Part shown: one piece after another, positions 1 through 64,000 of the stretch
Numbering within the stretch: position 1 is the first letter of the stretch
Layout: the number at the start of each line of letters is the position of its first letter
Assembly (NCBI GenBank): GCA_014740375.1
Contig: GCA_014740375.1_3041.1
DNA from: a phage
Reading direction: 5' to 3' (one strand)
Length of the DNA stretch: 64,000 nucleotides
Made by a program: the position numbers and the translations under genes
The notes under the pieces: model-generated
Databases searched by the model: none
Seen by the model: only the letters and a program-made list of their open reading frames with translations
Told to the model about the DNA's origin: nothing

Positions 1-932
1 TTAAGAAACAAATGGAAGCTGGTGCACTGGTAGAAATCGCGGAAGGTATGGCTACTTCTATCGCTGAACTTCAGGAAGGTTTCAACGGTTCTACCGATAA
101 CCCATGGAATGAAATGGGCTTCCGTATCGATAAACAAGTTATCGAAGCTAAATCTCGTCAGCTGAAAGCTGCTTACTCTATCGAATTAGCACAAGACCTC
201 CGCGCTGTTCACGGTATGGATGCTGATGCTGAACTGTCTGGTATTCTGGCTACCGAAATCATGCTGGAAATCAACCGCGAAGTTGTTGATTGGATTAACT
301 ACTCAGCTCAGGTTGGTAAATCTGGTATGACCCTGACTCCGGGTTCTAAAGCTGGCGTATTTGACTTCCAGGATCCGATTGATATTCGTGGTGCTCGCTG
401 GGCGGGTGAATCCTTTAAAGCTCTGTTGTTCCAGATTGACAAAGAAGCAGTTGAAATTGCTCGTCAGACCGGTCGCGGTGAAGGTAACTTCATTATCGCT
501 TCTCGTAACGTAGTTAACGTTCTGGCTTCAGTTGATACCGGCATTTCTTATGCTGCACAGGGTCTGGCTACCGGCTTTAACACTGATACTACCAAGTCAG
601 TATTTGCTGGTGTTCTGGGTGGTAAATACCGTGTATATATCGACCAGTATGCTAAACAGGATTATTTCACTGTAGGTTATAAAGGTCCGAACGAAATGGA
701 TGCTGGTATTTACTATGCTCCATATGTAGCTCTGACTCCGCTGCGTGGTTCCGATCCGAAGAACTTCCAACCGGTAATGGGATTCAAAACTCGTTACGGT
801 ATCGGTATCAACCCATTTGCAGAATCCGCTGCTCAGGCTCCGGCTTCTCGCATCCAGAGCGGTATGCCTTCTATTCTGAATAGCCTTGGTAAAAACGCTT
901 ACTTCCGCCGTGTATATGTTAAAGGTATCTAA
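1..932 (+). CDS. 23: Major capsid protein gp23, C-terminal ~307 codons (5' end lies upstream of window)
   Basis: Frame is open from the window edge to the stop at 930-932; followed by hairpin terminator, late promoter and gene 24 as in T4. Confidence 0.85.
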   Translation, partial: KKQMEAGALVEIAEGMATSIAELQEGFNGSTDNPWNEMGFRIDKQVIEAKSRQLKAAYSIELAQDLRAVHGMDADAELSGILATEIMLEINREVVDWINYSAQVGKSGMTLTPGSKAGVFDFQDPIDIRGARWAGESFKALLFQIDKEAVEIARQTGRGEGNFIIASRNVVNVLASVDTGISYAAQGLATGFNTDTTKSVFAGVLGGKYRVYIDQYAKQDYFTVGYKGPNEMDAGIYYAPYVALTPLRGSDPKNFQPVMGFKTRYGIGINPFAESAAQAPASRIQSGMPSILNSLGKNAYFRRVYVKGI

Positions 933-945
933 TCTTTGACGATTT

Positions 946-965
946 AAGGGACCTTCGGGTCCCTT
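946..965 (+). terminator. Rho-independent terminator-like hairpin after gene 23
   Basis: AAGGGACC-TTCG-GGTCCCTT stem-loop followed by T-rich tract. Confidence 0.6.
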
Positions 966-980
966 TAGTTGTTTTTATGG

Positions 981-988
981 TATAAATA
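981..988 (+). promoter_or_regulatory. T4-type late promoter (TATAAATA) for gene 24
   Basis: Exact TATAAATA 28 bp upstream of gene 24 ATG, with AAAGGAAA Shine-Dalgarno between. Confidence 0.6.
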
Positions 989-1015
989 AATCATATAAAC
1001 CAAAAGGAAAGCGCA

Positions 1016-2299
1016 ATGGCTAAAATCAACGAACTTCTGCGCGAATCAACCACAACGAATAGCAACTCAATCGGTCGCCCAAATCTCGTTGCTTTGACTC
1101 GCGCTACCACTAAATTAATATATTCTGACATTGTAGCAACGCAAAGAACTAATCAACCTGTTGCTGCTTTTTATGGTATCAAATACCTTAACCCGGATAA
1201 CGAATTTACATTTAAAACTGGTGCTACTTACGCTGGCGAAGCTGGGTATGTAGACCGAGAACAAATCACAGAATTAACAGAAGAGTCTAAATTAACTCTC
1301 AATAAAGGCGATTTATTCAAATATAATAATATCGTTTATAAAGTATTAGAAGATACACCATTTGCTGATATTGAAGAAAGCGATTTAGAATTAGCTCTTC
1401 AGATTGCAATCGTTCTTTTAAAGGTTCGTCTATTTTCTGATGCTGCAGTAACAAGCAAATTTGAAAGCTCTGATAGTGAAATTGCGGATGCTAGATTCCA
1501 GATTAATAAATGGCAAACCGCAGTTAAATCTCGTAAACTTAAAACTGGCATCACAGTTGAATTAGCGCAAGATTTAGAAGCAAACGGATTCGATGCTCCT
1601 AATTTCTTGGAAGATTTGCTTGCAACTGAAATGGCGGATGAAATCAATAAAGATATTCTGCAGTCTTTGATTACAGTGTCAAAACGCTATAAAGTTACAG
1701 GAATTACTGATACTGGATTCATTGATTTGAGTTATGCATCTGCCCCTGAAGCTGGTCGTTCATTATACCGAATGGTGTGTGAAATGGTTTCGCATATCCA
1801 AAAAGAATCAACTTATACTGCAACGTTCTGTGTTGCTTCAGCTCGTGCCGCTGCGATTCTTGCTGCATCAGGTTGGTTAAAACATAAACCAGAAGATGAC
1901 AAATATCTTTCACAAAATGCCTACGGGTTCTTAGCTAATGGTTTACCGCTTTATTGCGATACCAACAGCCCATTAGATTATGTAATCGTTGGCGTAGTAG
2001 AAAATATCGGTGAAAAAGAAATTGTTGGATCAATTTTCTATGCTCCGTATACAGAAGGTCTTGACTTAGATGACCCTGAACATGTGGGTGCATTTAAAGT
2101 TGTAGTTGATCCAGAAAGTTTGCAACCGTCTATCGGTTTATTAGTTAGATATGCTTTATCTGCAAATCCTTACACTGTAGCAAAAGATGAAAAAGAAGCA
2201 AGAGTAATTGATGGTGGAGACATGGATAAAATGGCGGGTCGTTCAGATTTGTCTGTTTTATTAGGTGTTAAATTACCAAAAATTATTATTGATGAATAA
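1016..2299 (+). CDS. 24: Head vertex protein gp24
   Basis: 427 aa, same length as T4 gp24; directly downstream of gene 23; own late promoter. Confidence 0.9.
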   Translation: MAKINELLRESTTTNSNSIGRPNLVALTRATTKLIYSDIVATQRTNQPVAAFYGIKYLNPDNEFTFKTGATYAGEAGYVDREQITELTEESKLTLNKGDLFKYNNIVYKVLEDTPFADIEESDLELALQIAIVLLKVRLFSDAAVTSKFESSDSEIADARFQINKWQTAVKSRKLKTGITVELAQDLEANGFDAPNFLEDLLATEMADEINKDILQSLITVSKRYKVTGITDTGFIDLSYASAPEAGRSLYRMVCEMVSHIQKESTYTATFCVASARAAAILAASGWLKHKPEDDKYLSQNAYGFLANGLPLYCDTNSPLDYVIVGVVENIGEKEIVGSIFYAPYTEGLDLDDPEHVGAFKVVVDPESLQPSIGLLVRYALSANPYTVAKDEKEARVIDGGDMDKMAGRSDLSVLLGVKLPKIIIDE

Positions 2300-2302
2300 A
2301 AC

Positions 2303-2324
2303 AAAGGGACCTTTCGGTCCCTTT
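2303..2324. terminator. Bidirectional terminator hairpin between gene 24 and rnlB
   Basis: AAAGGGACC-TTTC-GGTCCCTTT flanked by A/T runs on both strands, between convergent genes. Confidence 0.6.
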
Positions 2325-2328
2325 TTAT

Positions 2329-3333
2329 TTAGCTCACCAACTCAATCCAAGCTGGACGAAGTACATCTTGCACCATTTTAACTAATTCCTTTTTAATCAA
2401 AGAAGGATTATCTGCTTGAGTTAAAGTAATACCTTCACGAGAAGTTTCTTCCAAAATATCTTGAACAGTTAGCCCCATCACCTTTCCAAAATCCTTTGGA
2501 CCAATTTCACCAATTTTAGAAATAACGTTATTTACTCGGTTTAGTGTAACGTAACAAGCTAAAATCCCCACCAATTTGTTATCAGCTTCTGACAGTTCAA
2601 CTTTAGCTTTAATAGGCTTATCAGACTTTTTCTTTTCACTAAATTTAGAATTCTTACATTTGATGGCTACACGATTGCGATTAGGCAGCCAAGAAGGATA
2701 ACAAGGTTTCAATACATATCCTTCAGCGGTAAATACTTCGCCTTTGGCTTCAGCTTTCCAAACACATTTGTTAGCGTCAATTAAACCTGCATTATCTACG
2801 GTAAAATTATAAGACGGAACAACAGAATCCAAATCATTTGGAAGTTTAATAAGATCTTCAAATTTACCACGACCCAAAAGTGGAGCGATTTTAAACCCAA
2901 ATGAATTACAAAACGATTCCATCATGTAATCATCAACATAAGTTACATCACCACTTTCGGTAGTGACAATAATGTCAAATACATAAAAATCTTTATCGCC
3001 ATAATCAACATTCTTCTGAATGCCAGGTCCAGCGAATTCGCCAAAAACTTGATAAGTCACAACAGCTGAAGTTTCCATAATTTCTTGGACAGCTTTAATA
3101 GAATCTTCGTAATTCTTTAAAATAATTTCATAACCGAAGAAATCTTCAGCAGGAAGAATCGGTCCAGTACGTTTAGCGCAAGTTACTTTATCACGCTCAA
3201 TAATCAATGAGAAATTTGTGCCGTGAATCTTTTCACGAGCTACCCATTCGCCGCCAGTCAATCCCAAGCTATAAAGTTTTTCAATAAATTTAGAGTTGTA
3301 ATGATTTTCAAGACTGCTATACTTTTTAAACAT
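2329..3333 (-). CDS. rnlB: RNA ligase 2 (Rnl2)
   Basis: 334 aa; nucleotidyltransferase motif I KIHGTN near N-terminus; T4 position downstream of gene 24. Confidence 0.92.
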
Positions 3334-3342
3334 AATTAATCC

Positions 3343-3621
3343 TCAAAATGTAATTTCTAACCAATCACCATCACGCTGATCACTATTGACTTTAAAGCTG
3401 AATCCCTCTTTTCTCAGCCAATCACCAATTTCTTCAGTAATCAATTTATCGCGAGCAGTACAATAATAACTAAAATATGTTTTACCTTGTTCAGCTGCTT
3501 TATTAGCAAGTTCTGAAAAATCTTTAATAAAACACTCTAGCTTAAACTGTTTATTTTTTAATGCTTTTTCACGTAATTGATTAGCAAAAGATTCATTTTC
3601 ATAAAGATCATACTGTTCCAT
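3343..3621 (-). CDS. Hypothetical protein (T4 24.2 position)
   Basis: 92-aa ORF in operon with rnlB. Confidence 0.55.
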   Translation of the reverse strand: MEQYDLYENESFANQLREKALKNKQFKLECFIKDFSELANKAAEQGKTYFSYYCTARDKLITEEIGDWLRKEGFSFKVNSDQRDGDWLEITF

Positions 3622-3823
3622 TTTTCACCTTTTTATTGATATGTCTTTTTCTATAGACAACTTTTTCTCGAGTTTCAAATTTATTCTTAGCAGTCATAGC
3701 TCGAGCCCATAATACAGCCACTTCTTTTGCCTGTAAGTTCAATTCACGAGCAATTTCAATGAATGACTTTCCAGACTCATGAAGAGTAAACACCACAACC
3801 TCAGTTCTCATAATCAATCTCAT
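3608..3823 (-). CDS. Hypothetical small protein (T4 24.3 position)
   Basis: 71-aa ORF overlapping start of downstream ORF. Confidence 0.5.
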   Translation of the reverse strand: MRLIMRTEVVVFTLHESGKSFIEIARELNLQAKEVAVLWARAMTAKNKFETREKVVYRKRHINKKVKNGTV

Positions 3824-3890
3824 GTTATCGAGTTGGTGCCATTATATACATCATTTTCTGAGTGTGTTTTGTGTGCTTTCAAAATGAAGA

Positions 3891-3908
3891 AAGGGGCCGA
3901 AGCCCCTT
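3891..3908 (-). terminator. Terminator-like hairpin downstream of hoc
   Basis: AAGGGGC-CGAA-GCCCCTT stem-loop just past hoc stop, T-rich tract following on minus strand. Confidence 0.55.
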
Positions 3909-3912
3909 ATGA

Positions 3913-5337
3913 TTATGGATAGGTATAGATGATACCAGTTTCTAAAGCAGTTTTATGAATGATGTATCCATTACGTGATTCTTGAACATCAACTTCTGGA
4001 TAGTCTTTCATCATCTTCTGAAGAGTGTAACGATGCAGGTAGTATTTACTATCTGGATCTTCAGTTTTCCAATCTTTACCTTCTTCGGTCATTTTTTGGA
4101 TTTCATCCATAACCCACCAACCGCACCAGATATAAGCCGAAGTACGATGTGGAAGAGGATGAACATAAGGCAATTCACCTTCTGGTTCTGGAGCAACTTT
4201 ATCAGTTACCTGAACTTGACCTTCTGCTGTGATAGTTTTGCTATCATAATCAGTAGCAGTAACAGTTGCAGTAACTTCAATAGTTTGACTTCCAATAGAT
4301 GATGTATCAACGGTGTATACATTAGTTGACCCTTCTACTGGAGAAGAATCTTTCTTCCATGAATATTCAATTTGAGCTTCTTCTGGAGCATCAGTAACAT
4401 TAGCAGTAAATGTAGCCGAAGCATCTTGCTGAACGTTAATAGAAGGAGGAGTCAATGTAACCTGTGGATTCATTGTCTTCTTATTAACTGTTAATGATAC
4501 TTCATTAGAAGTAACTTCCTTTTCATTGTAATTTTCTGCAGTTACTTGCGCTACACACTTAACTGTTTTAGCTCCAACTGTGGTAGGAGTATAGTTAAAT
4601 GTAGAGTTAGTTTCTTCACCAATTTGAGAATCATCTACATACCATTGATATGTAGCAGACGCTCCATCGGGTTGAGAAACTAAGGCAGCAGTAAATTGAA
4701 CTGGGGTTCCAATAACTCCTGCTGGAGGACTATCAGGAGTTACTGTCAAGGTAGTTGTCTGCGTCTTTTTATTAACAGTCAGTGACACTTCATTAGAAGT
4801 AACTTCCTTTGCATCATAATCTGTCGCGGTTACTTGAGCTACACACTTAATTGTTTTAACTCCGCTTGCGTCAGGAGTGTAATTGAATGTAGTGCCAGTT
4901 GCTTCGCCCACAGGAGAACCGTCAACGTACCATTGATATGTAGCGTTTGCACCTGATGGCTGTGAAGCTAAGGCAGCAGTAAATTCAATTGGAGCTCCAA
5001 TCACTCCAGCATCAGGGCTACCAGGAGTTACAGCTAAGGTAGTTGTCTGTGTCTTATTTTGAACTGTGATAGTTGTCGTAGCTTCTGCTGTTTCAGGTTC
5101 AGATTCAGATTCTGGAACTGTATTTGTTGCAACGACTTTAATAGTCTTTTGACCGGCAGGTCCTTTTAATACATAATCAAAAGTTGCCGCCGATCCTTCT
5201 TGCGGAGCATTATCTACACTCCAAGCATAGGTAATAGTTCCACCTTCAGTTTGACCACTGGGTGCAGCAGTAAACTGCTTAGTTTCATCAATAACTCCAG
5301 TAGGTGTTTTAGGAGTTATATCAACTGTAAAAGTCAT
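3913..5337 (-). CDS. hoc: Hoc (highly immunogenic outer capsid protein) with four Ig-like domains
   Basis: 474 aa; Ig-like repeats plus C-terminal capsid-binding region; two adjacent domains are near-identical; T4 Hoc is 376 aa. Confidence 0.85.
   Translation of the reverse strand: MTFTVDITPKTPTGVIDETKQFTAAPSGQTEGGTITYAWSVDNAPQEGSAATFDYVLKGPAGQKTIKVVATNTVPESESEPETAEATTTITVQNKTQTTTLAVTPGSPDAGVIGAPIEFTAALASQPSGANATYQWYVDGSPVGEATGTTFNYTPDASGVKTIKCVAQVTATDYDAKEVTSNEVSLTVNKKTQTTTLTVTPDSPPAGVIGTPVQFTAALVSQPDGASATYQWYVDDSQIGEETNSTFNYTPTTVGAKTVKCVAQVTAENYNEKEVTSNEVSLTVNKKTMNPQVTLTPPSINVQQDASATFTANVTDAPEEAQIEYSWKKDSSPVEGSTNVYTVDTSSIGSQTIEVTATVTATDYDSKTITAEGQVQVTDKVAPEPEGELPYVHPLPHRTSAYIWCGWWVMDEIQKMTEEGKDWKTEDPDSKYYLHRYTLQKMMKDYPEVDVQESRNGYIIHKTALETGIIYTYP
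4477..5058 (-). repeat. Tandem direct repeat (2 x 291 bp) encoding duplicated Ig-like domain of Hoc
   Basis: Hoc residues ~94-190 and ~191-287 both run TQTTTL(A/T)VTP ... EVTSNEVSLTVNKK with ~75-80 percent identity. Confidence 0.8.
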
Positions 5338-5346
5338 AAGTTATCC

Positions 5347-6027
5347 TTATTTTAATGTTACGAAAGAAGAATTGCGTGTTTCACGAATTAGAACTGATCC
5401 GTCACGATTAATGTAGTAAATTAAGCTAAATAAAGTTTGGTGTGCCGACGCATGTTCAAAACTAGTTGGGTGAGATTTCCAATCCGGAGTTTCAGCAATC
5501 CACTGGTAAATCCACCAAGGAACAGTGCAGAATCCTGGATTTTTTCCAATCAGCTGAAGATTCGGACTAAAGTTTTCCGGAAGAGTAAATACAGACGGCT
5601 TTTCAGATTCAATAATCTCAGCTACAGCCTGCTCGAATTTTTCTTCAACAAAAGGAGTATCTTCAATCAAAACATCGGTATTTTCAGTAATTTTATCCGT
5701 TTCTACTACTTCAATTTTAATGTCAGATTTAACCGGAGAATCAATCAGAAGTGCTGCTTCTGGATTGACTTCTTCATCGTCATATTTTAATCCGTCTGCA
5801 GCATCAGCAGCATCAATTAAGTCTTTAATAGATAACCCATCAGTCTCTGGCATAGGTTCACTAGCGAGCTTCTGGAGGGCTTCTTCAATATCATTAACGA
5901 TATTATCAAAAGATTTATTCTTTTTGACTTTTATACCAAACTGTTCAGCATATTCAGCTAATTTAGCTTTAGCTTCTTTATTATCATCAAGAGCCTTCAG
6001 CTCTGCAATATAATCTTTATCTATCAT
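5347..6027 (-). CDS. inh: Inhibitor of prohead protease (Inh)
   Basis: 226 aa, same length and position as T4 inh (downstream of hoc). Confidence 0.7.
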   Translation of the reverse strand: MIDKDYIAELKALDDNKEAKAKLAEYAEQFGIKVKKNKSFDNIVNDIEEALQKLASEPMPETDGLSIKDLIDAADAADGLKYDDEEVNPEAALLIDSPVKSDIKIEVVETDKITENTDVLIEDTPFVEEKFEQAVAEIIESEKPSVFTLPENFSPNLQLIGKNPGFCTVPWWIYQWIAETPDWKSHPTSFEHASAHQTLFSLIYYINRDGSVLIRETRNSSFVTLK

Positions 6028-6076
6028 AATATTTCCTCAGTATAAATATAGATATATTTATTACTCGGAAAATAGT

Positions 6077-6694
6077 ATGTACCACTTTGTATATGAAACA
6101 ACAAATCTAATAAATGGTAAAAAGTATATAGGAAAACACTCTACTGATGACTTGAATGACGGTTACCTTGGTTCCGGTAAGGCAATTCAGCAGGCTATAA
6201 AGAAATATGGTGAAAACAATTTCTCTAGAACAATACTAAAAGAGTTTAAAACTTCCGAAGAAGCGTACATGTATGAAGAAGAAATTATAACTCCTGAACT
6301 AATAAAAAGCAAAAATTATTATAATATGAAACCTGGTGGAATTGGTGGAATTGTTATGACTACAGAGGTTATAGCAAAGATGAAAGAATCTTCCGCTAAA
6401 AGATTTGAAAACTCACCAGGCACGGTATTAGGTAAAACTTGTTACACTAATGGAACTAAAAATATTTTTATTAAACCTGGAGAACTTGTTCCAGAAGGAT
6501 TTGTAAAAGGGATGGTTCATCCTAATAGAAAGTCCAGAAAAGGATGTAAAGTCAAACCGACTACCACAGGAACTTTTTGGGTCAATAATGGCGCAATAAA
6601 TAAATTAATACAACCAGACGGTATTATTCCCGACGGATTTATTAAAGGTCGTCTCATGAAAAGAGATTCTAAAGGCAAATTTAGTAAGGCATAA
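6077..6694 (+). CDS. segE: GIY-YIG family Seg homing endonuclease (205 aa)
   Basis: N-terminal GIY-YIG module (HFVYETTNLINGKKYIGKH ... YNMKPGG); located between inh and uvsW where T4 segE lies; symbol by position. Confidence 0.65.
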   Translation: MYHFVYETTNLINGKKYIGKHSTDDLNDGYLGSGKAIQQAIKKYGENNFSRTILKEFKTSEEAYMYEEEIITPELIKSKNYYNMKPGGIGGIVMTTEVIAKMKESSAKRFENSPGTVLGKTCYTNGTKNIFIKPGELVPEGFVKGMVHPNRKSRKGCKVKPTTTGTFWVNNGAINKLIQPDGIIPDGFIKGRLMKRDSKGKFSKA

Positions 6695-6696
6695 TT

Positions 6697-8205
6697 ATGG
6701 ATATTAAAGTACATTTTCACGACTTCAGTCATGTACGCATCGATTGTGAAGAGAGCACGTTCCACGAATTAAGAGATTTCTTTTCGTTTGAAGCTGATGG
6801 GTATAGATTTAACCCTCGCTTCAGATATGGCAACTGGGATGGACGAATCCGTCTTTTAGATTATAATCGTCTTCTTCCATTCGGCTTAGTCGGGCAAATT
6901 AAAAAGTTCTGCGATAACTTTGGCTATAAAGCCTGGATTGACCCGCAGATTAACGAAAAAGAAGAATTATCAAGAAAAGATTTTGATGAATGGCTTTCTA
7001 AATTAGAAATCTATTCAGGAAATAAAAGAATTGAACCACACTGGTATCAAAAAGATGCAGTGTTCGAAGGATTAGTTAATCGTCGTAGAATTCTTAATCT
7101 TCCAACATCCGCAGGTAAATCTTTAATTCAAGCTTTGCTTGCTCGGTATTATTTGGAAAATTATGAAGGCAAAATTCTTATCATTGTTCCAACAACTGCT
7201 CTGACAACTCAGATGGCTGATGACTTTGTTGACTATCGTTTATTCAGTCATGCAATGATAAAGAAAATCGGCGGTGGAGCATCAAAAGATGATAAATATA
7301 AAAATGATGCACCAGTTGTTGTTGGTACATGGCAAACTGTAGTAAAACAACCGAAAGAATGGTTCTCACAGTTTGGAATGATGATGAATGATGAATGTCA
7401 TCTTGCCACAGGAAAAAGTATTTCATCTATCATATCAGGTTTAAATAACTGTATGTTTAAATTTGGTTTGTCTGGTTCATTACGTGATGGCAAAGCCAAT
7501 ATAATGCAGTATGTTGGAATGTTTGGTGAAATATTTAAGCCAGTAACGACCTCTAAATTAATGGAAGATGGACAAGTAACTGAGTTAAAAATTAATAGTA
7601 TTTTTCTTCGCTATCCCGATGAGTTCACTACTAAATTAAAGGGAAAAACTTACCAAGAAGAAATAAAAATTATTACTGGACTCAGTAAAAGAAATAAATG
7701 GATCGCTAAATTAGCTATTAAGCTTGCACAAAAAGATGAAAACGCTTTTGTCATGTTTAAACACGTATCGCACGGTAAAGCTATTTTCGATTTAATTAAA
7801 AATGAATACGATAAAGTTTATTACGTATCAGGGGAAGTTGATACCGAAACCCGCAACGTAATGAAAACCTTAGCTGAAAACGGTAAAGGAATAATTATAG
7901 TAGCTAGTTATGGTGTATTTTCTACCGGTATTTCAGTTAAAAATCTGCATCACGTTGTTTTAGCACACGGTGTTAAATCTAAAATTATTGTATTGCAAAC
8001 AATAGGTCGCGTATTACGTAAGCATGGTTCCAAAACAATCGCAACAGTCTGGGACCTCATCGATGATTGTGGTGTTAAGCCAAAATCTGCTAATACGAAA
8101 AAGAAATACGTTCATTTGAACTATCTTTTAAAACACGGCATTGATCGTATTCAGCGCTACGCAGATGAAAAATTTAATTACGTAATGAAAACAGTTAATT
8201 TATAA
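6697..8205 (+). CDS. uvsW: UvsW DNA helicase
   Basis: 502 aa; helicase motifs (PTSAGKS, DECH); T4 position. Confidence 0.92.
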   Translation: MDIKVHFHDFSHVRIDCEESTFHELRDFFSFEADGYRFNPRFRYGNWDGRIRLLDYNRLLPFGLVGQIKKFCDNFGYKAWIDPQINEKEELSRKDFDEWLSKLEIYSGNKRIEPHWYQKDAVFEGLVNRRRILNLPTSAGKSLIQALLARYYLENYEGKILIIVPTTALTTQMADDFVDYRLFSHAMIKKIGGGASKDDKYKNDAPVVVGTWQTVVKQPKEWFSQFGMMMNDECHLATGKSISSIISGLNNCMFKFGLSGSLRDGKANIMQYVGMFGEIFKPVTTSKLMEDGQVTELKINSIFLRYPDEFTTKLKGKTYQEEIKIITGLSKRNKWIAKLAIKLAQKDENAFVMFKHVSHGKAIFDLIKNEYDKVYYVSGEVDTETRNVMKTLAENGKGIIIVASYGVFSTGISVKNLHHVVLAHGVKSKIIVLQTIGRVLRKHGSKTIATVWDLIDDCGVKPKSANTKKKYVHLNYLLKHGIDRIQRYADEKFNYVMKTVNL

Positions 8206-8219
8206 GGGCTTCGGCCCTT
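8204..8219 (+). promoter_or_regulatory. Intercistronic GC hairpin (UUCG loop) between uvsW and uvsW.1
   Basis: AAGGGC-TTCG-GCCCTT immediately before GGAG Shine-Dalgarno of next ORF. Confidence 0.5.
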
Positions 8220-8230
8220 TGGAGAAAAAG

Positions 8231-8461
8231 ATGTTACTAGAATTTAAACAATTTCTTTATGAAGCTTCTATTGATGAATTTATGGGTAAAATTGCCTCTT
8301 GTCAAACAATAGAAGGTCTAGAAGAACTTGAAGCTTATTATAAGAAAAGAGTTAAAGAAACTGAATTAAAAGATACTGATGACATCTCTGTGAGAGATGC
8401 TTTGGCAGGAAAAAGAGCTGAATTAGAAGATTCAGACGATGAAGTAGAAGAAAGCTTTTAA
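8231..8461 (+). CDS. Hypothetical acidic protein (uvsW.1 position)
   Basis: 76 aa from ATG with GGAG Shine-Dalgarno; track ORF starts earlier at a TTG. Confidence 0.55.
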   Translation: MLLEFKQFLYEASIDEFMGKIASCQTIEGLEELEAYYKKRVKETELKDTDDISVRDALAGKRAELEDSDDEVEESF

Positions 8462-8465
8462 ATTA

Positions 8466-8493
8466 AAAAAGGCCCAACCGAAAAGGAAGGGCC
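8466..8493 (-). terminator. Terminator-like hairpin at end of uvsY operon
   Basis: GGCCC ... GGGCC stem with large loop, followed by T run on minus strand; weak. Confidence 0.4.
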
Positions 8494-8516
8494 AAAACTA
8501 TAGACTAAAGGTCACA

Positions 8517-8684
8517 CTATAGCAAAAGTTGTGTTTCATTTAATTGTTCTTCCGAACTTTCTGAAACTGGTAGTTCTTTAATGTAATTATAACAAGGCCC
8601 AGGATGTACAGGACCTTTGTCTGTTTCAACAACCAATGCAGAATCGATTGGAGTTTTACAGACAACGCAAATCTTATCTGACAT
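8517..8684 (-). CDS. Small Cys-rich (zinc-ribbon-like) protein, 55 aa (uvsY.-2 position)
   Basis: ATG preceded by GAGGAG; translation MSDKICVVCKTPIDS ... GPCYNY; below the 60-aa ORF track cutoff. Confidence 0.5.
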   Translation of the reverse strand: MSDKICVVCKTPIDSALVVETDKGPVHPGPCYNYIKELPVSESSEEQLNETQLLL

Positions 8685-8712
8685 GATTGTCTCCTCTAAA
8701 TTATATATCTAT

Positions 8713-8937
8713 TTATATAACTCTCATATGCATATCAATGCCCATATCTTTAGAATAAAAATATTCATCAAGATATCCGGCAAATTTTCCTTTAACATAA
8801 AGTACATCTTCACCGCATGGATGGTCGGCCAGGATACGAATATCCTGACGCTTGAGATTATACTTTTTCATTAAGAATTGAATTTCCGTTTCGAATTCTT
8901 CTTCATAATTAAAAGCATCATCAATGCTATATTTCAT
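8713..8937 (-). CDS. Hypothetical protein (uvsY.-1 position)
   Basis: 74-aa ORF immediately downstream of uvsY. Confidence 0.55.
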   Translation of the reverse strand: MKYSIDDAFNYEEEFETEIQFLMKKYNLKRQDIRILADHPCGEDVLYVKGKFAGYLDEYFYSKDMGIDMHMRVI

Positions 8938-9350
8938 TATTTTCCAGCCTCAAATGCTCGCATGTCTTGAATATGCTTAATAGCAAATCCGCGTGATTTG
9001 ATAGCATCAAGAGCTCCGCTACAGAAATCCAATAAAATTCCCCAATATTGCAATGAAGTATCAACTTTTAAAACATCCTTATCAGCTGATAGAACTGTTT
9101 TCATTTCTGATTTCTCGTAACGATCCATACTAAATTCATCACCATCTCCTCGTCCCGAGTAGTAGTCTAATTTAGCTTTAAGAGCAACTTTTTTCTGTGC
9201 ATCAATTCTAAGCATTTCCTTTTTAATACTTGAATGCTTATTGAGCCATTTACTATATAACATCACATTATTAGCTGCTTCATACTGTAATTTAGTCGAA
9301 TCTATAAACACATCTTTCTTCAATTCTTCTTGAAGATCTTCTAATCTCAT
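8937..9350 (-). CDS. uvsY: UvsY recombination mediator
   Basis: 137 aa, same length and position as T4 UvsY. Confidence 0.92.
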   Translation of the reverse strand: MRLEDLQEELKKDVFIDSTKLQYEAANNVMLYSKWLNKHSSIKKEMLRIDAQKKVALKAKLDYYSGRGDGDEFSMDRYEKSEMKTVLSADKDVLKVDTSLQYWGILLDFCSGALDAIKSRGFAIKHIQDMRAFEAGK

Positions 9351-9390
9351 ATTGCTCTCTATTCAATTGTTATTGGATGGACTTAGATTC

Positions 9391-9418
9391 ATTATACCAC
9401 GTTTATACGTGAAGCATT
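9391..9418 (-). promoter_or_regulatory. MotA-dependent middle promoter for uvsY
   Basis: Minus strand AATGCTTCA (MotA box) then 13 bp then TATAAT, about 40 bp upstream of uvsY ATG. Confidence 0.55.
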
Positions 9419-9815
9419 ATACTCTGTTACTGGAAGCCAGTTGTAGTTTTATCTGCTCAATATCATCAGGGTTATCGATGACTGAAAAGCGTATTTCTAC
9501 TATCAGAGTATAATCATCATAAACCGGTATTACATTAACTGCTAATTTATCAATACGTGGCTCGTAGTTTCTTACTGCGCTTTCAATGTTACGCTCAACA
9601 GTATCAGCAGTAAGAGGAGTCATATTCTCAAAAAGCTGATCAGATAAATCGCATCCAAATTCTGGGTCAAATGGCCTTGACCCTTTCCTGGTTGTAATAA
9701 TTCCTAAAAGGCTATTTTTAATTGACCTTAATCCAAGAGATCTTGAAACATCTTTGTCCCAATCCATTTTCATTTCTGGGTCAATGTCAGAATAAAGCTT
9801 ATTAATATTTGCCAT
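9417..9815 (-). CDS. 25: Baseplate wedge protein gp25
   Basis: 132 aa; T4 position and length. Confidence 0.9.
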   Translation of the reverse strand: MANINKLYSDIDPEMKMDWDKDVSRSLGLRSIKNSLLGIITTRKGSRPFDPEFGCDLSDQLFENMTPLTADTVERNIESAVRNYEPRIDKLAVNVIPVYDDYTLIVEIRFSVIDNPDDIEQIKLQLASSNRV

Positions 9816-10441
9816 TACAATAGCTCAAAGAATTCTTTGAGTCCTCTTATTACATGAGCGTGAGTTTTTCCACACTCTGGACACTTAATTGGAACAGCCA
9901 AATAAACAGTAGGCTTTAAAAGCATATCTTTTATAGCTACAATATCTGACTCTGTGATGATAGAGTATAAATCTTCCAGTTCTTTTTCATTTAAATCTTC
10001 AACTGGAATGCTTTCACCATTAGCATGAATCGTTTCTATACATGATACTATCATGTGGGCTATATTTTTATCATCAAAAATTTTAGGGTAATGGAACTTA
10101 ATTTTAATGTCACCCAGTGTATACCAGAGGTCTTCTGGTGCATCTATTTGTGTATGTAATAGATTTATATGGGTTGGTATTTCAGTTCCGCAGGTGCACT
10201 TCCAGGAATTTTCGTGATTAACTTCTCCAAGAGAATGTGCCCATAAATGAATCAGCAGTAGTTCTGATTCTTGGCGGTTTAAATCTTTTGCATTTGTGCA
10301 GTCTTTAATTAGCTTTTTAACGATCTCTTCTACTGAACCGTTCTTTTTAGCAGTAATAAGTTCTAGATATTCTTTAAGAGTAAATGCGCGGCAGTTGATT
10401 ATTTTAGAACCAACTCTCACGTCAAATTTGTATTCATACAT
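9815..10441 (-). CDS. 26: Baseplate hub protein gp26
   Basis: 208 aa; T4 position and length. Confidence 0.85.
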
Positions 10442-10462
10442 ATTTAGCTCCTTTATTTATCA

Positions 10463-10474
10463 TATTTATAAATA
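10463..10474. promoter_or_regulatory. Divergent late promoters for genes 26 and 51 sharing palindrome TATTTATAAATA
   Basis: TATAAATA on plus strand (10467-10474) and on minus strand (10463-10470), each followed by AAGGAG and an ATG. Confidence 0.6.
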
Positions 10475-10491
10475 GAATAAAAGGAGCATCT

Positions 10492-11241
10492 ATGGCAAAC
10501 ATTATTCGTTGTAAATTACCAGATGGTGTTCATCGTTTTAAACCATTTACGGTAGAAGATTATCGAGATTTTTTGTTAGTTCGAAACGATATAGAACATC
10601 GGTCACCACAAGAACAAAAAGAAATAATTGCTGATTTAATTGCTGATTATTTTGGAGACTATCCGAAGACTTGGCAACCATTTATATTTTTGCAGGTATT
10701 TGTAGGGTCAATAGGTAAAACTAAAGTACCGGTCACATTTGTATGTCCAAAATGTAAAAAAGAAAAGACAGTTCCATTTGAAATATATCAAAAAGAATTA
10801 AAGGAACCTGTTTTTGATGTAGCTAATGTTAAAATTAAATTAAAGTTTCCTTCTGAGTTTTATGAAAATAAAGCAAAGATGATTACTGAAAATATTCATT
10901 CTGTTCAAGTAGATGAAATATGGTATGATTGGAAGGAAATTAGCGAATCGAGTCAAATAGAACTTGTTGATGCCATCGAGATAGAAACATTAGAAAAAAT
11001 TCTCGATGCAATGAATCCTATTAATTTAACATTGCATATGTCATGTTGTAATAAGTATGTAAAAAAATACACTGATATAGTAGATGTGTTTAAGCTATTA
11101 GTTAACCCAGATGAAATATTTACTTTTTATCAAATCAATCACACGCTCGTAAAAAGTAATTATAGCTTAAATTCAATAATGAAAATGATTCCTGCTGAGC
11201 GCGGATTCGTATTAAAACTGATTGAGAAGGATAAACAATAA
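10492..11241 (+). CDS. 51: Baseplate hub assembly protein gp51
   Basis: 249 aa; T4 position and length. Confidence 0.85.
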
Positions 11242-12416
11242 TGAGTATGTTGCAACGCCCAGGATATCCAAATCTCAGCGTTAAATTATTTGATAGCTAC
11301 GACGCTTGGAGTAATAATAGATTTGTTGAATTAGCTGCTACTATTACCACATTAACTATGCGGGATTCTCTTTATGGCCGAAATGAAGGAATGCTGCAGT
11401 TTTATGATTCTAAAAATATCCATACAAAAATGGATGGAAATGAAATAATTCAGATTTCTGTAGCTAATGCAAACGATATTAATAATGTTAAAACACGAAT
11501 TTATGGATGTAAGCATTTTTCCGTGTCAGTAGATTCAAAGGGTGATAACATCATTGCTATTGAATTGGGAACTATTCATTCTATAGAAAATCTTAAATTT
11601 GGCAGACCGTTTTTCTCTGATGCAGGTGAATCTATAAAGGAAATGCTTGGCGTCATTTATCAGGATCGCACGTTATTAACTCCAGCAATAAATGCTATAA
11701 ATGCCTATGTTCCTGATATTCCATGGACTAGCACATTTGAAAACTATTTGTCGTATGTCAGAGAAGTTGCTCTAGCTGTAGGAAGTGACAAATTTGTATT
11801 TGTGTGGCAAGACATCATGGGAGTTAACATGATGGACTATGATATGATGATAAATCAAGAACCGTATCCAATGATTGTTGGTGAGCCATCTTTAATAGGT
11901 CAATTCATCCAAGAATTAAAATATCCATTAGCATATGATTTCGTTTGGTTGACTAAATCGAATCCTCACAAACGCGACCCAATGAAAAATGCTACTATCT
12001 ATGCTCATTCATTTTTAGATTCTTCATTGCCAATGATTACTACAGGAAAGGGCGAAAACTCTATTGTAGTATCAAGGTCAGGTGCTTATTCTGAAATGAC
12101 TTATAGGAATGGCTATGAAGAAGCTATTCGTCTTCAAACTATGGCACAATACGATGGCTATGCTAAATGTTCTACTGTCGGTAATTTTAACTTGACTCCT
12201 GGCGTTAAAATTATTTTTAATGATAGTAAAAACCAATTTAAAACAGAATTTTACGTTGATGAAGTTATCCATGAATTATCCAATAATAATTCAGTAACTC
12301 ATCTATATATGTTCACTAATGCAACGAAACTGGAAACAATAGACCCAGTTAAGGTTAAAAATGAATTTAAATCTGATACTACCACTGAAGAAAGTAGTTC
12401 TTCCAATAAGCAATAA
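11241..12416 (+). CDS. 27: Baseplate hub protein gp27
   Basis: 391 aa; T4 position and length. Confidence 0.9.
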
Positions 12417-12894
12417 AGAAGTTTCTATTCCTAAAATGGGTCTTAAACATTATAACATTTTAAAAGATGTTAAAGGTCCTGATGAAAATTTAAAACTTCT
12501 TATTGATTCTATTTGTCCGAATTTATCACCAGCAGAAGTTGATTTCGTTTCCATTCATTTATTGGAATTTAATGGAAAGATTAAATCTCGTAAAGAAATA
12601 GATGGTTATACTTATGACATTAATGATGTTTATGTGTGCCAAAGATTAGAATTTCAATACCAAGGAAATACATTTTATTTTAGACCTCCTGGAAAATTTG
12701 AACAATTTTTAACGGTGAGCGATATGTTATCCAAATGCTTGCTTAAGGTCAATGATGAAGTTAAAGAAATTAATTTTCTTGAGATGCCAGCATTCGTTTT
12801 AAAATGGGCAAATGATATTTTTACAACTTTAGCAATTCCTGGCCCTAATGGTCCAATAACCGGAATTGGCAATATTATTGGATTATTTGAATGA
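12361..12894 (+). CDS. 28: Baseplate hub distal protein gp28
   Basis: 177 aa; overlaps 3' end of gene 27. Confidence 0.8.
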
Positions 12895-14663
12895 AAAAGC
12901 CACAAGAAATGCAAACGATGCGTAGAAAAGTTATTTCAGATAATAAACCAACACAGGAAGCGGCTAAATCCGCTTCCAACACTTTATCTGGACTTAACGA
13001 TATATCTACGAAATTGGATGATGCTCAAGCTGCCTCTGAATTAATAGCTCAAACTGTCGAAGAAAAATCGAATGAAATAATTGGAGCAATTGATAACGTA
13101 GAAAGCGCAGTGAGTGATACTACTGCCGGTTCTGAGTTAATTGCTGAAACTGTCGAAATTGGCAACAATATTAATAAAGAAATTGGTGAATCACTCGGAA
13201 GCAAATTAGATAAATTAACGAGTTTATTAGAACAAAAAATTCAGACAGCTGGAATTCAACAAACAGGAACCAGTTTAGCCACGGTTGAAAGCGCTATTCC
13301 TGTTAAAGTTGTTGAGGATGATACAGCTGAATCTGTGGGTCCTTTATTACCGGCCCCTGAAGCAGTTAATAATGATCCTGACGCTGATTTTTTCCCTACC
13401 CCTCAGCCAGTTGAACCCAAACAAGAATCGCCAGAAGAAAAACAGAAAAAAGAAGCATTTAACTTAAAATTATCTCAAGCTTTAGATAAATTAACGAAGA
13501 CTGTTGATTTCGGATTTAAAAAATCCATTTCAATTACTGATAAAATATCAAGCATGTTATTTAAGTACACCATCAGTGCTGCTATTGAAGCTGCTAAAAT
13601 GACTGCAATGATATTGGCTGTTGTTGTTGGAATAGACCTGTTGATGGTTCATTTTAAATACTGGTCAGATAAATTTTCAAAAGCCTGGGATTTATTTAAT
13701 ACTGACTTTACTAAATTCTCTAGCGAAACCGGAACATGGGGTCCTTTATTACAGAGCATCTTTGATTCTATTGATAAAATTAAACAACTTTGGGAAGCGG
13801 GAGATTGGGGTGGATTGACAGCAGCTATTGTTGAAGGACTCGGAAGTGTTCTTTTTAATTTAGGTGAACTTATTCAATTAGGTATGGCTAAATTATCTGC
13901 AGCAATTCTTCGAGTCATTCCTGGTATGAAGGATACTGCTGATGAAGTAGAAGGAAGAGCGCTGGAAAATTTCCAAAATTCTACTGGAGCATCTCTCAAT
14001 AAAGAAGACCAAGAAAAAGTAGCAAATTATCAAGATAAACGAATGAATGACGATCTTGGTCCAATAGCAAAAGGATTAGATAAAATTGCTAATTGGAAAA
14101 CCCGTGCATCTAACTGGATTCGTGGCGTTGATAATAAAGAAGCATTGACAACCGATGAAGAACGCGCAGCAGAAGAAGAAAAATTAAAGCAACTTTCACC
14201 TGAAGAAAGAAAAAATGCTTTAATGAAAGCTAATGAAGCTCGTGCCGCGATGATTCGTTTTGAAAAATACGCTGATTCGGCTGATATGAGTAAAGACTCA
14301 ACGGTTAAATCAGTTGAAGCTGCCTATGAAGACCTTAAAAAACGAATGGATGACCCGGATTTAAATAATTCACCGGCAGTTAAAAAAGAACTTGCTGCTA
14401 GATTTTCTAAAATTGATGCTACTTATCAAGAGCTCAAGAAAAATCAGCCTAATGCCAAACCTGAAACTTCTGCTAAATCGCCAGAAGCAAAACAAGTCCA
14501 GGTAATAGAAAAGAACAAAGCGCAGCAAGCTCCTGTTCAACAAGCATCTCCTTCAATCAATAATACTAATAATGTTATTAAGAAAAATACTGTCGTTCAT
14601 AATATGACACCCGTAACGAGCACGACTGCTCCTGGTGTATTTGATGCGACTGGAGTTAATTAA
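12891..14663 (+). CDS. 29: Tail tube tape-measure / baseplate hub protein gp29
   Basis: 590 aa; long alpha-helical protein with central hydrophobic segment; T4 position. Confidence 0.88.
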   Translation: MKKPQEMQTMRRKVISDNKPTQEAAKSASNTLSGLNDISTKLDDAQAASELIAQTVEEKSNEIIGAIDNVESAVSDTTAGSELIAETVEIGNNINKEIGESLGSKLDKLTSLLEQKIQTAGIQQTGTSLATVESAIPVKVVEDDTAESVGPLLPAPEAVNNDPDADFFPTPQPVEPKQESPEEKQKKEAFNLKLSQALDKLTKTVDFGFKKSISITDKISSMLFKYTISAAIEAAKMTAMILAVVVGIDLLMVHFKYWSDKFSKAWDLFNTDFTKFSSETGTWGPLLQSIFDSIDKIKQLWEAGDWGGLTAAIVEGLGSVLFNLGELIQLGMAKLSAAILRVIPGMKDTADEVEGRALENFQNSTGASLNKEDQEKVANYQDKRMNDDLGPIAKGLDKIANWKTRASNWIRGVDNKEALTTDEERAAEEEKLKQLSPEERKNALMKANEARAAMIRFEKYADSADMSKDSTVKSVEAAYEDLKKRMDDPDLNNSPAVKKELAARFSKIDATYQELKKNQPNAKPETSAKSPEAKQVQVIEKNKAQQAPVQQASPSINNTNNVIKKNTVVHNMTPVTSTTAPGVFDATGVN

Positions 14664-14671
14664 GGAATAAT

Positions 14672-15766
14672 ATGGCAATTGTTAAAGAAATAACTGCTGA
14701 TTTAATTAAAAAGTCCGGTGAGAAAATTTCAGCCGGACAGAGTACTAAATCAGAAGTAGTAACTAAAACATACACTGCCCAGTTTCCAACTGGGCGTGCT
14801 AGTGGTAATGACACTACAGGGGACTTCCAGGTAACAGATCTATATAAGAATGGATTATTATTTACTGCATACAATATGTCATCTAGGGATTCTGGAAGTC
14901 TTAGATCGATGAGATCTAACTACTCTTCTTCATCTTCGAGTATTTTAAGTACAGCTAGAAACACTATTAGTAGTACAGTATCAAAACTATCAAATGGATT
15001 AATATCAAATAATAATTCAGGAACAATAAGTAAAGCTCCTGTCGCAAACATTCTTTTACCGAGATCTAAATCTGACGTTGATACGTCATCACATAGATTT
15101 AATGATGTTCAAGAAAGTCTTATCAGCAGAGGCGGAGGTACTGCCACCGGTGTGTTAAGTAATATTGCTTCAACTGCAGTATTTGGGGCACTGGAAAGTA
15201 TAACACAAGGTATAATGGCTGATAATAATGAACAGATTTATACGACAGCCAGAAGTATGTATGGTGGTGCTGAGAATAGAACTAAAGTGTTTACATGGGA
15301 TTTGACTCCACGTTCAACGGAAGATTTGATGGCTATTATCAATATCTATCAATATTTTAACTATTTTTCTTATGGTGAAACGGGCAAATCTCAATATGCT
15401 GCTGAAATAAAGGGGTATTTAGATGATTGGTATCGTTCTACGTTAATTGAACCTTTATCTCCGGAAGACGCAGCTAAAAATAAAACACTATTTGAGAAAA
15501 TGACATCGAGCTTAACTAACGTTCTAGTAGTTTCAAACCCGACAATTTGGATGGTGAAAAACTTTGGTGCAACATCTAAGTTTGATGGAAAAACGGAAAT
15601 ATTTGGCCCATGTCAAATACAGAGCATCAGATTTGATAAAACACCTAATGGTAACTTTAACGGATTAGCTATTGCTCCAAACCTCCCTAGTACATTTACT
15701 CTTGAGATTACTATGAGAGAAATTATCACGTTAAACCGTGCTTCTTTATATGCGGGGACTTTTTAA
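14672..15766 (+). CDS. 48: Baseplate-tail tube junction protein gp48
   Basis: 364 aa; T4 position and length. Confidence 0.85.
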   Translation: MAIVKEITADLIKKSGEKISAGQSTKSEVVTKTYTAQFPTGRASGNDTTGDFQVTDLYKNGLLFTAYNMSSRDSGSLRSMRSNYSSSSSSILSTARNTISSTVSKLSNGLISNNNSGTISKAPVANILLPRSKSDVDTSSHRFNDVQESLISRGGGTATGVLSNIASTAVFGALESITQGIMADNNEQIYTTARSMYGGAENRTKVFTWDLTPRSTEDLMAIINIYQYFNYFSYGETGKSQYAAEIKGYLDDWYRSTLIEPLSPEDAAKNKTLFEKMTSSLTNVLVVSNPTIWMVKNFGATSKFDGKTEIFGPCQIQSIRFDKTPNGNFNGLAIAPNLPSTFTLEITMREIITLNRASLYAGTF

Positions 15767-16731
15767 TGTATTCTTTAGAGGAATTTAATAATCAAGCAAT
15801 AAACGCAGATTTCCAACGTAATAATATGTTTAGCTGCGTTTTTGCGACAACTCCATCAACTAAAAGCTCTTCGTTGATAAGTTCAATTAGCAACTTTTCT
15901 TATAATAACTTGGGTCTAAATTCAGATTGGTTAGGATTGACTCAAGGCGATATTAATCAGGGAATTACCACGCTAATTACCGCTGGCACACAAAAACTGA
16001 TAAGAAAATCAGGGGTTAGTAAATATCTTATTGGTGCCATGAGTCAACGTACAGTTCAAAGTTTATTGGGCTCATTTACAGTCGGTACATATTTAATTGA
16101 CTTCTTTAATATGGCATATAATTCATCTGGATTGATGATATACTCTGTAAAAATGCCAGAGAATAGATTATCCTATGAAACTGACTGGAACTATAACTCT
16201 CCTAATATTCGTATAACTGGGAGAGAATTAGACCCTTTGGTTATTTCATTTAGAATGGATTCAGAAGCTTGTAACTATCGTGCAATGCAAGACTGGGTTA
16301 ACGCTGTTCAAGACCCAGTAACTGGACTGCGTGCTTTGCCACAAGATGTCGAGGCAGATATTCAGGTTAATCTTCATGCTCGTAATGGATTACCTCATAC
16401 TGCAGTGATGTTCACCGGATGCATTCCAGTGTCAGTGAGCGCTCCTGAGTTATCATATGATGGAGATAACCAAATAACTACATTTGATGTTACTTTTGCG
16501 TATAGAGTCATGCAGGCTGGGTCGGTTGATAGACAAGCTGCGCTTGAGTGGCTTGAATCTGCTGCTATAAATGGCATTCAAAGCGTTCTCGGAAATAGTG
16601 GAGGTGTTACTGGATTATCTAATTCGCTTTCACGACTTAGTAGATTAGGGGGAACTGCTGGAAGCATTTCAAACATTAATACTATGACAGGAATTGTCAA
16701 TTCGCAAAGTAAAATATTAGGAGCAATATAA
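15766..16731 (+). CDS. 54: Baseplate-tail tube initiator gp54
   Basis: 321 aa; T4 position. Confidence 0.85.
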   Translation: MYSLEEFNNQAINADFQRNNMFSCVFATTPSTKSSSLISSISNFSYNNLGLNSDWLGLTQGDINQGITTLITAGTQKLIRKSGVSKYLIGAMSQRTVQSLLGSFTVGTYLIDFFNMAYNSSGLMIYSVKMPENRLSYETDWNYNSPNIRITGRELDPLVISFRMDSEACNYRAMQDWVNAVQDPVTGLRALPQDVEADIQVNLHARNGLPHTAVMFTGCIPVSVSAPELSYDGDNQITTFDVTFAYRVMQAGSVDRQAALEWLESAAINGIQSVLGNSGGVTGLSNSLSRLSRLGGTAGSISNINTMTGIVNSQSKILGAI

Positions 16732-16735
16732 CAAT

Positions 16736-16753
16736 GGGGACCGAAAGGTCCCC
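16736..16753. terminator. Terminator hairpin between convergent gene 54 and alt-region genes
   Basis: GGGGACC-GAAA-GGTCCCC followed by ATATTTTTATTT. Confidence 0.6.
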
Positions 16754-16759
16754 ATATTT

Positions 16760-17050
16760 TTATTTACGGAATGAAATAAAAGCAGCAACTGAAGCAACTA
16801 AACTGTCTTCAATATAAACTTCAATTTTTACCGGAGCTTCTGACTCAAATTTACCTGTTACTACGCCTTGGAAAATGCTTTCAGTCTGTTCTGGCTTTGA
16901 AAAATTTTCAGAAGGAAAAATTCCGAACTTTTTATCTGTTCCAAAAATTTTAATAAATTCATCGTAAACTGCTTCATTAAAAGCGTTATCAGCAGGAATA
17001 ACGCCTTCAACTACAAGTTCTTGACCTAAAAAGCGTAAAGAAGATTTCAT
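16760..17050 (-). CDS. Hypothetical early protein (alt.-3 position)
   Basis: 96-aa ORF directly downstream of an early promoter and GAGGA Shine-Dalgarno. Confidence 0.6.
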   Translation of the reverse strand: MKSSLRFLGQELVVEGVIPADNAFNEAVYDEFIKIFGTDKKFGIFPSENFSKPEQTESIFQGVVTGKFESEAPVKIEVYIEDSLVASVAAFISFRK

Positions 17051-17081
17051 TTTGTGTTCCTCATGTTATGTCAGTAAGATT

Positions 17082-17111
17082 ATTATAACACAACACGAGG
17101 GACTTGTAAAC
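17082..17111 (-). promoter_or_regulatory. T4-type early promoter
   Basis: Minus strand GTTTAC, 18 bp, TATAAT; part of a 54-bp cassette repeated at 32381-32434. Confidence 0.6.
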
Positions 17112-19168
17112 TACATCTTGAACTTTTTAGACATTCCGTTGATGTTAACCAAAGAAGCCAAGATTTGAGAAACTTCGTTTTCCTCTTCTTTTGATTCTTC
17201 TACAAGGAATTGATTAAACCCAGCCATTGGACGAACTTCGCCAGTTTCCATTAGATGATCGCCATCATATACCGATTCTTCTAATTGTTCAGAAGGAGGA
17301 ACGATTGTGCCTTCGATTAGATACTTGTTATAAGCAGTTTCTTTCATCATGTACGTGCTTACTTTATTAATCTTCAACAAAATTCCACGTGGTAGAATAA
17401 CTTCAGCTTCTGATGGAAATCCCGATAAATGACCTGGAACGATAACTTTGATTCGCTCAGCCCCTTTTATTACCATACCTACGCTAGTTTCAGCATCTTC
17501 ATTCGCATAAGCAGAATGACTGCCCATATGCATTAAATCTTCAGCATCAACAGAACCTTCTCCTTCACCAGAAAATACTGCGCCGGAATCATCTAGAGCC
17601 ATATAATTTTTACCATGCTCACCGAAGATATTTGGTTTAAGCGATGTTGATACGAAGTTCTTGAAATAGAACATTTTATTTTCAATATTATGGCGTAAAG
17701 TTTTAAAAGTAACTTCTTGTCCACGATAAAGCGTAGTTCCTGGAGGAAGAACTGAACCTTTGGCAAAGGCAGAATCCAGCGTCTCGATGTGTTTAATAGC
17801 TCGTTCCATATATTCTTCACGGGTAGAATCTGGTTTACCCAAGAGGAACGAGTTCATTTCAACATATGAATCTGCACAATAATCTTCAATTACATCAGAC
17901 TCAGCCTGAGTCAGTCCTTTTGGAGTTACTTCGGTGCTTGCGTATTCATATGCCTGAGCAGCAGATTCATTAATCAATTTATAAATGCCATTCATGACAA
18001 ATTGAATAATAGCTACCTTTTCGTCTGGTGTGGCTTTAGAACCTTTAACTAAATCATTGATAATTTTCTTAATAACATCAAAGCTATTAGAAATATTAAT
18101 GTCAGCGAGATCGCTCAAAATTTTATCGGTTTTATAATCAAAAAATTCTTTATTCTTTAAATATTCTTGAGAACCTTGATGTGTTATATCGCTCTGCAGT
18201 CTGATAGACGGATCACGTAAACGCGCATGGGCCAATGCAATATGATTTCGGAAGCTTTCTAGTTCATAATCGTTAGATTTAAAACGAGAAGCACTTCTCA
18301 TACCACCGATAGCTCCTTTGCCGAAGTTTGAACCAATCTGAATAACACCAGAGTTCATTGGTCCTTCTGCTTTATATACCGGAACTTTAGATTCAAACTC
18401 TTGATATTTCTTGGCAGCGAAGCTATCACCCTGAAGCGAAGCATCGACAGTAGAATATTGAGCTTGCGCTGCTAATCGACGACTAATTTTAGTTTTCTGA
18501 ATAACAGCTTGATCCGTGCGCTTATCATTTTCTAAAGCAATAGAAGCAGCAACAGCAACAGCTTTAGGAACAGCATTACCTGTTTTAACATCTACATAAA
18601 CATCACCAACCTTTGATTCAACTTTTGTGAATAACTCAGTTGAAATAGGAGGTACACCTGGAATGTCTTCTAAATTGGCATTTTTACGGTAAACCATAAT
18701 ATATGCATACTTTTTATCATAATCCCAGATTTCCTTTAAAAGAACATATCGACCTGCTCCTTTAGTACGTACTAAACGGTCAGCAATAACTTGCATTTGA
18801 CGAGCAGCGCCATTTGTTTTACTTTTTAGTACGCGGAATAGGCATGCGTCAATTTTGTACTGTTTCATTGTTTGAAGAGCAGTATCAAAAACCGCATTAA
18901 TGACACCAATTGGATTTCCACCCAAGTTTTTAAGTTTAACTAATGATAGTTTCTCATTGACACCTATCATTACGATATGCATCATTTTATCGCCTGGCTT
19001 AACGTTTTTATTTGTATCACCGCCAGAGGTGTATGTACAAAATCTAAATCCAGGAAGCACGCTTTCTTCACCGGCTTGAATAGCAAAAATTTGAGGTATT
19101 TTATGCTTAGGATTTAAGTTAACAACCGGCGCCGAAGCGCCGTCAAATAATTCTGTAATAAGTTCCAT
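17111..19168 (-). CDS. Alt-like ADP-ribosyltransferase, second paralog (685 aa)
   Basis: About 60-65 percent identical to upstream alt at both termini; ART R-S-E elements (YRG, FVSTSL, EAEVILPRG); divergent central region. Confidence 0.85.
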   Translation of the reverse strand: MELITELFDGASAPVVNLNPKHKIPQIFAIQAGEESVLPGFRFCTYTSGGDTNKNVKPGDKMMHIVMIGVNEKLSLVKLKNLGGNPIGVINAVFDTALQTMKQYKIDACLFRVLKSKTNGAARQMQVIADRLVRTKGAGRYVLLKEIWDYDKKYAYIMVYRKNANLEDIPGVPPISTELFTKVESKVGDVYVDVKTGNAVPKAVAVAASIALENDKRTDQAVIQKTKISRRLAAQAQYSTVDASLQGDSFAAKKYQEFESKVPVYKAEGPMNSGVIQIGSNFGKGAIGGMRSASRFKSNDYELESFRNHIALAHARLRDPSIRLQSDITHQGSQEYLKNKEFFDYKTDKILSDLADINISNSFDVIKKIINDLVKGSKATPDEKVAIIQFVMNGIYKLINESAAQAYEYASTEVTPKGLTQAESDVIEDYCADSYVEMNSFLLGKPDSTREEYMERAIKHIETLDSAFAKGSVLPPGTTLYRGQEVTFKTLRHNIENKMFYFKNFVSTSLKPNIFGEHGKNYMALDDSGAVFSGEGEGSVDAEDLMHMGSHSAYANEDAETSVGMVIKGAERIKVIVPGHLSGFPSEAEVILPRGILLKINKVSTYMMKETAYNKYLIEGTIVPPSEQLEESVYDGDHLMETGEVRPMAGFNQFLVEESKEEENEVSQILASLVNINGMSKKFKM

Positions 19169-19171
19169 GAT

Positions 19172-21268
19172 TTATCCTTGAACGAACTTGTAAGGCATGT
19201 TTGTAATATCTATGCAAGACGCAATAATTCCAAGAGATGATTCTACTTTTTGTTTAACATTTGATGAAACAAATGATGCAAAGTCAACTCTGTCTTCTAT
19301 TTCAATATCACCTGTCATTGCAACTACTTCACCAGTTTCCATTAGACGATCACCGTCATAAATTACTGATTCGGTGAGTTCTTCCGTAGTCATAACTTCA
19401 GCTTGAATGAGTTTTGTATTATTAGATGTTGTTCCGTCATTATTAGAAGCATCAGTTATTTTATTAACTTTGACCATCAATCCGCGTGGTAGAATAACTT
19501 CAGCTTCTGTTGCTATTCCGAGACTTCCTGGATATACAACATTAACTTTATGAGCTCCATCAATTGCCCATCCTATTTGAACTTTAACGTATTCAGGATT
19601 TTCTTTATACGCTCTTATTTCGTTTGGATTAATAGTTATTCCTTCTTCATTTTTATCAACTGTCAGTTCATTACGAGCTTCTGGTTCTAAAAGACCAATA
19701 CCAGCATGTGTAATTCCAAAACGTCCAAAAATGATAGGAGTTAAAGAAGTAGATACAAAATTTCTGAAATAGAACACTTTATTTTTAACTAGTGCTTCGT
19801 ATATAGGAGCAGTCATGCTTTGAGCACGATAAACTGTAATGCCTTCTGGTATACGGTCACCGTTTTCAAAAGCTGAATCTAAGTTATTTATAGCAGATTC
19901 AATTTCTTTTTCACTCATTACATCATATCGTTCTGGATTGTAGCGTCCTAAAAGAAGATTATTGATGTCAGTATATCCTGAACCACAATACTCTCTAATG
20001 CCGCGCTTTTGTGATGGAGTATATTTAGAACCATCACGGGCAATAGTAATATCAATCATTGGACCTGCACCAATTCCAGAAAAACTATAAATCATTCTTT
20101 TGAGGAATTTAGTTTTTGCTGCGTTCCAGGAATTTTTAGTTATTTCTTCCCAGACTTCATCTGGCTGCCCTTTACGAGTTTTATTATGTTTATCAAGCCA
20201 ATTATCTTTATATTCTTCAAAGAGTTGATTAACAGCTGCTGCGTATTTCTCTAAACATTTTATTGAAGTAGTTGGTTCATTTTTAATCGCATTAAGAATT
20301 ACATCTTTAATTTTTTCAGAAACTTCATTAACCTCACTTTTTGAAAAGAATTTATAGTCATAATGAAGTTCATCTGCAGTTCCTTCAGCAATAATTTTTG
20401 CTGCCTTAGTTTTAGAAGCTAATGAATTAATTCCAAGCTTCATTTCTTCTGCTTCGGGAATTAAAGGAGCGGTAGCAGGTTTATTGAAATTAGCTGCGGT
20501 AGATTCATACTTCTGGAATAATTCACTTTCAAATCTAGAAGATTCTAATGATTGACTTTGTGCAATTGCTCTACGGGAAATTTTAACTTTAACGATTACA
20601 GCTTGATCAGAACGTTTATCGTTTTCTTGCGCAATAGATGCAGCAATTGCCTCATTTTTAGTTACTTGAGCTCCGGTATCTTTATTGATATAAACATCAC
20701 CGACCTTCGATTCAACTTTAGTAAAGAGCTCTGTACTAATTTCCGGAACTCCTGGAATGTCTTCTAATGATACATTTTTGCGATGTATAAGAATATATGC
20801 GTACTTTTTATCGTAATCCCAGAGTTCCTTAAGAAGGACGTATCTGCCACCTGAACGACTACGGATAAGTCTATCAGCAATAAGTTGAATTTGACGAGCT
20901 TGACCAGCAGTTTTAGACTTAAGAATACGGAGCATGCAGGCATCAATTTTATACTGACGCATCGTCTGCATCGCAACAGTAAAAACTGAATTGATGTAAT
21001 TAATTGGGCTTGGACCGAGACCTTTTAATTTAGCGATTGAACCTTTAGCAGTTAATGTAAAAGGAACAATATGCATCATTTTATCGCCCATCTTTAAATC
21101 GCGATTAGTATCACCTCCAGATGTATAAGTACATAAACGAAAACCTGGTTGTTCAATTGCGTCATCAACATGAACTGAAAAAATTTGCGGTATTTTCTTC
21201 TTTGGATTTAAGTTTGTAATCGGAAGAGTAGTATCTTCGTCAAATAATTCTGTAATGAGTTCCATCAT
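19172..21268 (-). CDS. alt: Alt ADP-ribosyltransferase (virion-packaged)
   Basis: 698 aa; MELITELFD N-terminus; ART motifs (YRA, FVSTSL, EAEVILPRG); immediately downstream of gene 30 as in T4; late promoter upstream. Confidence 0.88.
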   Translation of the reverse strand: MMELITELFDEDTTLPITNLNPKKKIPQIFSVHVDDAIEQPGFRLCTYTSGGDTNRDLKMGDKMMHIVPFTLTAKGSIAKLKGLGPSPINYINSVFTVAMQTMRQYKIDACMLRILKSKTAGQARQIQLIADRLIRSRSGGRYVLLKELWDYDKKYAYILIHRKNVSLEDIPGVPEISTELFTKVESKVGDVYINKDTGAQVTKNEAIAASIAQENDKRSDQAVIVKVKISRRAIAQSQSLESSRFESELFQKYESTAANFNKPATAPLIPEAEEMKLGINSLASKTKAAKIIAEGTADELHYDYKFFSKSEVNEVSEKIKDVILNAIKNEPTTSIKCLEKYAAAVNQLFEEYKDNWLDKHNKTRKGQPDEVWEEITKNSWNAAKTKFLKRMIYSFSGIGAGPMIDITIARDGSKYTPSQKRGIREYCGSGYTDINNLLLGRYNPERYDVMSEKEIESAINNLDSAFENGDRIPEGITVYRAQSMTAPIYEALVKNKVFYFRNFVSTSLTPIIFGRFGITHAGIGLLEPEARNELTVDKNEEGITINPNEIRAYKENPEYVKVQIGWAIDGAHKVNVVYPGSLGIATEAEVILPRGLMVKVNKITDASNNDGTTSNNTKLIQAEVMTTEELTESVIYDGDRLMETGEVVAMTGDIEIEDRVDFASFVSSNVKQKVESSLGIIASCIDITNMPYKFVQG

Positions 21269-21288
21269 ATCCTCTCTAGTGTTTATTC

Positions 21289-21296
21289 TATTTATA
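21289..21296 (-). promoter_or_regulatory. Late promoter (TATAAATA) for alt
   Basis: Exact TATAAATA on minus strand about 21 bp upstream of alt ATG, followed by AGAGAGGA Shine-Dalgarno. Confidence 0.6.
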
Positions 21297-21301
21297 AAAT
21301 T

Positions 21302-21319
21302 AAAGGCCCGAAGGCCTTT
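21302..21319 (-). terminator. GC hairpin (GAAG-type loop) between gene 30 operon and alt
   Basis: AAAGGCC-CGAA-GGCCTTT; overlaps last codons of the 62-aa ORF. Confidence 0.5.
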
Positions 21320-21506
21320 AATAATCTATTGGTAAGAGAGTACGATATATTTCAAACTTTGGACCTTTTTCATAGGCATCAAATGTTTCTGTGAATTTAT
21401 TATAAGCATATGCATCTATAAATTCAATCATAATTTGTGATACAGAAGTAGAAACATCTCCACCTTCTTTTTGAGCCACGACAATTGTTTCTAAGTAAGC
21501 TTTCAT
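21318..21506 (-). CDS. Hypothetical small protein
   Basis: 62-aa ORF; start overlaps gene 30 stop (ATGA). Confidence 0.45.
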   Translation of the reverse strand: MKAYLETIVVAQKEGGDVSTSVSQIMIEFIDAYAYNKFTETFDAYEKGPKFEIYRTLLPIDY

Positions 21507-22966
21507 AGACCAGTTACCTCATGAAAATCACCAAATACATCCTCGAATGTATTAGCTTTAGTTTTATCTTCACGTAAACGAATCGCAATCGGAAGAAATA
21601 ATTTAACGTAATCAGTGCGTCCATCAGATTTTAACCAACCGTTGCATTCGCACTCTAGAATTTTTCCAATATAATAATTTTGGTTTTCCATGATGCGAGT
21701 ACGGTCAAGTTCATGCGATTTTACACCGGCTTTATCTTTTAAGCCTGAACCAGCATTTACTTTAATTTTTCCACACTCTGATTCAAGAATAAATCCACCT
21801 GCTTTAGTAGGGTCTTTACGGTGAGGATAAATTCCTACAATTTTTAAATCAACATCAATTACTTCTTTAAATTTATAGAGATTTTTTGAACGAGCATTTT
21901 CCCACAATCCATCGGTATTTTTGAGAATAATACCTTCAAGACCTTGGTCAATATACTTTTTATAAATTACCTTAGCTTCATCTAGGTTATTTACTACTTG
22001 GTTTTCAATTAAAATTACTTTATCATATCCTGATGTCATTTGTTCTAGTTTAGAAAAACGTACATCATATTTTAAACGAAACGCAGGAAGACCGTATATT
22101 TCTACCAACGGGACATAATCCCAGACCTGAAACTTCATGCATTGAGCTTCTTTTTCAGAAATGGTTCCTTTTAAGGATTTATTGGCGATTCCATTAGAAG
22201 TAGTACGAGATTCCGCTACTTCGGCGAATTCTTTAGCTTTACTAATTTCAGGATAAGCATCAAAAAGAAAATCTAGGCCTTCTGGTTCCTTTTTAACTTG
22301 CTCATGGTATACCAATTCGCCATCAATTAACACACCTTCTGGATGAATCTGGCGGGCTTCAGCAGTCATTTTGATTAACTCTTCCTTAAGAAGATCTAAT
22401 CCTAGATATTCATTACCAGCTCGTGATAAAAGACGAACATCATCTAATTCATCACCTCGGACTTCAGCAAAACACCGAGCTCCATCTGCTTTTAACTGTG
22501 CAAAGGCTGGAAACTTGATATTCTTATTAATGCCTTTTTCATCATAAGAACTTGCCAGCATTTGAGGTTGTTCAGGAATTAAACCTGGCCAAACTTTGTT
22601 TGCAATAGATACTGAAGCACCGCATTCAAGGTCTCGCATCATCACTCGACGCAAAACTTCAACATCATCTTTTTTACCGTCAGTAATATATCCAGTTAAT
22701 TCCTCAATTGCCGCATTTCCAGTCAATTTCCGAGTAGCTAACGTGAATTCAATGAAGTCAAGCATATCGGTAAGAGTCAACATTCCAAAACTCTGGGTAG
22801 CAATACCCGGTTTAGGCCATTTCTTGATATAATACTGTAACCCACGAGAATAAGTCAGACGATATACTCGTTTAAGCAATTCATTATCTTTATTCTTTTC
22901 AAGAATTGCTTGCTTCTGCTTAGTTGAACCAATAGATGCTATTTCGTTCAGAATTTTAAGAATCAT
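21503..22966 (-). CDS. 30: ATP-dependent DNA ligase
   Basis: 487 aa; adenylation motif KADGAR; T4 length. Confidence 0.95.
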   Translation of the reverse strand: MILKILNEIASIGSTKQKQAILEKNKDNELLKRVYRLTYSRGLQYYIKKWPKPGIATQSFGMLTLTDMLDFIEFTLATRKLTGNAAIEELTGYITDGKKDDVEVLRRVMMRDLECGASVSIANKVWPGLIPEQPQMLASSYDEKGINKNIKFPAFAQLKADGARCFAEVRGDELDDVRLLSRAGNEYLGLDLLKEELIKMTAEARQIHPEGVLIDGELVYHEQVKKEPEGLDFLFDAYPEISKAKEFAEVAESRTTSNGIANKSLKGTISEKEAQCMKFQVWDYVPLVEIYGLPAFRLKYDVRFSKLEQMTSGYDKVILIENQVVNNLDEAKVIYKKYIDQGLEGIILKNTDGLWENARSKNLYKFKEVIDVDLKIVGIYPHRKDPTKAGGFILESECGKIKVNAGSGLKDKAGVKSHELDRTRIMENQNYYIGKILECECNGWLKSDGRTDYVKLFLPIAIRLREDKTKANTFEDVFGDFHEVTGL

Positions 22967-23232
22967 TGTTCATCCTTTAGAGTTTGGTTTACAGCTCTAT
23001 TATAAATCAATTCATCATTAAGCTCAGTCAAAGACCTGTGGTACGTGGTTCTAACTTTATTTCCTTGCATCCAGTGCTTGACGTAAATGAAACCTTGCTC
23101 TACACATTTTTTAAAAATTCGTTCGTCTTTTTGAGCTCGGAATTCTGGATTGCATCTAAAAAATTGATTTACGTGACCGTAATCACGTGTAGTATTACCT
23201 TCATTTTCATAAATAGTGTGAACGACAAACAT
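22963..23232 (-). CDS. Hypothetical protein (30.1 position)
   Basis: 89-aa ORF translationally coupled to gene 30. Confidence 0.55.
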   Translation of the reverse strand: MFVVHTIYENEGNTTRDYGHVNQFFRCNPEFRAQKDERIFKKCVEQGFIYVKHWMQGNKVRTTYHRSLTELNDELIYNRAVNQTLKDEQ

Positions 23233-24068
23233 TAGAATGCTCCTTGGAAAATATTATCACCACTAGTAGGTCTATTATACAAATACTCTATGCCACCGGG
23301 TTTAATATAGTTCCATGTCTGAAACGGATGCGTCTGATATGGATGATATGGATTATAAGGATTAAACCCAGGAGTTCTCCAGGTAGTGTTCCAAGGAAAA
23401 GAATCGTTTTTGATCATCTTCTCAATTACATCTTTTATAGCTTTTTCACGATCAAAACTTTCTTTAATTTCCTTCGATGGAAAAAGCTTATTCTCGACAT
23501 CATTCCATGTATAAACTCGCTGTGCAGTTTTTGGAATACTGTCACGCTCTCCTCGAGCCATCCAATAAACAGGAACATTTAATATTTCACTCGCATGATC
23601 GCAATGGTGAGCGAGATCGTCAATGTAACAAATTACGTTATATTTCTCTTTTGCCTTTTTGAACAACTCTTCTTTTGAAGAATCATGACCACACATCATT
23701 ACTTCTGAGAAGGCACCAGGAAAAAGAGCATTCAAATTAAATTGACGATTCAACAGAGCGTCAATAGAATCACCCAATGCTGTAACAGCTACAAAATTAT
23801 AATCTTCTTTTAATTTGTTAATTACACACAGGGCATCTTTATATGGAGACAAGTAACGAATAAAATCTGAACGATTGTATTTTTCAATTAACTTGACGCC
23901 AAGTTCTTCATCACAATTAAAGAGTTTACCAGGAGAAATAAATTTCTCATCTTGGATCATTTTTAAAATATGTTCTAACGGAAGATTATATTTCTGAGCA
24001 AAATAAGGAAGGCCTGATTGCCAGCTTAAACATACTCCATCAATATCAGTTAAAATAGTAGGCTTCAT
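23232..24068 (-). CDS. HAD-superfamily phosphatase-like protein with C-terminal Pro/aromatic-rich tail (30.2 position)
   Basis: HAD motif I LTDIDGV near N-terminus; DD motif (YIDDLAHH); C-terminal PGFNPYNPYHPYQTHPF. Confidence 0.6.
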   Translation of the reverse strand: MKPTILTDIDGVCLSWQSGLPYFAQKYNLPLEHILKMIQDEKFISPGKLFNCDEELGVKLIEKYNRSDFIRYLSPYKDALCVINKLKEDYNFVAVTALGDSIDALLNRQFNLNALFPGAFSEVMMCGHDSSKEELFKKAKEKYNVICYIDDLAHHCDHASEILNVPVYWMARGERDSIPKTAQRVYTWNDVENKLFPSKEIKESFDREKAIKDVIEKMIKNDSFPWNTTWRTPGFNPYNPYHPYQTHPFQTWNYIKPGGIEYLYNRPTSGDNIFQGAF

Positions 24069-24529
24069 AGAGAGTCTCTTAATAGGTTTAACACATCAAT
24101 AAATTCAGCTTCGGTTAGTATTGTATCATCTTTTGTTAGACCACTAGCCATGCTGTGCTTCAAAACTTTTCCTTTCGAGGCTTGTAATGCATCACGAAAG
24201 CCCTTGTTTTGGATCGCTGCTTCAAAATATGCATTTGTGTATAATTCTTTCCACGCTGGAGAGTATCTTGAAAACGGAGTTCCAAGCCAGAAGAGGGTCC
24301 CACGGTCCTGAGCTCTAGCATAAGACCTTCCAGCTTGTTGGGCGGCAAGCCCGGATAACCCAAATACACGACGTTGTTGTTCAACATTTTTCACCTTGCA
24401 TCCTTGGAGGAATCCTTCAAGACCTCCAAATTGAATACCATCCATGACGAAAGGCCATTGGGCGAAATTACTTAATGCACATGATGGCCACCTAAAATTG
24501 CTTCTAATCTCTAACTCAGACATTTTCAA
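24065..24529 (-). CDS. NADAR (YbiA-like) domain protein (30.3 position)
   Basis: SNFAQWPFVMDGIQFGGLEGFLQGCK resembles the YbiA/NADAR signature; family assignment from memory. Confidence 0.6.
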   Translation of the reverse strand: MKMSELEIRSNFRWPSCALSNFAQWPFVMDGIQFGGLEGFLQGCKVKNVEQQRRVFGLSGLAAQQAGRSYARAQDRGTLFWLGTPFSRYSPAWKELYTNAYFEAAIQNKGFRDALQASKGKVLKHSMASGLTKDDTILTEAEFIDVLNLLRDSL

Positions 24530-24722
24530 TGCTTATAATCTCAACATCAGCCCAATGACCATAGCAAGGAAGACGAAATTCAACTGGCCAGTTAGGATCC
24601 TTTTCTAATATAATAGACTCAACTCGTGGTTCTTCATGTTCATCAGTATATGGATTTTTATCTGTTACTTTATATGTGACCTTAATGTACTGAATTCCAA
24701 AAATCTTATTAATTATATTCAT
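24516..24722 (-). CDS. Hypothetical protein
   Basis: 68-aa ORF in 30.x early operon. Confidence 0.5.
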   Translation of the reverse strand: MNIINKIFGIQYIKVTYKVTDKNPYTDEHEEPRVESIILEKDPNWPVEFRLPCYGHWADVEIISIENV

Positions 24723-24916
24723 ACTAATTCCTTTAATCCGTAAATAGGAGATAATTCATCACCCATACGAAGGTCTTCATTTCCATCTACCCAGGAAACA
24801 ATATAAGCCTCTTTTATTTGAACACCACTCCATTTAAATGGAGGTAGAACCTTAGAAATTAATCCAGGTATACCAACTCCCTTTAATTCAACAGTTTGAC
24901 CTAAAAAGAATTTCAT
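24719..24916 (-). CDS. Hypothetical protein
   Basis: 65-aa ORF, overlapping stop-start. Confidence 0.5.
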   Translation of the reverse strand: MKFFLGQTVELKGVGIPGLISKVLPPFKWSGVQIKEAYIVSWVDGNEDLRMGDELSPIYGLKELV

Positions 24917-25203
24917 TAGAACCTCATCTGAAAGCCGTGTGATTTAACATTACCACCGCCAATATCAGAAATGTTAATTTCACTCGCAATTGAAGGGTCA
25001 ATGTCAATTTCACGATTGAGTTTAGTGATAGCTAAAGTATCGCGCCCATTTACAGTACGAAACTCTAAAGGACAAACCACATCAACGTAGTTTTTAATCG
25101 ATTCACTGGTAGGCTGCAAATGAGCAGGAAGGTCTTTAGGCGCCTTTGAGAAAACAACTTCGCAGAAGTTTTTACGGGTATCAAAATAAGTAGTCATAAA
25201 CAT
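24916..25203 (-). CDS. Hypothetical protein
   Basis: 95 aa from ATG with GAGGA Shine-Dalgarno; track start at 25239 would put the start codon inside the hairpin. Confidence 0.5.
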   Translation of the reverse strand: MFMTTYFDTRKNFCEVVFSKAPKDLPAHLQPTSESIKNYVDVVCPLEFRTVNGRDTLAITKLNREIDIDPSIASEINISDIGGGNVKSHGFQMRF

Positions 25204-25220
25204 AATATTTTCCTCAGTAA

Positions 25221-25234
25221 GGGGCCGAAGCCCC
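25221..25234 (-). promoter_or_regulatory. Intercistronic GC hairpin (UUCG-type)
   Basis: GGGGC-CGAA-GCCCC between stop of upstream ORF and Shine-Dalgarno of next. Confidence 0.45.
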
Positions 25235-25244
25235 CTCATTTATT

Positions 25245-25610
25245 TTAAATATCAAATTCATTAAGAACTACATCAAAGATTGCTTCAAGATGCTCAGGTT
25301 TAGCTCTGTTACTCAGAATATGACGAATCCAAGTTTTAACCAGAAGCTTGCGATTAGCACCATTCCAGCAAGGATGAGCCCCTAAATCGCGTTGACGGAA
25401 ATCATCATCCAGAGCAATTTTGAAGTTGGAACCTTCCATTGTGATTGAAACCGTGATACCGTTTTCAAATCGCATATAAACGTAATTAGGAGTCATATAC
25501 TGCTCAATTTCGCATACTGATCCATTTTGATGTTTCCAAAGGCAAATAGTATCAATAGAACCTGCAATACCATTAGAAACATATTTACGTTCAAAGTTGA
25601 TGTAGTTCAT
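25245..25610 (-). CDS. Hypothetical protein
   Basis: 121-aa ORF. Confidence 0.55.
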   Translation of the reverse strand: MNYINFERKYVSNGIAGSIDTICLWKHQNGSVCEIEQYMTPNYVYMRFENGITVSITMEGSNFKIALDDDFRQRDLGAHPCWNGANRKLLVKTWIRHILSNRAKPEHLEAIFDVVLNEFDI

Positions 25611-25678
25611 TTTTATTCTCCAAGATGTTTAATTGCGGTACAGGTATATAATATCATATCCTGTACCAAAGTAAACAA

Positions 25679-26011
25679 TTATTTTACTACTTTCCAGTGC
25701 TTCATGTCAAGTTTACCGACTTTTTTCATCTTCTCAATTAAGCGTTCTGCACGTTGGCGAGCTGTAACATAATGCCATTCACCTAATTCATTTTGTTCAA
25801 TTTTTCCAACGATTACTGTATTCAATTCATAAATCCAACCAGTAAAGAAATTATGAACTTGAATTGTAAAGGTGAAATCTGTTCCCATACCTTCTGTTGT
25901 TTCTACTTCAATAATATCACCTTCAACTGCCATTAAGAACCACATAGTTTCATCATATTTACCATTGAAGCATTTAGTTTTAACTGCAGCGTTCAGATTA
26001 ATCGTTTTCAT
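25679..26011 (-). CDS. Hypothetical protein
   Basis: 110-aa ORF with AAGGAG Shine-Dalgarno. Confidence 0.55.
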   Translation of the reverse strand: MKTINLNAAVKTKCFNGKYDETMWFLMAVEGDIIEVETTEGMGTDFTFTIQVHNFFTGWIYELNTVIVGKIEQNELGEWHYVTARQRAERLIEKMKKVGKLDMKHWKVVK

Positions 26012-26038
26012 TTTATTCTCCTTTGTTTGTGTAAGATA

Positions 26039-26068
26039 ATACTATCACAAAGGAGCTATACTGTAAAC
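26039..26068 (-). promoter_or_regulatory. T4-type early promoter
   Basis: Minus strand GTTTAC, 18 bp, TAGTAT. Confidence 0.45.
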
Positions 26069-26096
26069 AACTTTATGCAATCTTTGGAAAATAAAA

Positions 26097-26116
26097 AGGA
26101 CTCCCGAAGGAGTCCT
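26097..26116 (-). terminator. Rho-independent terminator
   Basis: AGGACTCC-CGAA-GGAGTCCT followed by TTTTATTTT on minus strand. Confidence 0.6.
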
Positions 26117-26120
26117 CAAC

Positions 26121-26297
26121 TTATGCTTTCTGCTTACCAAAACGAGAAGCATCATCTCGAAGAACCGCACGTGCTCGGCGCATGATCTTCTCAACAGTTT
26201 GATTGATACGAGAGTTCGACCCACGCTTGTAACCAGCGCGTTTAGAATCACCAACTTTCTTTTCAACTGCTTTCTTTGCTTTAACTTGTTTTGCCAT
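26121..26297 (-). CDS. Small highly basic protein (58 aa from MAKQVKAKK; alternative start at 26339)
   Basis: Lys/Arg-rich ORF ending just before terminator; start ambiguous. Confidence 0.45.
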   Translation of the reverse strand: MAKQVKAKKAVEKKVGDSKRAGYKRGSNSRINQTVEKIMRRARAVLRDDASRFGKQKA

Positions 26298-26454
26298 TAT
26301 AAATTCTCTTTTAAACGAAAATGCAGGACTTATTGGCATTGCCTGCGAAAGCCCTCAAAGGGGTACTTAGGTTTTGAATATTTACCGACAGGATAACCAT
26401 AAACCCGTCATCATACCACCAAGACTTACACAGATAACACTTTTCTGACGCATG

Positions 26455-26484
26455 ATAGTAACATTCAAGAGGTACACCGTAAAA
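26455..26484 (-). promoter_or_regulatory. Early-promoter-like element in 245-bp non-coding gap
   Basis: Minus strand TTTTAC, 18 bp, TACTAT; same spacing as other early promoters. Confidence 0.4.
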
Positions 26485-26585
26485 CTGCCGGGGTCTTAAA
26501 ACTATAATGATTCGCAAATCATTAATCAGACAGTTCGACGGCTCCTCGATTTTAGCTCACACTAAGGCAGTGAATCTCCAATAAA

Positions 26586-26834
26586 TTACTTCAGTGTTAC
26601 CACAAAGTGACGAACTGCTTTTCGTGCAGCAGAAGCCAGAGGCTTAGCATATTTAAGTTCATCTTTTTCCTGAAGCTCAGCAGCTAATGCAGTTTGAGCA
26701 GGATTCAGATGTTTGAAATAACGCAGGATTTCAAGAGCTTCGGCTTCAACATCAATAGATGCGCCATAGTTTTCGTGACCATTATTCCATGCGTTTCGTT
26801 GCAGTTCAAGAGCGTGTTGTAATTGTTTAATCAT
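26586..26834 (-). CDS. rIII: rIII lysis-inhibition accessory protein
   Basis: 82 aa, directly downstream of gene 31 as in T4. Confidence 0.7.
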   Translation of the reverse strand: MIKQLQHALELQRNAWNNGHENYGASIDVEAEALEILRYFKHLNPAQTALAAELQEKDELKYAKPLASAARKAVRHFVVTLK

Positions 26835-26973
26835 TTAAAAATTCTCGTTAGAGATTAAAACTCGGTAGTCACGTTCTTCTGAATTTCATCTTCTTTCGAC
26901 AGATCTCTCAGTTGTAGACTACCACATAGAATTGTTCGGTTAACTTATTATTCCGACACCCAATTCATATTAT

Positions 26974-26981
26974 TATTTATA
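26974..26981 (-). promoter_or_regulatory. Late promoter (TATAAATA) upstream of rIII
   Basis: Exact TATAAATA on minus strand abutting gene 31 stop, about 140 bp upstream of rIII. Confidence 0.5.
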
Positions 26982-27317
26982 TCACTTATAAAGACACGGA
27001 ATAGCTTTATAATGACAGGTAACGAATTTTTGTTTAATTTCTTTTGGCTGCTTAAGACCCAGAGCTACAAAAGGATGCGGAACATTTCGAATTTGACCAA
27101 CTGGAAGAGAAGTCAAATCACCAACTTCGCAGAAACCTTCAGGAACATCAGGACCGACAGAGTGAACTACACACAGTTCAGGAACTTCACCTTGAACACG
27201 TTTACCGATGATAAGTCCTGATTCTGTAACTTCTTCATCACCGGCTTGTGCAGGTTCAGAAACTAAAATAATATATTCACCGACAGCACGAATTGGTAGC
27301 TGTTGTACTTCAGACAT
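26982..27317 (-). CDS. 31: Co-chaperonin gp31 (GroES analogue)
   Basis: 111 aa; T4 length and position. Confidence 0.92.
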
Positions 27318-27347
27318 CGTTTTTCCTTTTTGTTAACAGATGAATTA

Positions 27348-27374
27348 ATAATAACAAATAATTCTTAAAGCATT
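27348..27374 (-). promoter_or_regulatory. MotA-dependent middle promoter for gene 31
   Basis: Minus strand AATGCTTTA (MotA box) then 12 bp then TATTAT. Confidence 0.5.
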
Positions 27375-27682
27375 TATTTACCAATAAATTGGAGTAAATG
27401 CTCAACTTTCATACCATTAACAGAAATCAATTTGTCAATAGAAAAACCTCGCCATGCACCAAGCTCAACATCAAATACTGGAATCATGTCAGTAGATTCT
27501 TTCCGAGTAGATTCAGTCAATTTACCAGTTTGCATGGTTGGCATAAAGTCTGCATCACGAGTACCTTTCATAGTACGAATAGTACCATCAGACTTTTCAA
27601 AAACTACGTTTGAAATACCCATGGACAATTTAGTTTTCAAAATTTCACGAATTGCTACTTTTTGTTCAGTCGTCAATTTCAT
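27374..27682 (-). CDS. Hypothetical protein (31.1 position)
   Basis: 102-aa ORF. Confidence 0.55.
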   Translation of the reverse strand: MKLTTEQKVAIREILKTKLSMGISNVVFEKSDGTIRTMKGTRDADFMPTMQTGKLTESTRKESTDMIPVFDVELGAWRGFSIDKLISVNGMKVEHLLQFIGK

Positions 27683-27919
27683 TTATTTACCTATTACAGT
27701 TTTAATATGAGTTGTTCCACGTTCTTTAAGAGTGGAAAGCAACTTTTGGCATTTTTCTAAATCAGATTTCCAACTATATGGTCTATCAATACTAGTCCAA
27801 TCAGTTTTATAATACTGTTTCCATTTAGAGAAAAAATATTTCTTATACTCTACAGCAAATGAGATGTTCTCATTAGAATAAGAACTAATTGCTGTGAGCT
27901 TTACCAAACGAAATTTCAT
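27683..27919 (-). CDS. Hypothetical protein (31.2 position)
   Basis: 78-aa ORF. Confidence 0.5.
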   Translation of the reverse strand: MKFRLVKLTAISSYSNENISFAVEYKKYFFSKWKQYYKTDWTSIDRPYSWKSDLEKCQKLLSTLKERGTTHIKTVIGK

Positions 27920-28500
27920 TATTCACCACAGAATTCGTTGATATTTTCCCAGTTTAACTTATTCAAGTTTTTCTTAGGAACATTAAACACTTCAATACCT
28001 GCATTTCGCAGAATATCATCCCAACCAGGTTTATTTTTATCGTATGTTTCACAATAAACTAGCTTTTTAATACCAGATTGAGCTATCGCTTTTGCGCAAT
28101 CCGGACAAGGAGAAAGTGTTACATACATAGTAGCACCTTCAATAGAAGAACCATTTCGTGCAGCAAACAAAATTGCATTTAGTTCAGCATGAATTTCATT
28201 TTTAGATGACCATTCCGAGTGAGCACTACGATGTTCTTTCGCCAAGACAAAACGATCAGTTGAACCAAACGATACACATTCAGGCTTATGACCTTGAATG
28301 ATAGTATGTTTAGGTTTATTCAACAACCAACCTTGCTCAGCAGCATAATCACAGCAGTTCACACCACCAGCAGGTGAACCATTATATCCGGTAGAAATAA
28401 TACGTCCATTCTTTTCAATTACTGCTCCTACTTTCCAGGAGCAACATTTTGATTCTTGTGATACTAAATATGCAATTTGAAGTACTGTACTCGCTTTCAT
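27919..28500 (-). CDS. cd: dCMP deaminase
   Basis: 193 aa; zinc-binding deaminase motifs HAE ... PCPDC. Confidence 0.93.
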   Translation of the reverse strand: MKASTVLQIAYLVSQESKCCSWKVGAVIEKNGRIISTGYNGSPAGGVNCCDYAAEQGWLLNKPKHTIIQGHKPECVSFGSTDRFVLAKEHRSAHSEWSSKNEIHAELNAILFAARNGSSIEGATMYVTLSPCPDCAKAIAQSGIKKLVYCETYDKNKPGWDDILRNAGIEVFNVPKKNLNKLNWENINEFCGE

Positions 28501-28835
28501 TTCATAATCACCAGATAAGCAGATTTAGCAGTTTCAACACGATAAATTTCGTGACGAAGTTTAGTTATACTTTTAATAACAGAACTAATTATATTCTGCC
28601 CATCTTTAAAGCGGTTTTTCTTATCAATAAAAATTGCACCAGCCATCTTTTTGTGAAGCTCAACTGGATACTTCGTCACAATAATAGCATCATACACAGA
28701 AGGATGAATACTATTCACTAGAGTGTCATTCATTAAAGTTATTCTAATGAACTGTGCTGTGTCAGAGTCAAGCGCTCTATGATCGCCAGTATCATTTTCA
28801 AGACAATTATCAATTATATCAGTTAAATTCATCAT
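28497..28835 (-). CDS. Hypothetical protein (cd.1 position)
   Basis: 112-aa ORF. Confidence 0.5.
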   Translation of the reverse strand: MMNLTDIIDNCLENDTGDHRALDSDTAQFIRITLMNDTLVNSIHPSVYDAIIVTKYPVELHKKMAGAIFIDKKNRFKDGQNIISSVIKSITKLRHEIYRVETAKSAYLVIMK

Positions 28836-29068
28836 AGTACGCCATACACCCTTTGTGCTTCAACTAATCCATCAAAATCCAATTTGAGATGTGTTATTTG
28901 ATCACCATCACCTGGATTCACAATTACTAATACTGAACGAGGAGTTTCGGTAATAACACGAACCGATGTTTCAGGAAATCGTTCAGAAACCTTATTTACC
29001 AATTCCTGTGCAAATAGCTTAACTTTTTCTTGGAATTCTTTAACAGTAATCGGTTTTTCACTTAGCAT
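28832..29068 (-). CDS. Hypothetical protein (cd.2 position)
   Basis: 78-aa ORF. Confidence 0.5.
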   Translation of the reverse strand: MLSEKPITVKEFQEKVKLFAQELVNKVSERFPETSVRVITETPRSVLVIVNPGDGDQITHLKLDFDGLVEAQRVYGVL

Positions 29069-29130
29069 TTTGTTTTCCTCATTTGTTTTGGTAGAGCTAT
29101 AATATCACAACTCTACCAAAAAGTAAACTA

Positions 29131-29412
29131 TTAAATTGCCTTGAATTCTGATGTCTGTGATTCAAAGCGAATATCGCCTTTGATGACTAGCTCAACATCA
29201 AGACCAAATACGACAATGATATGCGCGGAACCCGGATACAGCGTAATTGCAATAGAATCCACCTGGTCTGGAAGCAAAGTGTTCAATACATGAGTCACTT
29301 GAGCATGAATTCGAAGCTCGGCTGCGTTATCAAGCTTTTCAAACATATTATTAGCGATAATTTGACTAAACACTACTTCTACGATTTTAGAATAAGTCGG
29401 AAACATATTCAC
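29131..29412 (-). CDS. Hypothetical protein (cd.3 position)
   Basis: 93-aa ORF. Confidence 0.5.
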   Translation of the reverse strand: MNMFPTYSKIVEVVFSQIIANNMFEKLDNAAELRIHAQVTHVLNTLLPDQVDSIAITLYPGSAHIIVVFGLDVELVIKGDIRFESQTSEFKAI

Positions 29413-29601
29413 CTCACATAATTTTCTTCAAGCCAATTAATAACATCCAACGCATTATCAAAAGTTGAACCATCTACTCTGTCTTCTGTTTCATAATCAA
29501 GAACATCTAAGCCTACTCTTCCATCAACAATAGGCCATAAACAAAATAGATATTTCTTTTCTTTTTCAATTTTATCACAAAGACGATAAATCTTTTCTAT
29601 G

Positions 29602-29609
<8 letters not shown>
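29409..29609 (-). CDS. Hypothetical protein (cd.4 position)
   Basis: 66-aa ORF. Confidence 0.5.
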
Positions 29610-31002
<1,393 letters not shown>

Positions 31003-31006
<4 letters not shown>

Positions 31007-31233
31007 TTATTTTTCTCAACCAATGATTGAATATAATCATGCAGGTCTTTAGATGCTTTACCCCACTTATTTTGGTATTCATTTTTAAGATTAGCACGTG
31101 ATTGAGCTAATAAAACATCATTAGTTGGAGGTAAAGATTCTAATCGTTGAATCTGACGTCCATAAATCATTGCTGCCATCTCTGATTCATAAATCAATCC
31201 TTTGAGATGTTCAAATTGATGCCATGAAATCAT
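31003..31233 (-). CDS. Hypothetical protein
   Basis: 76-aa ORF. Confidence 0.5.
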
Positions 31234-31529
31234 TTACATTTATCCTCTTTTAACTCTTGACGATAATAACATATCATAGTTTTCTGGTCATGTACATATC
31301 GTTTTACATCATTAAGCCAAATACGAAATTCCTGAGAATCTTCAAATGGCATACCGACCCAAGCTTTACCATCAATAACTTTAACTTGCCAAGATAGTTT
31401 GGCTTCGTCATATGACTTTATTTGCACAGGCCAATTAGGATGAACTGTTTCTTTCTTTACTTCTAGAGGCTTTGTAGAACAACCAACTAGAAGACCAATA
31501 GATAATATTACTGCTGATAGTTTAATCAT
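31230..31529 (-). CDS. Outer-membrane spanin-like lipoprotein (o-spanin candidate)
   Basis: Signal peptide with lipobox LVGC-S (MIKLSAVILSIGLLVGCSTK); start overlaps stop of upstream i-spanin-like ORF. Confidence 0.65.
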   Translation of the reverse strand: MIKLSAVILSIGLLVGCSTKPLEVKKETVHPNWPVQIKSYDEAKLSWQVKVIDGKAWVGMPFEDSQEFRIWLNDVKRYVHDQKTMICYYRQELKEDKCK

Positions 31530-31879
31530 TTAGAAAGGTCCTGGATGTCTTCTGCGAACTTGTTGAAGGAGTTGTTGATTTGTTTTTCAACCAATCCTGG
31601 CTTATGAGCCACCACATCCGCCTTCTTTGCGTCTTTGCGCAGTTTTTCATTTTCACGCTCAATAGCAGCAATCGCCTCACGATTTTTATTATTCATCGCA
31701 TCAATATAATTATACTGAATTCGCAAATTATTTAATGCTAAGGCGTTTTCATTGGCCGTTTTTGTAATTTCTACAACAGACGTTTCTAATCTTTCAATTT
31801 TATTTTTTAAAATTAAAGAAGTTCCGCCCAATGCAATTACAATTAATAACAAGCCTGCTGTCGTATTACTTAATTGCAT
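31526..31879 (-). CDS. Inner-membrane spanin-like protein (i-spanin candidate)
   Basis: N-terminal transmembrane helix followed by coiled-coil-like periplasmic region; coupled to lipoprotein gene. Confidence 0.65.
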   Translation of the reverse strand: MQLSNTTAGLLLIVIALGGTSLILKNKIERLETSVVEITKTANENALALNNLRIQYNYIDAMNNKNREAIAAIERENEKLRKDAKKADVVAHKPGLVEKQINNSFNKFAEDIQDLSK

Positions 31880-32376
31880 AAAGTTTTAATAACCTCTATA
31901 ATATCGTCTTGAGAAAGACCGTTAATTAAAATATGATGTTCCGCCGGAGATTTAGAAATTTTAAAGCATGCCGCAACATCTTCTGCCATATCTGATGCGC
32001 TACGATTTGGATTACTAATTCCAAGACGATGTTTTCCCGTTAAAGGATTAACGATAATATAGCATTTGCAGCTATTGATATGAACATTGGGTTGAGTCTG
32101 ATTAATGAACACTTCACAATCATACTTAGCGAGTTGATTTTCTAAAAAGACTTTCATCTCTTCAACCGCATCAGGAAGCATATCACGGGCTTGCTCAAGA
32201 CGACGATTTCGATATTCTTTAATGGTCGTTTTCCGCTTGACTTGCTTAGCTAAATCTTTCTTAAGATCGGTGATATATCCAACTCGACGATTTCCTTTGA
32301 ATACAGAAATCCCATCTGTAGTATCACCGTATGCTTCAACGACCATTTCAGTAGTAATAAGTTGTAAATCCATCAT
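31870..32376 (-). CDS. alc: Alc (host transcription elongation inhibitor)
   Basis: 168 aa (167 from second Met); T4 position upstream of the pseT block; own early promoter. Confidence 0.75.
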   Translation of the reverse strand: MMDLQLITTEMVVEAYGDTTDGISVFKGNRRVGYITDLKKDLAKQVKRKTTIKEYRNRRLEQARDMLPDAVEEMKVFLENQLAKYDCEVFINQTQPNVHINSCKCYIIVNPLTGKHRLGISNPNRSASDMAEDVAACFKISKSPAEHHILINGLSQDDIIEVIKTLCN

Positions 32377-32404
32377 AAAGTCCTCATGTTATGTCAGTAA
32401 GACT

Positions 32405-32434
32405 ACTATAACACAACACGAGGGACTTGTAAAC
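32405..32434 (-). promoter_or_regulatory. T4-type early promoter for alc
   Basis: Minus strand GTTTAC, 18 bp, TATAGT; 54-bp cassette near-identical to 17058-17111. Confidence 0.6.
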
Positions 32435-32437
32435 AGC

Positions 32438-34025
<1,588 letters not shown>

Positions 34026-34033
34026 AATAAAAT

Positions 34034-34054
34034 GGGCCTTGCGGCCCACTCCTT
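34034..34054 (-). promoter_or_regulatory. Hairpin-bridged (split) ribosome binding site of denA
   Basis: AAGGAG, then 14-nt GGGCC-GCAA-GGCCC hairpin, then 8 nt, then ATG; hairpin would bring the Shine-Dalgarno to about 9 nt from the start. Confidence 0.5.
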
Positions 34055-35231
34055 AAAAGTATTTTTTAAAACTCATCATAACTTTATCATCAACATCATT
34101 ATCAATCTGTGCAACAAGATAAGATGACAGTTCTACTTCTTGTGGCGCGGATTGAACATTATCAGAATTAAGATATTCACGAATCCAAGGATATGGATGT
34201 TTAACCGGAGCATCGGTAATTGGGCATGGAAGACCGCACTGTTTCATACGAGATACAGTTAAGTAATCAATAAAGCTCCACATGCTATTTGTATTTAATC
34301 CAGGAACATCGCCATCTTTAAATAAATGAACTGCCCAATCTTTTTCTTGGCGGTTAACTTCCATGAAAATATCAACTGCTTCTTGTTCACACTCTTGAGC
34401 AATTTTAACCCATTGACCGCCATCAGTACCAGATTGAAGTTGACGAATAATATATTGGGTGCCTTTAAGGTGAAGCTGTTCATCGCGTGCAATGAACTTC
34501 ATAATCTTGGCATTACCTTCCATGATTTCCATGTTCTTATGGAAGTTAAAGGTACATGCGAAAGATACATAAAAACGAATAGCTTCCAATGCGTTGATTA
34601 CATGCAAACAGAGGTAAAGAGATTTCATTAGCTCACGCTTCCAATATGTCTCATGCTCAATAGCATCTTCAATAACGTCTTCGTCTGCATTAATTTCTTT
34701 TTGGTATTCGATATCAGCTTTAGCGTTTTCCCAATAACGAGTTTTAATCAGAACATCATCATAATAACGTCCAATGGATTCAGCACGTTTCATAATAGCT
34801 TCATCTAATACAATTTCATCAAATACCTTCGATGGATCAGTATAAAGATTTCGCATGATATGAGTATATGAACGACTGTGAATAGTTTCACTAAAAGTCC
34901 ATGTAGCAACCCATGTATCAAGACTTGGGTCTGAAATTAATGACATAAGTACAGCAGATGGCGCGCGACCCTGAATACTATCTAAAAGTGATTGATACTT
35001 CAAGTTGTTAGTAAAAATATTTTGCTGATACTGAGGAAGCTTATTAAACTGTGCAGCATCCATCATCAAGTTTACTTCTTCAGGACGCCAGAAAAATGAT
35101 AATTGCTTTTCGGTTAAATCTTCAAAAACTTTATGACGTTGAATATCATAACGCGCAATACCAAGACCTGAACCAAAAAACATAGGTTCTTTTAAAACAT
35201 CAACTGGATTTGTATTAAAAACTGTGCTCAT
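34053..35231 (-). CDS. nrdB: Ribonucleotide reductase small subunit (uninterrupted)
   Basis: 392 aa continuous ORF with di-iron ligands; no intron interruption. Confidence 0.93.
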   Translation of the reverse strand: MSTVFNTNPVDVLKEPMFFGSGLGIARYDIQRHKVFEDLTEKQLSFFWRPEEVNLMMDAAQFNKLPQYQQNIFTNNLKYQSLLDSIQGRAPSAVLMSLISDPSLDTWVATWTFSETIHSRSYTHIMRNLYTDPSKVFDEIVLDEAIMKRAESIGRYYDDVLIKTRYWENAKADIEYQKEINADEDVIEDAIEHETYWKRELMKSLYLCLHVINALEAIRFYVSFACTFNFHKNMEIMEGNAKIMKFIARDEQLHLKGTQYIIRQLQSGTDGGQWVKIAQECEQEAVDIFMEVNRQEKDWAVHLFKDGDVPGLNTNSMWSFIDYLTVSRMKQCGLPCPITDAPVKHPYPWIREYLNSDNVQSAPQEVELSSYLVAQIDNDVDDKVMMSFKKYF

Positions 35232-35282
35232 AAATTTTCCGCTTAGTTAATAGTTGGTGACTCGTCCGTGAGTCAAATTATA

Positions 35283-37547
35283 TCATAATTTACAGGATGA
35301 ACAATCTTCAGCTTTTGGAGTTTCTATTTCATAATCATCAGTACCAGAACCATCGCGGGTATTATGATAATAGAAATTTTTTCCGCCAAAATACCAAAAA
35401 TACAAAAGGTCATCAATCATTATTGACATTGGAACCTTGCCTTTAGGGAAGATTTGGGGGTCATAGTATGTATTCGCCGAAGCTGATTGACATACCCATT
35501 TCAGCATAATAGCTACCTGCGTAAGATAAGGTTTATTACCTTTCTTAGCTAATTTCCATGTATAATCATAGAGGTCTATGTTATGCTCAATATTGGGCAC
35601 GACTTGATTAAAGGAGCCCTCTTTTGATTCTTTAACAGAGACTGGTCCACGTGGAGGCTCGATACCGTTTGTACTGTTAGAAACTTGGGAAGATGACTCA
35701 CATGGCATAAGTGCTGATAATGTGCTATTACGGATGCCAAAGAGCTTAAGGTCTTCCCGCAGCGACGACCAGTCACAAACGTATTTTGGAGCTGCGATTT
35801 GGTCAATCTTTTTATTGTACCAGTCGATAGGTAATTCGCCTCTAGACCAACGAGTGTCTGAATAATATTCGCAAGGTCCTTTTTCTTTGGCGAGCTTAAT
35901 GGATGCTTTAATGAGTCCATACTGTAATCTCTCAAATAGTTCATGTGTTAAATCGTTAGCATCTTCATAAGAAGCAAAGTTACTTGCCAGCCAAGCTGCA
36001 TAGTTAGTAACACCTACACCGAGGTTACGACGCTTTTTAGCTTTTTCTGCTTCAGGAACTGGATATCCTTGGTAATCCAAAAGATTATCAAGAGCACGAA
36101 CTTGGACTTCTGCCAATTCATTAATTTTATCTTGGTCTTGCCAGTCAAAATTATCCAGTACGAATGCAGAGAGAGTACACAATCCAATTTCAGCATCAGG
36201 ACTATTCACATCATTTGTTGGAATAGCAATTTCACAGCACAAGTTACTCTGACGAATAGGTGCCTTTTCACGAATAAACGGAGTATAGTTATTCGTATTA
36301 TCAATGAACTGTACATAAATTCTTGCTGTTCCTGAGCGTTCAGTCATGAGCAATTCAAATAGTTCACGGGCTTTAATACGCTTTTTACGAATATTAGGGT
36401 CTTTTTCTGCTGCTTCGTATAATTCACGGAAACGGTCTTGGTCTTTAAAATAAGAATAATAAAGCTCGCCACCCATTTCATGCGGACTGAACAAAGTAAT
36501 GTAATCGTTCTTTCCGAATCGTTCCATCATCAAATCATTCAGCTGAACACCATAATCCATATGACGAATGCGGTTTTCTTCTACGCCTTTGTTATTTTTC
36601 AAAACGAGAAGATTTTCAACTTCCAAATGCCAAATAGGATAATAAGCAGTAGCAGCGCCGCCACGAATTCCACCCTGTGAACATGATTTAACTGCAGTCT
36701 GAAAATGTTTCCAAAAAGGAATAACACCAGTATGGCGTACTTCACCCATGCCAATCTTAGAACCTTCGGCACGAATCATACCAACGTTAATACCAATTCC
36801 AGCGCGTTTAGAGATATATTCAACAATTGAAGCGGAAGCCTTATTAATAGACTTTAATGAATCACCTGCCTCAATAACAACGCATGAACTAAACTGTCGA
36901 GTCGGAGTACGACAACCAGCCATAATAGGAGTTGGCAGTGAAATCTGTCGAGTAGATACTGCTTCATAAAAACGGATAACATGTTTTAATCTATCAACAG
37001 GTTCATCTTGATGCAGTGCCATTCCAATAGCCATAAATGCAAACTGTGGAGTTTCATAAATTTGACCGGTGGTTTTATCTTTGACTAGATATTTTTCTTT
37101 TAATTGCATCGCTCCGGAATAAGTAAATTCCATATCCCGCTCGTGCTTAATTTTTGATTCTAAAAATGTAATTTCTTCTGCTGAATATTTTGACAACAAT
37201 TCAGGGTCGTATTTACCTTCATTTACACAGTAAGAAATATGGTCAATAAATGAACGCGGTTCATACTGCCCATAAACATGCTTACGAAGAGCAAACATTA
37301 AACAACGTGCAGCTACATATTGGTAATCAGGCTCTTCAACCGAAATAGAATTCGCAGCGGCCTTAATGACAATAGTCTGAATATCATCAGTTGTCATTCC
37401 ATCACGGAGATAAGATTTAATATTTTCATATAATTCATAAGGATCTACTGATGTTCCCTCAGCTGCCCAAGATAAAACTTTAATAATTTTTTGTGGGTCA
37501 AAGCTCTGAGAAACACCACTACTTTTGATAACATTAATTAATTGCAT
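35283..37547 (-). CDS. nrdA: Ribonucleotide reductase large subunit
   Basis: 754 aa; class Ia RNR. Confidence 0.95.
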   Translation of the reverse strand: MQLINVIKSSGVSQSFDPQKIIKVLSWAAEGTSVDPYELYENIKSYLRDGMTTDDIQTIVIKAAANSISVEEPDYQYVAARCLMFALRKHVYGQYEPRSFIDHISYCVNEGKYDPELLSKYSAEEITFLESKIKHERDMEFTYSGAMQLKEKYLVKDKTTGQIYETPQFAFMAIGMALHQDEPVDRLKHVIRFYEAVSTRQISLPTPIMAGCRTPTRQFSSCVVIEAGDSLKSINKASASIVEYISKRAGIGINVGMIRAEGSKIGMGEVRHTGVIPFWKHFQTAVKSCSQGGIRGGAATAYYPIWHLEVENLLVLKNNKGVEENRIRHMDYGVQLNDLMMERFGKNDYITLFSPHEMGGELYYSYFKDQDRFRELYEAAEKDPNIRKKRIKARELFELLMTERSGTARIYVQFIDNTNNYTPFIREKAPIRQSNLCCEIAIPTNDVNSPDAEIGLCTLSAFVLDNFDWQDQDKINELAEVQVRALDNLLDYQGYPVPEAEKAKKRRNLGVGVTNYAAWLASNFASYEDANDLTHELFERLQYGLIKASIKLAKEKGPCEYYSDTRWSRGELPIDWYNKKIDQIAAPKYVCDWSSLREDLKLFGIRNSTLSALMPCESSSQVSNSTNGIEPPRGPVSVKESKEGSFNQVVPNIEHNIDLYDYTWKLAKKGNKPYLTQVAIMLKWVCQSASANTYYDPQIFPKGKVPMSIMIDDLLYFWYFGGKNFYYHNTRDGSGTDDYEIETPKAEDCSSCKL

Positions 37548-37864
37548 AAGTCCTCAACTTGAAAATCGTCTTTAAACAATCGGTTAACTATATGAGCTAT
37601 TATATCACCATGACACGGCTTTGGTTTACATGTGCATCCTAGCCTCATTCCACGTAAAGGCTCTAAATGTGCTTTAGTTATTTCTCCGGATTTAATTCGA
37701 CGTATAAAATCTTTTTTGAATAATTCAATGGCAGCCTCCCGGCTGCCAGCATCTTTACCGACGTAATTTCCCCAAAATGTACCGCGGTGAATATTAACAT
37801 CAAAGTCGGATTTGTATTTATTCACTACCCGGCATAGACGGCCCACGCTGGAATAATTCGTCAT
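37538..37864 (-). CDS. Hypothetical Cys/His-containing protein
   Basis: 108-aa ORF between td and nrdA. Confidence 0.5.
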
Positions 37865-38093
37865 ATTGTTTTTCCGTTAATACAGTAATATCATAGTAAC
37901 AATCGGAAGAAGTTTTAACTGTGGAAATTTTATTATCAAAATACTCACGAGTCATTTTATGAGTATAGTATTTTTTACCATAAATGGTAATAGGCTGTTC
38001 TGGTCCTGGAACTTCTAACTCGCTTGGGTTAGGAAGTGTAAAAAGAACAACACCAGAAGTATCTTTAAATCGTAAAATCATATATCCTCGCAA
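37818..38093 (-). CDS. Hypothetical protein
   Basis: 91-aa ORF, out-of-frame overlap with the downstream ORF. Confidence 0.5.
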
Positions 38094-38101
38094 TAATAAA
38101 A

Positions 38102-38962
38102 TTACACCGCCATCTTTCCTTTAATAGGAGGGTGTGATTCATAGTTGTTAAGAATAAAATTATGCGGCTTTGCGAATTGACTCAACCAAAATACCTGCGA
38201 TTCTGTGTCCCATTCATCAAATTCATCTGGAAATTTTAATTGTAATTCGCATAAATCCATAGGTTCACGACGCAAAATTTCTTTACATTGTTCTACGTGA
38301 TTCATATAGATATGAGTATTACCGCCAGAAAATATCAAATCTCCCGGAATAAGATTACACATCTTAGCTACAATATGAACTAACGTAGCATATGATGCAA
38401 TATTAAATGGAAGACCGAGGAAAACATCTACTGATCGTTGATACCACTGAAGGTCAAGGTATCCATTACGAACATTAAATTGATAGAACATATGACAAGG
38501 CGGTAATGCCATATATTTAAGTTCAGCTGGATTCCATGCAGAAACAATTTGACGCCTATCATTTGGCAGTTTTTTAATACGATCAATAACTTCTATAATT
38601 TGGTCTACACCGCCAAAATCACGCCACTGTTTTCCATAAATTGGACCAAGTTCACCGCTATGGTATCCTAAATCTTTTGCTTGATTTTCGTAATTTTCAT
38701 CCCAGACTGTTTTGCCTTGGATTAACGAATCATGCTGAATTAATCGTAAATCATTGACATTTGTGCTTCCTGACAAAAACCATATTAACTCAGCAATGCA
38801 AGCTTTCCAGGCGAGCTTTTTAGTTGTTACCGCAGGAAAACCTTTAGTTAAATCCCAACGTAATTTAGTACCGAACAAAGCAATTGTTCCTGTGCCTGTT
38901 CGGTCATCGGTTTCATAGCCATTTTCAAAAATGTCTTTAATTAAATCTTGGTATTGTTTCAT
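38102..38962 (-). CDS. td: Thymidylate synthase (uninterrupted)
   Basis: 286 aa continuous ORF starting [12 protein letters not shown]; no group I intron. Confidence 0.95.
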
Positions 38963-38978
38963 TTAGTACCTTATATAA

Positions 38979-39002
38979 ATTATAATACATTTTATGAAGC
39001 TA
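38979..39002 (-). promoter_or_regulatory. Promoter-like element upstream of td (imperfect MotA box plus TATAAT)
   Basis: Minus strand TAGCTTCA then 10 bp then TATAAT in the 45-bp td leader; box mismatch and short spacing make it weak. Confidence 0.3.
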
Positions 39003-39007
39003 AATAA

Positions 39008-40202
<1,195 letters not shown>

Positions 40203-40213
40203 ATTATCTCCTA

Positions 40214-40546
40214 TTAAAAAGGATCAGGAACATATCCGCTAGCTTTAATCATTTTAATTAACGTTAACATTCCTTTGTTAACTGCTCGTGAGATTTCATC
40301 AAAAACTTCATCACTAAAAAGTTCTAACACGCCCTTCTGAACTTTTAATTTACAGCCAACAATTTCTTCATCGCCTATAGTAAATTCATTACCACCAATT
40401 CCACCGAAAAACTTAATTACACCAGTTAACTGTCTTCCACGAGAATATGGGTCGTGTGATAAAGTAATATGAGTCACCCCGGGTACAGTTTTAAATTGGC
40501 AGCGAATATTTACTTGTGAAATTCCAGTTACATGAATGTCAGACAT
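40214..40546 (-). CDS. Hypothetical protein (frd.2 position)
   Basis: 110-aa ORF. Confidence 0.55.
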   Translation of the reverse strand: MSDIHVTGISQVNIRCQFKTVPGVTHITLSHDPYSRGRQLTGVIKFFGGIGGNEFTIGDEEIVGCKLKVQKGVLELFSDEVFDEISRAVNKGMLTLIKMIKASGYVPDPF

Positions 40547-40556
40547 AATATTTTCC

Positions 40557-40799
40557 TCAAATAGACTTTTTCACAATTTTCCAATCAGCTTTAAACTGAT
40601 CAACGTCAGAGTGATAAATCCAAAATCCTGCGCTTTCACCGTCTTCATAAAGCGGACACCCATCGCATTCATCTTCCCATCCCATATCACGCAAAAGATG
40701 TTCAGCTTTTTCAACAAGCTCAGAATCTTTACCGATGATATTAAAATACCATTTACCTCTAACTTCTGAATCTTTGATGCTCTGACGTTGTAATCTCAT
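40557..40799 (-). CDS. Hypothetical protein (80 aa)
   Basis: ATG at 40799 preceded by AGGAG and an early promoter; track start at 40856 lies inside the promoter. Confidence 0.5.
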   Translation of the reverse strand: MRLQRQSIKDSEVRGKWYFNIIGKDSELVEKAEHLLRDMGWEDECDGCPLYEDGESAGFWIYHSDVDQFKADWKIVKKSI

Positions 40800-40824
40800 T
40801 TTATTCTCCTTAGTTGATAAGGCT

Positions 40825-40854
40825 ATAGTATCACTACCATAGCCTGTTGTAAAC
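40825..40854 (-). promoter_or_regulatory. T4-type early promoter
   Basis: Minus strand GTTTAC, 18 bp, TACTAT. Confidence 0.5.
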
Positions 40855-40856
40855 AA

Positions 40857-41117
40857 TTATTTTTGAATTTTATCAAGCCACTTACCAAGCTTAATCATTT
40901 CTTTAGTAGCCTTTTCCATACTTCTGAACTTAACCAATAGAGGATAGGTATCGACACCCATAACTAAGCTAGTTACAAGACTGTGTTCACCCACAAGCCA
41001 TAACGAATACGTTTGAATATCGAGCCCGTAATTTCTGTCTTTATGGACCCGTACACCCATCACTTCAAATTTCTCACTAGCTTTTTCTACCGCATCCAGG
41101 AAATCATCTTTAGTCAT
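40857..41117 (-). CDS. Hypothetical protein (86 aa; alternative start 41159)
   Basis: ORF immediately downstream of the 126-aa ORF. Confidence 0.45.
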   Translation of the reverse strand: MTKDDFLDAVEKASEKFEVMGVRVHKDRNYGLDIQTYSLWLVGEHSLVTSLVMGVDTYPLLVKFRSMEKATKEMIKLGKWLDKIQK

Positions 41118-41118
41118 A

Positions 41119-41499
41119 TTAGGCCTTAAAAGTTTTTCGCAAAAGTTCAATGATTTCATCTACATTGTTTTCGTCAACAATGCAGTGAATTTTTGTTACG
41201 CCAGAAACCTTGTCTTTGACTTCATCTTTTTCAGAAGTCGGTTCTTTATACTCACGAAAACAATGAAATTCGTCTTCGCAAATTTCTAAAAGTCTATCTT
41301 TGAGGTAAAAATGCTTTCCATTTGCGCATTCAATGTGTTTTACTGCTTTATATCCATTAGCGACGGAAACTTCTTTAACTTCAAACCATCCGCCATTATC
41401 TCGAATCGCTTTAACTATTGATGAATTAGAACGTGGGCTATAATTAATAAATGTATCAATAAGTCTTGGAACAAGCTCATACTTTTTACCGGTATACAT
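41119..41499 (-). CDS. Hypothetical protein
   Basis: 126-aa ORF. Confidence 0.5.
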   Translation of the reverse strand: MYTGKKYELVPRLIDTFINYSPRSNSSIVKAIRDNGGWFEVKEVSVANGYKAVKHIECANGKHFYLKDRLLEICEDEFHCFREYKEPTSEKDEVKDKVSGVTKIHCIVDENNVDEIIELLRKTFKA

Positions 41500-41544
41500 T
41501 ACGTTTTCCTCATTTTAATAGGGGCTGTAATAGCCCCTCGATAA

Positions 41545-41772
41545 TTATTGTTCAATCAGTCCCATGTAAAATTCTGCGTCTTCAGAATCCATGCCATCAC
41601 AGTATTCATTAGCCATAAAGCGGGTGAGATCTTCAAGAGGACCTTCAATAACGATTTGAATACTCCAAAACTTAGAATCTTGCACGCTTGTGATACTAAG
41701 TTCAGGATAACGATTACGAATAATCTCTTCAATATATTCAAAATCAACGATGTCAATATCAACTTTAGCCAT
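41545..41772 (-). CDS. Hypothetical acidic protein (75 aa)
   Basis: ATG at 41772 with GAGGA Shine-Dalgarno downstream of an early promoter; track extension to 41898 would include promoter and terminator. Confidence 0.55.
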
Positions 41773-41815
41773 ATTATTTTCCTCTTTAATCATCAGCAGT
41801 ATTGCCGATAGTTGT

Positions 41816-41845
41816 ATAGTACCATAGAAGGACAAGGATGTAAAC
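41816..41845 (-). promoter_or_regulatory. T4-type early promoter (cassette family B)
   Basis: Minus strand A/T-rich upstream tract, GTTTAC, 18 bp, TACTAT; flanks shared with 58928-58957 and 62736-62765. Confidence 0.55.
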
Positions 41846-41877
41846 CGTTTTGTGAAAAAAATTTTTGAAATAAAAAA

Positions 41878-41896
41878 GGGGACCTCTAGGGTCCCC
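41878..41896 (-). terminator. Rho-independent terminator of gene 32
   Basis: GGGGACC-loop-GGTCCCC followed by TTTTTTATTT on minus strand. Confidence 0.65.
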
Positions 41897-41918
41897 AATT
41901 AATTAGTAATATAATCTA

Positions 41919-42827
41919 TTAAAGGTCATTCAAAAGGTCATCCAGGTCCGTGTCATCAGCACTAGATGAACTGCCAGAGCTTGAGCTCATAAAATCATCT
42001 TCAGTTTTTGTATTGAAGTCATCAACATTGAATGCATCCAAATCATCAGCAACTTTATCAGCTTTCTTAGCAGCAGTTGCTGCGGCACCACCCATAGCAG
42101 CAGTTCCCATAACTTGACTGAACTTAGTGCTCAGTTCTTCAAACGATTTGAATTTATCTTTAGAAGTCATTTCAGAAAGGTCAACCATTTGTTCGAACAG
42201 TTCTTTCTGGAAAGATTCATCGTCAATGTTTGGAATCGCAGATTGATTCAGGAATTTAGATTCGTCGTAGTTACTAAATCCAGAAACCTGTTTAACTTTC
42301 AGTACAAAGTTAGCACCTTCCCACGGACAAGTTACATCAACCGGAGTTTCACCCATTTCAACATCAACTGCAATCATCGCGTTGATTTTATCCCAGATTT
42401 TCTTACCGAAACGGTATTTAAATACTTTACCTTCGTTTTCTGGAGCAGCCGGGTCTTTTACTACAAGAATGTTAGCCCAGTAAGAAGTTTTACGTTTAAC
42501 AAGGCTGTACTCTTTATTGTCAGTGTTGTACAGATCATTTTTACTGATGTACTGACATACTGGACAAGAATCGTAATCACCGTGGGTAGATGAGCAATTT
42601 TCGATATACCATTTACCGTTTTTCTTGAAACCGTGATTTACAAGAATTGCGAATGGTGCTTGTTCATCATTTTTAGACGGAAGAAAACGAATTACTGCTT
42701 GACCGTTACCCGCATTGTCGAGTTTCAGTTTCCACTCGCCTTTATCTTCAGAAGAAAAACCACCTTTATTTCCAGCCAGTTTAGCCATTTGTGCAGCGAG
42801 TTCAGCAGTAGATTTACGTTTAAACAT
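41919..42827 (-). CDS. 32: Single-stranded DNA-binding protein gp32
   Basis: 302 aa; zinc-binding Cys/His cluster; acidic C-terminal tail. Confidence 0.95.
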
Positions 42828-42926
42828 TTTTATTTCCTTTTTAATTTAATTAACAGTTGGTGCTATGACGATGTATGACCTCATAGCTGGTCAGTGAGAT
42901 AATTATAATCTATTTATAATAAGCAA
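42828..42926 (-). promoter_or_regulatory. Gene 32 leader and promoter region
   Basis: Late promoter TATAAATA on minus strand (plus 42910-42917), adjacent TATAAT and MotA-box-like TTGCTTA, then A/U-rich leader TTAAATTAAAAAGGAAATAAAAATG. Confidence 0.55.
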
Positions 42927-43580
42927 TTAATACTTGCAAGATTTCACAGTTTCAATAAAAACATTTTTAGCTTTCTGTGAATCAATATTTAAAATTTTTC
43001 TATAAGCCTTTAACTTTATAGAATAATTATTCCAGACTAAATTATCAGTCTGTTCATCATGTTTATCAATTATATTTAAAAACGAATCAAGCAAGATAAA
43101 CGTTTCAAACGAAATTATATTCGACTGAAGCAGTTTAAAAATATAACTTGATTGAACCTTTGGATTATATTCAAAGATTTCTTTAAAAGCAGAAACTTCA
43201 ACTTTTTTACTAAAATAATAAATGTTGCGAATATCTTCTTCAAACTTAAATTTAATTTGCTTTAAGCGTCCGATATATTCACGATAAAACACAAGTGCAT
43301 CAGCGTCAGAGATGTCACCAATCCAAGCATCTTGGTTAGCAACCAAATTACTTATAAAAATTAAAGCAAGTTCCTTTAATTTATATTTTTCTGATAACTT
43401 CTGGAAAAAATACTTATCCCTTCGTTTTTGATAAGCGGCATCAGACACCCGCATGCACCAATTATACTTAATTACATCATACTTTCCATTCATATGTTGT
43501 TTTATCATTAAGTATAATTTATAAACTGATTTACCATCAATGTATCTTTCACCACCAGCAGGCATGCGGAGTTTAATCAT
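42927..43580 (-). CDS. 59: Helicase loader gp59
   Basis: 217 aa; T4 length and position directly upstream of gene 32. Confidence 0.9.
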   Translation of the reverse strand: MIKLRMPAGGERYIDGKSVYKLYLMIKQHMNGKYDVIKYNWCMRVSDAAYQKRRDKYFFQKLSEKYKLKELALIFISNLVANQDAWIGDISDADALVFYREYIGRLKQIKFKFEEDIRNIYYFSKKVEVSAFKEIFEYNPKVQSSYIFKLLQSNIISFETFILLDSFLNIIDKHDEQTDNLVWNNYSIKLKAYRKILNIDSQKAKNVFIETVKSCKY

Positions 43581-43915
43581 AGCAGAAAATCTAATGTATT
43601 AGTTTTTTCACAACGAACAACAGAAGGACGCAAAAGATTTTCGTCAATAGCTTCTGACTGAATTTTTTCAATTATACCCGAAGGAATAAATTTAGCAAAT
43701 TGAGTTTCAGGAATAGAGTTTTCTTCCAAGAATGCTGTCGTAGCTTCAAGATAACTCATTCCAAACTCTTCTACCATTTTTTCAATGATAAATCCATTTT
43801 CTTGACGATCAAGAAGCTTTGCAATTTCATCCTTTTCTTTCTTAAGGGAAAGTTCTTTTTCTGAAAGACCGGTCTCATCGACCGGACGAATATCATTTAG
43901 AGAAAACTGTGTCAT
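43577..43915 (-). CDS. 33: Late transcription co-activator gp33
   Basis: 112 aa from ATG at 43915 (track start is TTG). Confidence 0.8.
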   Translation of the reverse strand: MTQFSLNDIRPVDETGLSEKELSLKKEKDEIAKLLDRQENGFIIEKMVEEFGMSYLEATTAFLEENSIPETQFAKFIPSGIIEKIQSEAIDENLLRPSVVRCEKTNTLDFLL

Positions 43916-44162
43916 AAAGTTCAACTACCTCTTCAGTTTCAGCTTCAAACACATCACGGTTATCTTTATGATACAAAGCTAACAGACGATTAAACATCTT
44001 GCCATCAACACCAAGTTCATCTTTGGCACGAATTCGAATATCTTTAATCAGTTCATTATAACCGGAAATTTTCAGTTTATGATCAGATGCTTCTTTAATA
44101 AATTTAGCCAAGTCTTCGCCATGGATAGCTTCATCAAATTCAACCATTTCTTTTTTAGCCAT
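43893..44162 (-). CDS. dsbA: Double-stranded DNA-binding protein DsbA
   Basis: 89 aa; overlaps start of gene 33 as in T4. Confidence 0.75.
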   Translation of the reverse strand: MAKKEMVEFDEAIHGEDLAKFIKEASDHKLKISGYNELIKDIRIRAKDELGVDGKMFNRLLALYHKDNRDVFEAETEEVVELYDTVFSK

Positions 44163-44170
44163 TATTCACC

Positions 44171-45088
44171 TCAAAATTCATTAATGCTATTAGTTAATTT
44201 AGAAAGACCCGCTTTTACAAAATATGAATAAATTTTGCCACGCGGTGGTAATTTATATGAATTATAGTAATTCACAATGTTTGAAGCAATATTATCAGGA
44301 ATATAATCAAAATCAATTAGAACTAGATTTTCTTTATAACGATTATATTCAGATTCTGTGAGAAGCACCTTAGCTTGCTCACGGTCATTAGCAATAGCTT
44401 CAACGATTGAAGTTTTCATTGAAGGAGTTCGTTCACCTTCAACTTTGGTAAACCAAAAGTCAGATCGTACTTTAACTGAAGCAACGTTATCCTTTTTGTC
44501 GCCTTTAAGGATTTTAGTCATACAGTCAATTTCAGCAGAACCGCTTTTAATTTTAACCCATTTCTTGTGCATCGGCGACCATTGCTTAACATTTGGGTAT
44601 TTGTGAAGCTGTGTAAAGTCACCATCCGATGAAATGATTAAAATCTTGTGTCCTTCTAAAGAGAACTTTTTAACAAGAACAGCAATGTGGTCATCTGCTT
44701 CATACTTATCAATATCCATAACAATGTATGGCATATAAGCTTTCAATTCATCTATAACTTTATGGCTGGATTCAAAATAACCTTCCCAGTCCCAAGTAGA
44801 TTCTTCTCGTGCTTTTCCACGGTTTTTCTTGTAATAGTAAGCAAAATCACGACGCCAGTATCCAGATTTCGCATTATCAATACACAGTACAATTTTAGTG
44901 TATCCAAGCGTTTTTGCTTTTTTAACATTAAACTTAATTGAGTTCAATATCAAATGACGAACCATTGATAAATTAATTTTTTCTTTATCTGGGAAGTTTA
45001 CCAGAGCAGTTGAAAGCGCAATTTGACTAAAGTCAATGAAGCAAATTCCTTCTTTGTAATCTTCATCCAGCATCATTTCTAAATCCAT
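44171..45088 (-). CDS. rnh: RNase H (5'-3' exonuclease / flap endonuclease)
   Basis: 305 aa from MDLEMML; FEN-family acidic residues. Confidence 0.88.
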   Translation of the reverse strand: MDLEMMLDEDYKEGICFIDFSQIALSTALVNFPDKEKINLSMVRHLILNSIKFNVKKAKTLGYTKIVLCIDNAKSGYWRRDFAYYYKKNRGKAREESTWDWEGYFESSHKVIDELKAYMPYIVMDIDKYEADDHIAVLVKKFSLEGHKILIISSDGDFTQLHKYPNVKQWSPMHKKWVKIKSGSAEIDCMTKILKGDKKDNVASVKVRSDFWFTKVEGERTPSMKTSIVEAIANDREQAKVLLTESEYNRYKENLVLIDFDYIPDNIASNIVNYYNSYKLPPRGKIYSYFVKAGLSKLTNSINEF

Positions 45089-45117
45089 ATGAACCTCGTT
45101 CAATTAGTGAGATTTCT

Positions 45118-45147
45118 ATTATATACCATCCAAATCTTAAAGTAAAC
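45118..45147 (-). promoter_or_regulatory. Early promoter for rnh
   Basis: Minus strand GTTTAC, 18 bp, TATAAT, about 30 bp upstream of rnh ATG; divergent from the gene 34 late promoter. Confidence 0.5.
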
Positions 45148-45150
45148 AAG

Positions 45151-45158
45151 TATAAATA
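45151..45158 (+). promoter_or_regulatory. Late promoter (TATAAATA) for gene 34
   Basis: Exact TATAAATA 35 bp upstream of gene 34 ATG with GGAG Shine-Dalgarno. Confidence 0.65.
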
Positions 45159-45192
45159 CTTATTATTGAAAACACAATAGGAGCCCGGGAGA

Positions 45193-48100
45193 ATGGCCGA
45201 GATTAAAAGAAAGTTCAGAGCAGAAGATGGTCTGGACGCAGGTGGTGATAAAATAATCAACGTAGCTTTAGCTGATCGTACCGTAGGAACTGACGGTGTT
45301 AACGTTGATTACTTAATTCAAGAAAACACAGTTCAACAATATGATCCAACTCGTGGATATTTAAAAGATTTTGTAATCATTTATGATAACCGCTTTTGGG
45401 CTGCTATAAATGATATTCCAAAACCAGCAGGAGCTTTTAATAGCGGACGCTGGAGAGCATTACGTACAGATGCTAACTGGATTACGGTTTCATCTGGTTC
45501 ATATCAATTAAAATCTGGTGAAGCAATTTCGGTTAACACTGCAGCTGGAAATGACATTACGTTTACTTTACCGTCTTCTCCAATTGATGGTGATACTATC
45601 GTTCTCCAAGATATTGGAGGAAAACCTGGAGTTAACCAAGTTTTAATTGTAGCTCCAGTGCAAAGTATTGTAAACTTTAGAGGTGAACAGGTACGTTCAG
45701 TACTAATGACTCATCCAAAGTCACAGCTAGTTTTAATTTTTAGTAATCGTCTGTGGCAAATGTATGTTGCTGATTATAGTAGAGAAGCTGTAATTGTAAC
45801 ACCAGCGAATACTTATCAAGCGCAATCAAATGATTTTATCGTACGTAGATTTACTTCTGCTGCACCAATTAATGTTAAACTTCCAAGATTTGCTAATCAT
45901 GGCGATATTATTAATTTCGTTGATTTAGATAAACTGAATCCACTTTATCATACAATTGTTACTACATACGATGAAACGACTTCAGTACAAGAAGTTGGAA
46001 CTCATTCCATTGAAGGCCGTACATCGATTGACGGTTTCTTGATGTTTGATGATAATGAGAAATTGTGGAGATTGTTTGACGGTGACAGTAAAGCGCGTTT
46101 ACGCATTATAACGACTAATTCTAATATTCGTCCAAATGAAGAAGTCATGGTATTTGGTGCGAATAACGGAACAACTCAGACAATTGAACTTCAGCTTCCA
46201 ACTAATATTTCTGTTGGTGATACTGTTAAAATTTCCATGAATTACATGAGAAAAGGACAAACAGTTAAAATCAAAGCTGCCGGTGAAGATAAAATTGCTT
46301 CTTCAGTTCAATTACTGCAATTCCCAAAACGCTCAGAATATCCGCCTGAAGCTGAGTGGGTTACAGTTCAAGAATTAGTTTTTAATGGTGAAACTAATTA
46401 TGTTCCAGTTCTAGAGCTTGCATATATTGAAGATTCTGATGGAAAATACTGGGTTGTACAGCAAAATGTTCCAACCGTAGAAAGAGTAGATTCTTTAAAT
46501 GATTCTACTAGAGCAAGATTAGGCGTAATTGCTTTAGCTACACAAGCTCAAGCTAATGCCGATTTAGAAAATTCTCCACAAAAAGAATTAGCAATTACTC
46601 CAGAAACGTTAGCTAATCGTACTGCTACTGAAACTCGCAGAGGTATTGCAAGAATAGCAACTACTGCTCAAGTGAATCAGAACACCACATTCTCTTTTGC
46701 TGATGATATTATCATCACTCCTAAAAAGCTGAATGAAAGAACTGCTACAGAAACTCGCAGAGGTGTCGCAGAAATTGCTACGCAACAGGAAACTAATACA
46801 GGTACTGATGATACAACCATCATTACTCCTAAAAAGCTTCAAGCTCGTCAAGGTTCTGAATCATTATCTGGTATTGTAACTTTTGTATCTACTGCAGGTG
46901 CTACTCCAGCTTCTAGCCGTGAATTAAATGGTACGAATGTTTATAATAAAAACACTAATAATTTAGTTGTTTCGCCAAAAGCTTTGGATCAGTATAAAGC
47001 TACGCCTACTCAACAGGGTGCAGTAATTTTAGCAGTTGAAAGTGAAGTAATTGCTGGACAAAGTCAGCAAGGATGGGCAAATGCTGTTGTAACGCCAGAA
47101 ACGTTACATAAAAAGACATCAACTGATGGAAGAATTGGTTTAATTGAAATTGCTACGCAAAGTGAAGTTAATACAGGAACTGATTATACTCGTGCAGTCA
47201 CTCCTAAAACTTTAAATGACCGTAGAGCAACTGAAAGTTTAAGTGGTATAGCTGAAATTGCTACACAAGTTGAATTCGACGCAGGCGTCGACGATACTCG
47301 TATCTCTACACCATTAAAAATTAAAACCAGATTTAATAGTACTGATCGTACTTCTGTTGTTGCTCTATCTGGATTAGTTGAATCAGGAACTCTCTGGGAC
47401 CATTATACCCTTAATATTCTTGAAGCAAATGAGACACAGCGTGGTACACTTCGTGTAGCTACACAGGTTGAAGCTGCTGCAGGAACATTAGATAATGTTT
47501 TAATAACTCCTAAAAAGCTTTTAGGTACTAAATCTACTGAAGCACAGGAAGGTGTTATTAAAGTTGCAACTCAGTCTGAAACTGTGACTGGAACATCAGC
47601 AAATACTGCTGTATCTCCAAAAAATTTAAAATGGATTGTGCAGAGTGAACCTACCTGGGCAGCTACTACTGCGATAAGAGGTTTTGTTAAAACTTCATCT
47701 GGTTCAATTACATTCGTTGGTAATGATACAGTCGGTTCTACCCAAGATTTAGAACTGTATGAGAAAAATAGCTATGCAGTATCACCATATGAATTAAACC
47801 GTGTATTAGCAAATTATTTGCCGTTAAAAGCAAAAGCTGTAGATAGTAATTTATTGGATGGTCTAGATTCATCTCAGTTCATTCGTAGGGATATTGCACA
47901 GACGGTTAATGGTTCACTAACCTTAACCCAACAAACGAATCTGAGTGCCCCTCTTGTATCATCTAGTACTGCTACGTTTGGTGGTTCAGTTTCGGCAAAT
48001 AGTACATTAACTATTTCTAATACTGGAACAGCAACTCGTCTGATTTTTGAAAAAGGACCTCAAACTGGAACTAACCCAGCACAGACGATGACTATCAGAG

Positions 48101-49062
48101 TATGGGGAAATCAGTTTGGTGGCGGATCAGATACAACACGTTCTACTGTATTTGAAGTTGGTGATGAAACGTCTAATCATTTTTATTCTCAACGTAATAA
48201 AGATGGGAATATAGCGTTTAGCATTAATGGTACTGTAATGCCAATAAACATTAATGCTTCCGGTTTGATGAATGTGAATGGCGTTGCAACATTCGGTCGT
48301 TCAGTTACAGCCAATGGCGAATTCATTAGCAAGTCTGCAAATGCTTTCAGAGCAATTAATGGTGATTACGGATTCTTTATTCGCAATGATGCTGCTAACA
48401 CCTATTTTATGCTCACTGCATCGGGTGATCAGACTGGCGGATTTAATGGATTACGTCCTTTAGCTATTAATAATGCATCTGGTCAAGTAACGATCGGTGA
48501 AAGCTTAATCATTGCCAAAGGTGCTACTATAAATTCAGGTGGTTTAACTGTTAACTCGAGAATTCGTTCACAGGGCACTAAAACATCTGATTTATATACC
48601 CGCGTGCCAACATCTGATACTGTAGGATTCTGGTCAATTGACATTAATGATTCAGCCACTTATAATCAGTTCCCAGGTTATTTTAAAATGGTTGAAAAAA
48701 CTAATGAAGTGACTGGACTTCCATACTTAGAACGCGGTGAAGAAGTTAAATCTCCTGGTACATTGACTCAGTTTGGTAACACACTTGATTCGCTTTACCA
48801 AGATTGGATTACTTATCCAACGACGCCAGAAGCGCGTACCACTCGCTGGACACGTACATGGCAGAAAACCAAAAACTCTTGGTCAAGTTTTGTTCAGGTA
48901 TTTGACGGAGGTAACCCTCCACAACCATCTGATATCGGTGCTTTACCATCTGATAATGCCACAATGGGTAATCTTACTATTCGTGATTTCTTGCGAATTG
49001 GTAATGTTCGCATTATTCCTGACCCAGTGAATAAAACTGTTAAATTTGAATGGGTTGAATAA
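45193..49062 (+). CDS. 34: Long tail fibre proximal subunit gp34
   Basis: 1289 aa; internal repeats of ITPKKL ... ATE ... G ... IAT. Confidence 0.93.
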   Translation: MAEIKRKFRAEDGLDAGGDKIINVALADRTVGTDGVNVDYLIQENTVQQYDPTRGYLKDFVIIYDNRFWAAINDIPKPAGAFNSGRWRALRTDANWITVSSGSYQLKSGEAISVNTAAGNDITFTLPSSPIDGDTIVLQDIGGKPGVNQVLIVAPVQSIVNFRGEQVRSVLMTHPKSQLVLIFSNRLWQMYVADYSREAVIVTPANTYQAQSNDFIVRRFTSAAPINVKLPRFANHGDIINFVDLDKLNPLYHTIVTTYDETTSVQEVGTHSIEGRTSIDGFLMFDDNEKLWRLFDGDSKARLRIITTNSNIRPNEEVMVFGANNGTTQTIELQLPTNISVGDTVKISMNYMRKGQTVKIKAAGEDKIASSVQLLQFPKRSEYPPEAEWVTVQELVFNGETNYVPVLELAYIEDSDGKYWVVQQNVPTVERVDSLNDSTRARLGVIALATQAQANADLENSPQKELAITPETLANRTATETRRGIARIATTAQVNQNTTFSFADDIIITPKKLNERTATETRRGVAEIATQQETNTGTDDTTIITPKKLQARQGSESLSGIVTFVSTAGATPASSRELNGTNVYNKNTNNLVVSPKALDQYKATPTQQGAVILAVESEVIAGQSQQGWANAVVTPETLHKKTSTDGRIGLIEIATQSEVNTGTDYTRAVTPKTLNDRRATESLSGIAEIATQVEFDAGVDDTRISTPLKIKTRFNSTDRTSVVALSGLVESGTLWDHYTLNILEANETQRGTLRVATQVEAAAGTLDNVLITPKKLLGTKSTEAQEGVIKVATQSETVTGTSANTAVSPKNLKWIVQSEPTWAATTAIRGFVKTSSGSITFVGNDTVGSTQDLELYEKNSYAVSPYELNRVLANYLPLKAKAVDSNLLDGLDSSQFIRRDIAQTVNGSLTLTQQTNLSAPLVSSSTATFGGSVSANSTLTISNTGTATRLIFEKGPQTGTNPAQTMTIRVWGNQFGGGSDTTRSTVFEVGDETSNHFYSQRNKDGNIAFSINGTVMPININASGLMNVNGVATFGRSVTANGEFISKSANAFRAINGDYGFFIRNDAANTYFMLTASGDQTGGFNGLRPLAINNASGQVTIGESLIIAKGATINSGGLTVNSRIRSQGTKTSDLYTRVPTSDTVGFWSIDINDSATYNQFPGYFKMVEKTNEVTGLPYLERGEEVKSPGTLTQFGNTLDSLYQDWITYPTTPEARTTRWTRTWQKTKNSWSSFVQVFDGGNPPQPSDIGALPSDNATMGNLTIRDFLRIGNVRIIPDPVNKTVKFEWVE
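46560..47640 (+). repeat. Degenerate in-frame repeats within gene 34
   Basis: At least six copies of ~40-aa unit (x-TP-x-x-L-x-x-R-x-ATE-x-x-x-G-x-x-x-IAT-x-x-E) seen in translation. Confidence 0.6.
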
Positions 49063-49070
49063 GAGGTATT

Positions 49071-50186
49071 ATGGAAAAATTTATGGCAGAGTTTGGACAA
49101 GGATATGTCCAAACGCCATTTTTATCGGAAAGTAATTCAGTAAGATACAAAATAAGTATAGCGGGTTCTTGCCCGCTTTCTACTGCAGGACCATATGTTA
49201 AATTTCAAGATAATCCCGTAGGAAGTCAAACATTTAGCGCAGGCCTTCATTTAAGAGTTTTTGACCCTTCCACCGGAGCATTAGTTGATAGTAAGTCATA
49301 TGCTTTTTCGACTTCAAATGATACTACATCAGCTGCTTTTGTTAGTTTCATGAATTCTTTGACGAATAATCGAATTGTCGCTATATTAACTAGTGGAAAG
49401 GTTAATTTTCCTCCTGAAGTAGTATCTTGGTTAAGAACAGCAGGAACGTCTGCTTTTCCATCTGACTCTGTATTGTCAAGATTCGACGTATCATATGCTG
49501 CTTTTTATACTTCTTCTAAAAGAGCTATTGCATTAGAGCATGTTAAACTGAGTAATAGAAAAAGCACAGATGATTATCAAACTATTTTAGATGTTGTATT
49601 TGACAGTTTAGAAGACGTCGGAGCTACCGGGTTTCCAAGAAGAACGTATGAAAGCGTTGAGCAATTTATGTCAGCGGTTGGTGGAACTAATAACGAAATT
49701 GCAAGATTACCAACTTCAGCTGCTATAAGTAAACTCTCTGATTATAATTTAATTCCTGGTGACGTTCTTTATCTTAAAGCCCAGTTATATGCCGATGCTG
49801 ATTTACTTGCGCTTGGAACTACAAATATTTCAATTCGTTTTTATAATGCGTCGAATGGATATATTTCCTCGACACAAGCTGAGTTTACTGGACAGGCTGG
49901 GTCTTGGGAATTAAAGGAAGACTATGTAGTTGTTCCAGAAAATGCAGTTGGATTTACGATATATGCACAGAGAACTGCTCAAGCGGGACAAGGCGGTATG
50001 CGAAATTTAAGCTTTTCTGAAGTATCAAGAAATGGCGGAATTTCAAAACCTGCTGAATTTGGCGTCAATGGTATTCGCGTTAATTATATTTGTGAATCTG
50101 CTTCACCTCCGGATATAATGGTACTTCCTACGCAAGCATCGTCTAAAACTGGTAAAGTGTTTGGGCAAGAATTTAGAGAAGTATAA
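49071..50186 (+). CDS. 35: Long tail fibre hinge protein gp35
   Basis: 371 aa; T4 position. Confidence 0.88.
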   Translation: MEKFMAEFGQGYVQTPFLSESNSVRYKISIAGSCPLSTAGPYVKFQDNPVGSQTFSAGLHLRVFDPSTGALVDSKSYAFSTSNDTTSAAFVSFMNSLTNNRIVAILTSGKVNFPPEVVSWLRTAGTSAFPSDSVLSRFDVSYAAFYTSSKRAIALEHVKLSNRKSTDDYQTILDVVFDSLEDVGATGFPRRTYESVEQFMSAVGGTNNEIARLPTSAAISKLSDYNLIPGDVLYLKAQLYADADLLALGTTNISIRFYNASNGYISSTQAEFTGQAGSWELKEDYVVVPENAVGFTIYAQRTAQAGQGGMRNLSFSEVSRNGGISKPAEFGVNGIRVNYICESASPPDIMVLPTQASSKTGKVFGQEFREV

Positions 50187-50190
50187 ATTG

Positions 50191-50210
50191 AGGGAGCCTT
50201 CGGGTTCCCT
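50191..50210 (+). terminator. Terminator-like hairpin after gene 35
   Basis: AGGGAGCC-TTCG-GGTTCCCT followed by TTTTCTTT. Confidence 0.55.
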
Positions 50211-50217
50211 TTTTCTT

Positions 50218-50225
50218 TATAAATA
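50218..50225 (+). promoter_or_regulatory. Late promoter (TATAAATA) for gene 36
   Basis: Exact TATAAATA 24 bp upstream of gene 36 ATG. Confidence 0.65.
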
Positions 50226-50248
50226 CTATTAAAATAAAGGGGCATACA

Positions 50249-50911
50249 ATGGCTGATTTAAAAGTAGGTTCAACAACCGGAGGCTCTGTCATTTGGCATC
50301 AAGGAAATTTTCCATTGAATCCAGCCGGTGACGATGTACTCTATAAATCATTTAAAATATATTCAGAATATAATAAACCGCAAGCTGCTGATAACGATTT
50401 CGTTTCTAAAGCTAATGGTGGTACTTACGCCGCGACTGTTCGATTTAATGGAGGAGTACATGTTCCTACTATAGGTAGTAGTCAACAGTGCGGTGTTTAT
50501 CCAGGTAACGGTGATGCAGCTACCTTTGCTATGGCAAATATTGACATCGTTTCGTGGAATGGTATTGGTTTTAAATCATCACAAGGTTCAGCAGACCGAA
50601 CTGTTGTAATTAATGCACGTAATGGTGATATTAGTACAAAAGGCGTTATGACAGCAGTAGGTCAAATAAGAAGTAATGCAGTTGCTCCTGTAGCAGCAAA
50701 TGACCTTACTCGAAAAGATTATGTTGATGGAGCAATAAATACTGTTACGGCAAATGCGGATTCTAGAGTTTTCCGTAAAGGAGACACTATGACTGGAAAC
50801 TTAACCGCACCAAACTTTTTCTCGCAGAATCCTGCATCTCAACCTTCACACGTTCCACGATTTGACCAAATCGTAATTAAGGATTCTGTTCAAGATTTCG
50901 GCTATTATTAA
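50249..50911 (+). CDS. 36: Long tail fibre distal connector gp36
   Basis: 220 aa; T4 position. Confidence 0.88.
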   Translation: MADLKVGSTTGGSVIWHQGNFPLNPAGDDVLYKSFKIYSEYNKPQAADNDFVSKANGGTYAATVRFNGGVHVPTIGSSQQCGVYPGNGDAATFAMANIDIVSWNGIGFKSSQGSADRTVVINARNGDISTKGVMTAVGQIRSNAVAPVAANDLTRKDYVDGAINTVTANADSRVFRKGDTMTGNLTAPNFFSQNPASQPSHVPRFDQIVIKDSVQDFGYY

Positions 50912-50919
50912 GAGGACTT

Positions 50920-53900
50920 ATGGCTACTTTAAAACAAATACAATTTAAAAGAAGCAAAACCGCAGGTGCACGTCCTGCTGCTTCAGTATTAGCCGAAGGT
51001 GAATTGGCTATAAACTTAAAAGATAGAACAATTTTTACTAAAGATGATTCAGGAAATATCATTGATCTAGGTATTGCTAAAGGCGGTCAAATTGATGGAA
51101 ATGTAACTATTGATGGAACTTTACGCGTCAATGGACCAATAAACAACTTTGGAAATTTTTCTACAAGTGGTACTATTACGGCAAGTAATATTGTTTCTGC
51201 TACAGTATTCAGATCAACATCCGGTTCATTTTATACAAGAGCAATAAATGATACTGCAAATGCCCATCTTTGGTTTGAAAATACAAATGGCTCAGAACGT
51301 GGTGTTTTATATTCAAAACCGCAGTCTGAAAATGAAGGCGTAATTACAATGCGTGTTCGTCAAGGAACCGCTGCGGGAGCTCAAAATTCAGAATTTCATT
51401 TCATTTCTACTGATGGCGGTATCTTCCAGGCACGTAAGTTAACTGCTTTAACTTCTATTAGTACACCAACTATTAGTGTTAATTTAATTAATCATGATTC
51501 TAAATCATTTGGACAATACGATTCGCAATCTTTGGTTAACTATGTTTATCCTGGAACCGGTGAAACAAATGGTGTAAACTATCTTCGTAAAGTTCGAGCT
51601 AAATCAGGTGGAACTATTTACCATGAAATTTGTACAGCTCAGACTGGGCTAGCTGATGAAGTTTCTTGGTGGACTGGTAATATACCGTTATTTAAACTAT
51701 ACGGTATTCGTAACGACGGTAGAATGATTATCCGCAATAGCTTGGCCATTGGTACTGTGACTGAAGGATACCCGTCAAGCGATTATGGAAATACCGTGGT
51801 AATGGGAGATAGGTATTTAGCTCTTGGCGATAATGCTTCTGGACTTAAATGGGTTCGTACTGGCGTTATTGACTTAATGGCTAACGGTATTTCTGCGGCG
51901 ACTATTATTAATAATGGTATTAATAGTACTAAAAAATTGATGGTTGGTTATAGCCGTGATTCCGGCTCTACTTGGGATTTCCCAAATAACAACCAGGCAA
52001 TGTTTACTGCGCGTACCGATATTGATGGTAATAATAACGGCGATGGTCAGACTCATATTGGTTATAGCAGCAATTCTAAAATGTATCACTATTTCCGTGG
52101 CACGGGTCGTATGGCTGTCGGAATGGCTGAAGGTTTAATTGTTGAGCCGGGTATTTTAGATATTAAAACTGGGTCCAATAGAGTTGCTATTAGAGCAGAT
52201 GGTACATTTGACTCAACCCAACGTATTTCAATGCGTACTGGGTTATTTTTATCAGGTGATGACAATACCAATGCTTTGTCATTTAAAGCGCCTACAGGTG
52301 TTGACGGGACAAAAACCATTAACTGGGATGCAGGCACTCGTAATGGTCAGAATAAAAATACTGTAACCATTAAAGCGTGGGGTAACTCATTTAACTCAAC
52401 TCCAGGTAATAGAGAAACTGTATTCGAAGTTTCAGATTCACAAGGTTATTATTTCTACGCTCAACGTACTAATCCTGCGTCAGGTCAAACAGTAGGTCCG
52501 GTTAACTTTAAATTTAACGGAACTGTTGAAACAGACCATATCATAGGCCTTGGAAATATAAGTGCCTCCGGTACAGGTTCTTTTGGTGGCAATGTTACCA
52601 TGTCTAACGGTTTGTTTGTCCAAGGTGGTTCTTCTATTACTGGACAAGTTAAAATCGGCGGAACTGCTGATGCATTAAGAATTTGGAATGCTGAATATGG
52701 TGCTATTTTCCGTCGCTCAGAAAGTAATCTTTATATTATCCCGACTCCTAAAGGTGCCGGAGAATCAGGCGGTATAAGTAATCTTAGACCATTGATAATA
52801 GAACTGAACACCGGCACAGTTAAAATGTCGCATGATGTTCATTTAGGAGATTCTGGATCTGGTACAGGATTATTACAAGTAAGTAATAGTCTTAAAACTA
52901 TTAAAATGATATGTCCAGTAACTATTAATGAACGTAATGCAGCGCTTACTTTAGATTCTCCTTCATCTTCTTCTGCTAATTATTTGCAGGGTTCTAAAGC
53001 TGGAACTAGATCGTGGTATGTTGGTCTTGGTGGTGCTGGAAATGATTTATCACTTTATAGCCAATCTTATGGACATGGTCTTGTTATAAGTGATAATTTC
53101 ACGTCAATCACTAAACCTCTTAAAGTCGGAAATGCCCAACTAGGAACTGACGGTAATATTACCAACGGTTCTGGTAATTTTGCTAACTTAAACACTACGC
53201 TAAATCGTAAAGTTAATTCTGGATTTATTACTTATGGAGCAACTGCTGGATGGTATAAGTTTGCAACAGTAACAATGCCACAATCCACTTCTACGGTCTT
53301 CTTTAAAATAGCCGGTGGTTCTGGATTTAATAGTGGATTATTCACACAATGCAATATTGCTGAAATTGTTTTACGTACTAGCAATGAAAGACCTGCTGAC
53401 TTAAATGCTGTATTATACACAAGAACAATTGCAGCTGCATTTAAAAATATTGCAGTTAATAACGTCTCTGGAGATACATATGACATTTATGTTTATGCCG
53501 GAACATATTGCAATCAATTAACTTGTGAATGGTCATGTACCGAAAATGCTACTGTTAGCGTTATTGGTATTAACTCATCGACCCAATCACCTGTGGATGC
53601 TCTTCCAGATACAGCAGTTGATGGGCAAGTTGCTAATGTTCTTAATAACTTGGTTGATCGTGGTAAAGTTAAGCGTTATGAAGCTGATTCTGAAATAGCT
53701 ATCAATAGTCAAACTGGTATTCGTATTAGAAGCAATGGCGATAAAACTGGTTCTGTTGCTACAATGCTACGAAATGATGGCGGTAGTTTTTATATTCTAT
53801 TTACAGATAAAAATGCCACCGATGGCGCAGCAACCGTTAATGGTGATTGGAATAGTAAACGTCCTTTTGCAATTAACTTAACAACCGGCGAAGTGCTAAT

Positions 53901-54648
53901 GAATAACGGCATAGCTGTTCGCAGCGCAGCTTTATTCTATAATAGTATAAATGTCAAAGATAATGGTTCTATTAACTTTGATAAGTCTGGTGCTAACCCA
54001 AGAAATATGAGAATATTTCATGCTGGCGATGCTTCTCGTGGTAACCGTATTGAAATTGCAGATGAAACTAACTATATTGCTTACTTTGAAAAAGCTCCAG
54101 GTGGAGCTAACCGCTTTGTAGTAAATAATGCTACTGTAGCTGGTGTTAATCAAATGAATTCATTTGGTATTAACATCAATAACGCACTTGGTGGAAATAG
54201 TATAGCATTTGGTGATAATGATACTGGAATTAAACAATCCGGTGACGGACTTCTTGATATTATTACTAACGCCGCACGCCGAATGAGATTCCAGACGGGT
54301 GACACTTATTCTGACATGAATATAAATGCCCCAAACGTTTATATTCGTTCTGATATTCGTTTGAAATCTAATTTCAGACCTATTGAAAATGCTCTTGAAA
54401 AGGTTGAACAGCTTGATGGTTTAATCTATGATAAAGCTGACTATATAGGTGGTGAAATTGTTCAGACTGAAGCGGGTATTGTGGCTCAAACACTGCAAGA
54501 TGTTTTACCAGAAGCAGTTCGTGAAGTTGAAGATATTAAAGGTAATAAAATACTCACTGTTTCTTCTCAATCCCAGATTGCTCTTCTAGTTGAAGCTGTG
54601 AAAACACTTTCTGCTCGTGTAAAAGAACTTGAATCTAAACTTATGTAA
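50920..54648 (+). CDS. 37: Long tail fibre distal subunit gp37 with C-terminal intramolecular-chaperone-like domain
   Basis: 1242 aa; C-terminal ~100 aa (SDIRLKSNF ... LIYDK ... ending in coiled coil) resembles self-cleaving chaperone domains of tail fibres. Confidence 0.88.
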   Translation: MATLKQIQFKRSKTAGARPAASVLAEGELAINLKDRTIFTKDDSGNIIDLGIAKGGQIDGNVTIDGTLRVNGPINNFGNFSTSGTITASNIVSATVFRSTSGSFYTRAINDTANAHLWFENTNGSERGVLYSKPQSENEGVITMRVRQGTAAGAQNSEFHFISTDGGIFQARKLTALTSISTPTISVNLINHDSKSFGQYDSQSLVNYVYPGTGETNGVNYLRKVRAKSGGTIYHEICTAQTGLADEVSWWTGNIPLFKLYGIRNDGRMIIRNSLAIGTVTEGYPSSDYGNTVVMGDRYLALGDNASGLKWVRTGVIDLMANGISAATIINNGINSTKKLMVGYSRDSGSTWDFPNNNQAMFTARTDIDGNNNGDGQTHIGYSSNSKMYHYFRGTGRMAVGMAEGLIVEPGILDIKTGSNRVAIRADGTFDSTQRISMRTGLFLSGDDNTNALSFKAPTGVDGTKTINWDAGTRNGQNKNTVTIKAWGNSFNSTPGNRETVFEVSDSQGYYFYAQRTNPASGQTVGPVNFKFNGTVETDHIIGLGNISASGTGSFGGNVTMSNGLFVQGGSSITGQVKIGGTADALRIWNAEYGAIFRRSESNLYIIPTPKGAGESGGISNLRPLIIELNTGTVKMSHDVHLGDSGSGTGLLQVSNSLKTIKMICPVTINERNAALTLDSPSSSSANYLQGSKAGTRSWYVGLGGAGNDLSLYSQSYGHGLVISDNFTSITKPLKVGNAQLGTDGNITNGSGNFANLNTTLNRKVNSGFITYGATAGWYKFATVTMPQSTSTVFFKIAGGSGFNSGLFTQCNIAEIVLRTSNERPADLNAVLYTRTIAAAFKNIAVNNVSGDTYDIYVYAGTYCNQLTCEWSCTENATVSVIGINSSTQSPVDALPDTAVDGQVANVLNNLVDRGKVKRYEADSEIAINSQTGIRIRSNGDKTGSVATMLRNDGGSFYILFTDKNATDGAATVNGDWNSKRPFAINLTTGEVLMNNGIAVRSAALFYNSINVKDNGSINFDKSGANPRNMRIFHAGDASRGNRIEIADETNYIAYFEKAPGGANRFVVNNATVAGVNQMNSFGININNALGGNSIAFGDNDTGIKQSGDGLLDIITNAARRMRFQTGDTYSDMNINAPNVYIRSDIRLKSNFRPIENALEKVEQLDGLIYDKADYIGGEIVQTEAGIVAQTLQDVLPEAVREVEDIKGNKILTVSSQSQIALLVEAVKTLSARVKELESKLM

Positions 54649-54649
54649 A

Positions 54650-54667
54650 AGAGGGCTTCGGCCCTCT
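54650..54667 (+). promoter_or_regulatory. Intercistronic GC hairpin (UUCG loop) between genes 37 and 38
   Basis: AGAGGGC-TTCG-GCCCTCT. Confidence 0.5.
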
Positions 54668-54678
54668 AAGGATTTTTA

Positions 54679-55470
54679 ATGGCAATTGTAGGTGTTCCTG
54701 GCTGGATTGGCGAATCTGCCGTGAATGAAACTGGACAACGTTGGATGGATGCTGCGATGAAAGCTGTTCGTGTTTCAGTTCCCGGCTGGATGAGCTCAAT
54801 GGCTGGACAATCTAAAGAAGTATATTATAGTGTTGGTGCTAGCAATTCTTACAATAAAGACACATTGATAAATTGGATAAAAGCCCAAGGCAGTACTCCT
54901 GTTGTTATTACTATTACAGGAAATATTGTTTCTCAATCTACTGGTGTTCCATGCTTAGATTTTCCTAGCTCATTAACTAATGCATATGTTACCTTAAATA
55001 TTAATAGTGGGGTTCATGTATTAGGTCGGGGAGGAAATGGCGGAAGTAACTCTGCTGGTGGAGCAGGAGGAACTGCAATAAATAACGGAATTGGAACTCG
55101 TTTAAGAATAAACAATAATGGTATTATTGGTGGCGGTGGCGGTGGCGGCGCTGGTGCTAGATATCATCCTTTCCCCCAAATGGATATGATATTTGGTGGC
55201 GGCGGAGGTCGTCCATTTGGTGCAGCAGGTCGAGCAGGCGGCGGCGCTGCGGCAGCATCTGCCGCTACAATTTCTGCTCCTGGTAAAGGTACTGTTTCTG
55301 GGGTTCACCATGGAGGAGATGGTGGAGATTTGGGGGCTGCGGGCAAATCTTCATATATTCAAGGTGGTACTGGAGGAACTGTTCACTCGGGTGGCGCAGC
55401 AGGTAAAGCTGTTACTGGTAATGCTCCAACTTGGACTAAAGTTGGTACAATATATGGTGCAAGAGTATAA
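54679..55470 (+). CDS. 38: T2-type tail fibre tip adhesin gp38 with glycine-rich motifs
   Basis: 263 aa; several Gly-rich motifs (GGGGGGGAGA, GGGGGRPFG, GGDGGDLGAAG) separated by variable segments; T4 gp38 is a 183-aa chaperone. Confidence 0.85.
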   Translation: MAIVGVPGWIGESAVNETGQRWMDAAMKAVRVSVPGWMSSMAGQSKEVYYSVGASNSYNKDTLINWIKAQGSTPVVITITGNIVSQSTGVPCLDFPSSLTNAYVTLNINSGVHVLGRGGNGGSNSAGGAGGTAINNGIGTRLRINNNGIIGGGGGGGAGARYHPFPQMDMIFGGGGGRPFGAAGRAGGGAAAASAATISAPGKGTVSGVHHGGDGGDLGAAGKSSYIQGGTGGTVHSGGAAGKAVTGNAPTWTKVGTIYGARV

Positions 55471-55475
55471 TTTTG

Positions 55476-55483
55476 AATAAATA
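55476..55483 (+). promoter_or_regulatory. Possible late promoter variant (AATAAATA) for t
   Basis: One mismatch to TATAAATA, 19 bp upstream of t ATG with AAGGAGG Shine-Dalgarno. Confidence 0.3.
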
Positions 55484-55501
55484 TCCTTAAAAGGAGGGTC
55501 T

Positions 55502-56158
55502 ATGGCAGCACCTAGAATATCATTTTCGCCCTCTGATATTCTGTTTGGTGTTCTAGATCGCTTGTTCAAAGATAACGCTACCGGGAAGGTTCTTGCTTCC
55601 CGGGTAGCTGTCGTAATTCTTTTGTTTATAATGGCGATTGTTTGGTATAGGGGAGATAGTTTCTTTGAGTACTATAAGCAATCAAAGTATGAAACATACA
55701 GTGAAATTATTGAAAAGGAAAGAAATGCACGCTTTGAATCTGTCGCCCTGGAACAACTCCAGATAGTTCATATATCATCTGAGGCAGACTTTAGTGCGGT
55801 GTATTCTTTCCGCCCTAAAAACTTAAACTATTTTGTTGATATTATAGCATACGAAGGAAGATTACCTTCAACAATAACTGAAAAATCACTTGGAGGATAT
55901 CCTGTTGATAAAACTATGGATGAATATACAGTTCATTTAAATGGACGTCATTATTATTCCAACTCAAAATTTGCTTTTTTACCAACTAAAAAGCCTACTC
56001 CCGAAATAAACTACATGTACAGTTGTCCATATTTTAATTTGGATAATATCTATGCTGGAACGATAACCATGTACTGGTATAGAAATGATCATATAAGTAA
56101 TGACCGCCTTGAATCAATATGTGCTCAGGCGGCCAGAATATTAGGAAGGGCTAAATAA
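55502..56158 (+). CDS. t: Holin T
   Basis: 218 aa; single N-terminal transmembrane helix and large periplasmic domain. Confidence 0.92.
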   Translation: MAAPRISFSPSDILFGVLDRLFKDNATGKVLASRVAVVILLFIMAIVWYRGDSFFEYYKQSKYETYSEIIEKERNARFESVALEQLQIVHISSEADFSAVYSFRPKNLNYFVDIIAYEGRLPSTITEKSLGGYPVDKTMDEYTVHLNGRHYYSNSKFAFLPTKKPTPEINYMYSCPYFNLDNIYAGTITMYWYRNDHISNDRLESICAQAARILGRAK

Positions 56159-56431
56159 TTATTTGTTCGTATACATCTCTAGATATCGATATACACCCTC
56201 AAAACCCTCGTTGAATTCGTCGATGAGGGTTTTCTTATCTTCTTGAGTTAATTCAGAAACAATTTTACGGAATGAATTCTGATTTAATTTTCTACCTTCA
56301 TGCGTTACTCCAATCTCATTCAGAAATGCAATAAAATTAGCACGATTTTCAACAATATCTTCTCTGGAAAATTTAATCAAAATAGACGCAACAGTAATAA
56401 TTTCACGAACTGTATCAATGTTTTTATTCAT
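56159..56431 (-). CDS. asiA: Anti-sigma-70 factor AsiA
   Basis: 90 aa; MNKNIDTVREIIT N-terminus. Confidence 0.92.
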   Translation of the reverse strand: MNKNIDTVREIITVASILIKFSREDIVENRANFIAFLNEIGVTHEGRKLNQNSFRKIVSELTQEDKKTLIDEFNEGFEGVYRYLEMYTNK

Positions 56432-56443
56432 TAACTATACCAC

Positions 56444-56596
56444 TCAATTAGTTGACTTTGTTATAATATCATCAGACGCTTGATTTGTAAACTGGTCTGT
56501 GTTATTTTCTTCAAAAATTTTTTCTACGAATTCCTTGAACGACTCGCGTTCCTGAGCTACATTATGCTCGATTACCTTTTCAAGATTATGACTCAT
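56444..56596 (-). CDS. Small acidic ORF (50 aa)
   Basis: ATG overlaps arn stop (ATGA); contains the asiA promoter; not in ORF track (<60 aa). Confidence 0.3.
   Translation of the reverse strand: MSHNLEKVIEHNVAQERESFKEFVEKIFEENNTDQFTNQASDDIITKSTN
56463..56492 (-). promoter_or_regulatory. Early promoter for asiA
   Basis: Minus strand GTTTAC, 18 bp, TATTAT, about 30 bp upstream of asiA ATG. Confidence 0.5.
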
Positions 56597-56871
56597 TCGA
56601 AATAATCTTCAATTTCGTAATCATGGACGTAAATCATTATAGTTTTTAATACATCATCAATACTTTTTCCTGGAGCTGGAATTACGTAAAAATATCCTGC
56701 TTTTGAGAGGTCTTTATAAGTTCCAATCAAGAAATCATTATTCTCAAGATGTAGTTCTTCAACTAATTCATTAACAATTGAATGGTATAGGTTTGGTAGA
56801 AACTTATATAGCTTTTCTAGAATATCAATTTTGATTGTGTATTGAACCACAGACTGAGAATCAATAATCAT
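56593..56871 (-). CDS. arn: Arn (anti-restriction nuclease, McrBC inhibitor)
   Basis: 92 aa acidic protein at T4 arn position next to asiA. Confidence 0.75.
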   Translation of the reverse strand: MIIDSQSVVQYTIKIDILEKLYKFLPNLYHSIVNELVEELHLENNDFLIGTYKDLSKAGYFYVIPAPGKSIDDVLKTIMIYVHDYEIEDYFE

Positions 56872-56980
56872 AGACCTTCCCCTTATGTTTCTGTTTGCGA
56901 TTAGATTCTTTAAACGCTTTCTTCTTATCCTTATGAACAGAAGCTTTATTAAAATTATGTTTTGCGACTAAATTGTTCAT
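56861..56980 (-). CDS. Possible small basic ORF (39 aa)
   Basis: ATG-initiated Lys-rich ORF ending within the first codons of arn; weak Shine-Dalgarno. Confidence 0.2.
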   Translation of the reverse strand: MNNLVAKHNFNKASVHKDKKKAFKESNRKQKHKGKVYDY

Positions 56981-57173
56981 AGTGCTGAATTACCTCTCTC
57001 AAACATTTGCATGTGAATGAAAACTTTTTAGCTACACCACATTCAAATATATGTTCTCTTAAATCACGTGTATCAATATATCCCATCTCAACAATAAAAT
57101 GCCGTATTAGATTTTTATCTTTATCATTGAGAGAATTAAAATAATCAGATTTTGAATTAATTTCCCTGGCCAA
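56955..57173 (-). CDS. Hypothetical protein
   Basis: 72-aa ORF. Confidence 0.45.
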   Translation of the reverse strand: MAREINSKSDYFNSLNDKDKNLIRHFIVEMGYIDTRDLREHIFECGVAKKFSFTCKCLREVIQHYEQFSRKT

Positions 57174-57453
57174 ATTGAATCACCTTCAGTTGACGTTTTA
57201 GTTCTTTTATCATCTCTTCGTTCATTGCAATATAAAGATCGCGTAGAGCAGGTTTTAGCATTCCATTTACCGGAGAACTAAATGGGCATACATAATCTTT
57301 TCCTACGAGCTTTTTAGTGAATTCCATATCACAGAACTTAAATCCAGGCTCATTGGTATAAATTCCCCAATTAGTTGACATCATTTTATTAGCATATTCC
57401 AGTGCCTTAATTTGATTCGTAATTCCATCAATTTGAAACTCTTTAATATTCAT
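57157..57453 (-). CDS. Hypothetical protein
   Basis: 98-aa ORF. Confidence 0.5.
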   Translation of the reverse strand: MNIKEFQIDGITNQIKALEYANKMMSTNWGIYTNEPGFKFCDMEFTKKLVGKDYVCPFSSPVNGMLKPALRDLYIAMNEEMIKELKRQLKVIQFGQGN

Positions 57454-57914
57454 TAGTAAAGGTCCTCAGAGTAAAGTTCTTTTTCACTACCACCACGTTC
57501 AATACGTACTTGTCCAGCGTAAGTTGCAATAATCATTGCTTCTTCACGTGTCCAATAATTACTATATTGGTCAATAAACCCTTGGTCATCATCACAAACT
57601 TGCTGAGTAACTAATTGAGGTTTAACTACATCTAAAACTTCTGCCATATCTTTAGAATAATGACGAGCACCTGGAATAATAAGAGTTCGTCCATCTTTTA
57701 ATTTAAAACGGTTGGCTGCACAGACAATTCGTCGTTGATACTTTTGGTTTTCATCCCAATATGCAGGCTGCCAACAGATTTCAGGAACTTCTTTCAGAAT
57801 ATCTTCTTCTGTGCATTTATAACCATGCGCTTTAAATTTTTCAACAAGACTTTCTGGAGTTTCACGAGATAAAGGAACATTCAGCATTTTTAAACGATTA
57901 ATAAATGGATTCAT
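57453..57914 (-). CDS. Hypothetical protein (153 aa)
   Basis: ORF with overlapping stop-start coupling. Confidence 0.55.
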
Positions 57915-58240
57915 TTAAACCATCCTTTAATACGTTGCCACAAAGTTTTCTGTTGAGCTTTGTTAACACCAATTGAACGAATAACCGGTTGAGATTCCTG
58001 GAATTCTTTATAATCGGCAAGGTAAATTTCGTAAGCTGCATCTGTAAAGGAACTTATCGCTGCCATGAAATTATTGCGAATACCTACTGGAGCATCTTTA
58101 CTTTCACGAATAATCATGTATTTACCAGTCTTAATCTTTACAATAGTTCCAAGATAAGCTCCATGGTACCAGATGTCCCAACCCTCTTGAGTAGGTTCTG
58201 CGCAACGACGAAGTTCATTAACAATTTCTAACTTGTTCAT
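57911..58240 (-). CDS. Hypothetical protein (motA.1 position)
   Basis: 109-aa ORF directly downstream of motA. Confidence 0.55.
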
Positions 58241-58250
58241 TATTTATTCC

Positions 58251-58886
58251 TCACAGTTCAGATGCTACAGTGATTACTGCTTCAATGTTTTCTGCCGAGC
58301 GTTTAATGTCAAGATACACATTACCGTTTTTAGCGATTTTACAAGACATTCCGATGTCAGTAAATTTCTGAATATGATGTTCCATCATTTTGTATCCAAA
58401 AATTCGCATATTTCCATTGTTGTTAATTTCAAAATTACGAATTCCGTGAGTGCGTTTTTCTAAAATAGCAAGATAGTTACTGCGATAAGTTTCAACCTTT
58501 TTAAGAACAAATCCATTTTCATCCAAAAGTTTTAACATGAGGTCTTTATCTTCTTCCATATCAGAAGTAATCTCGCGAGCTTTACGAGTTGCTCGTTTTT
58601 TCAGCAGTTCCGGAGCATTTTCCTGTGCGTATAAAGTTGCTGCGTTTGAAATAATATCCTGAGCTTCACCTGTAATGATTAATCCATCACCAGATTTCTC
58701 TACCAGGCCTTTTTTAATCAATACCCCAATATTACTATTAACTACTGCGTTACCTAAATCTGGATGCACCTCACGAACTTCTGCAGCTGTAATGAAATCT
58801 TTCTTAGCAATGGTAATTAAAATCGCAGCAGTTTTTTCATTCAGAACATCGTTAGAAGCTTTGATGATGTAAGTTACTTTAGACAT
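58251..58886 (-). CDS. motA: Middle-transcription activator MotA
   Basis: 211 aa; T4 length; own early promoter and GGAG Shine-Dalgarno. Confidence 0.92.
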   Translation of the reverse strand: MSKVTYIIKASNDVLNEKTAAILITIAKKDFITAAEVREVHPDLGNAVVNSNIGVLIKKGLVEKSGDGLIITGEAQDIISNAATLYAQENAPELLKKRATRKAREITSDMEEDKDLMLKLLDENGFVLKKVETYRSNYLAILEKRTHGIRNFEINNNGNMRIFGYKMMEHHIQKFTDIGMSCKIAKNGNVYLDIKRSAENIEAVITVASEL

Positions 58887-58927
58887 TTTCTAATCTCCGT
58901 AATTCTGTATCAGTAGTTGATAGTTGT

Positions 58928-58957
58928 ATAGTACCACAGTATGCTTTGGTTGTAAAC
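58928..58957 (-). promoter_or_regulatory. Early promoter for motA (cassette family B)
   Basis: Minus strand A/T-rich upstream tract, GTTTAC, 18 bp, TACTAT. Confidence 0.6.
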
Positions 58958-58988
58958 CGTTTTGTGAAAAAATTTTAAAATAAAAAAA

Positions 58989-59008
58989 GGGAGAGCCTCG
59001 GCTCTCCC
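58989..59008 (-). terminator. Rho-independent terminator downstream of gene 52 operon
   Basis: GGGAGAGCC-loop-GGCTCTCCC followed by TTTTTTTA on minus strand. Confidence 0.65.
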
Positions 59009-59013
59009 TAAAA

Positions 59014-59163
59014 TTACTGCATGACAGTTATCACAGTCATGATAACACGTTGAATTCCGAACGCAAGAAGACCTCCTGCTACGGCTGGAACAACGCCTAA
59101 ACCCGCCAGTAAAATGCTACCAGATACTAATGCAGCGCTTGTAATACCAATGAATGGACTCAT
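59014..59163 (-). CDS. Small hydrophobic membrane protein (49 aa)
   Basis: ATG overlaps gene 52 stop (ATGA); AGAGGA Shine-Dalgarno; translation MSPFIGITSAALVSGSILLAGLGVVPAVAGGLLAFGIQRV ... Confidence 0.4.
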   Translation of the reverse strand: MSPFIGITSAALVSGSILLAGLGVVPAVAGGLLAFGIQRVIMTVITVMQ

Positions 59164-60488
59164 TTGATTTCCTCTAAATCTTTAGTGTATTCAGTAACTA
59201 CATCAGTAGTTTTCCAATATTCGTTTTCTTCTTTTTTGGCTTTAGCTTCTTCGGCAAGTTTCTTCGCTTCATCGGAAGTCATATGAAAAATATTCATTCC
59301 AACTAGTTTATCAACATAAGAAGAATACATATCGATTTTCGAAAGTTCTTCGGTCAGTTCTTTACGAGTTTTACCCTGCACAACGATTTCACCTGAAATT
59401 ACTTTCTTAATGAAATGTGCCTTGGCAAAGGCTAAACGAAAAGCTGACTCAGTTTCTTTAATTTTGTTATCAATTCGTTTTTGGACATAAGTTTTACGAA
59501 CTTCAACAAAGTCTTTAATTAAATCAACTACGTTATCGTAAACTTGTAGTTTTCCTTTCTCATTAATAACCGTAATATTCTGAGAACGACGCTCAATCAA
59601 CCCGAAGTCTTTCATAATTTTTGCATGACGTTCTTCTTCATTATCGCTCAAAGAATATTCTTTGCGGAATTTAACTTTGAATCCAAAACCATGCTCACCA
59701 CAAGCATCATCCCATGTAATGAAGCCTTTATCTTCAAGTGGGTCTAAGATTTTACTCACATAAGTTTCACGATCATACTTATACGGAATCTCAGTGATAT
59801 GCATTTGAGTTCGTGAAGTAAACTTATATGTTCCACGAATTTCATATTGCCCATCAATTTCAACGACTTCACCACGAAATTCTGGGAATTCTACCTTCGG
59901 TTTAGTTACTTTCTTTCCTTGAAGAGCTTGCAGTACAGCTTTCTTGACAGAAGAAACACTATGAGGAAGAATGTAAGTTGCATAACCAGTTGCAATACCG
60001 GAAACACCATTAAGAAGAACAGTAGGAATAATAGGCAAATAGAAAGCAGGCGGAATGTGTTCTTTATCTTGATGTACCGGAGCATATTCAGTATCTTTAT
60101 ATACGTTATAGAAATTTTTACTTACACGAGCAAAAATATAACGACTTGCCGCTGCCTTTTGGACAGTACGAGAACCGAAGTTTCCTTGGCCATCTAACAA
60201 AGGAAAGTTATTATTCCAAGTATTAGCCATCAAAGCCCCCGCATCTTGTGCAGAGTTTTCACCATGATGATATCCAAGGTCAGCTACACCACCTGCAATA
60301 GAAGCAAGTTTGTGAAACTTATCTTTATTTCCTCGCGCCAAATCAAGAGCTCGAGCAATAACAAATCGTTGAACTGGCTTAAATCCATCAATCATATTTG
60401 GAATAGCACGATTTTCAACCGTGTACATAGCATAAGCCAATGCTTCATTATCAATGATACTTTTTAAATCGCGATTATTCAGTTGCAT
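59160..60488 (-). CDS. 52: Topoisomerase II medium subunit gp52
   Basis: 442 aa; T4 length; GyrA-like N-terminal region. Confidence 0.9.
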   Translation of the reverse strand: MQLNNRDLKSIIDNEALAYAMYTVENRAIPNMIDGFKPVQRFVIARALDLARGNKDKFHKLASIAGGVADLGYHHGENSAQDAGALMANTWNNNFPLLDGQGNFGSRTVQKAAASRYIFARVSKNFYNVYKDTEYAPVHQDKEHIPPAFYLPIIPTVLLNGVSGIATGYATYILPHSVSSVKKAVLQALQGKKVTKPKVEFPEFRGEVVEIDGQYEIRGTYKFTSRTQMHITEIPYKYDRETYVSKILDPLEDKGFITWDDACGEHGFGFKVKFRKEYSLSDNEEERHAKIMKDFGLIERRSQNITVINEKGKLQVYDNVVDLIKDFVEVRKTYVQKRIDNKIKETESAFRLAFAKAHFIKKVISGEIVVQGKTRKELTEELSKIDMYSSYVDKLVGMNIFHMTSDEAKKLAEEAKAKKEENEYWKTTDVVTEYTKDLEEIK

Positions 60489-60492
60489 AAAT

Positions 60493-60633
60493 TTACCATA
60501 CTAGTGAATGTAGTGCCATAATAACATCAGAAATGAAAAGCACGACTTGAATTAATCCGAACATTACTCCATAATATAGTGCTACCAATAAAGTAGCAAG
60601 GGCTAATGAATAGCCCAAGATTTTCTTAATCAT
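60493..60633 (-). CDS. Possible small hydrophobic ORF (46 aa)
   Basis: ATG-initiated hydrophobic ORF between gene 52 and upstream small ORF; no clear Shine-Dalgarno. Confidence 0.3.
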   Translation of the reverse strand: MIKKILGYSLALATLLVALYYGVMFGLIQVVLFISDVIMALHSLVW

Positions 60634-60784
60634 TAGTAGATAACAACACAAATGTTAAATATGCACACATACCCTGGGCTAAAGCTTGTGAAAACACACT
60701 GCTAGCATCGATACAGATAGTTAAAACACATGCTACTATCCAACAAATAAATGAAATAACTCCTAATAATTTTGCAATATTCAT
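60626..60784 (-). CDS. Small membrane protein (52 aa from MNIAKLL)
   Basis: GAGGAG Shine-Dalgarno; hydrophobic core; paralog of 60795-60950. Confidence 0.45.
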   Translation of the reverse strand: MNIAKLLGVISFICWIVACVLTICIDASSVFSQALAQGMCAYLTFVLLSTND

Positions 60785-60794
60785 AATATTCTCC

Positions 60795-60950
60795 TCAACT
60801 ATTTTTAGAACCAATGTACGCGAATAATGATAAAATCGCTAATACACCCTGAGCTGATGCTTGCAAAAATACTGAAGTTTCTCCAGTTATTACTGTTCCG
60901 ATGCATAAAAAGAACCAACAGAAAAAGGCTATACCGTGAACAAATTTCAT
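60795..60950 (-). CDS. Small membrane protein (51 aa), paralog of downstream ORF
   Basis: Shares SSVFSQALAQG / TSVFLQASAQG motif and hydrophobic helix with 60626-60784; GAGGA Shine-Dalgarno. Confidence 0.45.
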   Translation of the reverse strand: MKFVHGIAFFCWFFLCIGTVITGETSVFLQASAQGVLAILSLFAYIGSKNS

Positions 60951-60957
60951 ATTTTCC

Positions 60958-61038
60958 TCACTGGCGTCCGAAGACGCCTTTGGTTTTAAGATTGTTACGA
61001 TAAAACTGCATCACATGTTCGTTATGGAAATTACTCAT
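60958..61038 (-). CDS. stp: Stp peptide (26 aa; suppressor of three-prime phosphatase)
   Basis: Translation [26 protein letters not shown] matches T4 Stp as I recall it; ATG overlaps ndd stop by 1 nt. Confidence 0.8.
60963..60978 (-). promoter_or_regulatory. GC hairpin within 3' end of stp
   Basis: GGCGTC-CGAA-GACGCC covering the last codons of stp, just before the next Shine-Dalgarno. Confidence 0.4.
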
Positions 61039-61481
61039 TAATATGCCTGCAAAACAAATTTAAAGTTATCAGCCAACATACGGTTCATTTCTTCAAGTGT
61101 TTGATACTCAGAATGATGATTACGAGTAAACGCTAAAGCTAACTGACCTTTTCCAAATCCCGTCGTCAGAGGTTTCATCTTAGAAGCAGGCAGATAAAAC
61201 ACCGTGTATACCATATTATTATTTGCAATAGTACGCGCAAGTTGAGACCGTCGTTGACGAATATGACTTAAAACCGCGCTGAATCCTTGCTTAGAACGCT
61301 GATTACCTACATAAAATCGTGCAGATACACATGAACCATCGAATTCACTTACTAAAAAGTAAAATCCAGGTTTAGACAAAATGTCTTTGTGTGGAGTTCC
61401 CAAAAACCACTCACCGCCCTTGATTGTACCAATAACAGTAGCGCCTGCGTTGTTCAGATCAGTAACAGCCATATATTTCAT
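61038..61481 (-). CDS. ndd: Ndd (nucleoid disruption protein)
   Basis: 147 aa from [18 protein letters not shown] with GAGGA Shine-Dalgarno; track extension to 61529 lacks a ribosome binding site. Confidence 0.75.
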
Positions 61482-61541
61482 TTTAATTTCCTCTAAATTA
61501 TTTTCTACTCCAAGGCCGCATGAATACATACGGCCGATAAA

Positions 61542-61757
61542 TTAATCGTCGCAGTCGACGCTCAATTCCCAAAACTCTTCTACAGTATAAGTTTCAGTAT
61601 CATTTTCAATACAGAAACGTTCATTACTATTATTTGCTAAAGTAGCATTAACTGTCGGTTTCTCGCTAGTGCTCTTAAGAGGTGAAATACGAATTAACTG
61701 ATCACCATTATCTAAACAGAAAATTTCACCAACTTTTACATCTTTAAAACTTTTCAT
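61542..61757 (-). CDS. Hypothetical protein (ndd.1 position)
   Basis: 71-aa ORF. Confidence 0.5.
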   Translation of the reverse strand: MKSFKDVKVGEIFCLDNGDQLIRISPLKSTSEKPTVNATLANNSNERFCIENDTETYTVEEFWELSVDCDD

Positions 61758-61872
61758 AATTCACCTCAAGGAGTATAAAATCCAAATGCAGTTGTTGACC
61801 ATCCCATCCAATATGGGAAATTTGCACCAATGTAAAACATGAGAATATAAAACCAACCACTCAGCAAATTCA

Positions 61873-62070
61873 TCATTTTACACCATTCCAAATTGTTTCA
61901 ACCACAGATTTTAAACCATTTTGATGAATATCCATTCCGACTACCGCCATCAAATAGATTCCAACTACAACTGAACCTAAGGCAAAAATCAGCATGAAAA
62001 TGAATAAAGCCGGAAAAATATTATCGAAAAACCATTCAATAAATGTAAAAGCACTACGTTTACGCTTCAT
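61873..62070 (-). CDS. Small membrane protein (65 aa from MKRKRS)
   Basis: GAGGA Shine-Dalgarno; two hydrophobic segments. Confidence 0.45.
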   Translation of the reverse strand: MKRKRSAFTFIEWFFDNIFPALFIFMLIFALGSVVVGIYLMAVVGMDIHQNGLKSVVETIWNGVK

Positions 62071-62077
62071 ATTTTCC

Positions 62078-62191
62078 TCACATAAATCCAAAATAAGCGT
62101 TTAATACATCAATCATTAAAACGATTGGGAATATACTCAAAACTATTAGTATTATAACTACATTCCATATAGCTTTAATAATCTTTTTCAT
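62078..62191 (-). CDS. Small membrane peptide (37 aa)
   Basis: GGAGG Shine-Dalgarno downstream of an early promoter; track ORF over-extended through the promoter. Confidence 0.4.
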   Translation of the reverse strand: MKKIIKAIWNVVIILIVLSIFPIVLMIDVLNAYFGFM

Positions 62192-62219
62192 TTTCTGTTC
62201 CTCCGTAGTTGATAGGGTA

Positions 62220-62249
62220 ATAGTACCACGGAAGAACAGTCTTGTAAAC
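62220..62249 (-). promoter_or_regulatory. T4-type early promoter
   Basis: Minus strand GTTTAC, 18 bp, TACTAT. Confidence 0.5.
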
Positions 62250-62434
62250 AACTTTTTTAAAAATATTCGTAATAAATGTGAATACCAACTACTACCGCTG
62301 AAACCTGTGCAACCCACCACGCACAAGCAATAAGTACAGAATTCAAAATTTTCATAATAACCTCATCACAAAAGTAAATGTTAAACAAATTACTGGAATA
62401 CTAATTAACCAAACAAAACACCACCATAATGAAC

Positions 62435-62698
62435 TCATAGCTCAATCTCAGCGATTTTCATTTCATTACTATTAATAGCCTCTTTAAGACTATCTGAAAG
62501 AATTACATTCCAGTGGTCATTCATATGACCATTAACTAAGCGTGTAATTTCTTCAGGAGTTGAAAAATAAGGCTGATCAGACTCCCAATGCGATAATCCT
62601 AAGCGAGTATAAATCATGCCTTCATCATCGCTCGAATATTCAACTGACACAAACTCATCAGTTATTTTATGTTTAGCGTAATAAAATTTAAATTTCAT
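62435..62698 (-). CDS. Hypothetical protein (87 aa from MKFKF)
   Basis: ATG with GGAG Shine-Dalgarno downstream of an early promoter; track start is TTG. Confidence 0.5.
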   Translation of the reverse strand: MKFKFYYAKHKITDEFVSVEYSSDDEGMIYTRLGLSHWESDQPYFSTPEEITRLVNGHMNDHWNVILSDSLKEAINSNEMKIAEIEL

Positions 62699-62735
62699 TT
62701 TATTCTCCAAATCCGTATCAGTAGTTGATAGTTGT

Positions 62736-62765
62736 ATAGTACCACGGTCCTTGTGGTATGTAAAC
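62736..62765 (-). promoter_or_regulatory. T4-type early promoter (cassette family B)
   Basis: Minus strand A/T-rich upstream tract, GTTTAC, 18 bp, TACTAT. Confidence 0.55.
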
Positions 62766-62783
62766 CGTTTTGTGAAAAAATTT

Positions 62784-63341
62784 TTAAATGGAAAGATACC
62801 ATCCGTTGTAGTTGCTTTTTCTTACAACCTTACGAAGGTCTTCTCTGTCACCGATGAACTTCGGAGTGTACTGGATGACACCTGGATGAATTTCTTTAGT
62901 GTTGAATATAATTATACAGTCAGCGACTTGATGATTTAGAATGGGCCCTAAATTTATTCCAGAACCATATGGATACTCTCCGCTGCATCCCGTTGTTACC
63001 GAAATCCAACGCGAGTCAGTTTGATGTGTTTTGACTTCTACACGAAGCCCGCAATATTTTGGATGCGCTAAAACATCCCATGCATACGTGTACGGATCAT
63101 CGACATTTTCTTGGCCTTTATTGACATATCCGCTTAGCCAATCTGCCACAAAAAACTCTGCGTACACAGCGATACGGCATCTTTCGATAACTTCTGCTTT
63201 ATCCTGGTTCGGGTTTTGTTTTAAAGAGTATCTTGCTGTATCAGCAATTTTGACCTTCATTTCACTAGTCAAGTCACTGTTCGATAGGGTAAATGTCGGA
63301 ATCTGAAATAGTCTCTGTAACCCAGGATTCGTTTTCTGCAT
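62784..63341 (-). CDS. denB: Endonuclease IV-like protein
   Basis: 185 aa, same length and map position as T4 denB (upstream of ndd cluster); assignment by length and synteny. Confidence 0.6.
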   Translation of the reverse strand: MQKTNPGLQRLFQIPTFTLSNSDLTSEMKVKIADTARYSLKQNPNQDKAEVIERCRIAVYAEFFVADWLSGYVNKGQENVDDPYTYAWDVLAHPKYCGLRVEVKTHQTDSRWISVTTGCSGEYPYGSGINLGPILNHQVADCIIIFNTKEIHPGVIQYTPKFIGDREDLRKVVRKSNYNGWYLSI

Positions 63342-63385
63342 TTAAACTTTCCTTTATGTCGGAATCATAATTTCTCTTAAAACAA

Positions 63386-63401
63386 AAGGGCCGAAGCCCT
63401 T
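63386..63401 (-). terminator. GC hairpin (GAAG-type loop) flanked by T-rich tracts
   Basis: AAGGGC-CGAA-GCCCTT between the 64-aa ORF and denB. Confidence 0.45.
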
Positions 63402-63404
63402 ATT

Positions 63405-63599
63405 TTATTTGAATTGTGCGATTCTTTTCTCTAGACACTCAGCATAAGATTTCATTGAGATGAACTGCGAAAGTAGCAGTTCTTGCTCAACTGCGTTAAC
63501 TGTTAGAAACTTTGCGCTTTCTAAAAATTTGCTCAGTGCATTAATTTTGAGCATTAATTGATCGTATTCTTCTTTTACTCGTGCTTGATAACCTAACAT
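63405..63599 (-). CDS. Hypothetical protein (denB.1 position)
   Basis: 64-aa ORF with AAGGA Shine-Dalgarno. Confidence 0.5.
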   Translation of the reverse strand: MLGYQARVKEEYDQLMLKINALSKFLESAKFLTVNAVEQELLLSQFISMKSYAECLEKRIAQFK

Positions 63600-63616
63600 A
63601 ATTTTCCTTAATATGA

Positions 63617-63634
63617 TAAGGGCCGAAGCCCTTA
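63617..63634 (-). promoter_or_regulatory. GC hairpin overlapping stop of upstream gene
   Basis: TAAGGGC-CGAA-GCCCTTA. Confidence 0.4.
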
Positions 63635-64000
63635 TTTAAATTGTTCAGTAACGTCTTCAACTACTTCGTATTGGCAGGTACGCATTTTAGCATCGTTGTA
63701 ATCAATCGGAATTGATACTACATCACGTGGATGTACTTTAACTTTTACAACTCGGCTGGTTGAACTGCCAAAGTGACGAATATAAGATTTAGAACATACA
63801 TGCAGACCACGAGAACAAGTTTGTGTATCATCGTCATTCACACGAGTACGCGGCATTTTAACTACTTTACCAGGACTGTTATCAAAGGTGTTTGAGTGAC
63901 AGTCAAAGTAGTTGTCACGAACTACTTTCCAAGCATAGAAGTAACCATCTTCTGTAATTTCAATATCGTTTGCTACCAAGAAATCAAAGAGTCGAGATAC
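63632..64000 (-). CDS. C-terminal part of an ORF that continues beyond the window end (possibly rIIB by synteny)
   Basis: Minus-strand frame is open from position 64000 down to the stop at 63632-63634; track start at 63979 is an internal TTG. Confidence 0.45.
   Translation of the reverse strand, partial: VSRLFDFLVANDIEITEDGYFYAWKVVRDNYFDCHSNTFDNSPGKVVKMPRTRVNDDDTQTCSRGLHVCSKSYIRHFGSSTSRVVKVKVHPRDVVSIPIDYNDAKMRTCQYEVVEDVTEQFK

Follow-up and report, generated by a model that had tools for sequence, protein, structure and literature searches.

The hoc locus and the domains of its protein

The stretch of phage DNA analysed here, referred to as the window, comprises 64,000 nucleotides and represents a Tequatrovirus genome segment that shares 97.8% identity across 20 kb with the genome of Hafnia phage IsaacDaniel (species Tequatrovirus ime09). 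At positions 3913-5337 on the minus strand lies hoc, the gene for Hoc (highly immunogenic outer capsid protein), which is present here in a form carrying four immunoglobulin (Ig)-like domains (4-Ig). The open reading frame list gives 474 amino acids plus a stop codon, and the assignment to hoc made in the original prediction is corroborated by a phmmer match between the window protein and T4 Hoc (5vf3_Z, 376 aa) with E = 4e-211. Hundreds of matching records annotate the gene as Hoc-like head decoration, and Pfam reports a PKD domain (E = 1.1e-11) together with Ig_3 and Ig_2 matches. The exact protein sequence is already deposited at NCBI as EGI3119496.1, where it is named ‘PKD domain-containing protein [Escherichia coli]’. 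Its record is a 166,739-bp contig, a phage genome within a bacterial isolate assembly that has been filed under Escherichia coli. A Tequatrovirus hoc is also found in MG010123.1, a record that is flagged UNVERIFIED_ORG and named Staphylococcus phage SAJK-IND, in all probability by mistake.

The genes surrounding hoc are arranged in the order rnlB, 24.2, 24.3 (DUF2774), hoc and inh, followed by a SegE-type GIY-YIG endonuclease gene on the opposite strand. The order from rnlB to inh is the same in IsaacDaniel, RB3, teqdroes, KFS-EC3 and others, and this supports the identification of the site as the Hoc locus. Downstream of hoc, gene 24.3 (3608-3823, minus strand) carries a DUF2774 domain (Pfam, E = 4e-31) and is syntenic with 24.3 of RB3. 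Directly upstream lies inh (5347-6027, minus strand), the gene for the inhibitor of prohead protease, which was recognized from its open reading frame and from the inh annotation in syntenic loci. No exact site for the T4 late promoter TATAAATA was found upstream of inh and hoc on the minus strand. The SegE-type homing endonuclease gene (6077-6694, plus strand; Pfam PF19835) is located between inh and uvsW. IsaacDaniel, T6 and KFS-EC3 also carry this gene, and it is missing from UGKSEcP1, ESh33 and SHBML-50-1, in which the helicase gene abuts inh. A mobile endonuclease adjoining hoc could favour co-conversion of nearby markers in mixed infections.

Window Hoc can be divided into five segments, all encoded on the minus strand. 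The D1 Ig-like domain (residues 1-95; 5053-5337) aligns with residues 1-93 of T4 Hoc, is modelled as a beta-sandwich with pLDDT values of about 85-93 and would form the distal tip of the fibre. It is followed by two D2 units of 96 residues each that are supported by repeat detection, orthologue identity and clustering, namely D2a (residues 96-191; 4765-5052) and D2b (residues 192-287; 4477-4764). Next comes the conserved, capsid-proximal Ig-like domain D3 (residues 288-383; 4189-4476), which aligns with D3 of T4 Hoc and shares 97% amino acid identity with that of RB3. The capsid-binding domain at the C-terminal end (residues 384-474; 3916-4188) is nearly identical to the C-terminus of T4 Hoc.

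The tandem repeat formed by the two D2 units is readily detected at the DNA level. A repeat search returned two adjacent 288-nt copies (4475-4762 and 4763-5050) with 77% identity, and Tandem Repeats Finder reported a period of 288 with 2.0 copies and 78% matches at 4475-5055 (score 715). When placed in codon register, D2a and D2b agree at 223 of 288 nucleotides (77.4%) and 72 of 96 amino acids (75%) without gaps, far above the identity of about 25-30% that would be expected by chance. The original prediction of two adjacent, in-frame Ig-like domains with roughly 75-80% identity was thus accurate, except that its unit of 291 bp or about 97 residues should be 288 nt and 96 residues, and that its end coordinate of 5058 overshoots the repeat by 6 nt. 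The longest exact in-register run shared by the two copies is 24 nt and lies near the 3′ end, and conservation of the DNA is highest at the ends of the units. Because the unit boundaries fall within inter-domain linkers (between NKK and TQTTT), exactly one structural domain is repeated.

An AlphaFold2 model built with 47 homologues predicts a string of four beta-sandwich domains with pLDDT values of about 88-96, in which the strand patterns of residues 96-191 and 192-287 are identical. The C-terminal domain, modelled off the capsid, has low pLDDT and is mostly invariant across the 47-homologue alignment. A Foldseek search of the PDB gave four-Ig ectodomains as the best matches (E ~1e-13); these matches are generic, do not include Hoc itself and serve only as confirmation of the fold.

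T4 Hoc derives from the same gene at the same locus and has one D2 unit where window Hoc has two. Its length of 376 aa, as given in the original prediction, agrees with the PDB entry, and its sequence aligns with window residues 1-114 and 199-474 such that one unit is left over. The alignment of window residues 199-474 with T4 residues 101-376 scores 538 bits, which supports the assignment of the capsid-binding domain at the C-terminal end. Of the 98 residues that window Hoc has beyond T4 Hoc, 96 constitute the extra D2 unit and the remaining two form a Ser-Glu insertion, which is located in a loop of D1 and is lacking in T4 Hoc. This insertion arises from a (GAATCT)n hexanucleotide repeat (5092-5112, minus strand; Tandem Repeats Finder period 6, 3.5 copies), in which hoc codons 76-80 read GAA TCT GAA TCT GAA (ESESE), and it explains the length of 474 rather than 472 aa. 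A variant longer by two residues is also present in the other length classes (378 and 570 aa), and the exact loop motif TVPESESEPET was found only in three 378-aa proteins. This distribution is suggestive of slippage or of a spread of the variant by recombination.

Length polymorphism and age of the D2 copies

Related hoc genes occur in 659 phage records, among which the best match reaches only 94.8% DNA identity (megablast), and the best full-length protein matches are about 92% identical. When the best 120 protein clusters are arranged by length, 80 measure 376-379 aa, 30 measure 468-472 aa, nine measure 567-570 aa and one measures 439 aa. The size classes of approximately 376, 472 and 568 aa correspond to one, two and three D2 units, and thus to 3-Ig, 4-Ig and 5-Ig proteins. 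This survey of the polymorphism encompasses 120 cluster representatives and about 12 loci, out of approximately 600 genomes.

To judge from evenly spaced samples of the match lists, a junction between two D2 units is present in roughly 30-40% of approximately 600 Tequatrovirus-level records. Specifically, a 100-nt probe spanning the D2a/D2b junction gave a single-piece match in 12 of 40 evenly spaced rows. The count of records covered by this probe to at least 80% is inflated by half-matches in 3-Ig genomes that were merged, such that the frequency is only approximate. Even genomes that are about 97% identical over the flanking 20 kb can differ by one unit, as is true for CrRp10, Shfl2 and Kha5h, whose corresponding spans are shorter by about 294 nt. 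In phage T6 (NC_054907.1), the 3-Ig hoc is annotated as two overlapping coding sequences (983-1468 and 1449-2114 of its locus), and this split annotation implies a frameshift or a sequencing error.

The 4-Ig alleles of other Tequatrovirus members (such as ime09, IsaacDaniel, KFS-EC3, pSs-1 and ESh33) have the same architecture as the window allele and are composed of orthologous units. The 5-Ig alleles of UGKSEcP1 and UGKSEcP2 add a third unit. At the nucleotide level, D2a shares 89-92% identity with the first units of IsaacDaniel, KFS-EC3 and UGKSEcP1 and 90% with the single D2 of teqdroes, and D2b shares 89-92% identity with the second units of the same 4-Ig and 5-Ig phages and 91% with the single D2 of RB3. 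The 77% identity between D2a and D2b within the window is lower than the identity of either copy to units that occupy the same position elsewhere, and the protein class means agree with this pattern. D2 of T4 Hoc is identical to the window copies at 77 and 79 of 96 residues (80-82%) and itself looks mosaic; its near-equal likeness to both copies blurs any simple tree that might be drawn from these sequences.

Estimates of synonymous divergence point in the same direction. By the Nei-Gojobori method, D2a and D2b differ with dS = 0.69, dN = 0.17 and omega = 0.24, whereas orthologous units compared across phages have dS values of 0.17-0.31. The two units of IsaacDaniel are separated by a dS of 1.07, and a comparison between two single-copy alleles of different type (teqdroes and RB3, alpha and beta, respectively, as defined below) yields 1.08. 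Both D2 copies are under purifying selection, and therefore both are functional domains. The original prediction of a recent in-frame duplication consequently stands only in part. A tandem copy of domain 2 is indeed present, but the synonymous divergence, the orthologues with 89-92% nucleotide identity and the common junction are incompatible with a recent origin, and the two copies are not each other’s closest relatives. Judged by these divergences, the repeat is real but old, and it is not peculiar to the window phage.

Unit types, mosaicism and contraction

Clustering of 148 in-register D2 units revealed three types, designated alpha, beta and gamma. Alpha units always come first in arrays (34 of 34 first units) and are never found in a later place, where most units are beta and then gamma. 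The second place is taken by beta in 24 4-Ig proteins and in all eight 5-Ig proteins and by gamma in four 4-Ig proteins, and the third place by gamma in six and by beta in two of the eight 5-Ig proteins. Thus, alpha-gamma and alpha-beta-beta arrays also exist. Among the 68 single units from 3-Ig proteins that were clustered, about 6-20 are alpha, 41 are beta and seven are gamma.

Alleles are heavily mosaic, with six variable segments giving rise to 108 haplotypes among the 148 units. The window allele has its own combination of segments, in which the first unit is of the alpha type, the second resembles the beta type over most of its length and contains the segment PTTVGAKTV as a short patch of the gamma type, and D1 carries the Ser-Glu insertion. 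In DNA sequence, the 3′ third of D2b is closer to the last of the three units of UGKSEcP1, a 5-Ig phage, although the evidence for a gamma-type patch is suggestive only, given that it comes from a short stretch of about 70 nt. Divergence is also distributed unevenly along the gene. Relative to IsaacDaniel, the closest genome, nucleotide divergence amounts to 10.9% in D1, 11.5% in D2a, 8.0% in D2b, 2.1% in D3 and 0.4% in the C-terminal domain, with 0.7% in inh and about 1-2% in most of the flanking sequence. The high divergence of the distal domains is consistent with recombination having replaced the exposed portion of the fibre. Elsewhere in the same region, rnlB, the gene for RNA ligase 2 (2329-3333, minus strand), is 8.7% diverged from its counterpart in IsaacDaniel while its neighbours differ by about 1-2%, and this patch suggests another recombinational replacement.

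To examine the relationships between longer and shorter alleles, all in-register collapses of neighbouring units were simulated and the products were compared with the shorter alleles, which yielded several near-exact pairs. The most informative pair comprises the 4-Ig hoc of ESh33 (1501-2919 of its locus) and the 3-Ig hoc of the Shigella phage SHBML-50-1 (1783-2913 of its locus). The single D2 of SHBML-50-1 is identical to unit 1 of ESh33 up to a point between nucleotides 42 and 59 and to unit 2 thereafter, with no mismatch in 288 positions. Of the 68 informative sites that distinguish the two ESh33 units, the first 11 derive from unit 1 in SHBML-50-1 and the following 57 from unit 2. The crossover is located within the 17-nt identical run GCTGGAGTGATTGGAAC. 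The surroundings of the two alleles differ by 1 nt in the 279-nt head of hoc and by 1 nt in 690 nt of inh.

A simple duplication of the hybrid could not have recreated two units with 68 differences between them, and the SHBML-50-1 allele is therefore most simply explained by an unequal crossover that contracted a 4-Ig allele to the 3-Ig form. In another 3-Ig allele (P0076), the crossover lies at a different point in the same 4-Ig background, and one pair of 5-Ig and 4-Ig proteins differs by loss of the third unit, both as observed at the protein level. With one-, two- and three-unit classes present in close relatives and a clean single-crossover hybrid at hand, the D2 region behaves as a copy-number-variable array, and the suggestion made at the outset that the repeat is a substrate for changes in copy number is supported. 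Given that the longest exact run shared by D2a and D2b is only 24 nt, such events should be infrequent in the window phage.

Origin of the array and its significance for Hoc fibres

We believe that the window carries a representative of an old D2 array of one to three units, with an alpha unit in first place, that is polymorphic in the genus, is reshuffled by recombination and is contracted by unequal crossover. We assign this interpretation a probability of about 0.7. According to this model, the D2 position would hold such an array across the genus, where it would persist as a polymorphism of both length and sequence. Segments would be shuffled among alleles by homologous recombination between co-infecting phages, and in-register unequal crossover between neighbouring units would contract the array and presumably sometimes expand it.

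The alternative that most deserves consideration is that alpha, beta and gamma units diverged as single-copy alleles in separate phage lineages and were later joined into arrays of two or three by out-of-register recombination at the unit ends in mixed infections, such that the 3-Ig form would be ancestral and the 4-Ig form derived. T4-type phages recombine heavily in mixed infection, all three types do occur as single units, and the conserved unit ends with their 24-nt exact run near the 3′ end offer sites at which such crossovers might take place. Some pairs of 4-Ig and 3-Ig alleles (P0022/P0120 and P0036/P0082) differ by a whole unit, as would be anticipated under this scheme, with no direction indicated. 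However, random joining should also have produced beta-alpha and alpha-alpha arrays, and the invariable placement of alpha units in first position argues against it. Furthermore, the only event that is resolved at the DNA level is a contraction, and 4-Ig Hocs are also found in sister genera, which makes strings of several units an old feature of the subfamily. We consider assembly from single-copy alleles rather unlikely for these reasons. At the same time, the direction of the original event is ambiguous, because each type also exists as a single-copy allele and the array could have come from diverged alleles instead of from a duplication in situ in the distant past.

The remaining explanations are far less probable. 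A recent tandem duplication in situ, in the lineage of the window phage, would account for two units that are adjacent, in frame, equal in length and clearly homologous, but it is very difficult to reconcile with the synonymous divergence of the copies, with the closer orthologues in other phages, with the short longest exact run and with a junction that is present in roughly 30% of related records. Repeats are prone to mis-assembly, and the sequence apparently originates from a phage contig in an E. coli isolate assembly, which raises the concern that a collapsed or expanded repeat, a mis-join or an annotation error has created the structure. This can hardly be the case, as no assembler could confuse copies with differences at 65 of their 288 sites, the reading frame shows no interruption and the same architecture is found in hundreds of independently sequenced phages. 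Equally implausible is hypermutation by a diversity-generating retroelement (DGR), with one unit serving as the template and the other as the variable repeat. DGRs are known to target surface-located Ig-like domains in other phages, and variation in the D2 units is concentrated in loops. Nevertheless, the mismatches involve all four bases (G20/A16/C16/T13 in the first unit and A27/T18/G10/C10 in the second) and comprise 38 transitions and 27 transversions, a spectrum without the adenine specificity that marks a DGR target, and the variation is shared among phages as haplotype blocks.

Hoc proteins with additional Ig-like domains have been reported previously. Hoc is described as a 180 Angstrom fibre that binds the capsid through its C-terminus and that has variable Ig strings, with 650 homologues carrying from one to ten Ig domains and the maximum of ten present in Serratia phage Muldoon (Fokine et al. 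2023, PMC10385173). An extra Ig-like domain relative to T4 has been noted in Klebsiella phage PMBT63, together with variation of this number among T4-like phages (2026, PMC13435897). Variable Ig number in Hoc is therefore already published, and window Hoc belongs to a common, deposited allele class. An explicit description of the Tequatrovirus D2 tandem array was not found in the literature searched, the coverage of which was incomplete and makes this only weak evidence of novelty. We view the alpha-first order of the array, its mosaicism and the documented contraction as a modest addition to this literature. No concept is changed by these findings, because the variable number of Ig domains in Hoc has already been recognized.

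Comparisons with other genera indicate that domain number has changed in more than one way. In the hoc of Klebsiella phage Marfa (Marfavirus; 301-1716 of its locus), the capsid-proximal D3-type domains d3 and d4 are 77% identical in amino acid sequence, and those of Gaprivervirus TH44 (301-1713 of its locus) are 55% identical. The duplication in these phages affects another domain, of the D3 type, and is evidently an event independent of that in the D2 region of Tequatrovirus. Mosigvirus phiC120 has four Ig domains of which the middle two are only about 39% identical, and Hoc of Dhakavirus WG01 is composed of D1 and D3 without any D2.

Published work on T4 allows some expectations for the window protein. 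Its C-terminal domain should dock at the centre of the gp23 hexamer, presumably with one Hoc per hexamer centre given the near-identity of this domain to that of T4, and the Ig string should project as a fibre. Like T4 Hoc, the protein would presumably be dispensable for growth. This fibre would be longer than the T4 fibre of about 180 Angstrom by approximately one Ig domain (roughly 40-45 Angstrom), and two D2 surfaces would be presented. In the 2-Ig Hoc of phage PhiPNJ-9, binding to MUC2 and fucose has been mapped to residues S183, L184 and T185 of D2 (Fu et al., PMC11853027). These residues correspond to the NEVSLT strand, which appears twice in window Hoc (S185-L186-T187 and S281-L282-T283), and both strands would be expected on the fibre surface. 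The doubled D2 surface could confer higher avidity for mucin glycans or changed antigenicity. A more far-reaching proposal, which we regard as possible but doubtful, is that D2 serves as a recombination-driven variation cassette, its copy number and segment make-up changing continually in mixed infections, under selection for fibre length, glycan binding or antigenic properties, and that the 3-Ig Hoc of T4 represents a longer array that has collapsed.

Hoc underlies the ‘bacteriophage adherence to mucus’ model, is the main display platform for T4 nanoparticle vaccines and acts as a dominant antigen when phages are used therapeutically. A longer fibre of four or five Ig domains, in which the D2 surface is duplicated, is encoded by about a third of the T4-like coliphages sequenced. 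This architecture has practical relevance when therapeutic Tequatrovirus isolates are compared for their adhesion to mucus, their immunogenicity and their clearance. Since unequal crossover contracts the array, it also bears on how stable engineered fusions to hoc are.

Follow-up and report, generated by a model that had tools for sequence, protein, structure and literature searches.

A 205-aa ORF separates inh from uvsW in the 64,000-nt stretch of phage DNA analyzed here (the window). Its place raises two questions: which gene is it, and does it move into relatives that lack it? In a reading made from the sequence alone, the ORF had been taken for a free-standing GIY-YIG homing endonuclease gene. 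The present analysis provides its identity with T4 SegE, the fold of its product, a presence/absence polymorphism among relatives, a recoded block of uvsW linked to the gene, and a signature of purifying selection. Cleavage, homing at about 100% and co-conversion come from the literature on the T4 protein and are carried over by analogy to the window allele (E97), which would be expected to behave likewise.

Identity of the gene between inh and uvsW

The window is a segment of a Tequatrovirus genome, collinear with T4 from 105.6 to 168.3 kb. The ORF listing gives an ATG-started frame of 205 aa at 6077 to 6694 (+), stop codon included, lying between inh and uvsW and opposite to inh, exactly as the sequence-only reading had it. 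The gap between the divergent inh and segE genes is 49 nt, and uvsW begins 2 nt past the segE stop (TAA at 6692–6694, uvsW ATG at 6697). Gene order and strands are those of the T4 annotation, and the arrangement in RB3 is alike (Table 1).

Alignment with T4 SegE (NP_049795), the check proposed in that reading, showed 204 of 205 residues identical (99.5%) with no gaps. The sole difference is a conservative one in the linker, E97 in the window protein and D97 in T4 SegE; E97 is the RB3 state. The segE DNA differs from that of T4 at 5 of 618 nt, and the window, T4 and RB3 hardly differ in an 811-nt alignment that runs across both junctions. The product matched PHROG 314, 'homing endonuclease' (1.3e-43), and a match to the NCBIfam entry 'group I intron endonuclease' was sub-threshold. 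The near-identity of protein, DNA and flanks excludes a chance ORF and identifies the gene as segE proper, the GIY-YIG homing endonuclease gene already characterized as free-standing in T4. The sequence-only reading had claimed the position of T4 segE for the gene, and the match goes further than that: T4 segE (formerly hoc.2) has the same length, the same place between inh and uvsW, the same orientation and the same junctions.

Table 1. Positions of the segE locus features and of related sites in the window.
Feature	Position	Strand	Basis or remark
inh (hoc.1), left flank, 226 aa	5347–6027	-	ORF; T4 annotation; offers repair homology
TATAAATA, exact match to the T4 late-promoter consensus	6041–6048	+	29 nt upstream of the segE ATG
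Left junction and segE leader	6065–6076	+	Identity with segE-less alleles stops at 6064 (…TTATTAC)
segE ORF, 205 aa + stop	6077–6694	+	204/205 aa to T4 SegE NP_049795; DNA near-identical to T4 and RB3; PHROG 314
N-terminal GIY-YIG catalytic domain, aa 1–92	6077–6352	+	Pfam PF19835, PF01541; AlphaFold; fold match to I-TevI; family conservation
Presumed DNA-binding region with two internal repeats, aa 119–150 and 164–195	6431–6661	+	Self-comparison; model
AAGG, likely uvsW Shine-Dalgarno sequence within the last segE codons	6686–6689	+	Read from the sequence; putative function
segE-linked recoded uvsW 5' end	6697–6850	+	Presumed cleavage-resistant version of the SegE target
uvsW helicase gene, 502 aa	6697–8205	+	ORF; T4, RB3 and RB27 annotation; carries the homing target in segE-less phages
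uvsW.1	8219–8461		After uvsW
Sites of missing T4 elements	944–1003; 34555/34558; 35231–35287; 38413/38414; 42890–42926		Comparison with T4

The protein differs from T4 SegE by this one substitution; the genome around it also differs from T4. Five T4 elements are missing from the window: segD, the nrdB intron with I-TevIII, nrdB.1 together with mobE, the td intron with I-TevI, and segG. The td gene is a single ORF of 286 aa (38102–38962). When the window was searched by tblastn with the Seg, Mob and I-Tev proteins that T4 encodes in the syntenic interval, segE was returned, plus the non-mobile denA (endonuclease II), and nothing else. This bears out the claim that no other gene in the window looks like a mobile element. 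Where the window has inserts that T4 lacks (td-frd, frd-frd.1, the pseT and alt regions), no endonuclease-like ORF was found; their contents are a second alt paralogue, DUFs and small ORFs without known function. By this comparison, segE is the sole survivor or invader among the homing endonuclease genes in the window.

Several other differences from T4 were observed along the window. The window has alt (ADP-ribosyltransferase) twice in tandem, as full-length paralogues of 685 aa (17111–19168, -) and 698 aa (19172–21268, -); T4 has one alt and the short remnants alt.-1 and alt.-2, annotated as an old duplication. The hoc product (3913–5337, -) is longer than that of T4, 474 versus 376 aa, and its ORF has visibly repeated Ig-like segments; hoc of RB27 is likewise long (1419 nt). 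Between td and frd, which overlap in T4, stands an ORF of 123 aa with no Pfam match (39008–39379, -). Two more ORFs lie between frd and frd.1, one of 81 aa with no match (39957–40202, -) and one of 110 aa assigned to DUF7247 (40214–40546, -). Over 51831–55476, the distal part of the gene 37 ORF (50920–54648, 1242 aa) has no DNA similarity to T4; the same holds for the ORF at the gene 38 position (54679–55470, 263 aa). This suggests that the tail-fibre tip and the adhesin type differ from those of T4. Finally, uvsW is one ORF of 1764 nt in the T4 RefSeq (4678–6441 of the T4 locus sequence, L001); in the window, RB3, RB27 and RB51 it is a gene of about 502 aa followed by a separate uvsW.1.

The GIY-YIG domain and its missing arginine

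The GIY-YIG N-terminal module that had been noticed in the letters was recovered both by profile and by fold. PF19835 (SegE_GIY-YIG) scored above its cutoff in this module (E 6.6e-9), and PF01541 (GIY-YIG) slightly below it (E 2.9e-4, 21.5 bits for a cutoff of 22.6 bits). A family alignment was made of 65 homologues with coverage of at least about 90%, drawn from 1418 matches at E<=0.001. The AlphaFold model built from it has a mean pLDDT of 85.7, with values of 93–98 over aa 1–80. Its best Foldseek matches in the PDB were the I-TevI catalytic domain entries 1mk0 and 1ln0 (prob 1.00, TM 0.61–0.65, 26–27% identity), and I-TevI catalytic-domain entries were the only convincing fold matches. A PDB search by sequence alone gave as best match a phage tail tube protein (E 0.008), which we judged spurious; I-TevI was recovered by the fold search.

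The motif tyrosines are present as Y6 (FVY) and Y17 (YIG), and align with Y6 and Y17 of I-TevI. They are invariant in all 65 family members, as are G19, D28, Y30, G32-S33-G34, K43, G45, N83 and G87-G88; H21 is conserved in 64 of the 65 and E67 in 63. In the hhalign comparison, the pairs SegE/I-TevI were Y6/Y6, Y17/Y17, N83/N90 and E68/E75, where E68 stands one residue off the conserved E67. The SegE counterparts of I-TevI Y6, Y17, E75 and N90 are thus Y6, Y17, E67/E68 and N83. I-TevI, the endonuclease of the T4 td intron, is also alike in its layout, an N-terminal GIY-YIG domain followed by a linker and a C-terminal DNA-binding region. It is, however, intron-encoded whereas SegE is free-standing, and the identity amounts to about 26% only.

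The arginine gave a different picture. No Arg within aa 1–95 is invariant across the 65 SegE family members, and I-TevI residues 23–31, which include R27, found no partner in SegE by hhalign. The I-TevI helix alpha1, with R27 and H31, is missing from the SegE model and is replaced by a loop at aa 24–34. The canonical catalytic Arg (I-TevI R27) and its helix are therefore absent from the whole SegE subfamily, T4 SegE included. The sequence-only reading had proposed that the assignment be judged on the catalytic Tyr, Arg and Glu in an alignment: the Tyr and the Glu were found, but the Arg is missing subfamily-wide. Since the Arg is lacking in every member, including a T4 enzyme reported to be active, its absence is not a valid ground for rejection and would have given a false negative.

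What stands in SegE-type domains in place of the R27 helix is a loop with the invariant D28, Y30 and G32-S33-G34, together with H21. Among the T4 enzymes, SegD, SegF and SegG belong to the same mechanism class as SegE, with other target genes and other C-terminal regions. The N-terminus of SegD is 46% identical to that of SegE over 95 aa, and the two have in common the motif G-x-H-x-T…DGY-x-GSG. We would predict, although tentatively and with more doubt than conviction, that the PF19835 GIY-YIG domains as a group (SegE, SegD and >1000 metagenomic relatives) cleave without the canonical Arg of the superfamily. A literature search for a discussion of the missing SegE Arg found nothing, older non-open literature lying outside its reach.

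The C-terminal region carries two internal repeats with the pattern xNG..N..I.P...IP.GF.KG. Self-comparison showed them to be identical at 12 of 32 positions (E 1e-7), and both are modeled by AlphaFold as a beta-hairpin. Many homologues carry PF07460 (NUMOD3) in this region; the C-terminal region of the window protein gave no Pfam match at E<=1, NUMOD3 included, and no zinc finger or helix-turn-helix was detected in SegE. This region is highly conserved in the orthologues of S16 and KAW3E185 at the same locus.

Distribution of segE and the linked 5' end of uvsW

The distribution of the gene was analyzed with a query made of the flanks, from which segE was omitted. Of the 517 phage records that it matched, 500 cover 80% or more of its length. 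Among 58 evenly spaced full-length matches the locus spans either 1551 nt with segE (18 rows) or 935 nt without it (40 rows), and nothing intermediate was seen. The segE sequence itself is found at 95% identity or more in 159 records, compared with the approximately 500 that have these flanks. The gene is present in about one third of the relatives and cleanly missing from the rest. In the segE-less RB27, T2, RB51 and BCH953P4, inh and uvsW are 50 nt apart, and no degenerate segE copy was seen among the matches listed.

The inh|uvsW junction harbors a gene of the SegE family in three genera. Besides the Tequatrovirus copies, such a gene is found at this locus, in the same orientation and directly adjoining uvsW, in Salmonella phage S16 (Gelderlandvirus; gp113) and in Escherichia phage KAW3E185 (Mosigvirus). 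The proteins share with the window SegE the GIY-YIG N-terminal domain and a strongly conserved C-terminal …NRKSRKGC.VKPTTTG..WVNNG.INKL…. The S16 gene has 68.7% DNA identity to segE, and the Salmonella-phage relative P0004 (named for vB_SenM_UTK0003) has 64% aa identity to the window protein. The KAW3E185 protein differs by a linker about 40 aa longer; its type is presumably that of P0007, a homologue about 49% identical. Pairwise dN/dS values against the T4, S16 and KAW3E185 orthologues are 0.07–0.16, with dS saturated for distant pairs. A ratio of about 0.1 indicates that segE is under purifying selection and not in decay. Downstream of its SegE-like gene, the S16 helicase is annotated as three overlapping pieces, gp114, gp114.1 and gp115 UvsW (3119–5537 of the S16 locus sequence); another insertion, frameshifts or an artefact of the annotation may be the cause.

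The left junction is sharp: the window is identical to segE-less alleles up to 6064, and similarity returns at the uvsW start codon. Positions 6065–6076 (TCGGAAAATAGT) align weakly with the uvsW leader of the empty alleles (ATGGTATTTAGAC). The element TATAAATA belongs to the stretch that is identical in RB27, T2 and RB51, and in segE-less alleles it directly precedes uvsW. Its function is presumed from what is established on T4 late promoters. Since TATAAATA lies in the part common to the segE-less alleles, the insertion of segE would have separated uvsW from its presumed late promoter. We infer the promoter and ribosome-binding assignments around segE from the letters. A scan of 5800–7000 for sigma-70 promoters and terminators gave fewer sites than shuffled sequences and none upstream of segE; a MotA-box motif was not found in 5900–6800. 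In the account of PMC2988022, the promoter that serves segE lies in non-coding DNA upstream of it, and the retention of seg genes, segE included, is favored by the promoters for downstream genes that they contain. Such a uvsW promoter was not located inside segE, where the only candidates are late-promoter-like sites with 1 mismatch, such as AATAAATA at 6595–6602.

The presence of segE goes together with a change in the neighboring gene. In a sliding comparison with the segE-less RB27, T2 and RB51, the window showed 21–25 mismatches per 100 nt over 6692–6841, and the mismatch in uvsW returned to a background of 1–5% by about 6850–6900. The same comparison gave 0 mismatches to T4 and RB3, the T4 sequence being equal to that of the window throughout 6692–6791, and no divergence spike was seen on the inh side against segE-less alleles. 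Within the first 46 codons of uvsW, there are 18 synonymous changes relative to segE-less alleles, five conservative non-synonymous changes and one codon indel. The first 50 uvsW codons of the window have a GC3 of 40%, compared with 25% for the remainder of the gene and 27.5% for RB27.

Linkage was evaluated with a query composed of 100 nt of the segE 3' end and 150 nt of the uvsW 5' end. At 95% identity or more, 158 records were found; 167 cover at least 80% of the query and hence include the segE part. Lower identities were given by 31 records at 80–90% and 620 at 60–80%. All 158 records with the T4-type recoded block carry segE, and none of the segE-less records has the block at 90% identity or more, the best reaching 83%. 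The recoded uvsW block and segE are strictly linked in the database. Such linkage is expected if the block, being either the carrier's resistant version of the target or co-mobilized with segE, travels with it by co-conversion. The block may be presumed to confer self-resistance, given a target whose location is taken from the literature.

Some alleles depart from these two types. The segE-less Tequatrovirus BCH953P4 has a mosaic uvsW (3479–3631 of its locus sequence, L008), of the empty type in codons 1–29 and of the T4 type from codon 30. This mosaic may be a natural breakpoint of recombination or co-conversion within the recoded block. The 31 records at 80–90% identity are intermediate in a similar way. 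At uvsW codons 13–14, the segE-carrying alleles of the three genera (window, KAW3E185, S16) have CAT-GT(A/T), with no TAT at codon 9 (window 6721–6774). The Tequatrovirus empty alleles have TAT…CAC-GTG at those codons (3503–3559 of L005 and L006). It is speculative, in a small sample where JS98 is out of register, that uvsW codons 9–26 (CAC-GTG in empty alleles versus CAT-GTA in carriers) contain the core of SegE recognition.

Homing of segE and its alternatives

Kadyrov et al. reportedly placed the cleavage site at the 5' end of RB30 uvsW in 1997 and found T4 DNA to be cut less efficiently. Table 1 of Edgell, Gibb and Belfort (PMC2988022) lists segE as a GIY-YIG endonuclease gene that is free-standing and inserted between inh and uvsW; its activity is given as demonstrated and its target as lying in uvsW. 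Brok-Volchanskaya et al. (PMC2330249), summarizing Kadyrov et al. 1994 and 1997, place the cleavage in the hoc.1-uvsW region of RB30 and RB52, both of which lack segE. In the same summary, segE homes into RB30 at about 100%, in a manner that needs intact segE and depends on homology, and the flanks are co-converted. Intronless homing of Seg enzymes is described as a break in the gene beside the insertion in endonuclease-less relatives, followed by donor repair and co-conversion, and their part in marker exclusion is given as established (PMC2988022). The suggestion that the window gene may drive localized conversion of the uvsW region is thus in line with what these two sources report experimentally for T4 x RB30. 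A literature search beyond PMC2988022 and PMC2330249 for the exact SegE recognition site found nothing.

Taken over to the window, the following course may be proposed. segE would be transcribed together with uvsW, probably from the late promoter just upstream. On co-infection with a segE-less relative, SegE would make a site-specific break in both DNA strands at the 5' end of the relative's uvsW, in the inh-uvsW junction. The break would be resected and repaired by the phage recombination machinery with the segE-carrying genome as template, so that segE and its adjacent flank are copied into the recipient. Such a course would amount to 'intronless homing' accompanied by co-conversion, for which marker exclusion is another name. 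The carrier genome would be largely spared, the first 150 nt or so of its uvsW being recoded, mostly silently. We consider it very probable that the window holds an intact segE with predicted activity, which homes into segE-less relatives.

Other explanations for the gene can be weighed against these data. It might be a domesticated or decaying remnant, immobile and kept since the expression signals of uvsW depend on the insert. The likely uvsW Shine-Dalgarno sequence inside the last segE codons and the late promoter upstream of segE would fit such a dependence, as would the embedded downstream promoters that, according to PMC2988022, favor retention of seg genes including segE. The ORF is, however, intact and one conservative residue away from a T4 enzyme reported active, its catalytic Tyr, Glu and Asn are conserved, and its dN/dS is near 0.1. 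Moreover, about two thirds of the relatives keep an empty and presumably cleavable site, and opportunities for homing thus persist. We regard a remnant as very unlikely. Less probable still, to the point of being negligible, is the reading as a chance ORF or as a GIY-YIG-like protein that lacks nuclease function. The lack of a conserved Arg in the catalytic domain, with no counterpart of I-TevI 23–31 (R27 included), and the PF01541 score slightly below cutoff could be read in its favor; yet PF19835 is above its cutoff, the I-TevI fold is matched with prob 1.00, and Y6, Y17 and N83 are invariant in a family drawn from the 1418 homologues at E<=0.001. The nearly identical T4 protein is, in addition, described as an active, site-specific endonuclease in PMC2988022 and PMC2330249. 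A chance ORF and an inactive pseudogene were ruled out by identity, conservation and dN/dS.

A further explanation concerns the reason for which segE is kept rather than its nature. The gene could be maintained mainly for the benefit of the phage and not be purely selfish, either through marker exclusion of competitors or through break-induced amplification of neighboring genes. SegB is described as helping anti-defense loci to undergo segmental amplification (PMC13096335), marker exclusion by Seg enzymes is treated as established (PMC2988022), and the matches listed contain no degenerate copy of segE. On the other hand, the window shows no sign of amplification or of a defense-related neighbor, its flanks being inh and uvsW. 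We find this explanation improbable, although less so than a remnant. The molecular mechanism would be the same, so that it does not compete with the identification of the gene as segE.

An intact and mobile segE is thus the preferred reading, and the feature as such is already known: it is T4 segE in a T4 relative, in its usual place before uvsW, a correct but ordinary result. segE, a textbook free-standing homing endonuclease gene, was characterized in the 1990s, and a 1997 paper reported that it homes into relatives without segE. Two points only are mildly non-trivial: the SegE subfamily has an active site without the Arg, and throughout the database segE is strictly linked to the recoded 5' end of uvsW. 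If the former is true, Arg-less SegE-type domains imply a variant active-site chemistry in an enzyme that is reported to be active. As for the latter, the locus is a clean natural example of homing, in which segE, carried by about one third of the sequenced T4-like relatives, is in every case accompanied by the same 150 nt of recoded uvsW, and it helps to date and trace recombination among Tequatroviruses.

Follow-up and report, generated by a model that had tools for sequence, protein, structure and literature searches.

Genomic context of the two cassette copies

The analysed DNA, a stretch of 64,000 nt whose full length we refer to as the window, belongs to a Tequatrovirus; within the test region, it shares 99.2% identity with Escherichia phage HY01. 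Locus identities were taken from the annotations of HY01 and T4. Two intergenic units on the minus strand are considered here as copy A and copy B of one cassette. Copy A (17058..17111) makes up the whole intergenic unit between an Alt-like gene and alt.-3, a locus that is conserved in about 500 Tequatrovirus records. Copy B (32381..32434) forms the intergenic unit between rnlA and alc and is labelled 'predicted early promoter' in the annotation of Yersinia phage fPS-65.

Both cassettes lead directly into a gene on the same strand. According to the original prediction, each copy continues with a GAGGA leader and an ATG, namely that of a 96-aa ORF and of alc, respectively. This is what we find, and the 96-aa ORF can now be named: the gene driven by copy A is alt.-3 (16760..17050, minus strand), the ATG of which follows 7 nt past GAGGA. 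For T4, alt.-3 mutants with a C-terminal extension are known to escape CmdTAC (PMC11618068). The gene behind copy B is alc (31870..32373, minus strand), an inhibitor of host transcription. Its start is the second ATG, again 7 nt past GAGGA and as given in the T4 annotation, i.e., the mechanical ORF begins one codon earlier at 32376.

Upstream of copy A lies an Alt-like ADP-ribosyltransferase paralog (17111..19168, minus strand), the read-through RNA of which would contain the full hairpin of copy A (see below). Upstream of copy B we find rnlA (gene 63; 32438..33598, minus strand), for which the listed ORF start is a mechanical GTG and not necessarily the true start. Both upstream genes end at the promoter: the final G (17111) of the TAG stop of the Alt-like gene is at the same time the G of GTTTAC in copy A, and the TAA stop of rnlA is located 3 nt ahead of GTTTAC in copy B. 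An upstream stop codon at or right beside the -35 element is present in every genus examined.

The Alt-like gene next to copy A is part of a tandem of two full-length Alt-like ADP-ribosyltransferase genes (17111-19168 and 19172-21268, both minus strand), i.e., copy A adjoins a variable block of alt paralogs. Two full alt-like genes, as in the window, are also present in T6 and HP3.2; elsewhere, the block comprises one alt and the remnants alt.-1 and alt.-2 (T4), a single alt (PST) or three (WG01). Copy B resides in the rnlA-alc junction, which is conserved in all genera examined.

Two further features accompany the cassettes. Between gene 54 and the end of alt.-3, the terminator scan reports a bidirectional terminator-like hairpin (16734..16755, not assigned to one strand), which forms a perfect, GC-rich 9-bp stem between these two convergent genes. 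The T-run behind it qualifies as a terminator tail on the plus strand only; the tail on the minus strand (TGTTATATTG) is also listed by the scan. The hairpin is probably the terminator of gene 54 and might close the short alt.-3 unit as well. Furthermore, an AUG within the leader (AUGAGGA) opens a mini-ORF of 5 or 4 codons (17048-17066 and 32371-32389, minus strand). It has no SD (Shine-Dalgarno) sequence of its own, its UGA stop overlaps the start-codon region (AUGA) of alt.-3 or alc, and it is probably incidental.

Identity and distribution of the copies

Near-identical 54-bp segments with about three mismatches had been reported for 17058-17111 and 32381-32434. Both segments were recovered at these coordinates and their pairwise alignment is ungapped with 52/54 identical positions, i.e., the number of mismatches has to be corrected to two. 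Each of them is a T/C difference on the plus strand, located in the -10 box or just 3' of it (minus strand: copy A TATAATAAT, copy B TATAGTAGT). The longest perfect blocks within the 54 bp comprise 29 and 22 bp, and the likeness of the two copies ends sharply at either edge of the cassette.

To this identity we relate two backgrounds. Dinucleotide shuffles of the window gave no match to the cassette with at most 3 mismatches, such that the chance expectation is zero. The 18 early-promoter candidates of the window, compared pair by pair over the corresponding 54 nt, share 33/54 positions on average (sd 3.4). Copies A and B (52/54) are the top outlier among all pairs of these candidates, followed by a second-best pair with 49/54. 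That is, compared to the typical value of 33/54, the identity of A and B extends well past the common promoter consensus. The repeat is real and non-random.

We also considered a repeat at the coding level. BLASTP gave no alignment of Alt.-3 with Alc, i.e., the downstream proteins are unrelated, and a resemblance between their ELVVEG and EMVVEA motifs was abandoned on the same grounds. The repeat thus stops short of the coding sequence.

A BLAST search of the phage collection with the 54-mer finds the full cassette in about 500 phage records, all from the T4 group, with exactly two copies per genome in every record listed. This includes T4, where the copies are 53/54 identical and vary at a site that differs from those of the window. 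An IMG/VR scan with a 28-mer returned 6 loci only; the GenBank phage collection is far richer in this respect.

Collecting 26 copies from fetched genomes, we observe 12 haplotypes. The commonest one is identical at both loci (GTTTACAAGTCCCTCGTGTTGTGTTATAGTAGTCTTACTGACATAACATGAGGA), and some genomes (L005/L006) carry 54/54-identical copies. The variants are locus-specific and coexist within one genome, e.g., in IME340, T6 and PST; IME340 and T6 combine 11T/15T/16A in copy A with 27C in copy B. Such a pattern would fit one old copying event with subsequent independent drift.

Early promoter within each copy

In copy A, the -35 hexamer TTTACA (17105..17110) is followed by an extended -10 element (TGT + TATAAT, 17082..17090) and, from geometry only, a predicted transcription start at an A 7 nt past the -10 box (17075). 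Copy B shows TTTACA at 32428..32433, TGT + TATAGT at 32405..32413 and a predicted transcription start at 32398 (all on the minus strand). Copy A matches the sigma-70 consensus in 11/12 positions and copy B in 10/12, with a 17-bp spacer and TGn present in both. The initial minus-strand reading, i.e., GTTTAC, 18 bp and TATAAT/TATAGT, is therefore equivalent to the canonical TTTACA-17-TATAAT arrangement with a TG-extended -10. The leader spans about 25 nt and contains GAGGA at 17058-17062 (copy A) or 32381-32385 (copy B).

T4 early promoters are known to combine -35, TGn and -10 elements with further consensus regions (PMC2988021). Within the window, all candidate promoters show GTTTAC, TG.TA..AT and a C(T)TAC start region. 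The 30 nt upstream of each cassette promoter are coding and consist of about 67-70% A+T (direct count), which is near the genome average; clear A/T tracts are found upstream of other promoters in the window.

Time-resolved data for T4 list alt.-3 and alc as early, both on the RNA and on the protein level (PMC9697503 supplement). The genes alt, alt.-1 and alt.-2, just upstream of alt.-3, are scored as middle at the RNA level in T4, and the rnlA protein appears late (same supplement). The T4 timing of alt.-3 and alc fits an early promoter at each copy. Judged by their sequence elements, the alt.-3 and alc cassettes are strong sigma-70 early promoters with predicted start sites.

A predicted hairpin connects promoter spacer and Shine-Dalgarno sequence

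The sense RNA of the cassette folds into a long hairpin with a helix of 14-15 bp across the -10 box. The 5' arm (CCUCGUGUUGUGUUA, cassette positions 12-26) is located in the -35/-10 spacer and includes the anti-SD motif CCUC. The 3' arm (UGACAUAACAUGAGG, cassette positions 39-53) is located in the leader and pairs through GAGG, such that the loop holds the -10 box and the predicted +1 (cassette position 37). Within the window, the RNA folds place the 5' arm at 17086..17100 and the 3' arm (leader and SD) at 17059..17073 for copy A. The respective minus-strand positions for copy B are 32409..32423 (promoter spacer with anti-SD) and 32382..32396 (leader and SD). The upstream stop codon is found about 10 nt before the 5' arm.

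For the sense RNA, we obtained an MFE of -24.9 kcal/mol for copy A (z -4.5) and of -27.3 kcal/mol for copy B (z -4.2). RNA that begins at the predicted +1 is without structure (z about 0). The antisense RNA shows far weaker folding (MFE of -17.8 and -15.4 kcal/mol, z about -1.8), which is explained by three G.U pairs in the hairpin. As these three correspond to G.T in DNA, the DNA inverted-repeat finder also missed the stem. The energies argue for a hairpin that would act in the sense RNA rather than in the DNA.

In the predicted fold of upstream-initiated RNA, GAGG is fully paired for both copies. On the other hand, RNA from the cassette promoter is expected to be without the 5' arm, given the geometry of the predicted +1 (position 37) and the arm (positions 12-26). 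The stem is not followed by a U-tract, and the terminator scan gave no hit at either copy. Likewise, no Rfam family matched anywhere in the window at the gathering threshold; a mir-5 match at copy B, seen at a relaxed threshold, was rejected as a chance hit (E = 0.85). A search of the literature accessible to us returned neither 5'-end mapping or translation data for the two promoters nor anything specific on an alc hairpin; the pair may already have been described in older T4 papers.

Comparison across genera

We compared the rnlA-alc intergenic region from eight other genera as well as the alt-alt.-3 region from four. At the alc locus, an anti-SD arm that pairs with the SD region follows right after GTTTACA in seven genera, i.e., Tequatro-, Gelderland-, Jiaoda-, Kanagawa-, Winkler-, Karam- and Dhakavirus. 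The sequences of the arms vary by genus yet remain complementary (UCUCCGUUUAGU/ACUAAACGGAGA, UCCUCAUCAG/CUGAUGAGGA, UCCUCAUUUCGUU/AACGAAAUGAGGA and UCUCCAUUUG/CAAAUGGAGA), and the respective hairpins show MFE values from -18 to -25 kcal/mol (z -3.9 to -5.4).

Chimeras of the alc halves provide a direct measure of this complementarity: cognate halves have on average -21.2 kcal/mol compared to -13.2 kcal/mol for swapped ones. Among the 5040 permutations, only the identity permutation reaches the cognate mean energy. As read from this comparison of sequences, the pairing at alc is kept by compensatory changes in seven genera. RNAalifold gave no consensus pairs for nine cassettes in a plain MAFFT alignment, since the register of the arms varies from genus to genus. 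We thus replaced it by per-sequence folds together with the chimera and permutation test.

Exceptions are observed at alc for Tegunavirus, where the hairpin encloses the -10 box and its stem does not include the SD, and for RB69 (Mosigvirus), which is without such a hairpin. Within Tequatrovirus, stem substitutions are mixed: pairing is preserved by three types (16G>A, 15C>U, 40G>A) and lost through four others (13C>A, 40G>U, 16G>U, 29G>A). It is thus mainly the comparison between genera that supports the structure.

In Gapriver-, Karam-, Mosig- and Dhakavirus, the alt.-3 promoter contains a small spacer palindrome only and leaves the SD free (z +1.2 to -1.5). Since these outgroup promoters are without the hairpin while it is present at alc, the hairpin design is ancestral at alc. 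From this we infer the direction of transfer, i.e., the alc cassette most likely overwrote the alt.-3 promoter in the ancestor of Tequatrovirus. Both promoter types have GTTTACA and CATGAGGA in common, and these could have marked the limits of a converted stretch of about 40 bp. The initial view of promoter plus leader as a modular unit is supported: the T4 early-promoter consensus is present, and the other genera indicate the transplant of a block.

Parts of the cassette were also observed at other loci. In Mosigvirus JS09, the promoter before mobD.2a (L016 1180-1250) shares GGTTGTGTTATAGTAGTCCTTACT with the cassette, and a terminator hairpin is located directly upstream of this promoter. In Mosigvirus G53, a promoter near ndd (L018 680-745) shares CATGAGGAACACAAAATG. 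Cassette pieces thus seem to move between loci as well as between genera.

Relation to known T4-type systems

Further sources for T4 early promoters (Pe) are reportedly Wilkens & Ruger and Miller 2003, and Repoila 1994 is said to describe repeated promoter elements at T-even IP loci. The cassette shares with the T4 early promoters, i.e., the 'uber' UP/-35/TGn/-10 sigma-70 promoters (Hinton 2010, PMC2988021), the GTTTAC-type -35 element, the 17-bp spacer, TGn and a TATAAT-like -10 box. Like them, it is placed directly before genes that are early in T4. It appears to differ in that an A/T-rich UP element is not clearly recognisable, since the upstream DNA is coding, and it differs in that the pair is identical far past the consensus of this promoter class.

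A similar architecture is that of the PeSL (promoter-early stem-loop) cassettes, in which an early promoter is combined with a stem-loop, frequently across the -10 box, and the unit finishes with SD and ATG (PMC2839356; PMC4122927); the PeSL set of Comeau 2014 (PMC4122927) includes the PST/T4 pair. Upstream stop, early promoter, stem-loop over the -10 box, SD and ATG form the build that is shared with PeSL (Arbiol 2010, PMC2839356), and the cassette likewise behaves as a transplantable module with multiple copies per genome. In the PeSL papers, the stem-loop is treated as terminator/attenuator and as recombination site, and translation is not discussed (PMC2839356). In contrast to PeSL, the 3' arm of our cassette is the SD itself and no U-tract follows; moreover, copy B is found in a conserved syntenic place and no recombination product is present among 500 records.

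A related logic is known from the T4 genes e, soc, 49 and I-TevI, which combine an SD-sequestering helix with an internal promoter (PMC3014915, section 29). That is, the SD is hidden in the long RNA, and RNA from the inner promoter is translatable as it is without the 5' arm, which is here a prediction for the cassette. In these genes, however, the inner promoter is a late one (TATAAATA) and the silenced RNAs are early or middle. The inner promoter of the cassette is an early sigma-70 promoter, not a late TATAAATA one, and its own spacer serves as the 5' arm.

Taken together, the cassette fits as a further, well-conserved example of the T4 early promoter/PeSL class. Going beyond the original prediction, the promoter spacer doubles as an anti-SD arm that covaries at alc in the sequences compared.

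Proposed mechanism and alternative explanations

We consider it rather probable that A and B are two copies of one T4-type early promoter-in-hairpin cassette, that the copying went from alc to alt.-3, and that the hairpin gates translation, where the gating is a prediction from the folding model. RNA from the cassette's own promoter, being without the 5' arm, would present an open ribosome-binding site. Read-through RNA from the Alt-like gene or rnlA would contain both arms, and its ribosome-binding site would be masked. Practically the sole source of Alt.-3 and Alc would then be their own early transcripts; alternatively, read-through RNA might be translated only when coupled to the upstream ORF. 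After the copying to alt.-3, both copies would have drifted independently under purifying selection. Such gating, if true, would explain why Alc and Alt.-3 are strictly early even though both are encoded downstream of later-transcribed genes. This is of relevance, as Alc is a potent inhibitor of host transcription and Alt.-3 has been linked to CmdTAC escape.

The near-identity of the copies might also have other origins. Two strong early promoters could have converged on one optimum, without any copying and with a hairpin that has no role. This draws on the consensus of T4 early promoters beyond -35, TGn and -10 (PMC2988021) and on the GTTTAC, TG.TA..AT and C(T)TAC start-region motifs of all candidates in the window. 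It is nevertheless barely credible, given that typical pairs reach about 33/54 and A/B 52/54, that the identity spans spacer and leader, which vary freely among other promoters, that the alt.-3 promoter orthologs of four other genera have a different spacer, and that the arms covary across genera. The original prediction had proposed that the repeats could mediate deletion or duplication of the intervening 15 kb. This found no support: neither the deletion-type (rnlA-cassette-alt.-3) nor the duplication-type junction (alt-cassette-alc), both searched with synthetic queries, occurs in any of 500 records, and each record listed has its two copies. The 15 kb between the copies contain two genes essential in T4, namely 30 (DNA ligase) and 31 (co-chaperonin), such that the deletion product would be inviable, and a duplication would add 15.3 kb, which is above the few kb of terminal redundancy provided by the headful packaging of T4. 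We thus regard it as very unlikely that the repeats are mainly recombination substrates by which the 15 kb are deleted, duplicated or released as a PeSL-like circle. In favour of such a role, PeSL pairs are known to recombine into mini-circles in RB49 and phi1, but the documented circles are 0.4-1.4 kb in size and arise from neighbouring PeSLs (PMC2839356). About 50 bp of homology suffices for recombination in T4 (Singer 1982, as cited in PMC2839356), and the longest perfect blocks of A and B measure 29 and 22 bp, such that rare transient ectopic exchange would still be possible. We see no evidence that such exchange has shaped any sequenced genome. Finally, ongoing gene conversion between the loci, i.e., concerted evolution, could uphold the near-identity. 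It would account for genomes with 54/54-identical copies (L005/L006) and for 16G>A occurring at both loci in different phages. We rejected it as quite improbable, since the variants are locus-specific and coexist unhomogenised, e.g., in IME340 and T6. In addition, the sampled copies look clustered by locus and not by genome, and one commonest sequence at both loci is what one old copying event plus drift would leave.

A second group of alternatives concerns the role of the hairpin. As proposed for PeSL, it might be an attenuator/terminator or a 3'-end stabiliser of the Alt-like and rnlA mRNAs, which we judge to be unlikely. In its favour, a PeSL stem-loop was reported to lower the expression of lacZ behind it to an extent comparable with a strong terminator (PMC2839356), the alc hairpin of Tegunavirus brackets the -10 box and leaves the SD untouched, and three other promoters of the window show a -10-bracketing hairpin with free SD. 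On the other hand, a U-tract after the stem is missing and the terminator scan is empty at both copies. Furthermore, throughout the seven genera the SD forms the end of the 3' arm and the anti-SD is part of the 5' arm, neither of which is needed by a pure terminator. Gating might also be relieved by translational coupling, i.e., a ribosome that ends at the upstream stop would melt the base of the anti-SD:SD helix. The upstream stop at or next to the -35 element in every genus examined is consistent with this, and the 5' arm presumably lies in or near the footprint of the terminating ribosome. However, only the first few pairs would be reached and the remaining pairs, at least 10, could keep the SD, which makes coupling fairly improbable.

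Related promoters and further repeats in the window

The predicted combination of promoter spacer and anti-SD arm recurs in the window with unrelated sequence. The design of alc and alt.-3, i.e., a spacer that pairs with the SD, is also shown by the promoter before gene 30.8 (GTTTAC at 26068, start codon at 26011, MFE -14.6, z -3.4) and by the one before a 37-aa ORF (GTTTAC at 62249, start codon at 62191, MFE -22.7, z -5.5). Other promoters form hairpins that involve only the -10 box and leave the SD free (GTTTAC at 40854, 29128 (cd.2) and 25676 (30.7); z -3.8 to -5.0). They precede 30.7, cd.2 and an 80-aa ORF and look like PeSL stem-loops.

Early promoters with an anti-SD spacer could thus be a general, portable 'promoter-locked translation' module of T-even-type phages, which we find quite conceivable, if somewhat short of probable. 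With such a module, protein would come only from transcripts born at that very promoter, and synthesis would end once the early promoters shut off, despite the presence of read-through RNA. Conversion patches of about 40 bp could move the complete module, which apparently happened from alc to alt.-3. If true, a classic T4 control principle would be extended from late to early promoters, and the PeSL stem-loops, hitherto read as terminators or recombination sites only, would gain a functional reason. Since regulatory units of T4-like phages would be overwritable as blocks, promoter orthology could not be assumed from gene synteny.

A second family of early-promoter cassettes is found on the minus strand at 41789-41874, 58901-58986, 62193-62278 and 62709-62794. 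Its members have in common GTTTAC, TGGTACTAT and, upstream, a tract rich in A/T. Aligned over 86 nt, the copies at 58901 and 62709 agree in 84% of the positions, with 49/54 identical positions in the promoter core.

A 288-nt tandem repeat with 77% identity (4475-5050) lies within ORF 3913..5337 (minus strand), a Hoc-like head decoration gene of 474 aa, and probably reflects repeated Ig-like domains. Finally, at 46594-47519, a stretch of about 1 kb contains several families of short direct repeats (33-68 nt, 66-84% identity), which may correspond to a repeated peptide motif in a large structural gene.

Follow-up and report, generated by a model that had tools for sequence, protein, structure and literature searches.

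An intact second Alt-family ADP-ribosyltransferase gene in a T-even phage and its deletion remnant in T4

The window analysed here is a 64,000-nt stretch of phage DNA, in which the listing of open reading frames (ORFs) places two neighbouring ORFs on the minus strand, at 19172..21268 (698 aa) and 17111..19168 (685 aa). The initial annotation described them as adjacent, intact ADP-ribosyltransferase (ART) genes, and that description holds. The products, referred to here as Alt and Alt2, align over their full length with 41% identity (BLASTP, E=3e-157), and both match PF03496 (ADPrib_exo_Tox), with 129.2 bits for Alt and 72.7 bits for Alt2 against a cut-off of 23.4. The upstream ORF does begin with ATGATG at 21268, as annotated, but we prefer the second ATG (21265) and a protein of 697 aa, since this start matches the one annotated in T4 and is better spaced from GAGG. 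The locus sits between gene 30/alt.1 and alt.-3/gene 54, behind a late promoter, as is the case for the T-even Alt family. Its features are as follows.

21302..21319, minus strand: GC-rich hairpin AAAGGCCTTCGGGCCTTT, 3ʹ of alt.1 and directly upstream of the late promoter (sequence inspection)
21289..21296, minus strand: T4-type late promoter motif TATAAATA of the alt operon, just after the GC hairpin
19172..21265, minus strand: Alt, the upstream copy, with a T2/T6-type effector allele; 697 aa from the second ATG
19175..19179, minus strand: Shine-Dalgarno AAGGA for Alt2, within the last Alt codons, 6 nt upstream of the ATG
19172-19174, minus strand: Alt stop codon TAA
19169-19171, minus strand: 3-nt spacer to the Alt2 start
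17111..19168, minus strand: Alt2, the downstream paralog, intact, 685 aa
17082..17110, minus strand: strong promoter of sigma-70/T4-early type for alt.-3 (TTTACA-17-TATAAT with TG, 11/12)
16760..17050, minus strand: alt.-3 orthologue, 96 aa, DUF5498
16734..16755, both directions: bidirectional intrinsic terminator at which the alt operon and the convergently transcribed gene 54 unit end

The late promoter attributed to the upstream copy is borne out by its conservation: TATAAATA stands at the same position ahead of alt in T4, T2, T6, AR1, JK08, Bas36 and the more distantly related L003, although the octamer by itself occurs in the window no more often than chance predicts (12 matches versus 8.95 expected). 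Comparison of the loci shows that the hairpin is also kept in T4, T2, T6, AR1, JK08 and Bas36, and that dhabil and L003 have a closely related hairpin, with the core AAGGCCTTCGGGCCTT, at the same position. The downstream copy was correctly placed 3 bp behind the first with a Shine-Dalgarno sequence; the junction, caAGGAtaaATCatg, comprises stop codon, 3 nt and start, and is identical across T4, T2, T6, AR1, JK08 and Bas36. No terminator between alt and alt2 was seen in a scan of the locus. This layout is that of a single late transcription unit spanning alt and alt2. The alt.-3 promoter begins 1 nt past the Alt2 stop codon, and the T4 alt.-3 protein and the window ORF are the same 96-aa sequence.

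The regions of Alt2, and the codons of its putative active site, are these.

18449..19168, minus strand: alpha/beta module at the N-terminus, with the MELITE propeptide; residues 1-240 (PF26846, Tevenvirinae_ADPRT)
17909..18436, minus strand: all-helical domain at the centre, residues 245-420, where the two proteins have diverged (AF2 prediction)
17276..17908, minus strand: ART catalytic domain, residues 421-631
17723-17725, 17648-17650, 17642-17644, 17408-17410 and 17402-17404, minus strand: catalytic codons R482, S507, S509, E587 and E589, respectively
17114..17275, minus strand: C-terminal tail, residues 632-685, predicted to be a propeptide that is cut off after L629-E630-E631

PF26846 was read from a 99%-identical cluster representative and all close homologues of Alt2; the database cluster comprises 772 sequences and is annotated with both PF26846 and PF03496. 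Identity between the two proteins, computed by window on a three-way alignment of Alt, Alt2 and T4 Alt, is very uneven. The N-terminal ~240 columns of Alt2 are 53-75% identical to those of both Alt and T4 Alt (55-75% by window for Alt against Alt2). Between Alt and Alt2 the centre (columns 241-440) falls to 7-20%, and the ART region ranges from 15 to 47% by window (about 40% overall), with a dissimilar segment between the STS and ExE motifs (77 residues in Alt2). The centres had been called largely unrelated. By sequence this is so: profile comparison gives an hhalign probability of 0.3%, and the Alt2 centre had no matches among 1.84 billion representatives. The description holds less well at the level of predicted structure, where both centres are all-helical (AF2 pLDDT for Alt2 75-92, helices throughout), of equal length and similar in helix pattern. 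Because the predicted modules are alike in these respects, fast-diverged homologues appear more likely than unrelated insertions.

Loss of the catalytic residues from the downstream copy had been named beforehand as a possible refutation of its being a second effector. On alignment, Alt2 keeps R482, S507-T508-S509 and E587-A-E589, corresponding to R480, S505-T-S507 and E587-x-E589 of Alt. The R/S/S/E/E residues are invariant in a 22-sequence alignment and T508 is nearly so; Alt2 shows the ART fold of the R-S-E clade (Alt/VIP2/C3 type). An ExE rather than a QxE motif goes with arginine acceptors, and the ExE of Alt2 predicts such an acceptor, as for Alt. Motifs for the prohead protease gp21, observed as motifs only, lie at both ends of Alt2, ITE6 and LEE631, at positions aligned with those of T4 Alt; Alt has ITE6 and LTE632. 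E6 of Alt2 is invariant among the 22 sequences, as are E631, which aligns with E619 of T4 Alt, and the block S-V-(I)-Y-D-G-D that follows. The tail beyond is disordered in the model (pLDDT <50). T4 Alt is cleaved at ITE-6 and LTE-619 (PMC5694885), and the mass we computed for mature T4 Alt, 68.2 kDa, matches the published value. The N-terminal module of Alt2 is probably a prohead-targeting module.

An intact second paralog had seemed unusual. T4 indeed lacks the pair, but the paralog is present in about 400 of roughly 500 Tequatrovirus records, T2, T6, AR1, RB5, RB27 and RB51 among them, and a tandem pair with the same 3-nt gap occurs in one Dhakavirus and in a more distant metagenomic relative. 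The Alt2 centre recurs with 90% identity or more in 402 phage records, those of T2 and T6 included. The intact pair is thus the usual state among T4 relatives, and T4 is the exception. Nor is the arrangement new: GenBank and RefSeq label the gene “Alt2” (as in the BASEL phages) or “Alt-like RNA polymerase ADP-ribosyltransferase”, alt duplications were remarked on in 2006 (PMC1524935), and the tandem organisation is already catalogued. The window's Alt2 is the orthologue of the Bas36/Bas37 “ADP-ribosyltransferase Alt2” and of the second ART gene of T2, T6, AR1 and the RB phages, with no material difference (centre 94-100% identical, the same 685 aa, the same 3-nt spacing). Compared with T2, T6, AR1 and JK08, Alt2 has a dN/dS of 0.03-0.06 at a dS of 0.11-0.25, low in every domain (0.02-0.09 in the centre). 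It is under strong purifying selection, and its sequence is that of a functional gene.

What became of the second gene in T4? The T4 record has one alt gene followed by the short ORFs alt.-1, alt.-2 and alt.-3, in agreement with the initial annotation, which named the first two. Three short sequences in the window's alt2 mark what happened.

19004..19012, minus strand: A-run aat aaa aac (N53-K54-N55); T4 has one A fewer, a -1 frameshift that splits alt.-1 from alt.-2
18821..18829, minus strand: upstream copy of a 9-bp direct repeat, CTAAAAAGT, left end of the T4 deletion
17122..17130, minus strand: downstream copy of CTAAAAAGT, right end of the T4 deletion

The T4 remnant and the opening ~350 nt of alt2 in the window align nucleotide by nucleotide; further on, T4 is 96% identical over ~400 nt that run from the 3ʹ end of alt2 to include alt.-3. 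Between these two stretches, a deletion of 1,699 bp between the CTAAAAAGT repeats, with the T4 junction GCGTACTAAAAAGTTCAAAATGTAG, takes out Alt2 residues ~117-680, that is, the whole centre and the ART domain; the alt.-3 promoter is retained downstream. Hence, alt.-1/alt.-2 is a deletion remnant of the Alt2 gene. The T4 record calls these ORFs “an old duplication of the first part of gene alt”; the comparison instead shows a full-length paralog that was truncated. The deletion allele is found in 91 records, T4 included, so Alt2 is dispensable in nature.

The upstream gene is also variable. Against T4 Alt, the window's Alt shows 97-100% identity over columns 1-240 and 88-97% over the last ~80 columns, as opposed to 11-46% in the centre (columns 281-440) and 38-75% over the ART region. 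Alt has two ancient effector alleles. At the Alt position, natural chimeras join an Alt N-terminus to an Alt2 centre plus ART; in P0005 and L011, where the full locus is visible, the chimera is the sole alt gene. These chimeras show that the N-terminal modules of Alt and Alt2 are interchangeable. The alt locus is recombinationally plastic.

What is the function of Alt2? We think it fairly probable that Alt2 is a second T-even member of the Alt family: a late-made, injected, arginine-specific mono-ADP-ribosyltransferase that is built into the prohead core, trimmed by gp21 and probably has its own target set. Retention of the N-terminal module and of both prohead-protease sites makes a second packaged effector the best reading. 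That Alt2 is packaged, cleaved, injected, enzymatically active and directed at targets of its own is what we infer from the sequence. One transcript from the late promoter would run across alt and alt2, with Alt2 translated from its own AAGGA. The conserved 240-residue module and the MELITE propeptide would direct the protein into the scaffolding core, where cleavage after ITE6 and after LEE631 would leave a mature Alt2 of ~69 kDa. Upon infection, Alt2 would enter the cell and modify arginines of host proteins using NAD+. Its targets would differ from those of Alt, and their modification would serve host takeover, counter-defence or both.

The closest known system is T4 Alt (gpAlt, NP_049811), a head-packaged NAD+:arginine ADP-ribosyltransferase with about 42% overall identity to Alt2. 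The two have in common the PF26846 module, helical centre, R-S-E ART and C-terminal tail, the locus between alt.1/gene 30 and alt.-3/gene 54, the late promoter, and the ITE-6 and LxE motifs. They differ in the central 180 residues, which are unalignable (3-23% identity over columns 241-440; hhalign 0.3%), and in the ART region, which is 28-47% identical with a different STS-to-ExE segment. The C3, VIP2 and iota-type R-S-E toxins and the MuF-fused phage ARTs share the ART fold and R/STS/ExE active site with Alt2, and the MuF-fused enzymes are delivered, as Alt2 would be, by fusion to a head-associated module (PMC5512222, PMC9503650). Unlike these proteins, Alt2 has no MuF domain, binary-toxin adaptor domain or secretion signal, and its delivery would instead be through the T4 prohead core. 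The IPs follow the same logic as Alt and Alt2: a conserved N-terminal targeting/processing signal is joined to injected cargo that varies, and close relatives differ at the locus (PMC9026906; bioRxiv 2025.11.20.689424). The IPs are, however, small proteins without enzymatic function whose targeting sequence has 10 residues, whereas Alt and Alt2 combine a conserved 240-residue module with an enzyme.

The two paralogs differ greatly in the parts that face the substrate. Their centres and STS-to-ExE segments share little sequence, so Alt2 probably modifies host proteins other than those modified by Alt. T4 Alt is present in about 40 copies per virion, and Arg265 of the RNA polymerase alpha subunit is among its targets. 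Some overlap between the targets of Alt2 and Alt, for example RNA polymerase alpha, is possible. T4 Alt restores growth against Mokosh type I, and Bas37 Alt does not (bioRxiv 10.1101/2025.11.20.689424). Since Alt variants are themselves not functionally interchangeable, a distinct specificity for Alt2 is plausible.

Published transposon data for Bas37 also bear on Alt2. Insertions hit 116 of 164 TA sites in Alt2 (bas37_0032; “Intermediate”, mean count 44.5), as against 164 of 179 sites in Alt, which was classed as non-essential (mean count 203.6; supplement file 8). The lower coverage is a hint that Alt2 matters. Loss of function need not be the cause, since truncated products that are toxic, or a technical bias, could also lower the coverage; the authors are silent on it.

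A broader proposal is more tentative, and we regard it as possible rather than probable. The alt locus may encode a polymorphic system of injected effectors, in which recombination joins a constant head-targeting module (the N-terminal 240 residues and two propeptides) to exchangeable effector cassettes of ancient divergence, each made up of a helical centre and an ART, and Alt2 may be a counter-defence or takeover effector with its own target that outweighs Alt on some hosts. For this last part, the under-represented Bas37 Alt2 insertions are a hint. If the proposal is true, the reference phage T4 is simply without the Alt2 arm.

It is unlikely that Alt2 is a redundant dosage copy, packaged and active on the targets of Alt (such as Arg265 of RNA polymerase alpha) as a back-up or to raise the injected dose. 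The shared ExE motif class, with its predicted arginine acceptor, and the common delivery module and operon are consistent with redundancy, as is the fact that either gene can be lost in nature, through the T4-type deletion or in chimeras without the effector half of Alt. However, pure redundancy is not expected to maintain copies with so much divergence (7-20% identity in the centre, 15-47% across the ART region). Selection within each lineage is strongly purifying, the pair persists in Dhakavirus, and even allelic Alt variants differ in function.

We consider it quite improbable that Alt2 is not injected, and instead acts late in the cell that makes it or serves chiefly as a structural or scaffold-associated part of the head, with secondary enzymatic activity. 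Its position behind a late promoter would suit such a role, and the Bas37 insertion deficit fits an assembly role or dominant-negative truncated products. The searchable literature yielded no enzymology and no targets for Alt2, nor any proteomic detection of it in virions; the last of these is in keeping with this alternative. Nonetheless, the N-terminal module and the two protease motifs that go with packaging in T4 Alt are conserved in Alt2, its catalytic residues are invariant, and its dispensability in T4 and in 90 further records speaks against a structural role that is essential. It is very improbable that Alt2 does something other than add plain ADP-ribose to protein arginine, such as attaching NAD-capped RNA to proteins, as T4 ModB does, or modifying nucleic acid.

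Most knowledge of injected phage ADP-ribosyltransferases comes from T4, the relative that lost Alt2. Most natural T-even phages, many therapeutic candidates among them, inject or at least encode an Alt2 enzyme. T4 Alt aids evasion of Mokosh type I defence (bioRxiv 10.1101/2025.11.20.689424). Together with the lack of interchangeability between Alt variants, this makes it plausible that a phage's ability to take over particular hosts with defence systems is determined by Alt2 and by which Alt allele it carries.

The initial annotation described two adjacent, full-length Alt-like genes on the minus strand, and this was right: their products, hereafter Alt (upstream) and Alt2 (downstream), align over their full length with 41% identity (E=3e-157), and both match PF03496 in Pfam far over threshold. 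The Alt ORF begins with ATGATG. The second ATG, at 21265, is the annotated start in T4 and is better spaced from the GAGG; hence, the ORF reported earlier stands, but its product is 697 aa rather than 698 aa long. Genes 54, 48 and 29, which are convergent, follow past alt.-3. The window is part of a Tequatrovirus (T4-like) genome; over the 4.9 kb around the gene pair it has 99.0% identity with Shigella phage ESh26, and 370 phage records reach at least 95%. The features of the locus are as follows.

21503-22966, minus strand: DNA ligase (gene 30)
21318-21506, minus strand: alt.1
21302-21319: GC hairpin, upstream of TATAAATA
21289-21296: TATAAATA late promoter, followed by GAGG and the Alt start codon
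19172-21268, minus strand: Alt ORF, 697/698 aa
17111-19168, minus strand: Alt2 ORF, 685 aa
Starting 1 nt past the Alt2 stop: strong early-type promoter, TTTACA-17-TATAAT (11/12, with TG), serving alt.-3
16760-17050, minus strand: alt.-3 (DUF5498)
16734-16755: bidirectional terminator, closing the alt unit

The upstream copy does have its own late promoter, and the TATAAATA at 21289-21296 is kept in place in T4, T2, T6, AR1, JK08, Bas36 and one more distant relative. Across the window the octamer occurs at chance level (12 copies, against 8.95 expected). The Alt/Alt2 junction, cAAGGAtaaATCatg, is the same in every Tequatrovirus examined, including the junction of alt with alt.-1 in T4. Together, the conserved promoter, the conserved junction with its 3-nt spacing and the lack of any terminator-like site between the genes support well the co-transcription that had been thought probable: Alt and Alt2 would be transcribed together from the late promoter, with Alt2 translated either independently or by coupling. 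A second exact TATAAATA lies within the Alt coding region (19885-19892, minus strand). It is an unlikely candidate for a private Alt2 promoter, since ~720 nt separate it from the Alt2 start downstream and the motif is no more frequent in the window than chance predicts.

An intact second paralog at this position had been taken as unusual, which it is not. In a tblastn search, the 181-residue centre of Alt2 was found at 90% identity or more in 402 phage records, including T2, T6, RB5, RB27, RB51 and AR1, and at ~46% identity in 44 further records, from Dhakavirus and relatives. The annotated loci of T2, T6, AR1, JK08 and Bas36 have both genes with a 3-nt gap, an arrangement likewise found in Dhakavirus dhabil and in a more divergent metagenomic relative. 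T4 itself lacks the intact pair. Of 502 matching records, 91 have the T4-type deletion junction as contiguous sequence; these 91 include about a dozen T4 or T4-derived strains, RB55 and RB59, and many independent isolates. Set against the 402 records with the Alt2 centre, these counts indicate that the intact pair is the majority state, and probably the ancestral one. T4 is an outlier with a minority deletion allele, and the tandem pair is ordinary for T-even phages. A recent duplication private to this phage can be dismissed, since Dhakavirus has the pair too and the two genes share only ~69% identity in their N-terminal DNA. Nor is the gene or its arrangement new to databases: both copies appear in RefSeq as “Alt-like RNA polymerase ADP-ribosyltransferase”, the BASEL collection names the downstream gene “ADP-ribosyltransferase Alt2”, and alt duplications in T4-like phages, one of them full-length in 44RR, have been described (Nolan et al. 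2006, PMC1524935). Shorter forms of Alt2 (P0006, 624 aa; P0008, 528 aa; P0010, 415 aa) have 98–99% identity over 61–91% coverage, and P0010 was seen on 14 contigs of up to 166 kb. Other phages may have truncated or frameshifted the gene independently, or the genes may simply have been called differently.

What, then, are the short ORFs that follow alt in T4? The layout given in the initial annotation, one alt gene followed by alt.-1 and alt.-2, is accurate; T4 has alt.-1 (61 aa), alt.-2 (67 aa) and alt.-3 downstream of alt. The first ~350 nt of this T4 region (compared as 5066-5451 of locus L001) match the first ~350 nt of Alt2 base for base, and the T4 DNA that covers alt.-3 and the end of alt.-2 has 96% identity to the final bases of Alt2 plus alt.-3. 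Two lesions separate the T4 region from an intact Alt2. One A is missing from an A-run at codons 53–55 (window 19004-19012), which splits alt.-1 from alt.-2, and a 1,699-bp deletion has as its ends the two copies of a 9-bp direct repeat.

18821-18829 and 17122-17130: 9-bp direct repeat CTAAAAAGT, of which T4 retains one copy

The deletion junction is out of frame, which accounts for the odd C-terminus of alt.-2. The T4 record labels alt.-1/alt.-2 “an old duplication of the first part of gene alt”; contrary to this label, the comparison shows them to be what is left of a full-length paralog.

A three-way alignment of Alt, Alt2 and T4 Alt, together with two AlphaFold2 models, one for each window protein (mean pLDDT 74.7 and 75.5), divides both proteins into the same four parts.

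N-terminal alpha/beta module, ~240 residues: Alt and Alt2 55–75% identical
Central all-helical module, ~180 residues: Alt and Alt2 only 7–20% identical
ADP-ribosyltransferase (ART) domain: Alt and Alt2 15–47% identical
C-terminal tail: disordered in both proteins

These identities bear out the earlier description of a shared N-terminus and ART core with centres that are largely unrelated in sequence. PF26846 (“Tevenvirinae_ADPRT”) falls on the N-terminal module in homologues. Pfam recognised the ART domain alone and left the centre unmatched. Comparison of Alt-type with Alt2-type centre profiles gave an hhalign probability of 0.3%, a weak negative given the shallow alignments (Neff ~1.8); the Alt2-type profile matches that of a third class (P0013-15) with a probability of 98.6%. 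A HMMER search of 1.84 billion cluster representatives with the Alt2 centre (residues 236–420) had 0 matches at E<=0.001. The representative that stands for Alt2 in that set is probably a family member whose centre differs. This result shows only that the centre is undetectable outside the Alt family. Predicted helices span residues 248–260, 272–302, 309–327, 335–362, 369–408, 417–438 and 452–467 in Alt, and 250–260, 273–281, 286–318, 328–355, 362–374, 381–414, 421–442 and 451–468 in Alt2. The two centres are of equal length, are confidently predicted and have like helix patterns, and Foldseek aligned the whole model over 640–717 columns with Alt proteins from distant phages of Aeromonas and Shigella. 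From these observations, we infer that the centre is a fast-evolving homologous module, not an unrelated insertion. A phmmer search of PDB sequences with Alt2 returned no match, and we know of no solved structure for the Alt family. In the Acinetobacter phages ZZ1 and Henu6, proteins annotated “split RNA polymerase ADP-ribosylase” (BFVD I3WW50, A0A410T5F4 and A0A410T542) seem to divide the Alt architecture over separate ORFs.

Alt2 is functional by every sequence test. Its dN/dS is 0.03–0.06 at dS 0.11–0.25 in comparisons with T2, T6, AR1 and JK08, and is low in each module, the centre included (0.02–0.09). Hence, the entire protein is under strong purifying selection. The downstream copy keeps its catalytic residues, which are invariant in the family alignment; with an intact frame and a dN/dS of ~0.04, we rejected the idea that Alt2 is a pseudogene or inactive paralog. 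T4 Alt is present at ~40 copies in the prohead core and is ejected along with the DNA (PMC9026906). Mass spectrometry has shown that the prohead protease, gp21, cuts T4 Alt after ITE-6 and LTE-619 to yield a 68.2-kDa mature protein (PMC5694885), and the mass that we compute from both sites equals this value. At the aligned positions, Alt2 has ITE6 and L629-E630-E631, the latter followed by a conserved SV(I)YDGDxLMETGE block, and neither of the two glutamates varies across the aligned family. These sites suggest that Alt2 is packaged in the head, with a predicted mature form of 625 aa and 69.1 kDa.

Alt2 is reasonably likely to be another arginine-specific ADP-ribosyltransferase that is packaged and injected; its substrate set would be partly or wholly distinct from that of Alt. 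In this enzyme class, substrates are expected to meet the helical centre and the segment from STS to ExE, and both the centre and this 77-residue segment are dissimilar between Alt and Alt2. Alt2 could instead be a redundant dosage copy, but this seems improbable for a protein so different in those parts. A non-injected or structural role is decidedly unlikely alongside the predicted gp21 sites of Alt2. The ExE motif predicts an arginine acceptor, as in Alt. There is very little chance that Alt2 acts on a non-canonical substrate, by RNAylation or on nucleic acid. Our search of the literature on Alt-like/Alt2 proteins, alt.-1/alt.-2 and T4-like virion proteomics found no functional study of the Alt2 paralog.

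Natural chimeras of the two genes are consistent with packaging by way of the shared N-terminus. Each joins a 5ʹ part of Alt to a 3ʹ part of Alt2.

L011 (65-kb metagenomic contig) 4001-6055: chimeric alt gene encoding P0005
L002 5001-7061: chimeric alt gene encoding P0007

P0005 is the product of the sole alt gene at its locus, between alt.1 and alt.-3. P0007 takes the place of Alt next to alt.1, on a contig that ends just past the gene. The switch from Alt-like to Alt2-like sequence is at ~nt 540 in P0005 and ~nt 660 in P0007, so the two crossovers were separate events, both within the conserved N-terminal module. Both contigs are metagenome assemblies and call for some caution; nonetheless, they suggest that the Alt2 effector half can ride on the Alt N-terminal module, and they are evidence that the tandem paralogs have recombined unequally. 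They fit the proposal that the N-terminal module is a generic delivery device, and are independent support for packaging.

Alt itself is a mosaic. Its identity to T4 Alt is 97–100% in columns 1–240 and 88–97% in the C-terminal ~80 columns, but only 11–46% in the centre (columns 281–440) and 38–75% in the ART region.

19370-20550: Alt effector allele region (centre and ART domain), compared with L001 5455-7503, L007 and L008

Between the Alt classes of T2/T6/this phage and T4/AR1/JK08, the centre and ART domain have dS ~1.0 and dN 0.26–0.58, whereas dS in the flanks (the first 240 codons and the C-terminal tail) is 0.07–0.2; these are two ancient effector alleles within a young backbone. Alleles are also shuffled across the pair: JK08 combines a T4-type Alt with Alt2, and slur03 combines an Alt of the type described here with the T4-type Alt2 deletion. 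Further cassette classes are found in related phages (P0009, P0013-15, P0016/18 and P0017). Together with the chimeras, these observations make the locus look like a fixed delivery module to which different effector cassettes can be joined, a principle already known from the T4 internal proteins.

In a 2025 preprint, T4 Alt restores growth against the Mokosh type I defence, and the Alt of Bas37, whose alt and alt2 have the same gene lengths and 3-nt spacing as those described here, is no substitute for it (bioRxiv 10.1101/2025.11.20.689424). Hence, effector variation at this locus has functional consequences. In the transposon library from that study (supplement file 8), Alt2 (bas37_0032) was disrupted at 116 of 164 TA sites with a mean count of 44.5 and classed as “Intermediate”, and Alt was disrupted at 164 of 179 sites with a mean count of 203.6 and classed as non-essential. 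The authors do not comment on the Alt2 result. The fewer insertions could reflect a fitness benefit of Alt2 on K-12 or harm done by truncated forms of the protein. One comparison of the same data shows depletion of the alt.-3 orthologue, bas37_0031 (log2FC -2.70, q=0.02). In the window, alt.-3 with its own promoter occupies 16760-17110; T4 mutants in which Alt.-3 is extended at its C-terminus escape CmdTAC defence (PMC11618068). That Alt has recently been linked to counter-defence adds relevance to the packaging, activity and targets of Alt2.

Follow-up and report, generated by a model that had tools for sequence, protein, structure and literature searches.

Two adjacent genes near the DNA ligase gene of a T4-type phage raise the question of whether a NADAR-like enzyme and a HAD-like phosphatase act together on ADP-ribose or, if they act separately, what each of them is likely to do. 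In the current study, we analyzed these genes within a stretch of 64,000 nucleotides, referred to here as the window. The original prediction had described a HAD-phosphatase-like ORF of 278 aa (23232-24068) and a NADAR-like ORF of 154 aa read from a TTG (24065-24529), co-transcribed downstream of DNA ligase, and had suggested that the pair could manage ADP-ribose or NAD-derived metabolites or counter ADP-ribosylating defence toxins of the host. Both ORFs are present at these positions, as are the motifs on which the prediction was built (LTDIDGV at residues 6 to 12 and DD at residues 150-151 of the longer product; NFAQWPF ... GGLEGFLQGCK in the shorter one). Taking the folds, motifs, T4 orthology, and gene context presented here, we consider it very likely that the locus encodes two separately acting enzymes, namely, the NADAR glycohydrolase AdfN and gp30.2, a HAD phosphatase that is putatively NT5C-like and probably tethered through its tail.

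Gene order and coupling

The phage is of the Tequatrovirus (T4) type; positions 22900 to 24800 are 98% identical to Kha5h, RB3, and similar Tequatroviruses. The T4 gene order is kept on the minus strand (cd, 31.2, 31.1, 31, rIII, 30.9 ... 30.4, 30.3, 30.2, 30.1, 30 [ligase], alt.1, alt), and the two ORFs correspond to T4 genes 30.3 and 30.2. The genes of the locus are as follows.

24516..24722, minus strand: gene 30.4 (PHROG 2042), which runs 8 nt into the start of 30.3
24065..24523, minus strand: gene 30.3 (adfN), predicted NADAR-fold DNA ADP-ribosylglycohydrolase, 152 aa (Pfam PF08010, Phage_30_3, E 4.5e-70)
24160..24387, minus strand: internal out-of-frame ORF 30.3' (75 aa) inside 30.3, annotated in T4 as "internal translation, in a different reading frame"
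23232..24068, minus strand: gene 30.2, predicted HAD-superfamily phosphatase with a C-terminal tail, 278 aa
22963..23232, minus strand: gene 30.1 (DUF3045; PF11243, E 2.9e-64), between 30.2 and the ligase gene, putatively coupled in translation
21503..22966, minus strand: gene 30, ATP-dependent DNA ligase (PF01068, E 8.5e-33), downstream of the pair

Because both ORFs, the ligase gene, and alt all lie on the minus strand, transcription runs in the order 30.4 > 30.3 > 30.2 > 30.1 > ligase, and the pair is situated upstream of the ligase gene, the reverse of what had been predicted. Consecutive genes overlap throughout: the 30.4/30.3 overlap is ATGTCTGA (minus strand read directly), 30.3 and 30.2 share ATGA (4 nt), 30.2 and 30.1 meet at TAATG, and 30.1 and the ligase gene share ATGA. 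No terminator-like hairpin was seen on the minus strand from about 26.1 kb to alt. Given these overlaps and the lack of a terminator-like site, co-transcription and translational coupling of the genes from 30.4 to ligase are plausible, and to this extent the predicted co-transcription stands; a promoter scan, on the other hand, gave no excess over chance (32 sites versus 32.5 expected). We also came across one metagenomic protein (P0014) in which the 30.2 core is fused to a DUF3045 (30.1) domain. This fusion, found on one 1.4-kb contig and given little weight here, is a weak hint of a link between 30.2 and 30.1.

Gene 30.3 is an allele of adfN

The start of 30.3 is most likely the ATG at 24523 (152 aa) rather than the TTG at 24529 that yields the originally predicted 154 aa, since T4 annotates 30.3 as 459 nt and the catalytic residues then fall at E36 and K43. 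Read in this way, the protein aligns end to end with T4 gp30.3 and shares 149 of its 152 residues with it (98%). The two have the same length, genomic position, E36/K43/H123 residues, and intact C-terminal helix; the window protein differs only by V53I, T82V, and M125I, none of which touches a catalytic position. The codons of the key residues are located as follows.

24416..24418, minus strand: catalytic Glu36, invariant among 54 homologues
24395..24397, minus strand: catalytic Lys43, nearly invariant among 54 homologues
24155..24157, minus strand: His123 (last strand), hallmark of the phage gp30.3 clade of NADARs, invariant among 54 homologues

The AlphaFold model of the protein has a pLDDT of 93.5, with a C-terminal helix predicted at residues 138-151. 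When this model was searched against the PDB with Foldseek, three matches reached a probability of at least 0.99, and all of them are NADAR structures: 2b3w (E. coli YbiA, TMq 0.68), 8bau (a Phytophthora protein with ADP-ribose), and 8bat (a Geobacter protein of the DarG1 type). Every further match had a probability of 0.06 or less. Among Pfam families, the window protein matched PF08010 only and gave no direct match to the NADAR family PF08719; however, 17 of the 54 members of the gp30.3 family do match PF08719 (best E 1.5e-7), and the sole match of the family profile in the PDB was YbiA (E 0.012). On its structural model, then, the 30.3 product is a NADAR-fold enzyme, in keeping with the family originally proposed for it, although Pfam gives this family through relatives and not directly.

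The function of this protein has already been published. Johannesman et al. (2025; PMC11825919) renamed 30.3 adfN and reported that its product strips ADP-ribose from DarT1-modified DNA; T4 AdfN was catalytically inactive as an E36A variant and gave only partial rescue as a K43A variant, and the RB69 allele, which lacks 15 residues of the C-terminal helix, was inactive. The action of T4 gp30.3/AdfN against DarTG1 is documented in this and a second study (PMC11825919, PMC11125620). The latter, a 2024 paper in Toxins, found that ADP-ribosyl-guanine in DNA, and not ADP-ribosyl-thymidine, is the substrate of every NADAR tested, and that the last-strand residue is His in phage NADARs, Glu in YbiA, and Asp in DarT1-linked NADARs (PMC11125620). 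Thus, AdfN shares with the DarG1-type NADAR antitoxins and YbiA (PF08719) the fold, the Glu/Lys catalytic pair, and, as published, the chemistry of removing ADP-ribose from guanine. It differs from them in having no N-terminal extension, His in place of Asp or Glu in the last strand, and no partner DarT toxin; furthermore, AdfN has been reported to fail to substitute for DarG1 in uninfected cells.

In the mechanism that we envisage, the host DarT1 toxin would place ADP-ribose on guanine of the phage DNA and block replication, whereupon AdfN would cut off the adduct by means of Glu36, Lys43, and the clade-specific His123 and so restore normal DNA. The allele in this phage should be active because it is full length and has E36, K43, and H123 all present. 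The suggestion that a phage NADAR counters an ADP-ribosylating defence is therefore correct but already known, having been published in 2024-2025 for AdfN.

Gene 30.2 encodes a predicted HAD phosphatase

The gp30.2 protein shares 97% identity with its T4 counterpart, and about 1,450 relatives are found in phage genomes. Its recognizable parts are as follows.

23475..24068, minus strand: C1-capped HAD core (residues 1 to about 198)
24039-24047, minus strand: motif I, D8-x-D10
23616-23621, minus strand: motif IV, D150-D151

Motifs II and III are represented by T96 and K132, respectively. Searched directly, gp30.2 had no significant match in Pfam, NCBIfam, PADLOC, or the sequences of the PDB; the assignment required an alignment, a structure model, and transitive matches. 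Among 49 aligned homologues, D8, D10, and K132 are invariant, and T96, D150, and D151 reach a conservation of 90% or more. In distant relatives (21-42% identity), D8, D10, K132, and D151 (the only member of the D150-D151 pair given in the summary of this set) are invariant, and T96 is again at least 90% conserved. All of these residues are present in the window protein. Curated HAD models were reached only transitively, PF00702 by 11 of 49 relatives and TIGR01509 by 9 of 47. The structure model is confident for residues 1-200; a helix at 199-220 is followed by a disordered tail. Its confident part has the fold of a C1-capped HAD protein with a Rossmannoid core, and the cap helices are predicted at residues 16-66 (pLDDT 86-94 for residues 11-70). 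Judged by the four motifs and this model, the 278-aa product is a HAD phosphatase, which agrees with the original assignment. In HAD proteins, a DxD motif denotes a phosphatase and not a dehalogenase.

Several observations narrow the class further. PF06941 (NT5C) gave no direct match to gp30.2, but it was matched by 7 of 49 close and 15 of 47 distant relatives (best 4.2e-10), making it the commonest curated family among the sampled distant relatives, with HAD-IA next. When the gp30.2 family profile was compared with the PDB, the only match was mouse cytosolic 5'(3')-deoxyribonucleotidase, cdN (E 0.054), and here the nearly invariant W16 of gp30.2 was aligned with Phe18 of cdN, which we take to be the base-stacking residue. 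The group formed by cdN/mdN and the bacterial NT5C-like proteins (PF06941; 2jao, 2i7d, 1mh9, 3bwv) also gave the best structural coverage of gp30.2, besides being its sole sequence-profile match in the PDB. Like the members of this group, gp30.2 has a HAD core of the DxD type; motif I is followed by a predicted four-helix C1 cap, and W16 supplies an aromatic residue that aligns with cdN Phe18. At only 14-20% identity, it also departs from them in several ways: R108, N111, and a WQSGLPYF block are additional conserved elements, and the core is followed by an extra helix (199-220) and about 58 aa of disordered tail.

From these comparisons, gp30.2 is probably a small-molecule phosphatase of the nucleotide type. 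A small substrate is indicated because the helical C1 cap covers the active site; in HAD enzymes, a C1 cap usually goes with a small-molecule substrate and not with a DNA end. The substrate that we infer is most likely a nucleoside monophosphate, since the nearest curated relatives are 5'(3')-deoxyribonucleotidases. The enzyme would act as a Mg2+-dependent aspartyl-phosphatase in which Asp8 is the nucleophile and Asp10 the general acid/base. A literature search for gp30.2 found no biochemical data, and the term gp30.2 was absent from the matching papers.

The C-terminal tail of gp30.2

Two features distinguish the end of the protein.

23235..23408, minus strand: disordered tail, residues 221-278 (pLDDT 37-55), rich in Pro, Tyr, Asn, Thr, and Trp
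23277..23297, minus strand: G-G-I-E-Y-L-Y (residues 258-264), conserved within the tail and a candidate for a short linear interaction motif

The tail had been described as Pro/Tyr/His-rich; Pro and Tyr are indeed abundant, but there are only two His residues. An exhaustive profile search gave about 1,300 representative relatives, and the best 150 of these consist, for the most part, of the core alone (about 200 aa), so that the tail is absent from most homologues. Within the tail, G-x-G-I-E-Y-[LW] is the only conserved element, seen in at least four phage lineages, including Tequatrovirus, Mosigvirus-like phages, and Karamvirus; the full conserved block is GxGIEY[LW]x[NR][QR]PT. The sole helix predicted within the disordered tail (261-264) coincides with this motif. 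We infer that the tail, through its conserved motif, would probably tether the phosphatase to a partner protein.

One resemblance suggests what such a partner might be. The I-E-Y-L-Y of gp30.2 shares the hydrophobic/acidic pattern of the motif by which T4 proteins interact with the sliding clamp, gp45 (SLDFLFG in gp43, TLDFLL in gp33, SLDFLY in gp55, and GLDFLFD in ligase), and it likewise lies in a disordered, near-C-terminal region and is predicted to be helical. It differs in that it is not a canonical LDFL and sits in a longer conserved block. In ligase, the motif is an internal LDFLF (residues 231-235) that takes a helical form when bound to gp45 (Shi et al. 2018), and the Kd of the ligase peptide for gp45 is about 10 uM. 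Among 127 ORFs of the window, the pattern [LIVM][DE][FY]L[FYL] occurs 4 times, against 0.7 expected: in gp33, in ligase, in gp30.2, and in one ORF antisense to segE. We rejected the last of these as spurious. The GIEYL motif, which resembles the gp45-binding motif in sequence, is the only new lead to come from this locus.

Do the two genes act together, and what might gp30.2 do?

The original prediction treated the two ORFs as a functional pair. In such a module, the NADAR enzyme would free ADP-ribose and the HAD enzyme would process this or another NAD-derived product; alternatively, gp30.2 would be the T-even factor on which AdfN depends. In favor of this, a 4-nt overlap joins the two genes, which are probably co-transcribed, AdfN-T4 has been reported to be fully functional only during T-even infection (which led to the published proposal that a further phage protein is needed), and nearly all T4-like phages have both genes, the genus counts matching (1,453 phage records for gp30.2 and 1,511 for gp30.3). 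Such co-occurrence at the genome level is uninformative, though, because both genes are near-core in T4-like phages and shared ancestry alone suffices to account for it. Adjacency is not conserved beyond close T4 relatives. Across 80 viral gp30.2 loci, the ligase gene was found within 700 nt in 71 but a NADAR gene within 5 kb in only 37, and gp30.2 was found within 8 kb of a gp30.3-type NADAR gene in 20 of 80 loci. At least seven T4-like genomes carry the NADAR gene about 60 kb from 30.2, surrounded by small hypothetical genes, and CC31 has a tailed 30.2 gene beside ligase but no adjacent 30.3. What decides the matter is a published transposon screen of T4 (HIDEN-SEQ). Insertions were recovered at 72 of 72 sites in 30.2, which makes the gene non-essential; when the host carried DarTG1, insertions in 30.3 disappeared (log2FC -7.25, adjusted p about 0), whereas 30.2 was neutral (log2FC -0.12, p 0.61, 71 sites), as were 30.1 and alt. 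The only other significant gene under DarTG1 was 30.4 (log2FC -1.79), and its depletion is most simply a polar effect on the overlapping 30.3 start. Nor did 30.2 show a minimal-medium phenotype, being neutral in M9 versus LB. Since 30.2 insertions are neutral on the DarTG1 host and the gene context points the same way, gp30.2 is ruled out as the missing cofactor of AdfN. The pairing is thus largely refuted for DarTG1, and we give the two-enzyme module next to no credence. The proposed connection to the ADP-ribosyltransferases of the phage is likewise unsupported: alt, whose product has been described as ADP-ribosylating host RNA polymerase, was neutral under DarTG1, and the known target of the tested NADARs is a DNA adduct.

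We are left with separately acting enzymes, for which published work supplies the activity and role of AdfN, as well as the finding that 30.2 is dispensable and not needed by AdfN, and with the question of what gp30.2 does. One possibility is that it is a counter-defence nucleotidase comparable to T5 Dmp, a DxD phosphatase which blocks the Kongming system by removing dAMP; gp30.2 would then deplete a nucleotide precursor or signal of some host immunity that is absent in laboratory strains. This would suit the NT5C-like HAD fold, the clustering of 30.2 with adfN, alt, and other early genes, and its dispensability in K-12, which is typical of conditional anti-defence genes. However, specific homology between the two proteins does not extend beyond HAD motif I (hhalign aligned this motif only, with a probability of 1.5%), and a search of Dmp against Pfam found no family. 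While both are early phage DxD phosphatases, the deoxynucleoside 5'-monophosphatase activity belongs to Dmp, which comes from another phage family and another genomic context; Dmp is at most a functional analogue of gp30.2. In addition, gp30.2 carries no PADLOC or anti-defence annotation, 30.2 is not flagged in the conditions of the HIDEN-SEQ main text, and the gene is near-universal in T4-like phages of many hosts, which a housekeeping metabolic role fits at least equally well. We therefore regard a counter-defence role as unlikely. The resemblance of the tail motif to gp45 binders gives rise to a further possibility, that gp30.2 is a replisome-associated, clamp-tethered phosphatase whose GGIEYLY would bind gp45 as the LDFLF of ligase does. 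Placed beside ligase at nicks, the enzyme might strip off a 3'-phosphate block or dispose of a nucleotide product on site. In agreement with this, the ligase gene stays close to 30.2 in diverse T4-like phages (the 71 of 80 loci mentioned above), the pattern is found more often than expected, with two of its occurrences (gp33 and ligase) being established gp45-binding sites, and the motif is both the only conserved and the only helical part of the disordered tail, just as the ligase motif binds as a helix. Gene adjacency is weak evidence here, because T4-like phages strongly conserve gene order, and no correlation was found across loci between the tail motif and the LDFLF of ligase. Moreover, the motif is a conservative variant (I-E-Y for L-D-F) and not the motif proper, its third hydrophobic residue is gone in Karamvirus/CC31-type phages (GIEYLN), and the conserved block runs on to a ...QPT that clamp motifs do not have. 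The spurious match among the four in the window, the lack of a tail in most family members, the dispensability of 30.2, and the usual association of a C1 cap with small-molecule substrates, which is general knowledge for HAD enzymes, also speak against it, and we consider a clamp-tethered phosphatase quite improbable. If true, such an enzyme beside ligase at the fork would add a new accessory activity to the T4 replisome, well studied as it is, and the clamp tether would explain why 30.2 has stayed by the ligase gene across T4-like phages.

Implications

What the window contributes on the side of AdfN, whose role has been confirmed by a genome-wide transposon screen, is one further allele that is predicted to be active; it adds only this because AdfN is already published. 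The useful result is a negative one, namely, that the HAD phosphatase is not the partner of AdfN, and for this reason gp30.2 should not be annotated by association. It is an ordinary-looking, uncharacterised HAD phosphatase of the NT5C-like class. As a near-core gene of the T4 family with a clear enzyme fold, 30.2 nevertheless offers two routes to its function, through the NT5C-like class and through the tail motif.

Results and Discussion

The disordered C-terminal tail (residues 221-278) of gp30.2, the HAD phosphatase encoded next to the NADAR-fold gene 30.3 (adfN), carries a short motif that resembles the binding motif [ST]LDFL[FYL] of the T4 sliding clamp, gp45. In structural prediction this motif would form the only helix of the tail, and it was found again, in the form GTGIEY[LW], in several T4-like lineages. 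Elsewhere in the window, the ligase has the internal LDFLF for which Shi et al. 2018 described gp45 binding; among 80 related loci it is present in only a minority of ligases, those of T4-like phages and a few others. A further likeness, FLDFLLG, was rejected as a chance match, its ORF being antisense to a homing-endonuclease gene.

23277-23297, minus strand: GGIEYLY, gp30.2 residues 258-264, conserved in the tail
21503-22966, minus strand: ligase gene; gp45-binding LDFLF at residues 231-235
6517-6765, minus strand: antisense ORF within segE, with C-terminal FLDFLLG
6077-6694, plus strand: segE, homing endonuclease
6697-8205: uvsW

A 302-aa metagenomic protein (P0014), known from one 1.4-kb contig only, joins the gp30.2 HAD core (residue 1 to ca. 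205) in frame to a DUF3045/gp30.1 domain (residues 230-295).

Judged from sequence, a strong terminator-like hairpin and a sigma-70-like promoter could bound a transcription unit running through 30.3, 30.2, and the ligase gene.

26096-26117, minus strand: hairpin, GAGGACTCC-TTCG-GGAGTCCTT, then a T run
25681-25710, minus strand: promoter upstream of 30.7, TTGACA-18-TAAAAT (11/12)
24916-25239, minus strand: 30.6 mechanical ORF, 107 aa
24516-24722, minus strand: gene 30.4, 3′ end overlapping the 30.3 start
24160-24387, minus strand: 75-aa ORF inside 30.3 in another frame, counterpart of T4 30.3′ ("internal translation" in the T4 annotation)

In the published T4 transposon insertion screen, 30.3 and 30.4 were the only genes depleted on the host carrying DarTG1, the DNA-ADP-ribosylating defense that AdfN counters (for 30.4, log2FC -1.79, adjusted p 0.014). 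Because the 3′ end of 30.4 overlaps the start of 30.3, the depletion of 30.4 is likely a polar effect, although 30.4 may have a role of its own under DarTG1.

T4 30.6 is annotated as 96 aa (288 nt), whereas the mechanical ORF has 107; its PHROG match begins at residue 13, and the true start is probably an internal ATG. The T4 gp30.3 construct is given as residues 1-208 in the methods of a Toxins 2024 paper (PMC11125620), but the gene product has 152 aa.

In several T4-like genomes (loci L151, L108, L117, L142, L150, L153, and L106), the gp30.3-type NADAR gene lies ca. 60 kb from 30.2 among small hypothetical genes; in the Karamvirus-like contig of L151, it occupies 8001-8450 (flanking region, 5100-9100). 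We suspect tRNA genes in the vicinity, given the appearance of several translated antisense ORFs. The NADAR gene appears to have been relocated within the T4-like genome.
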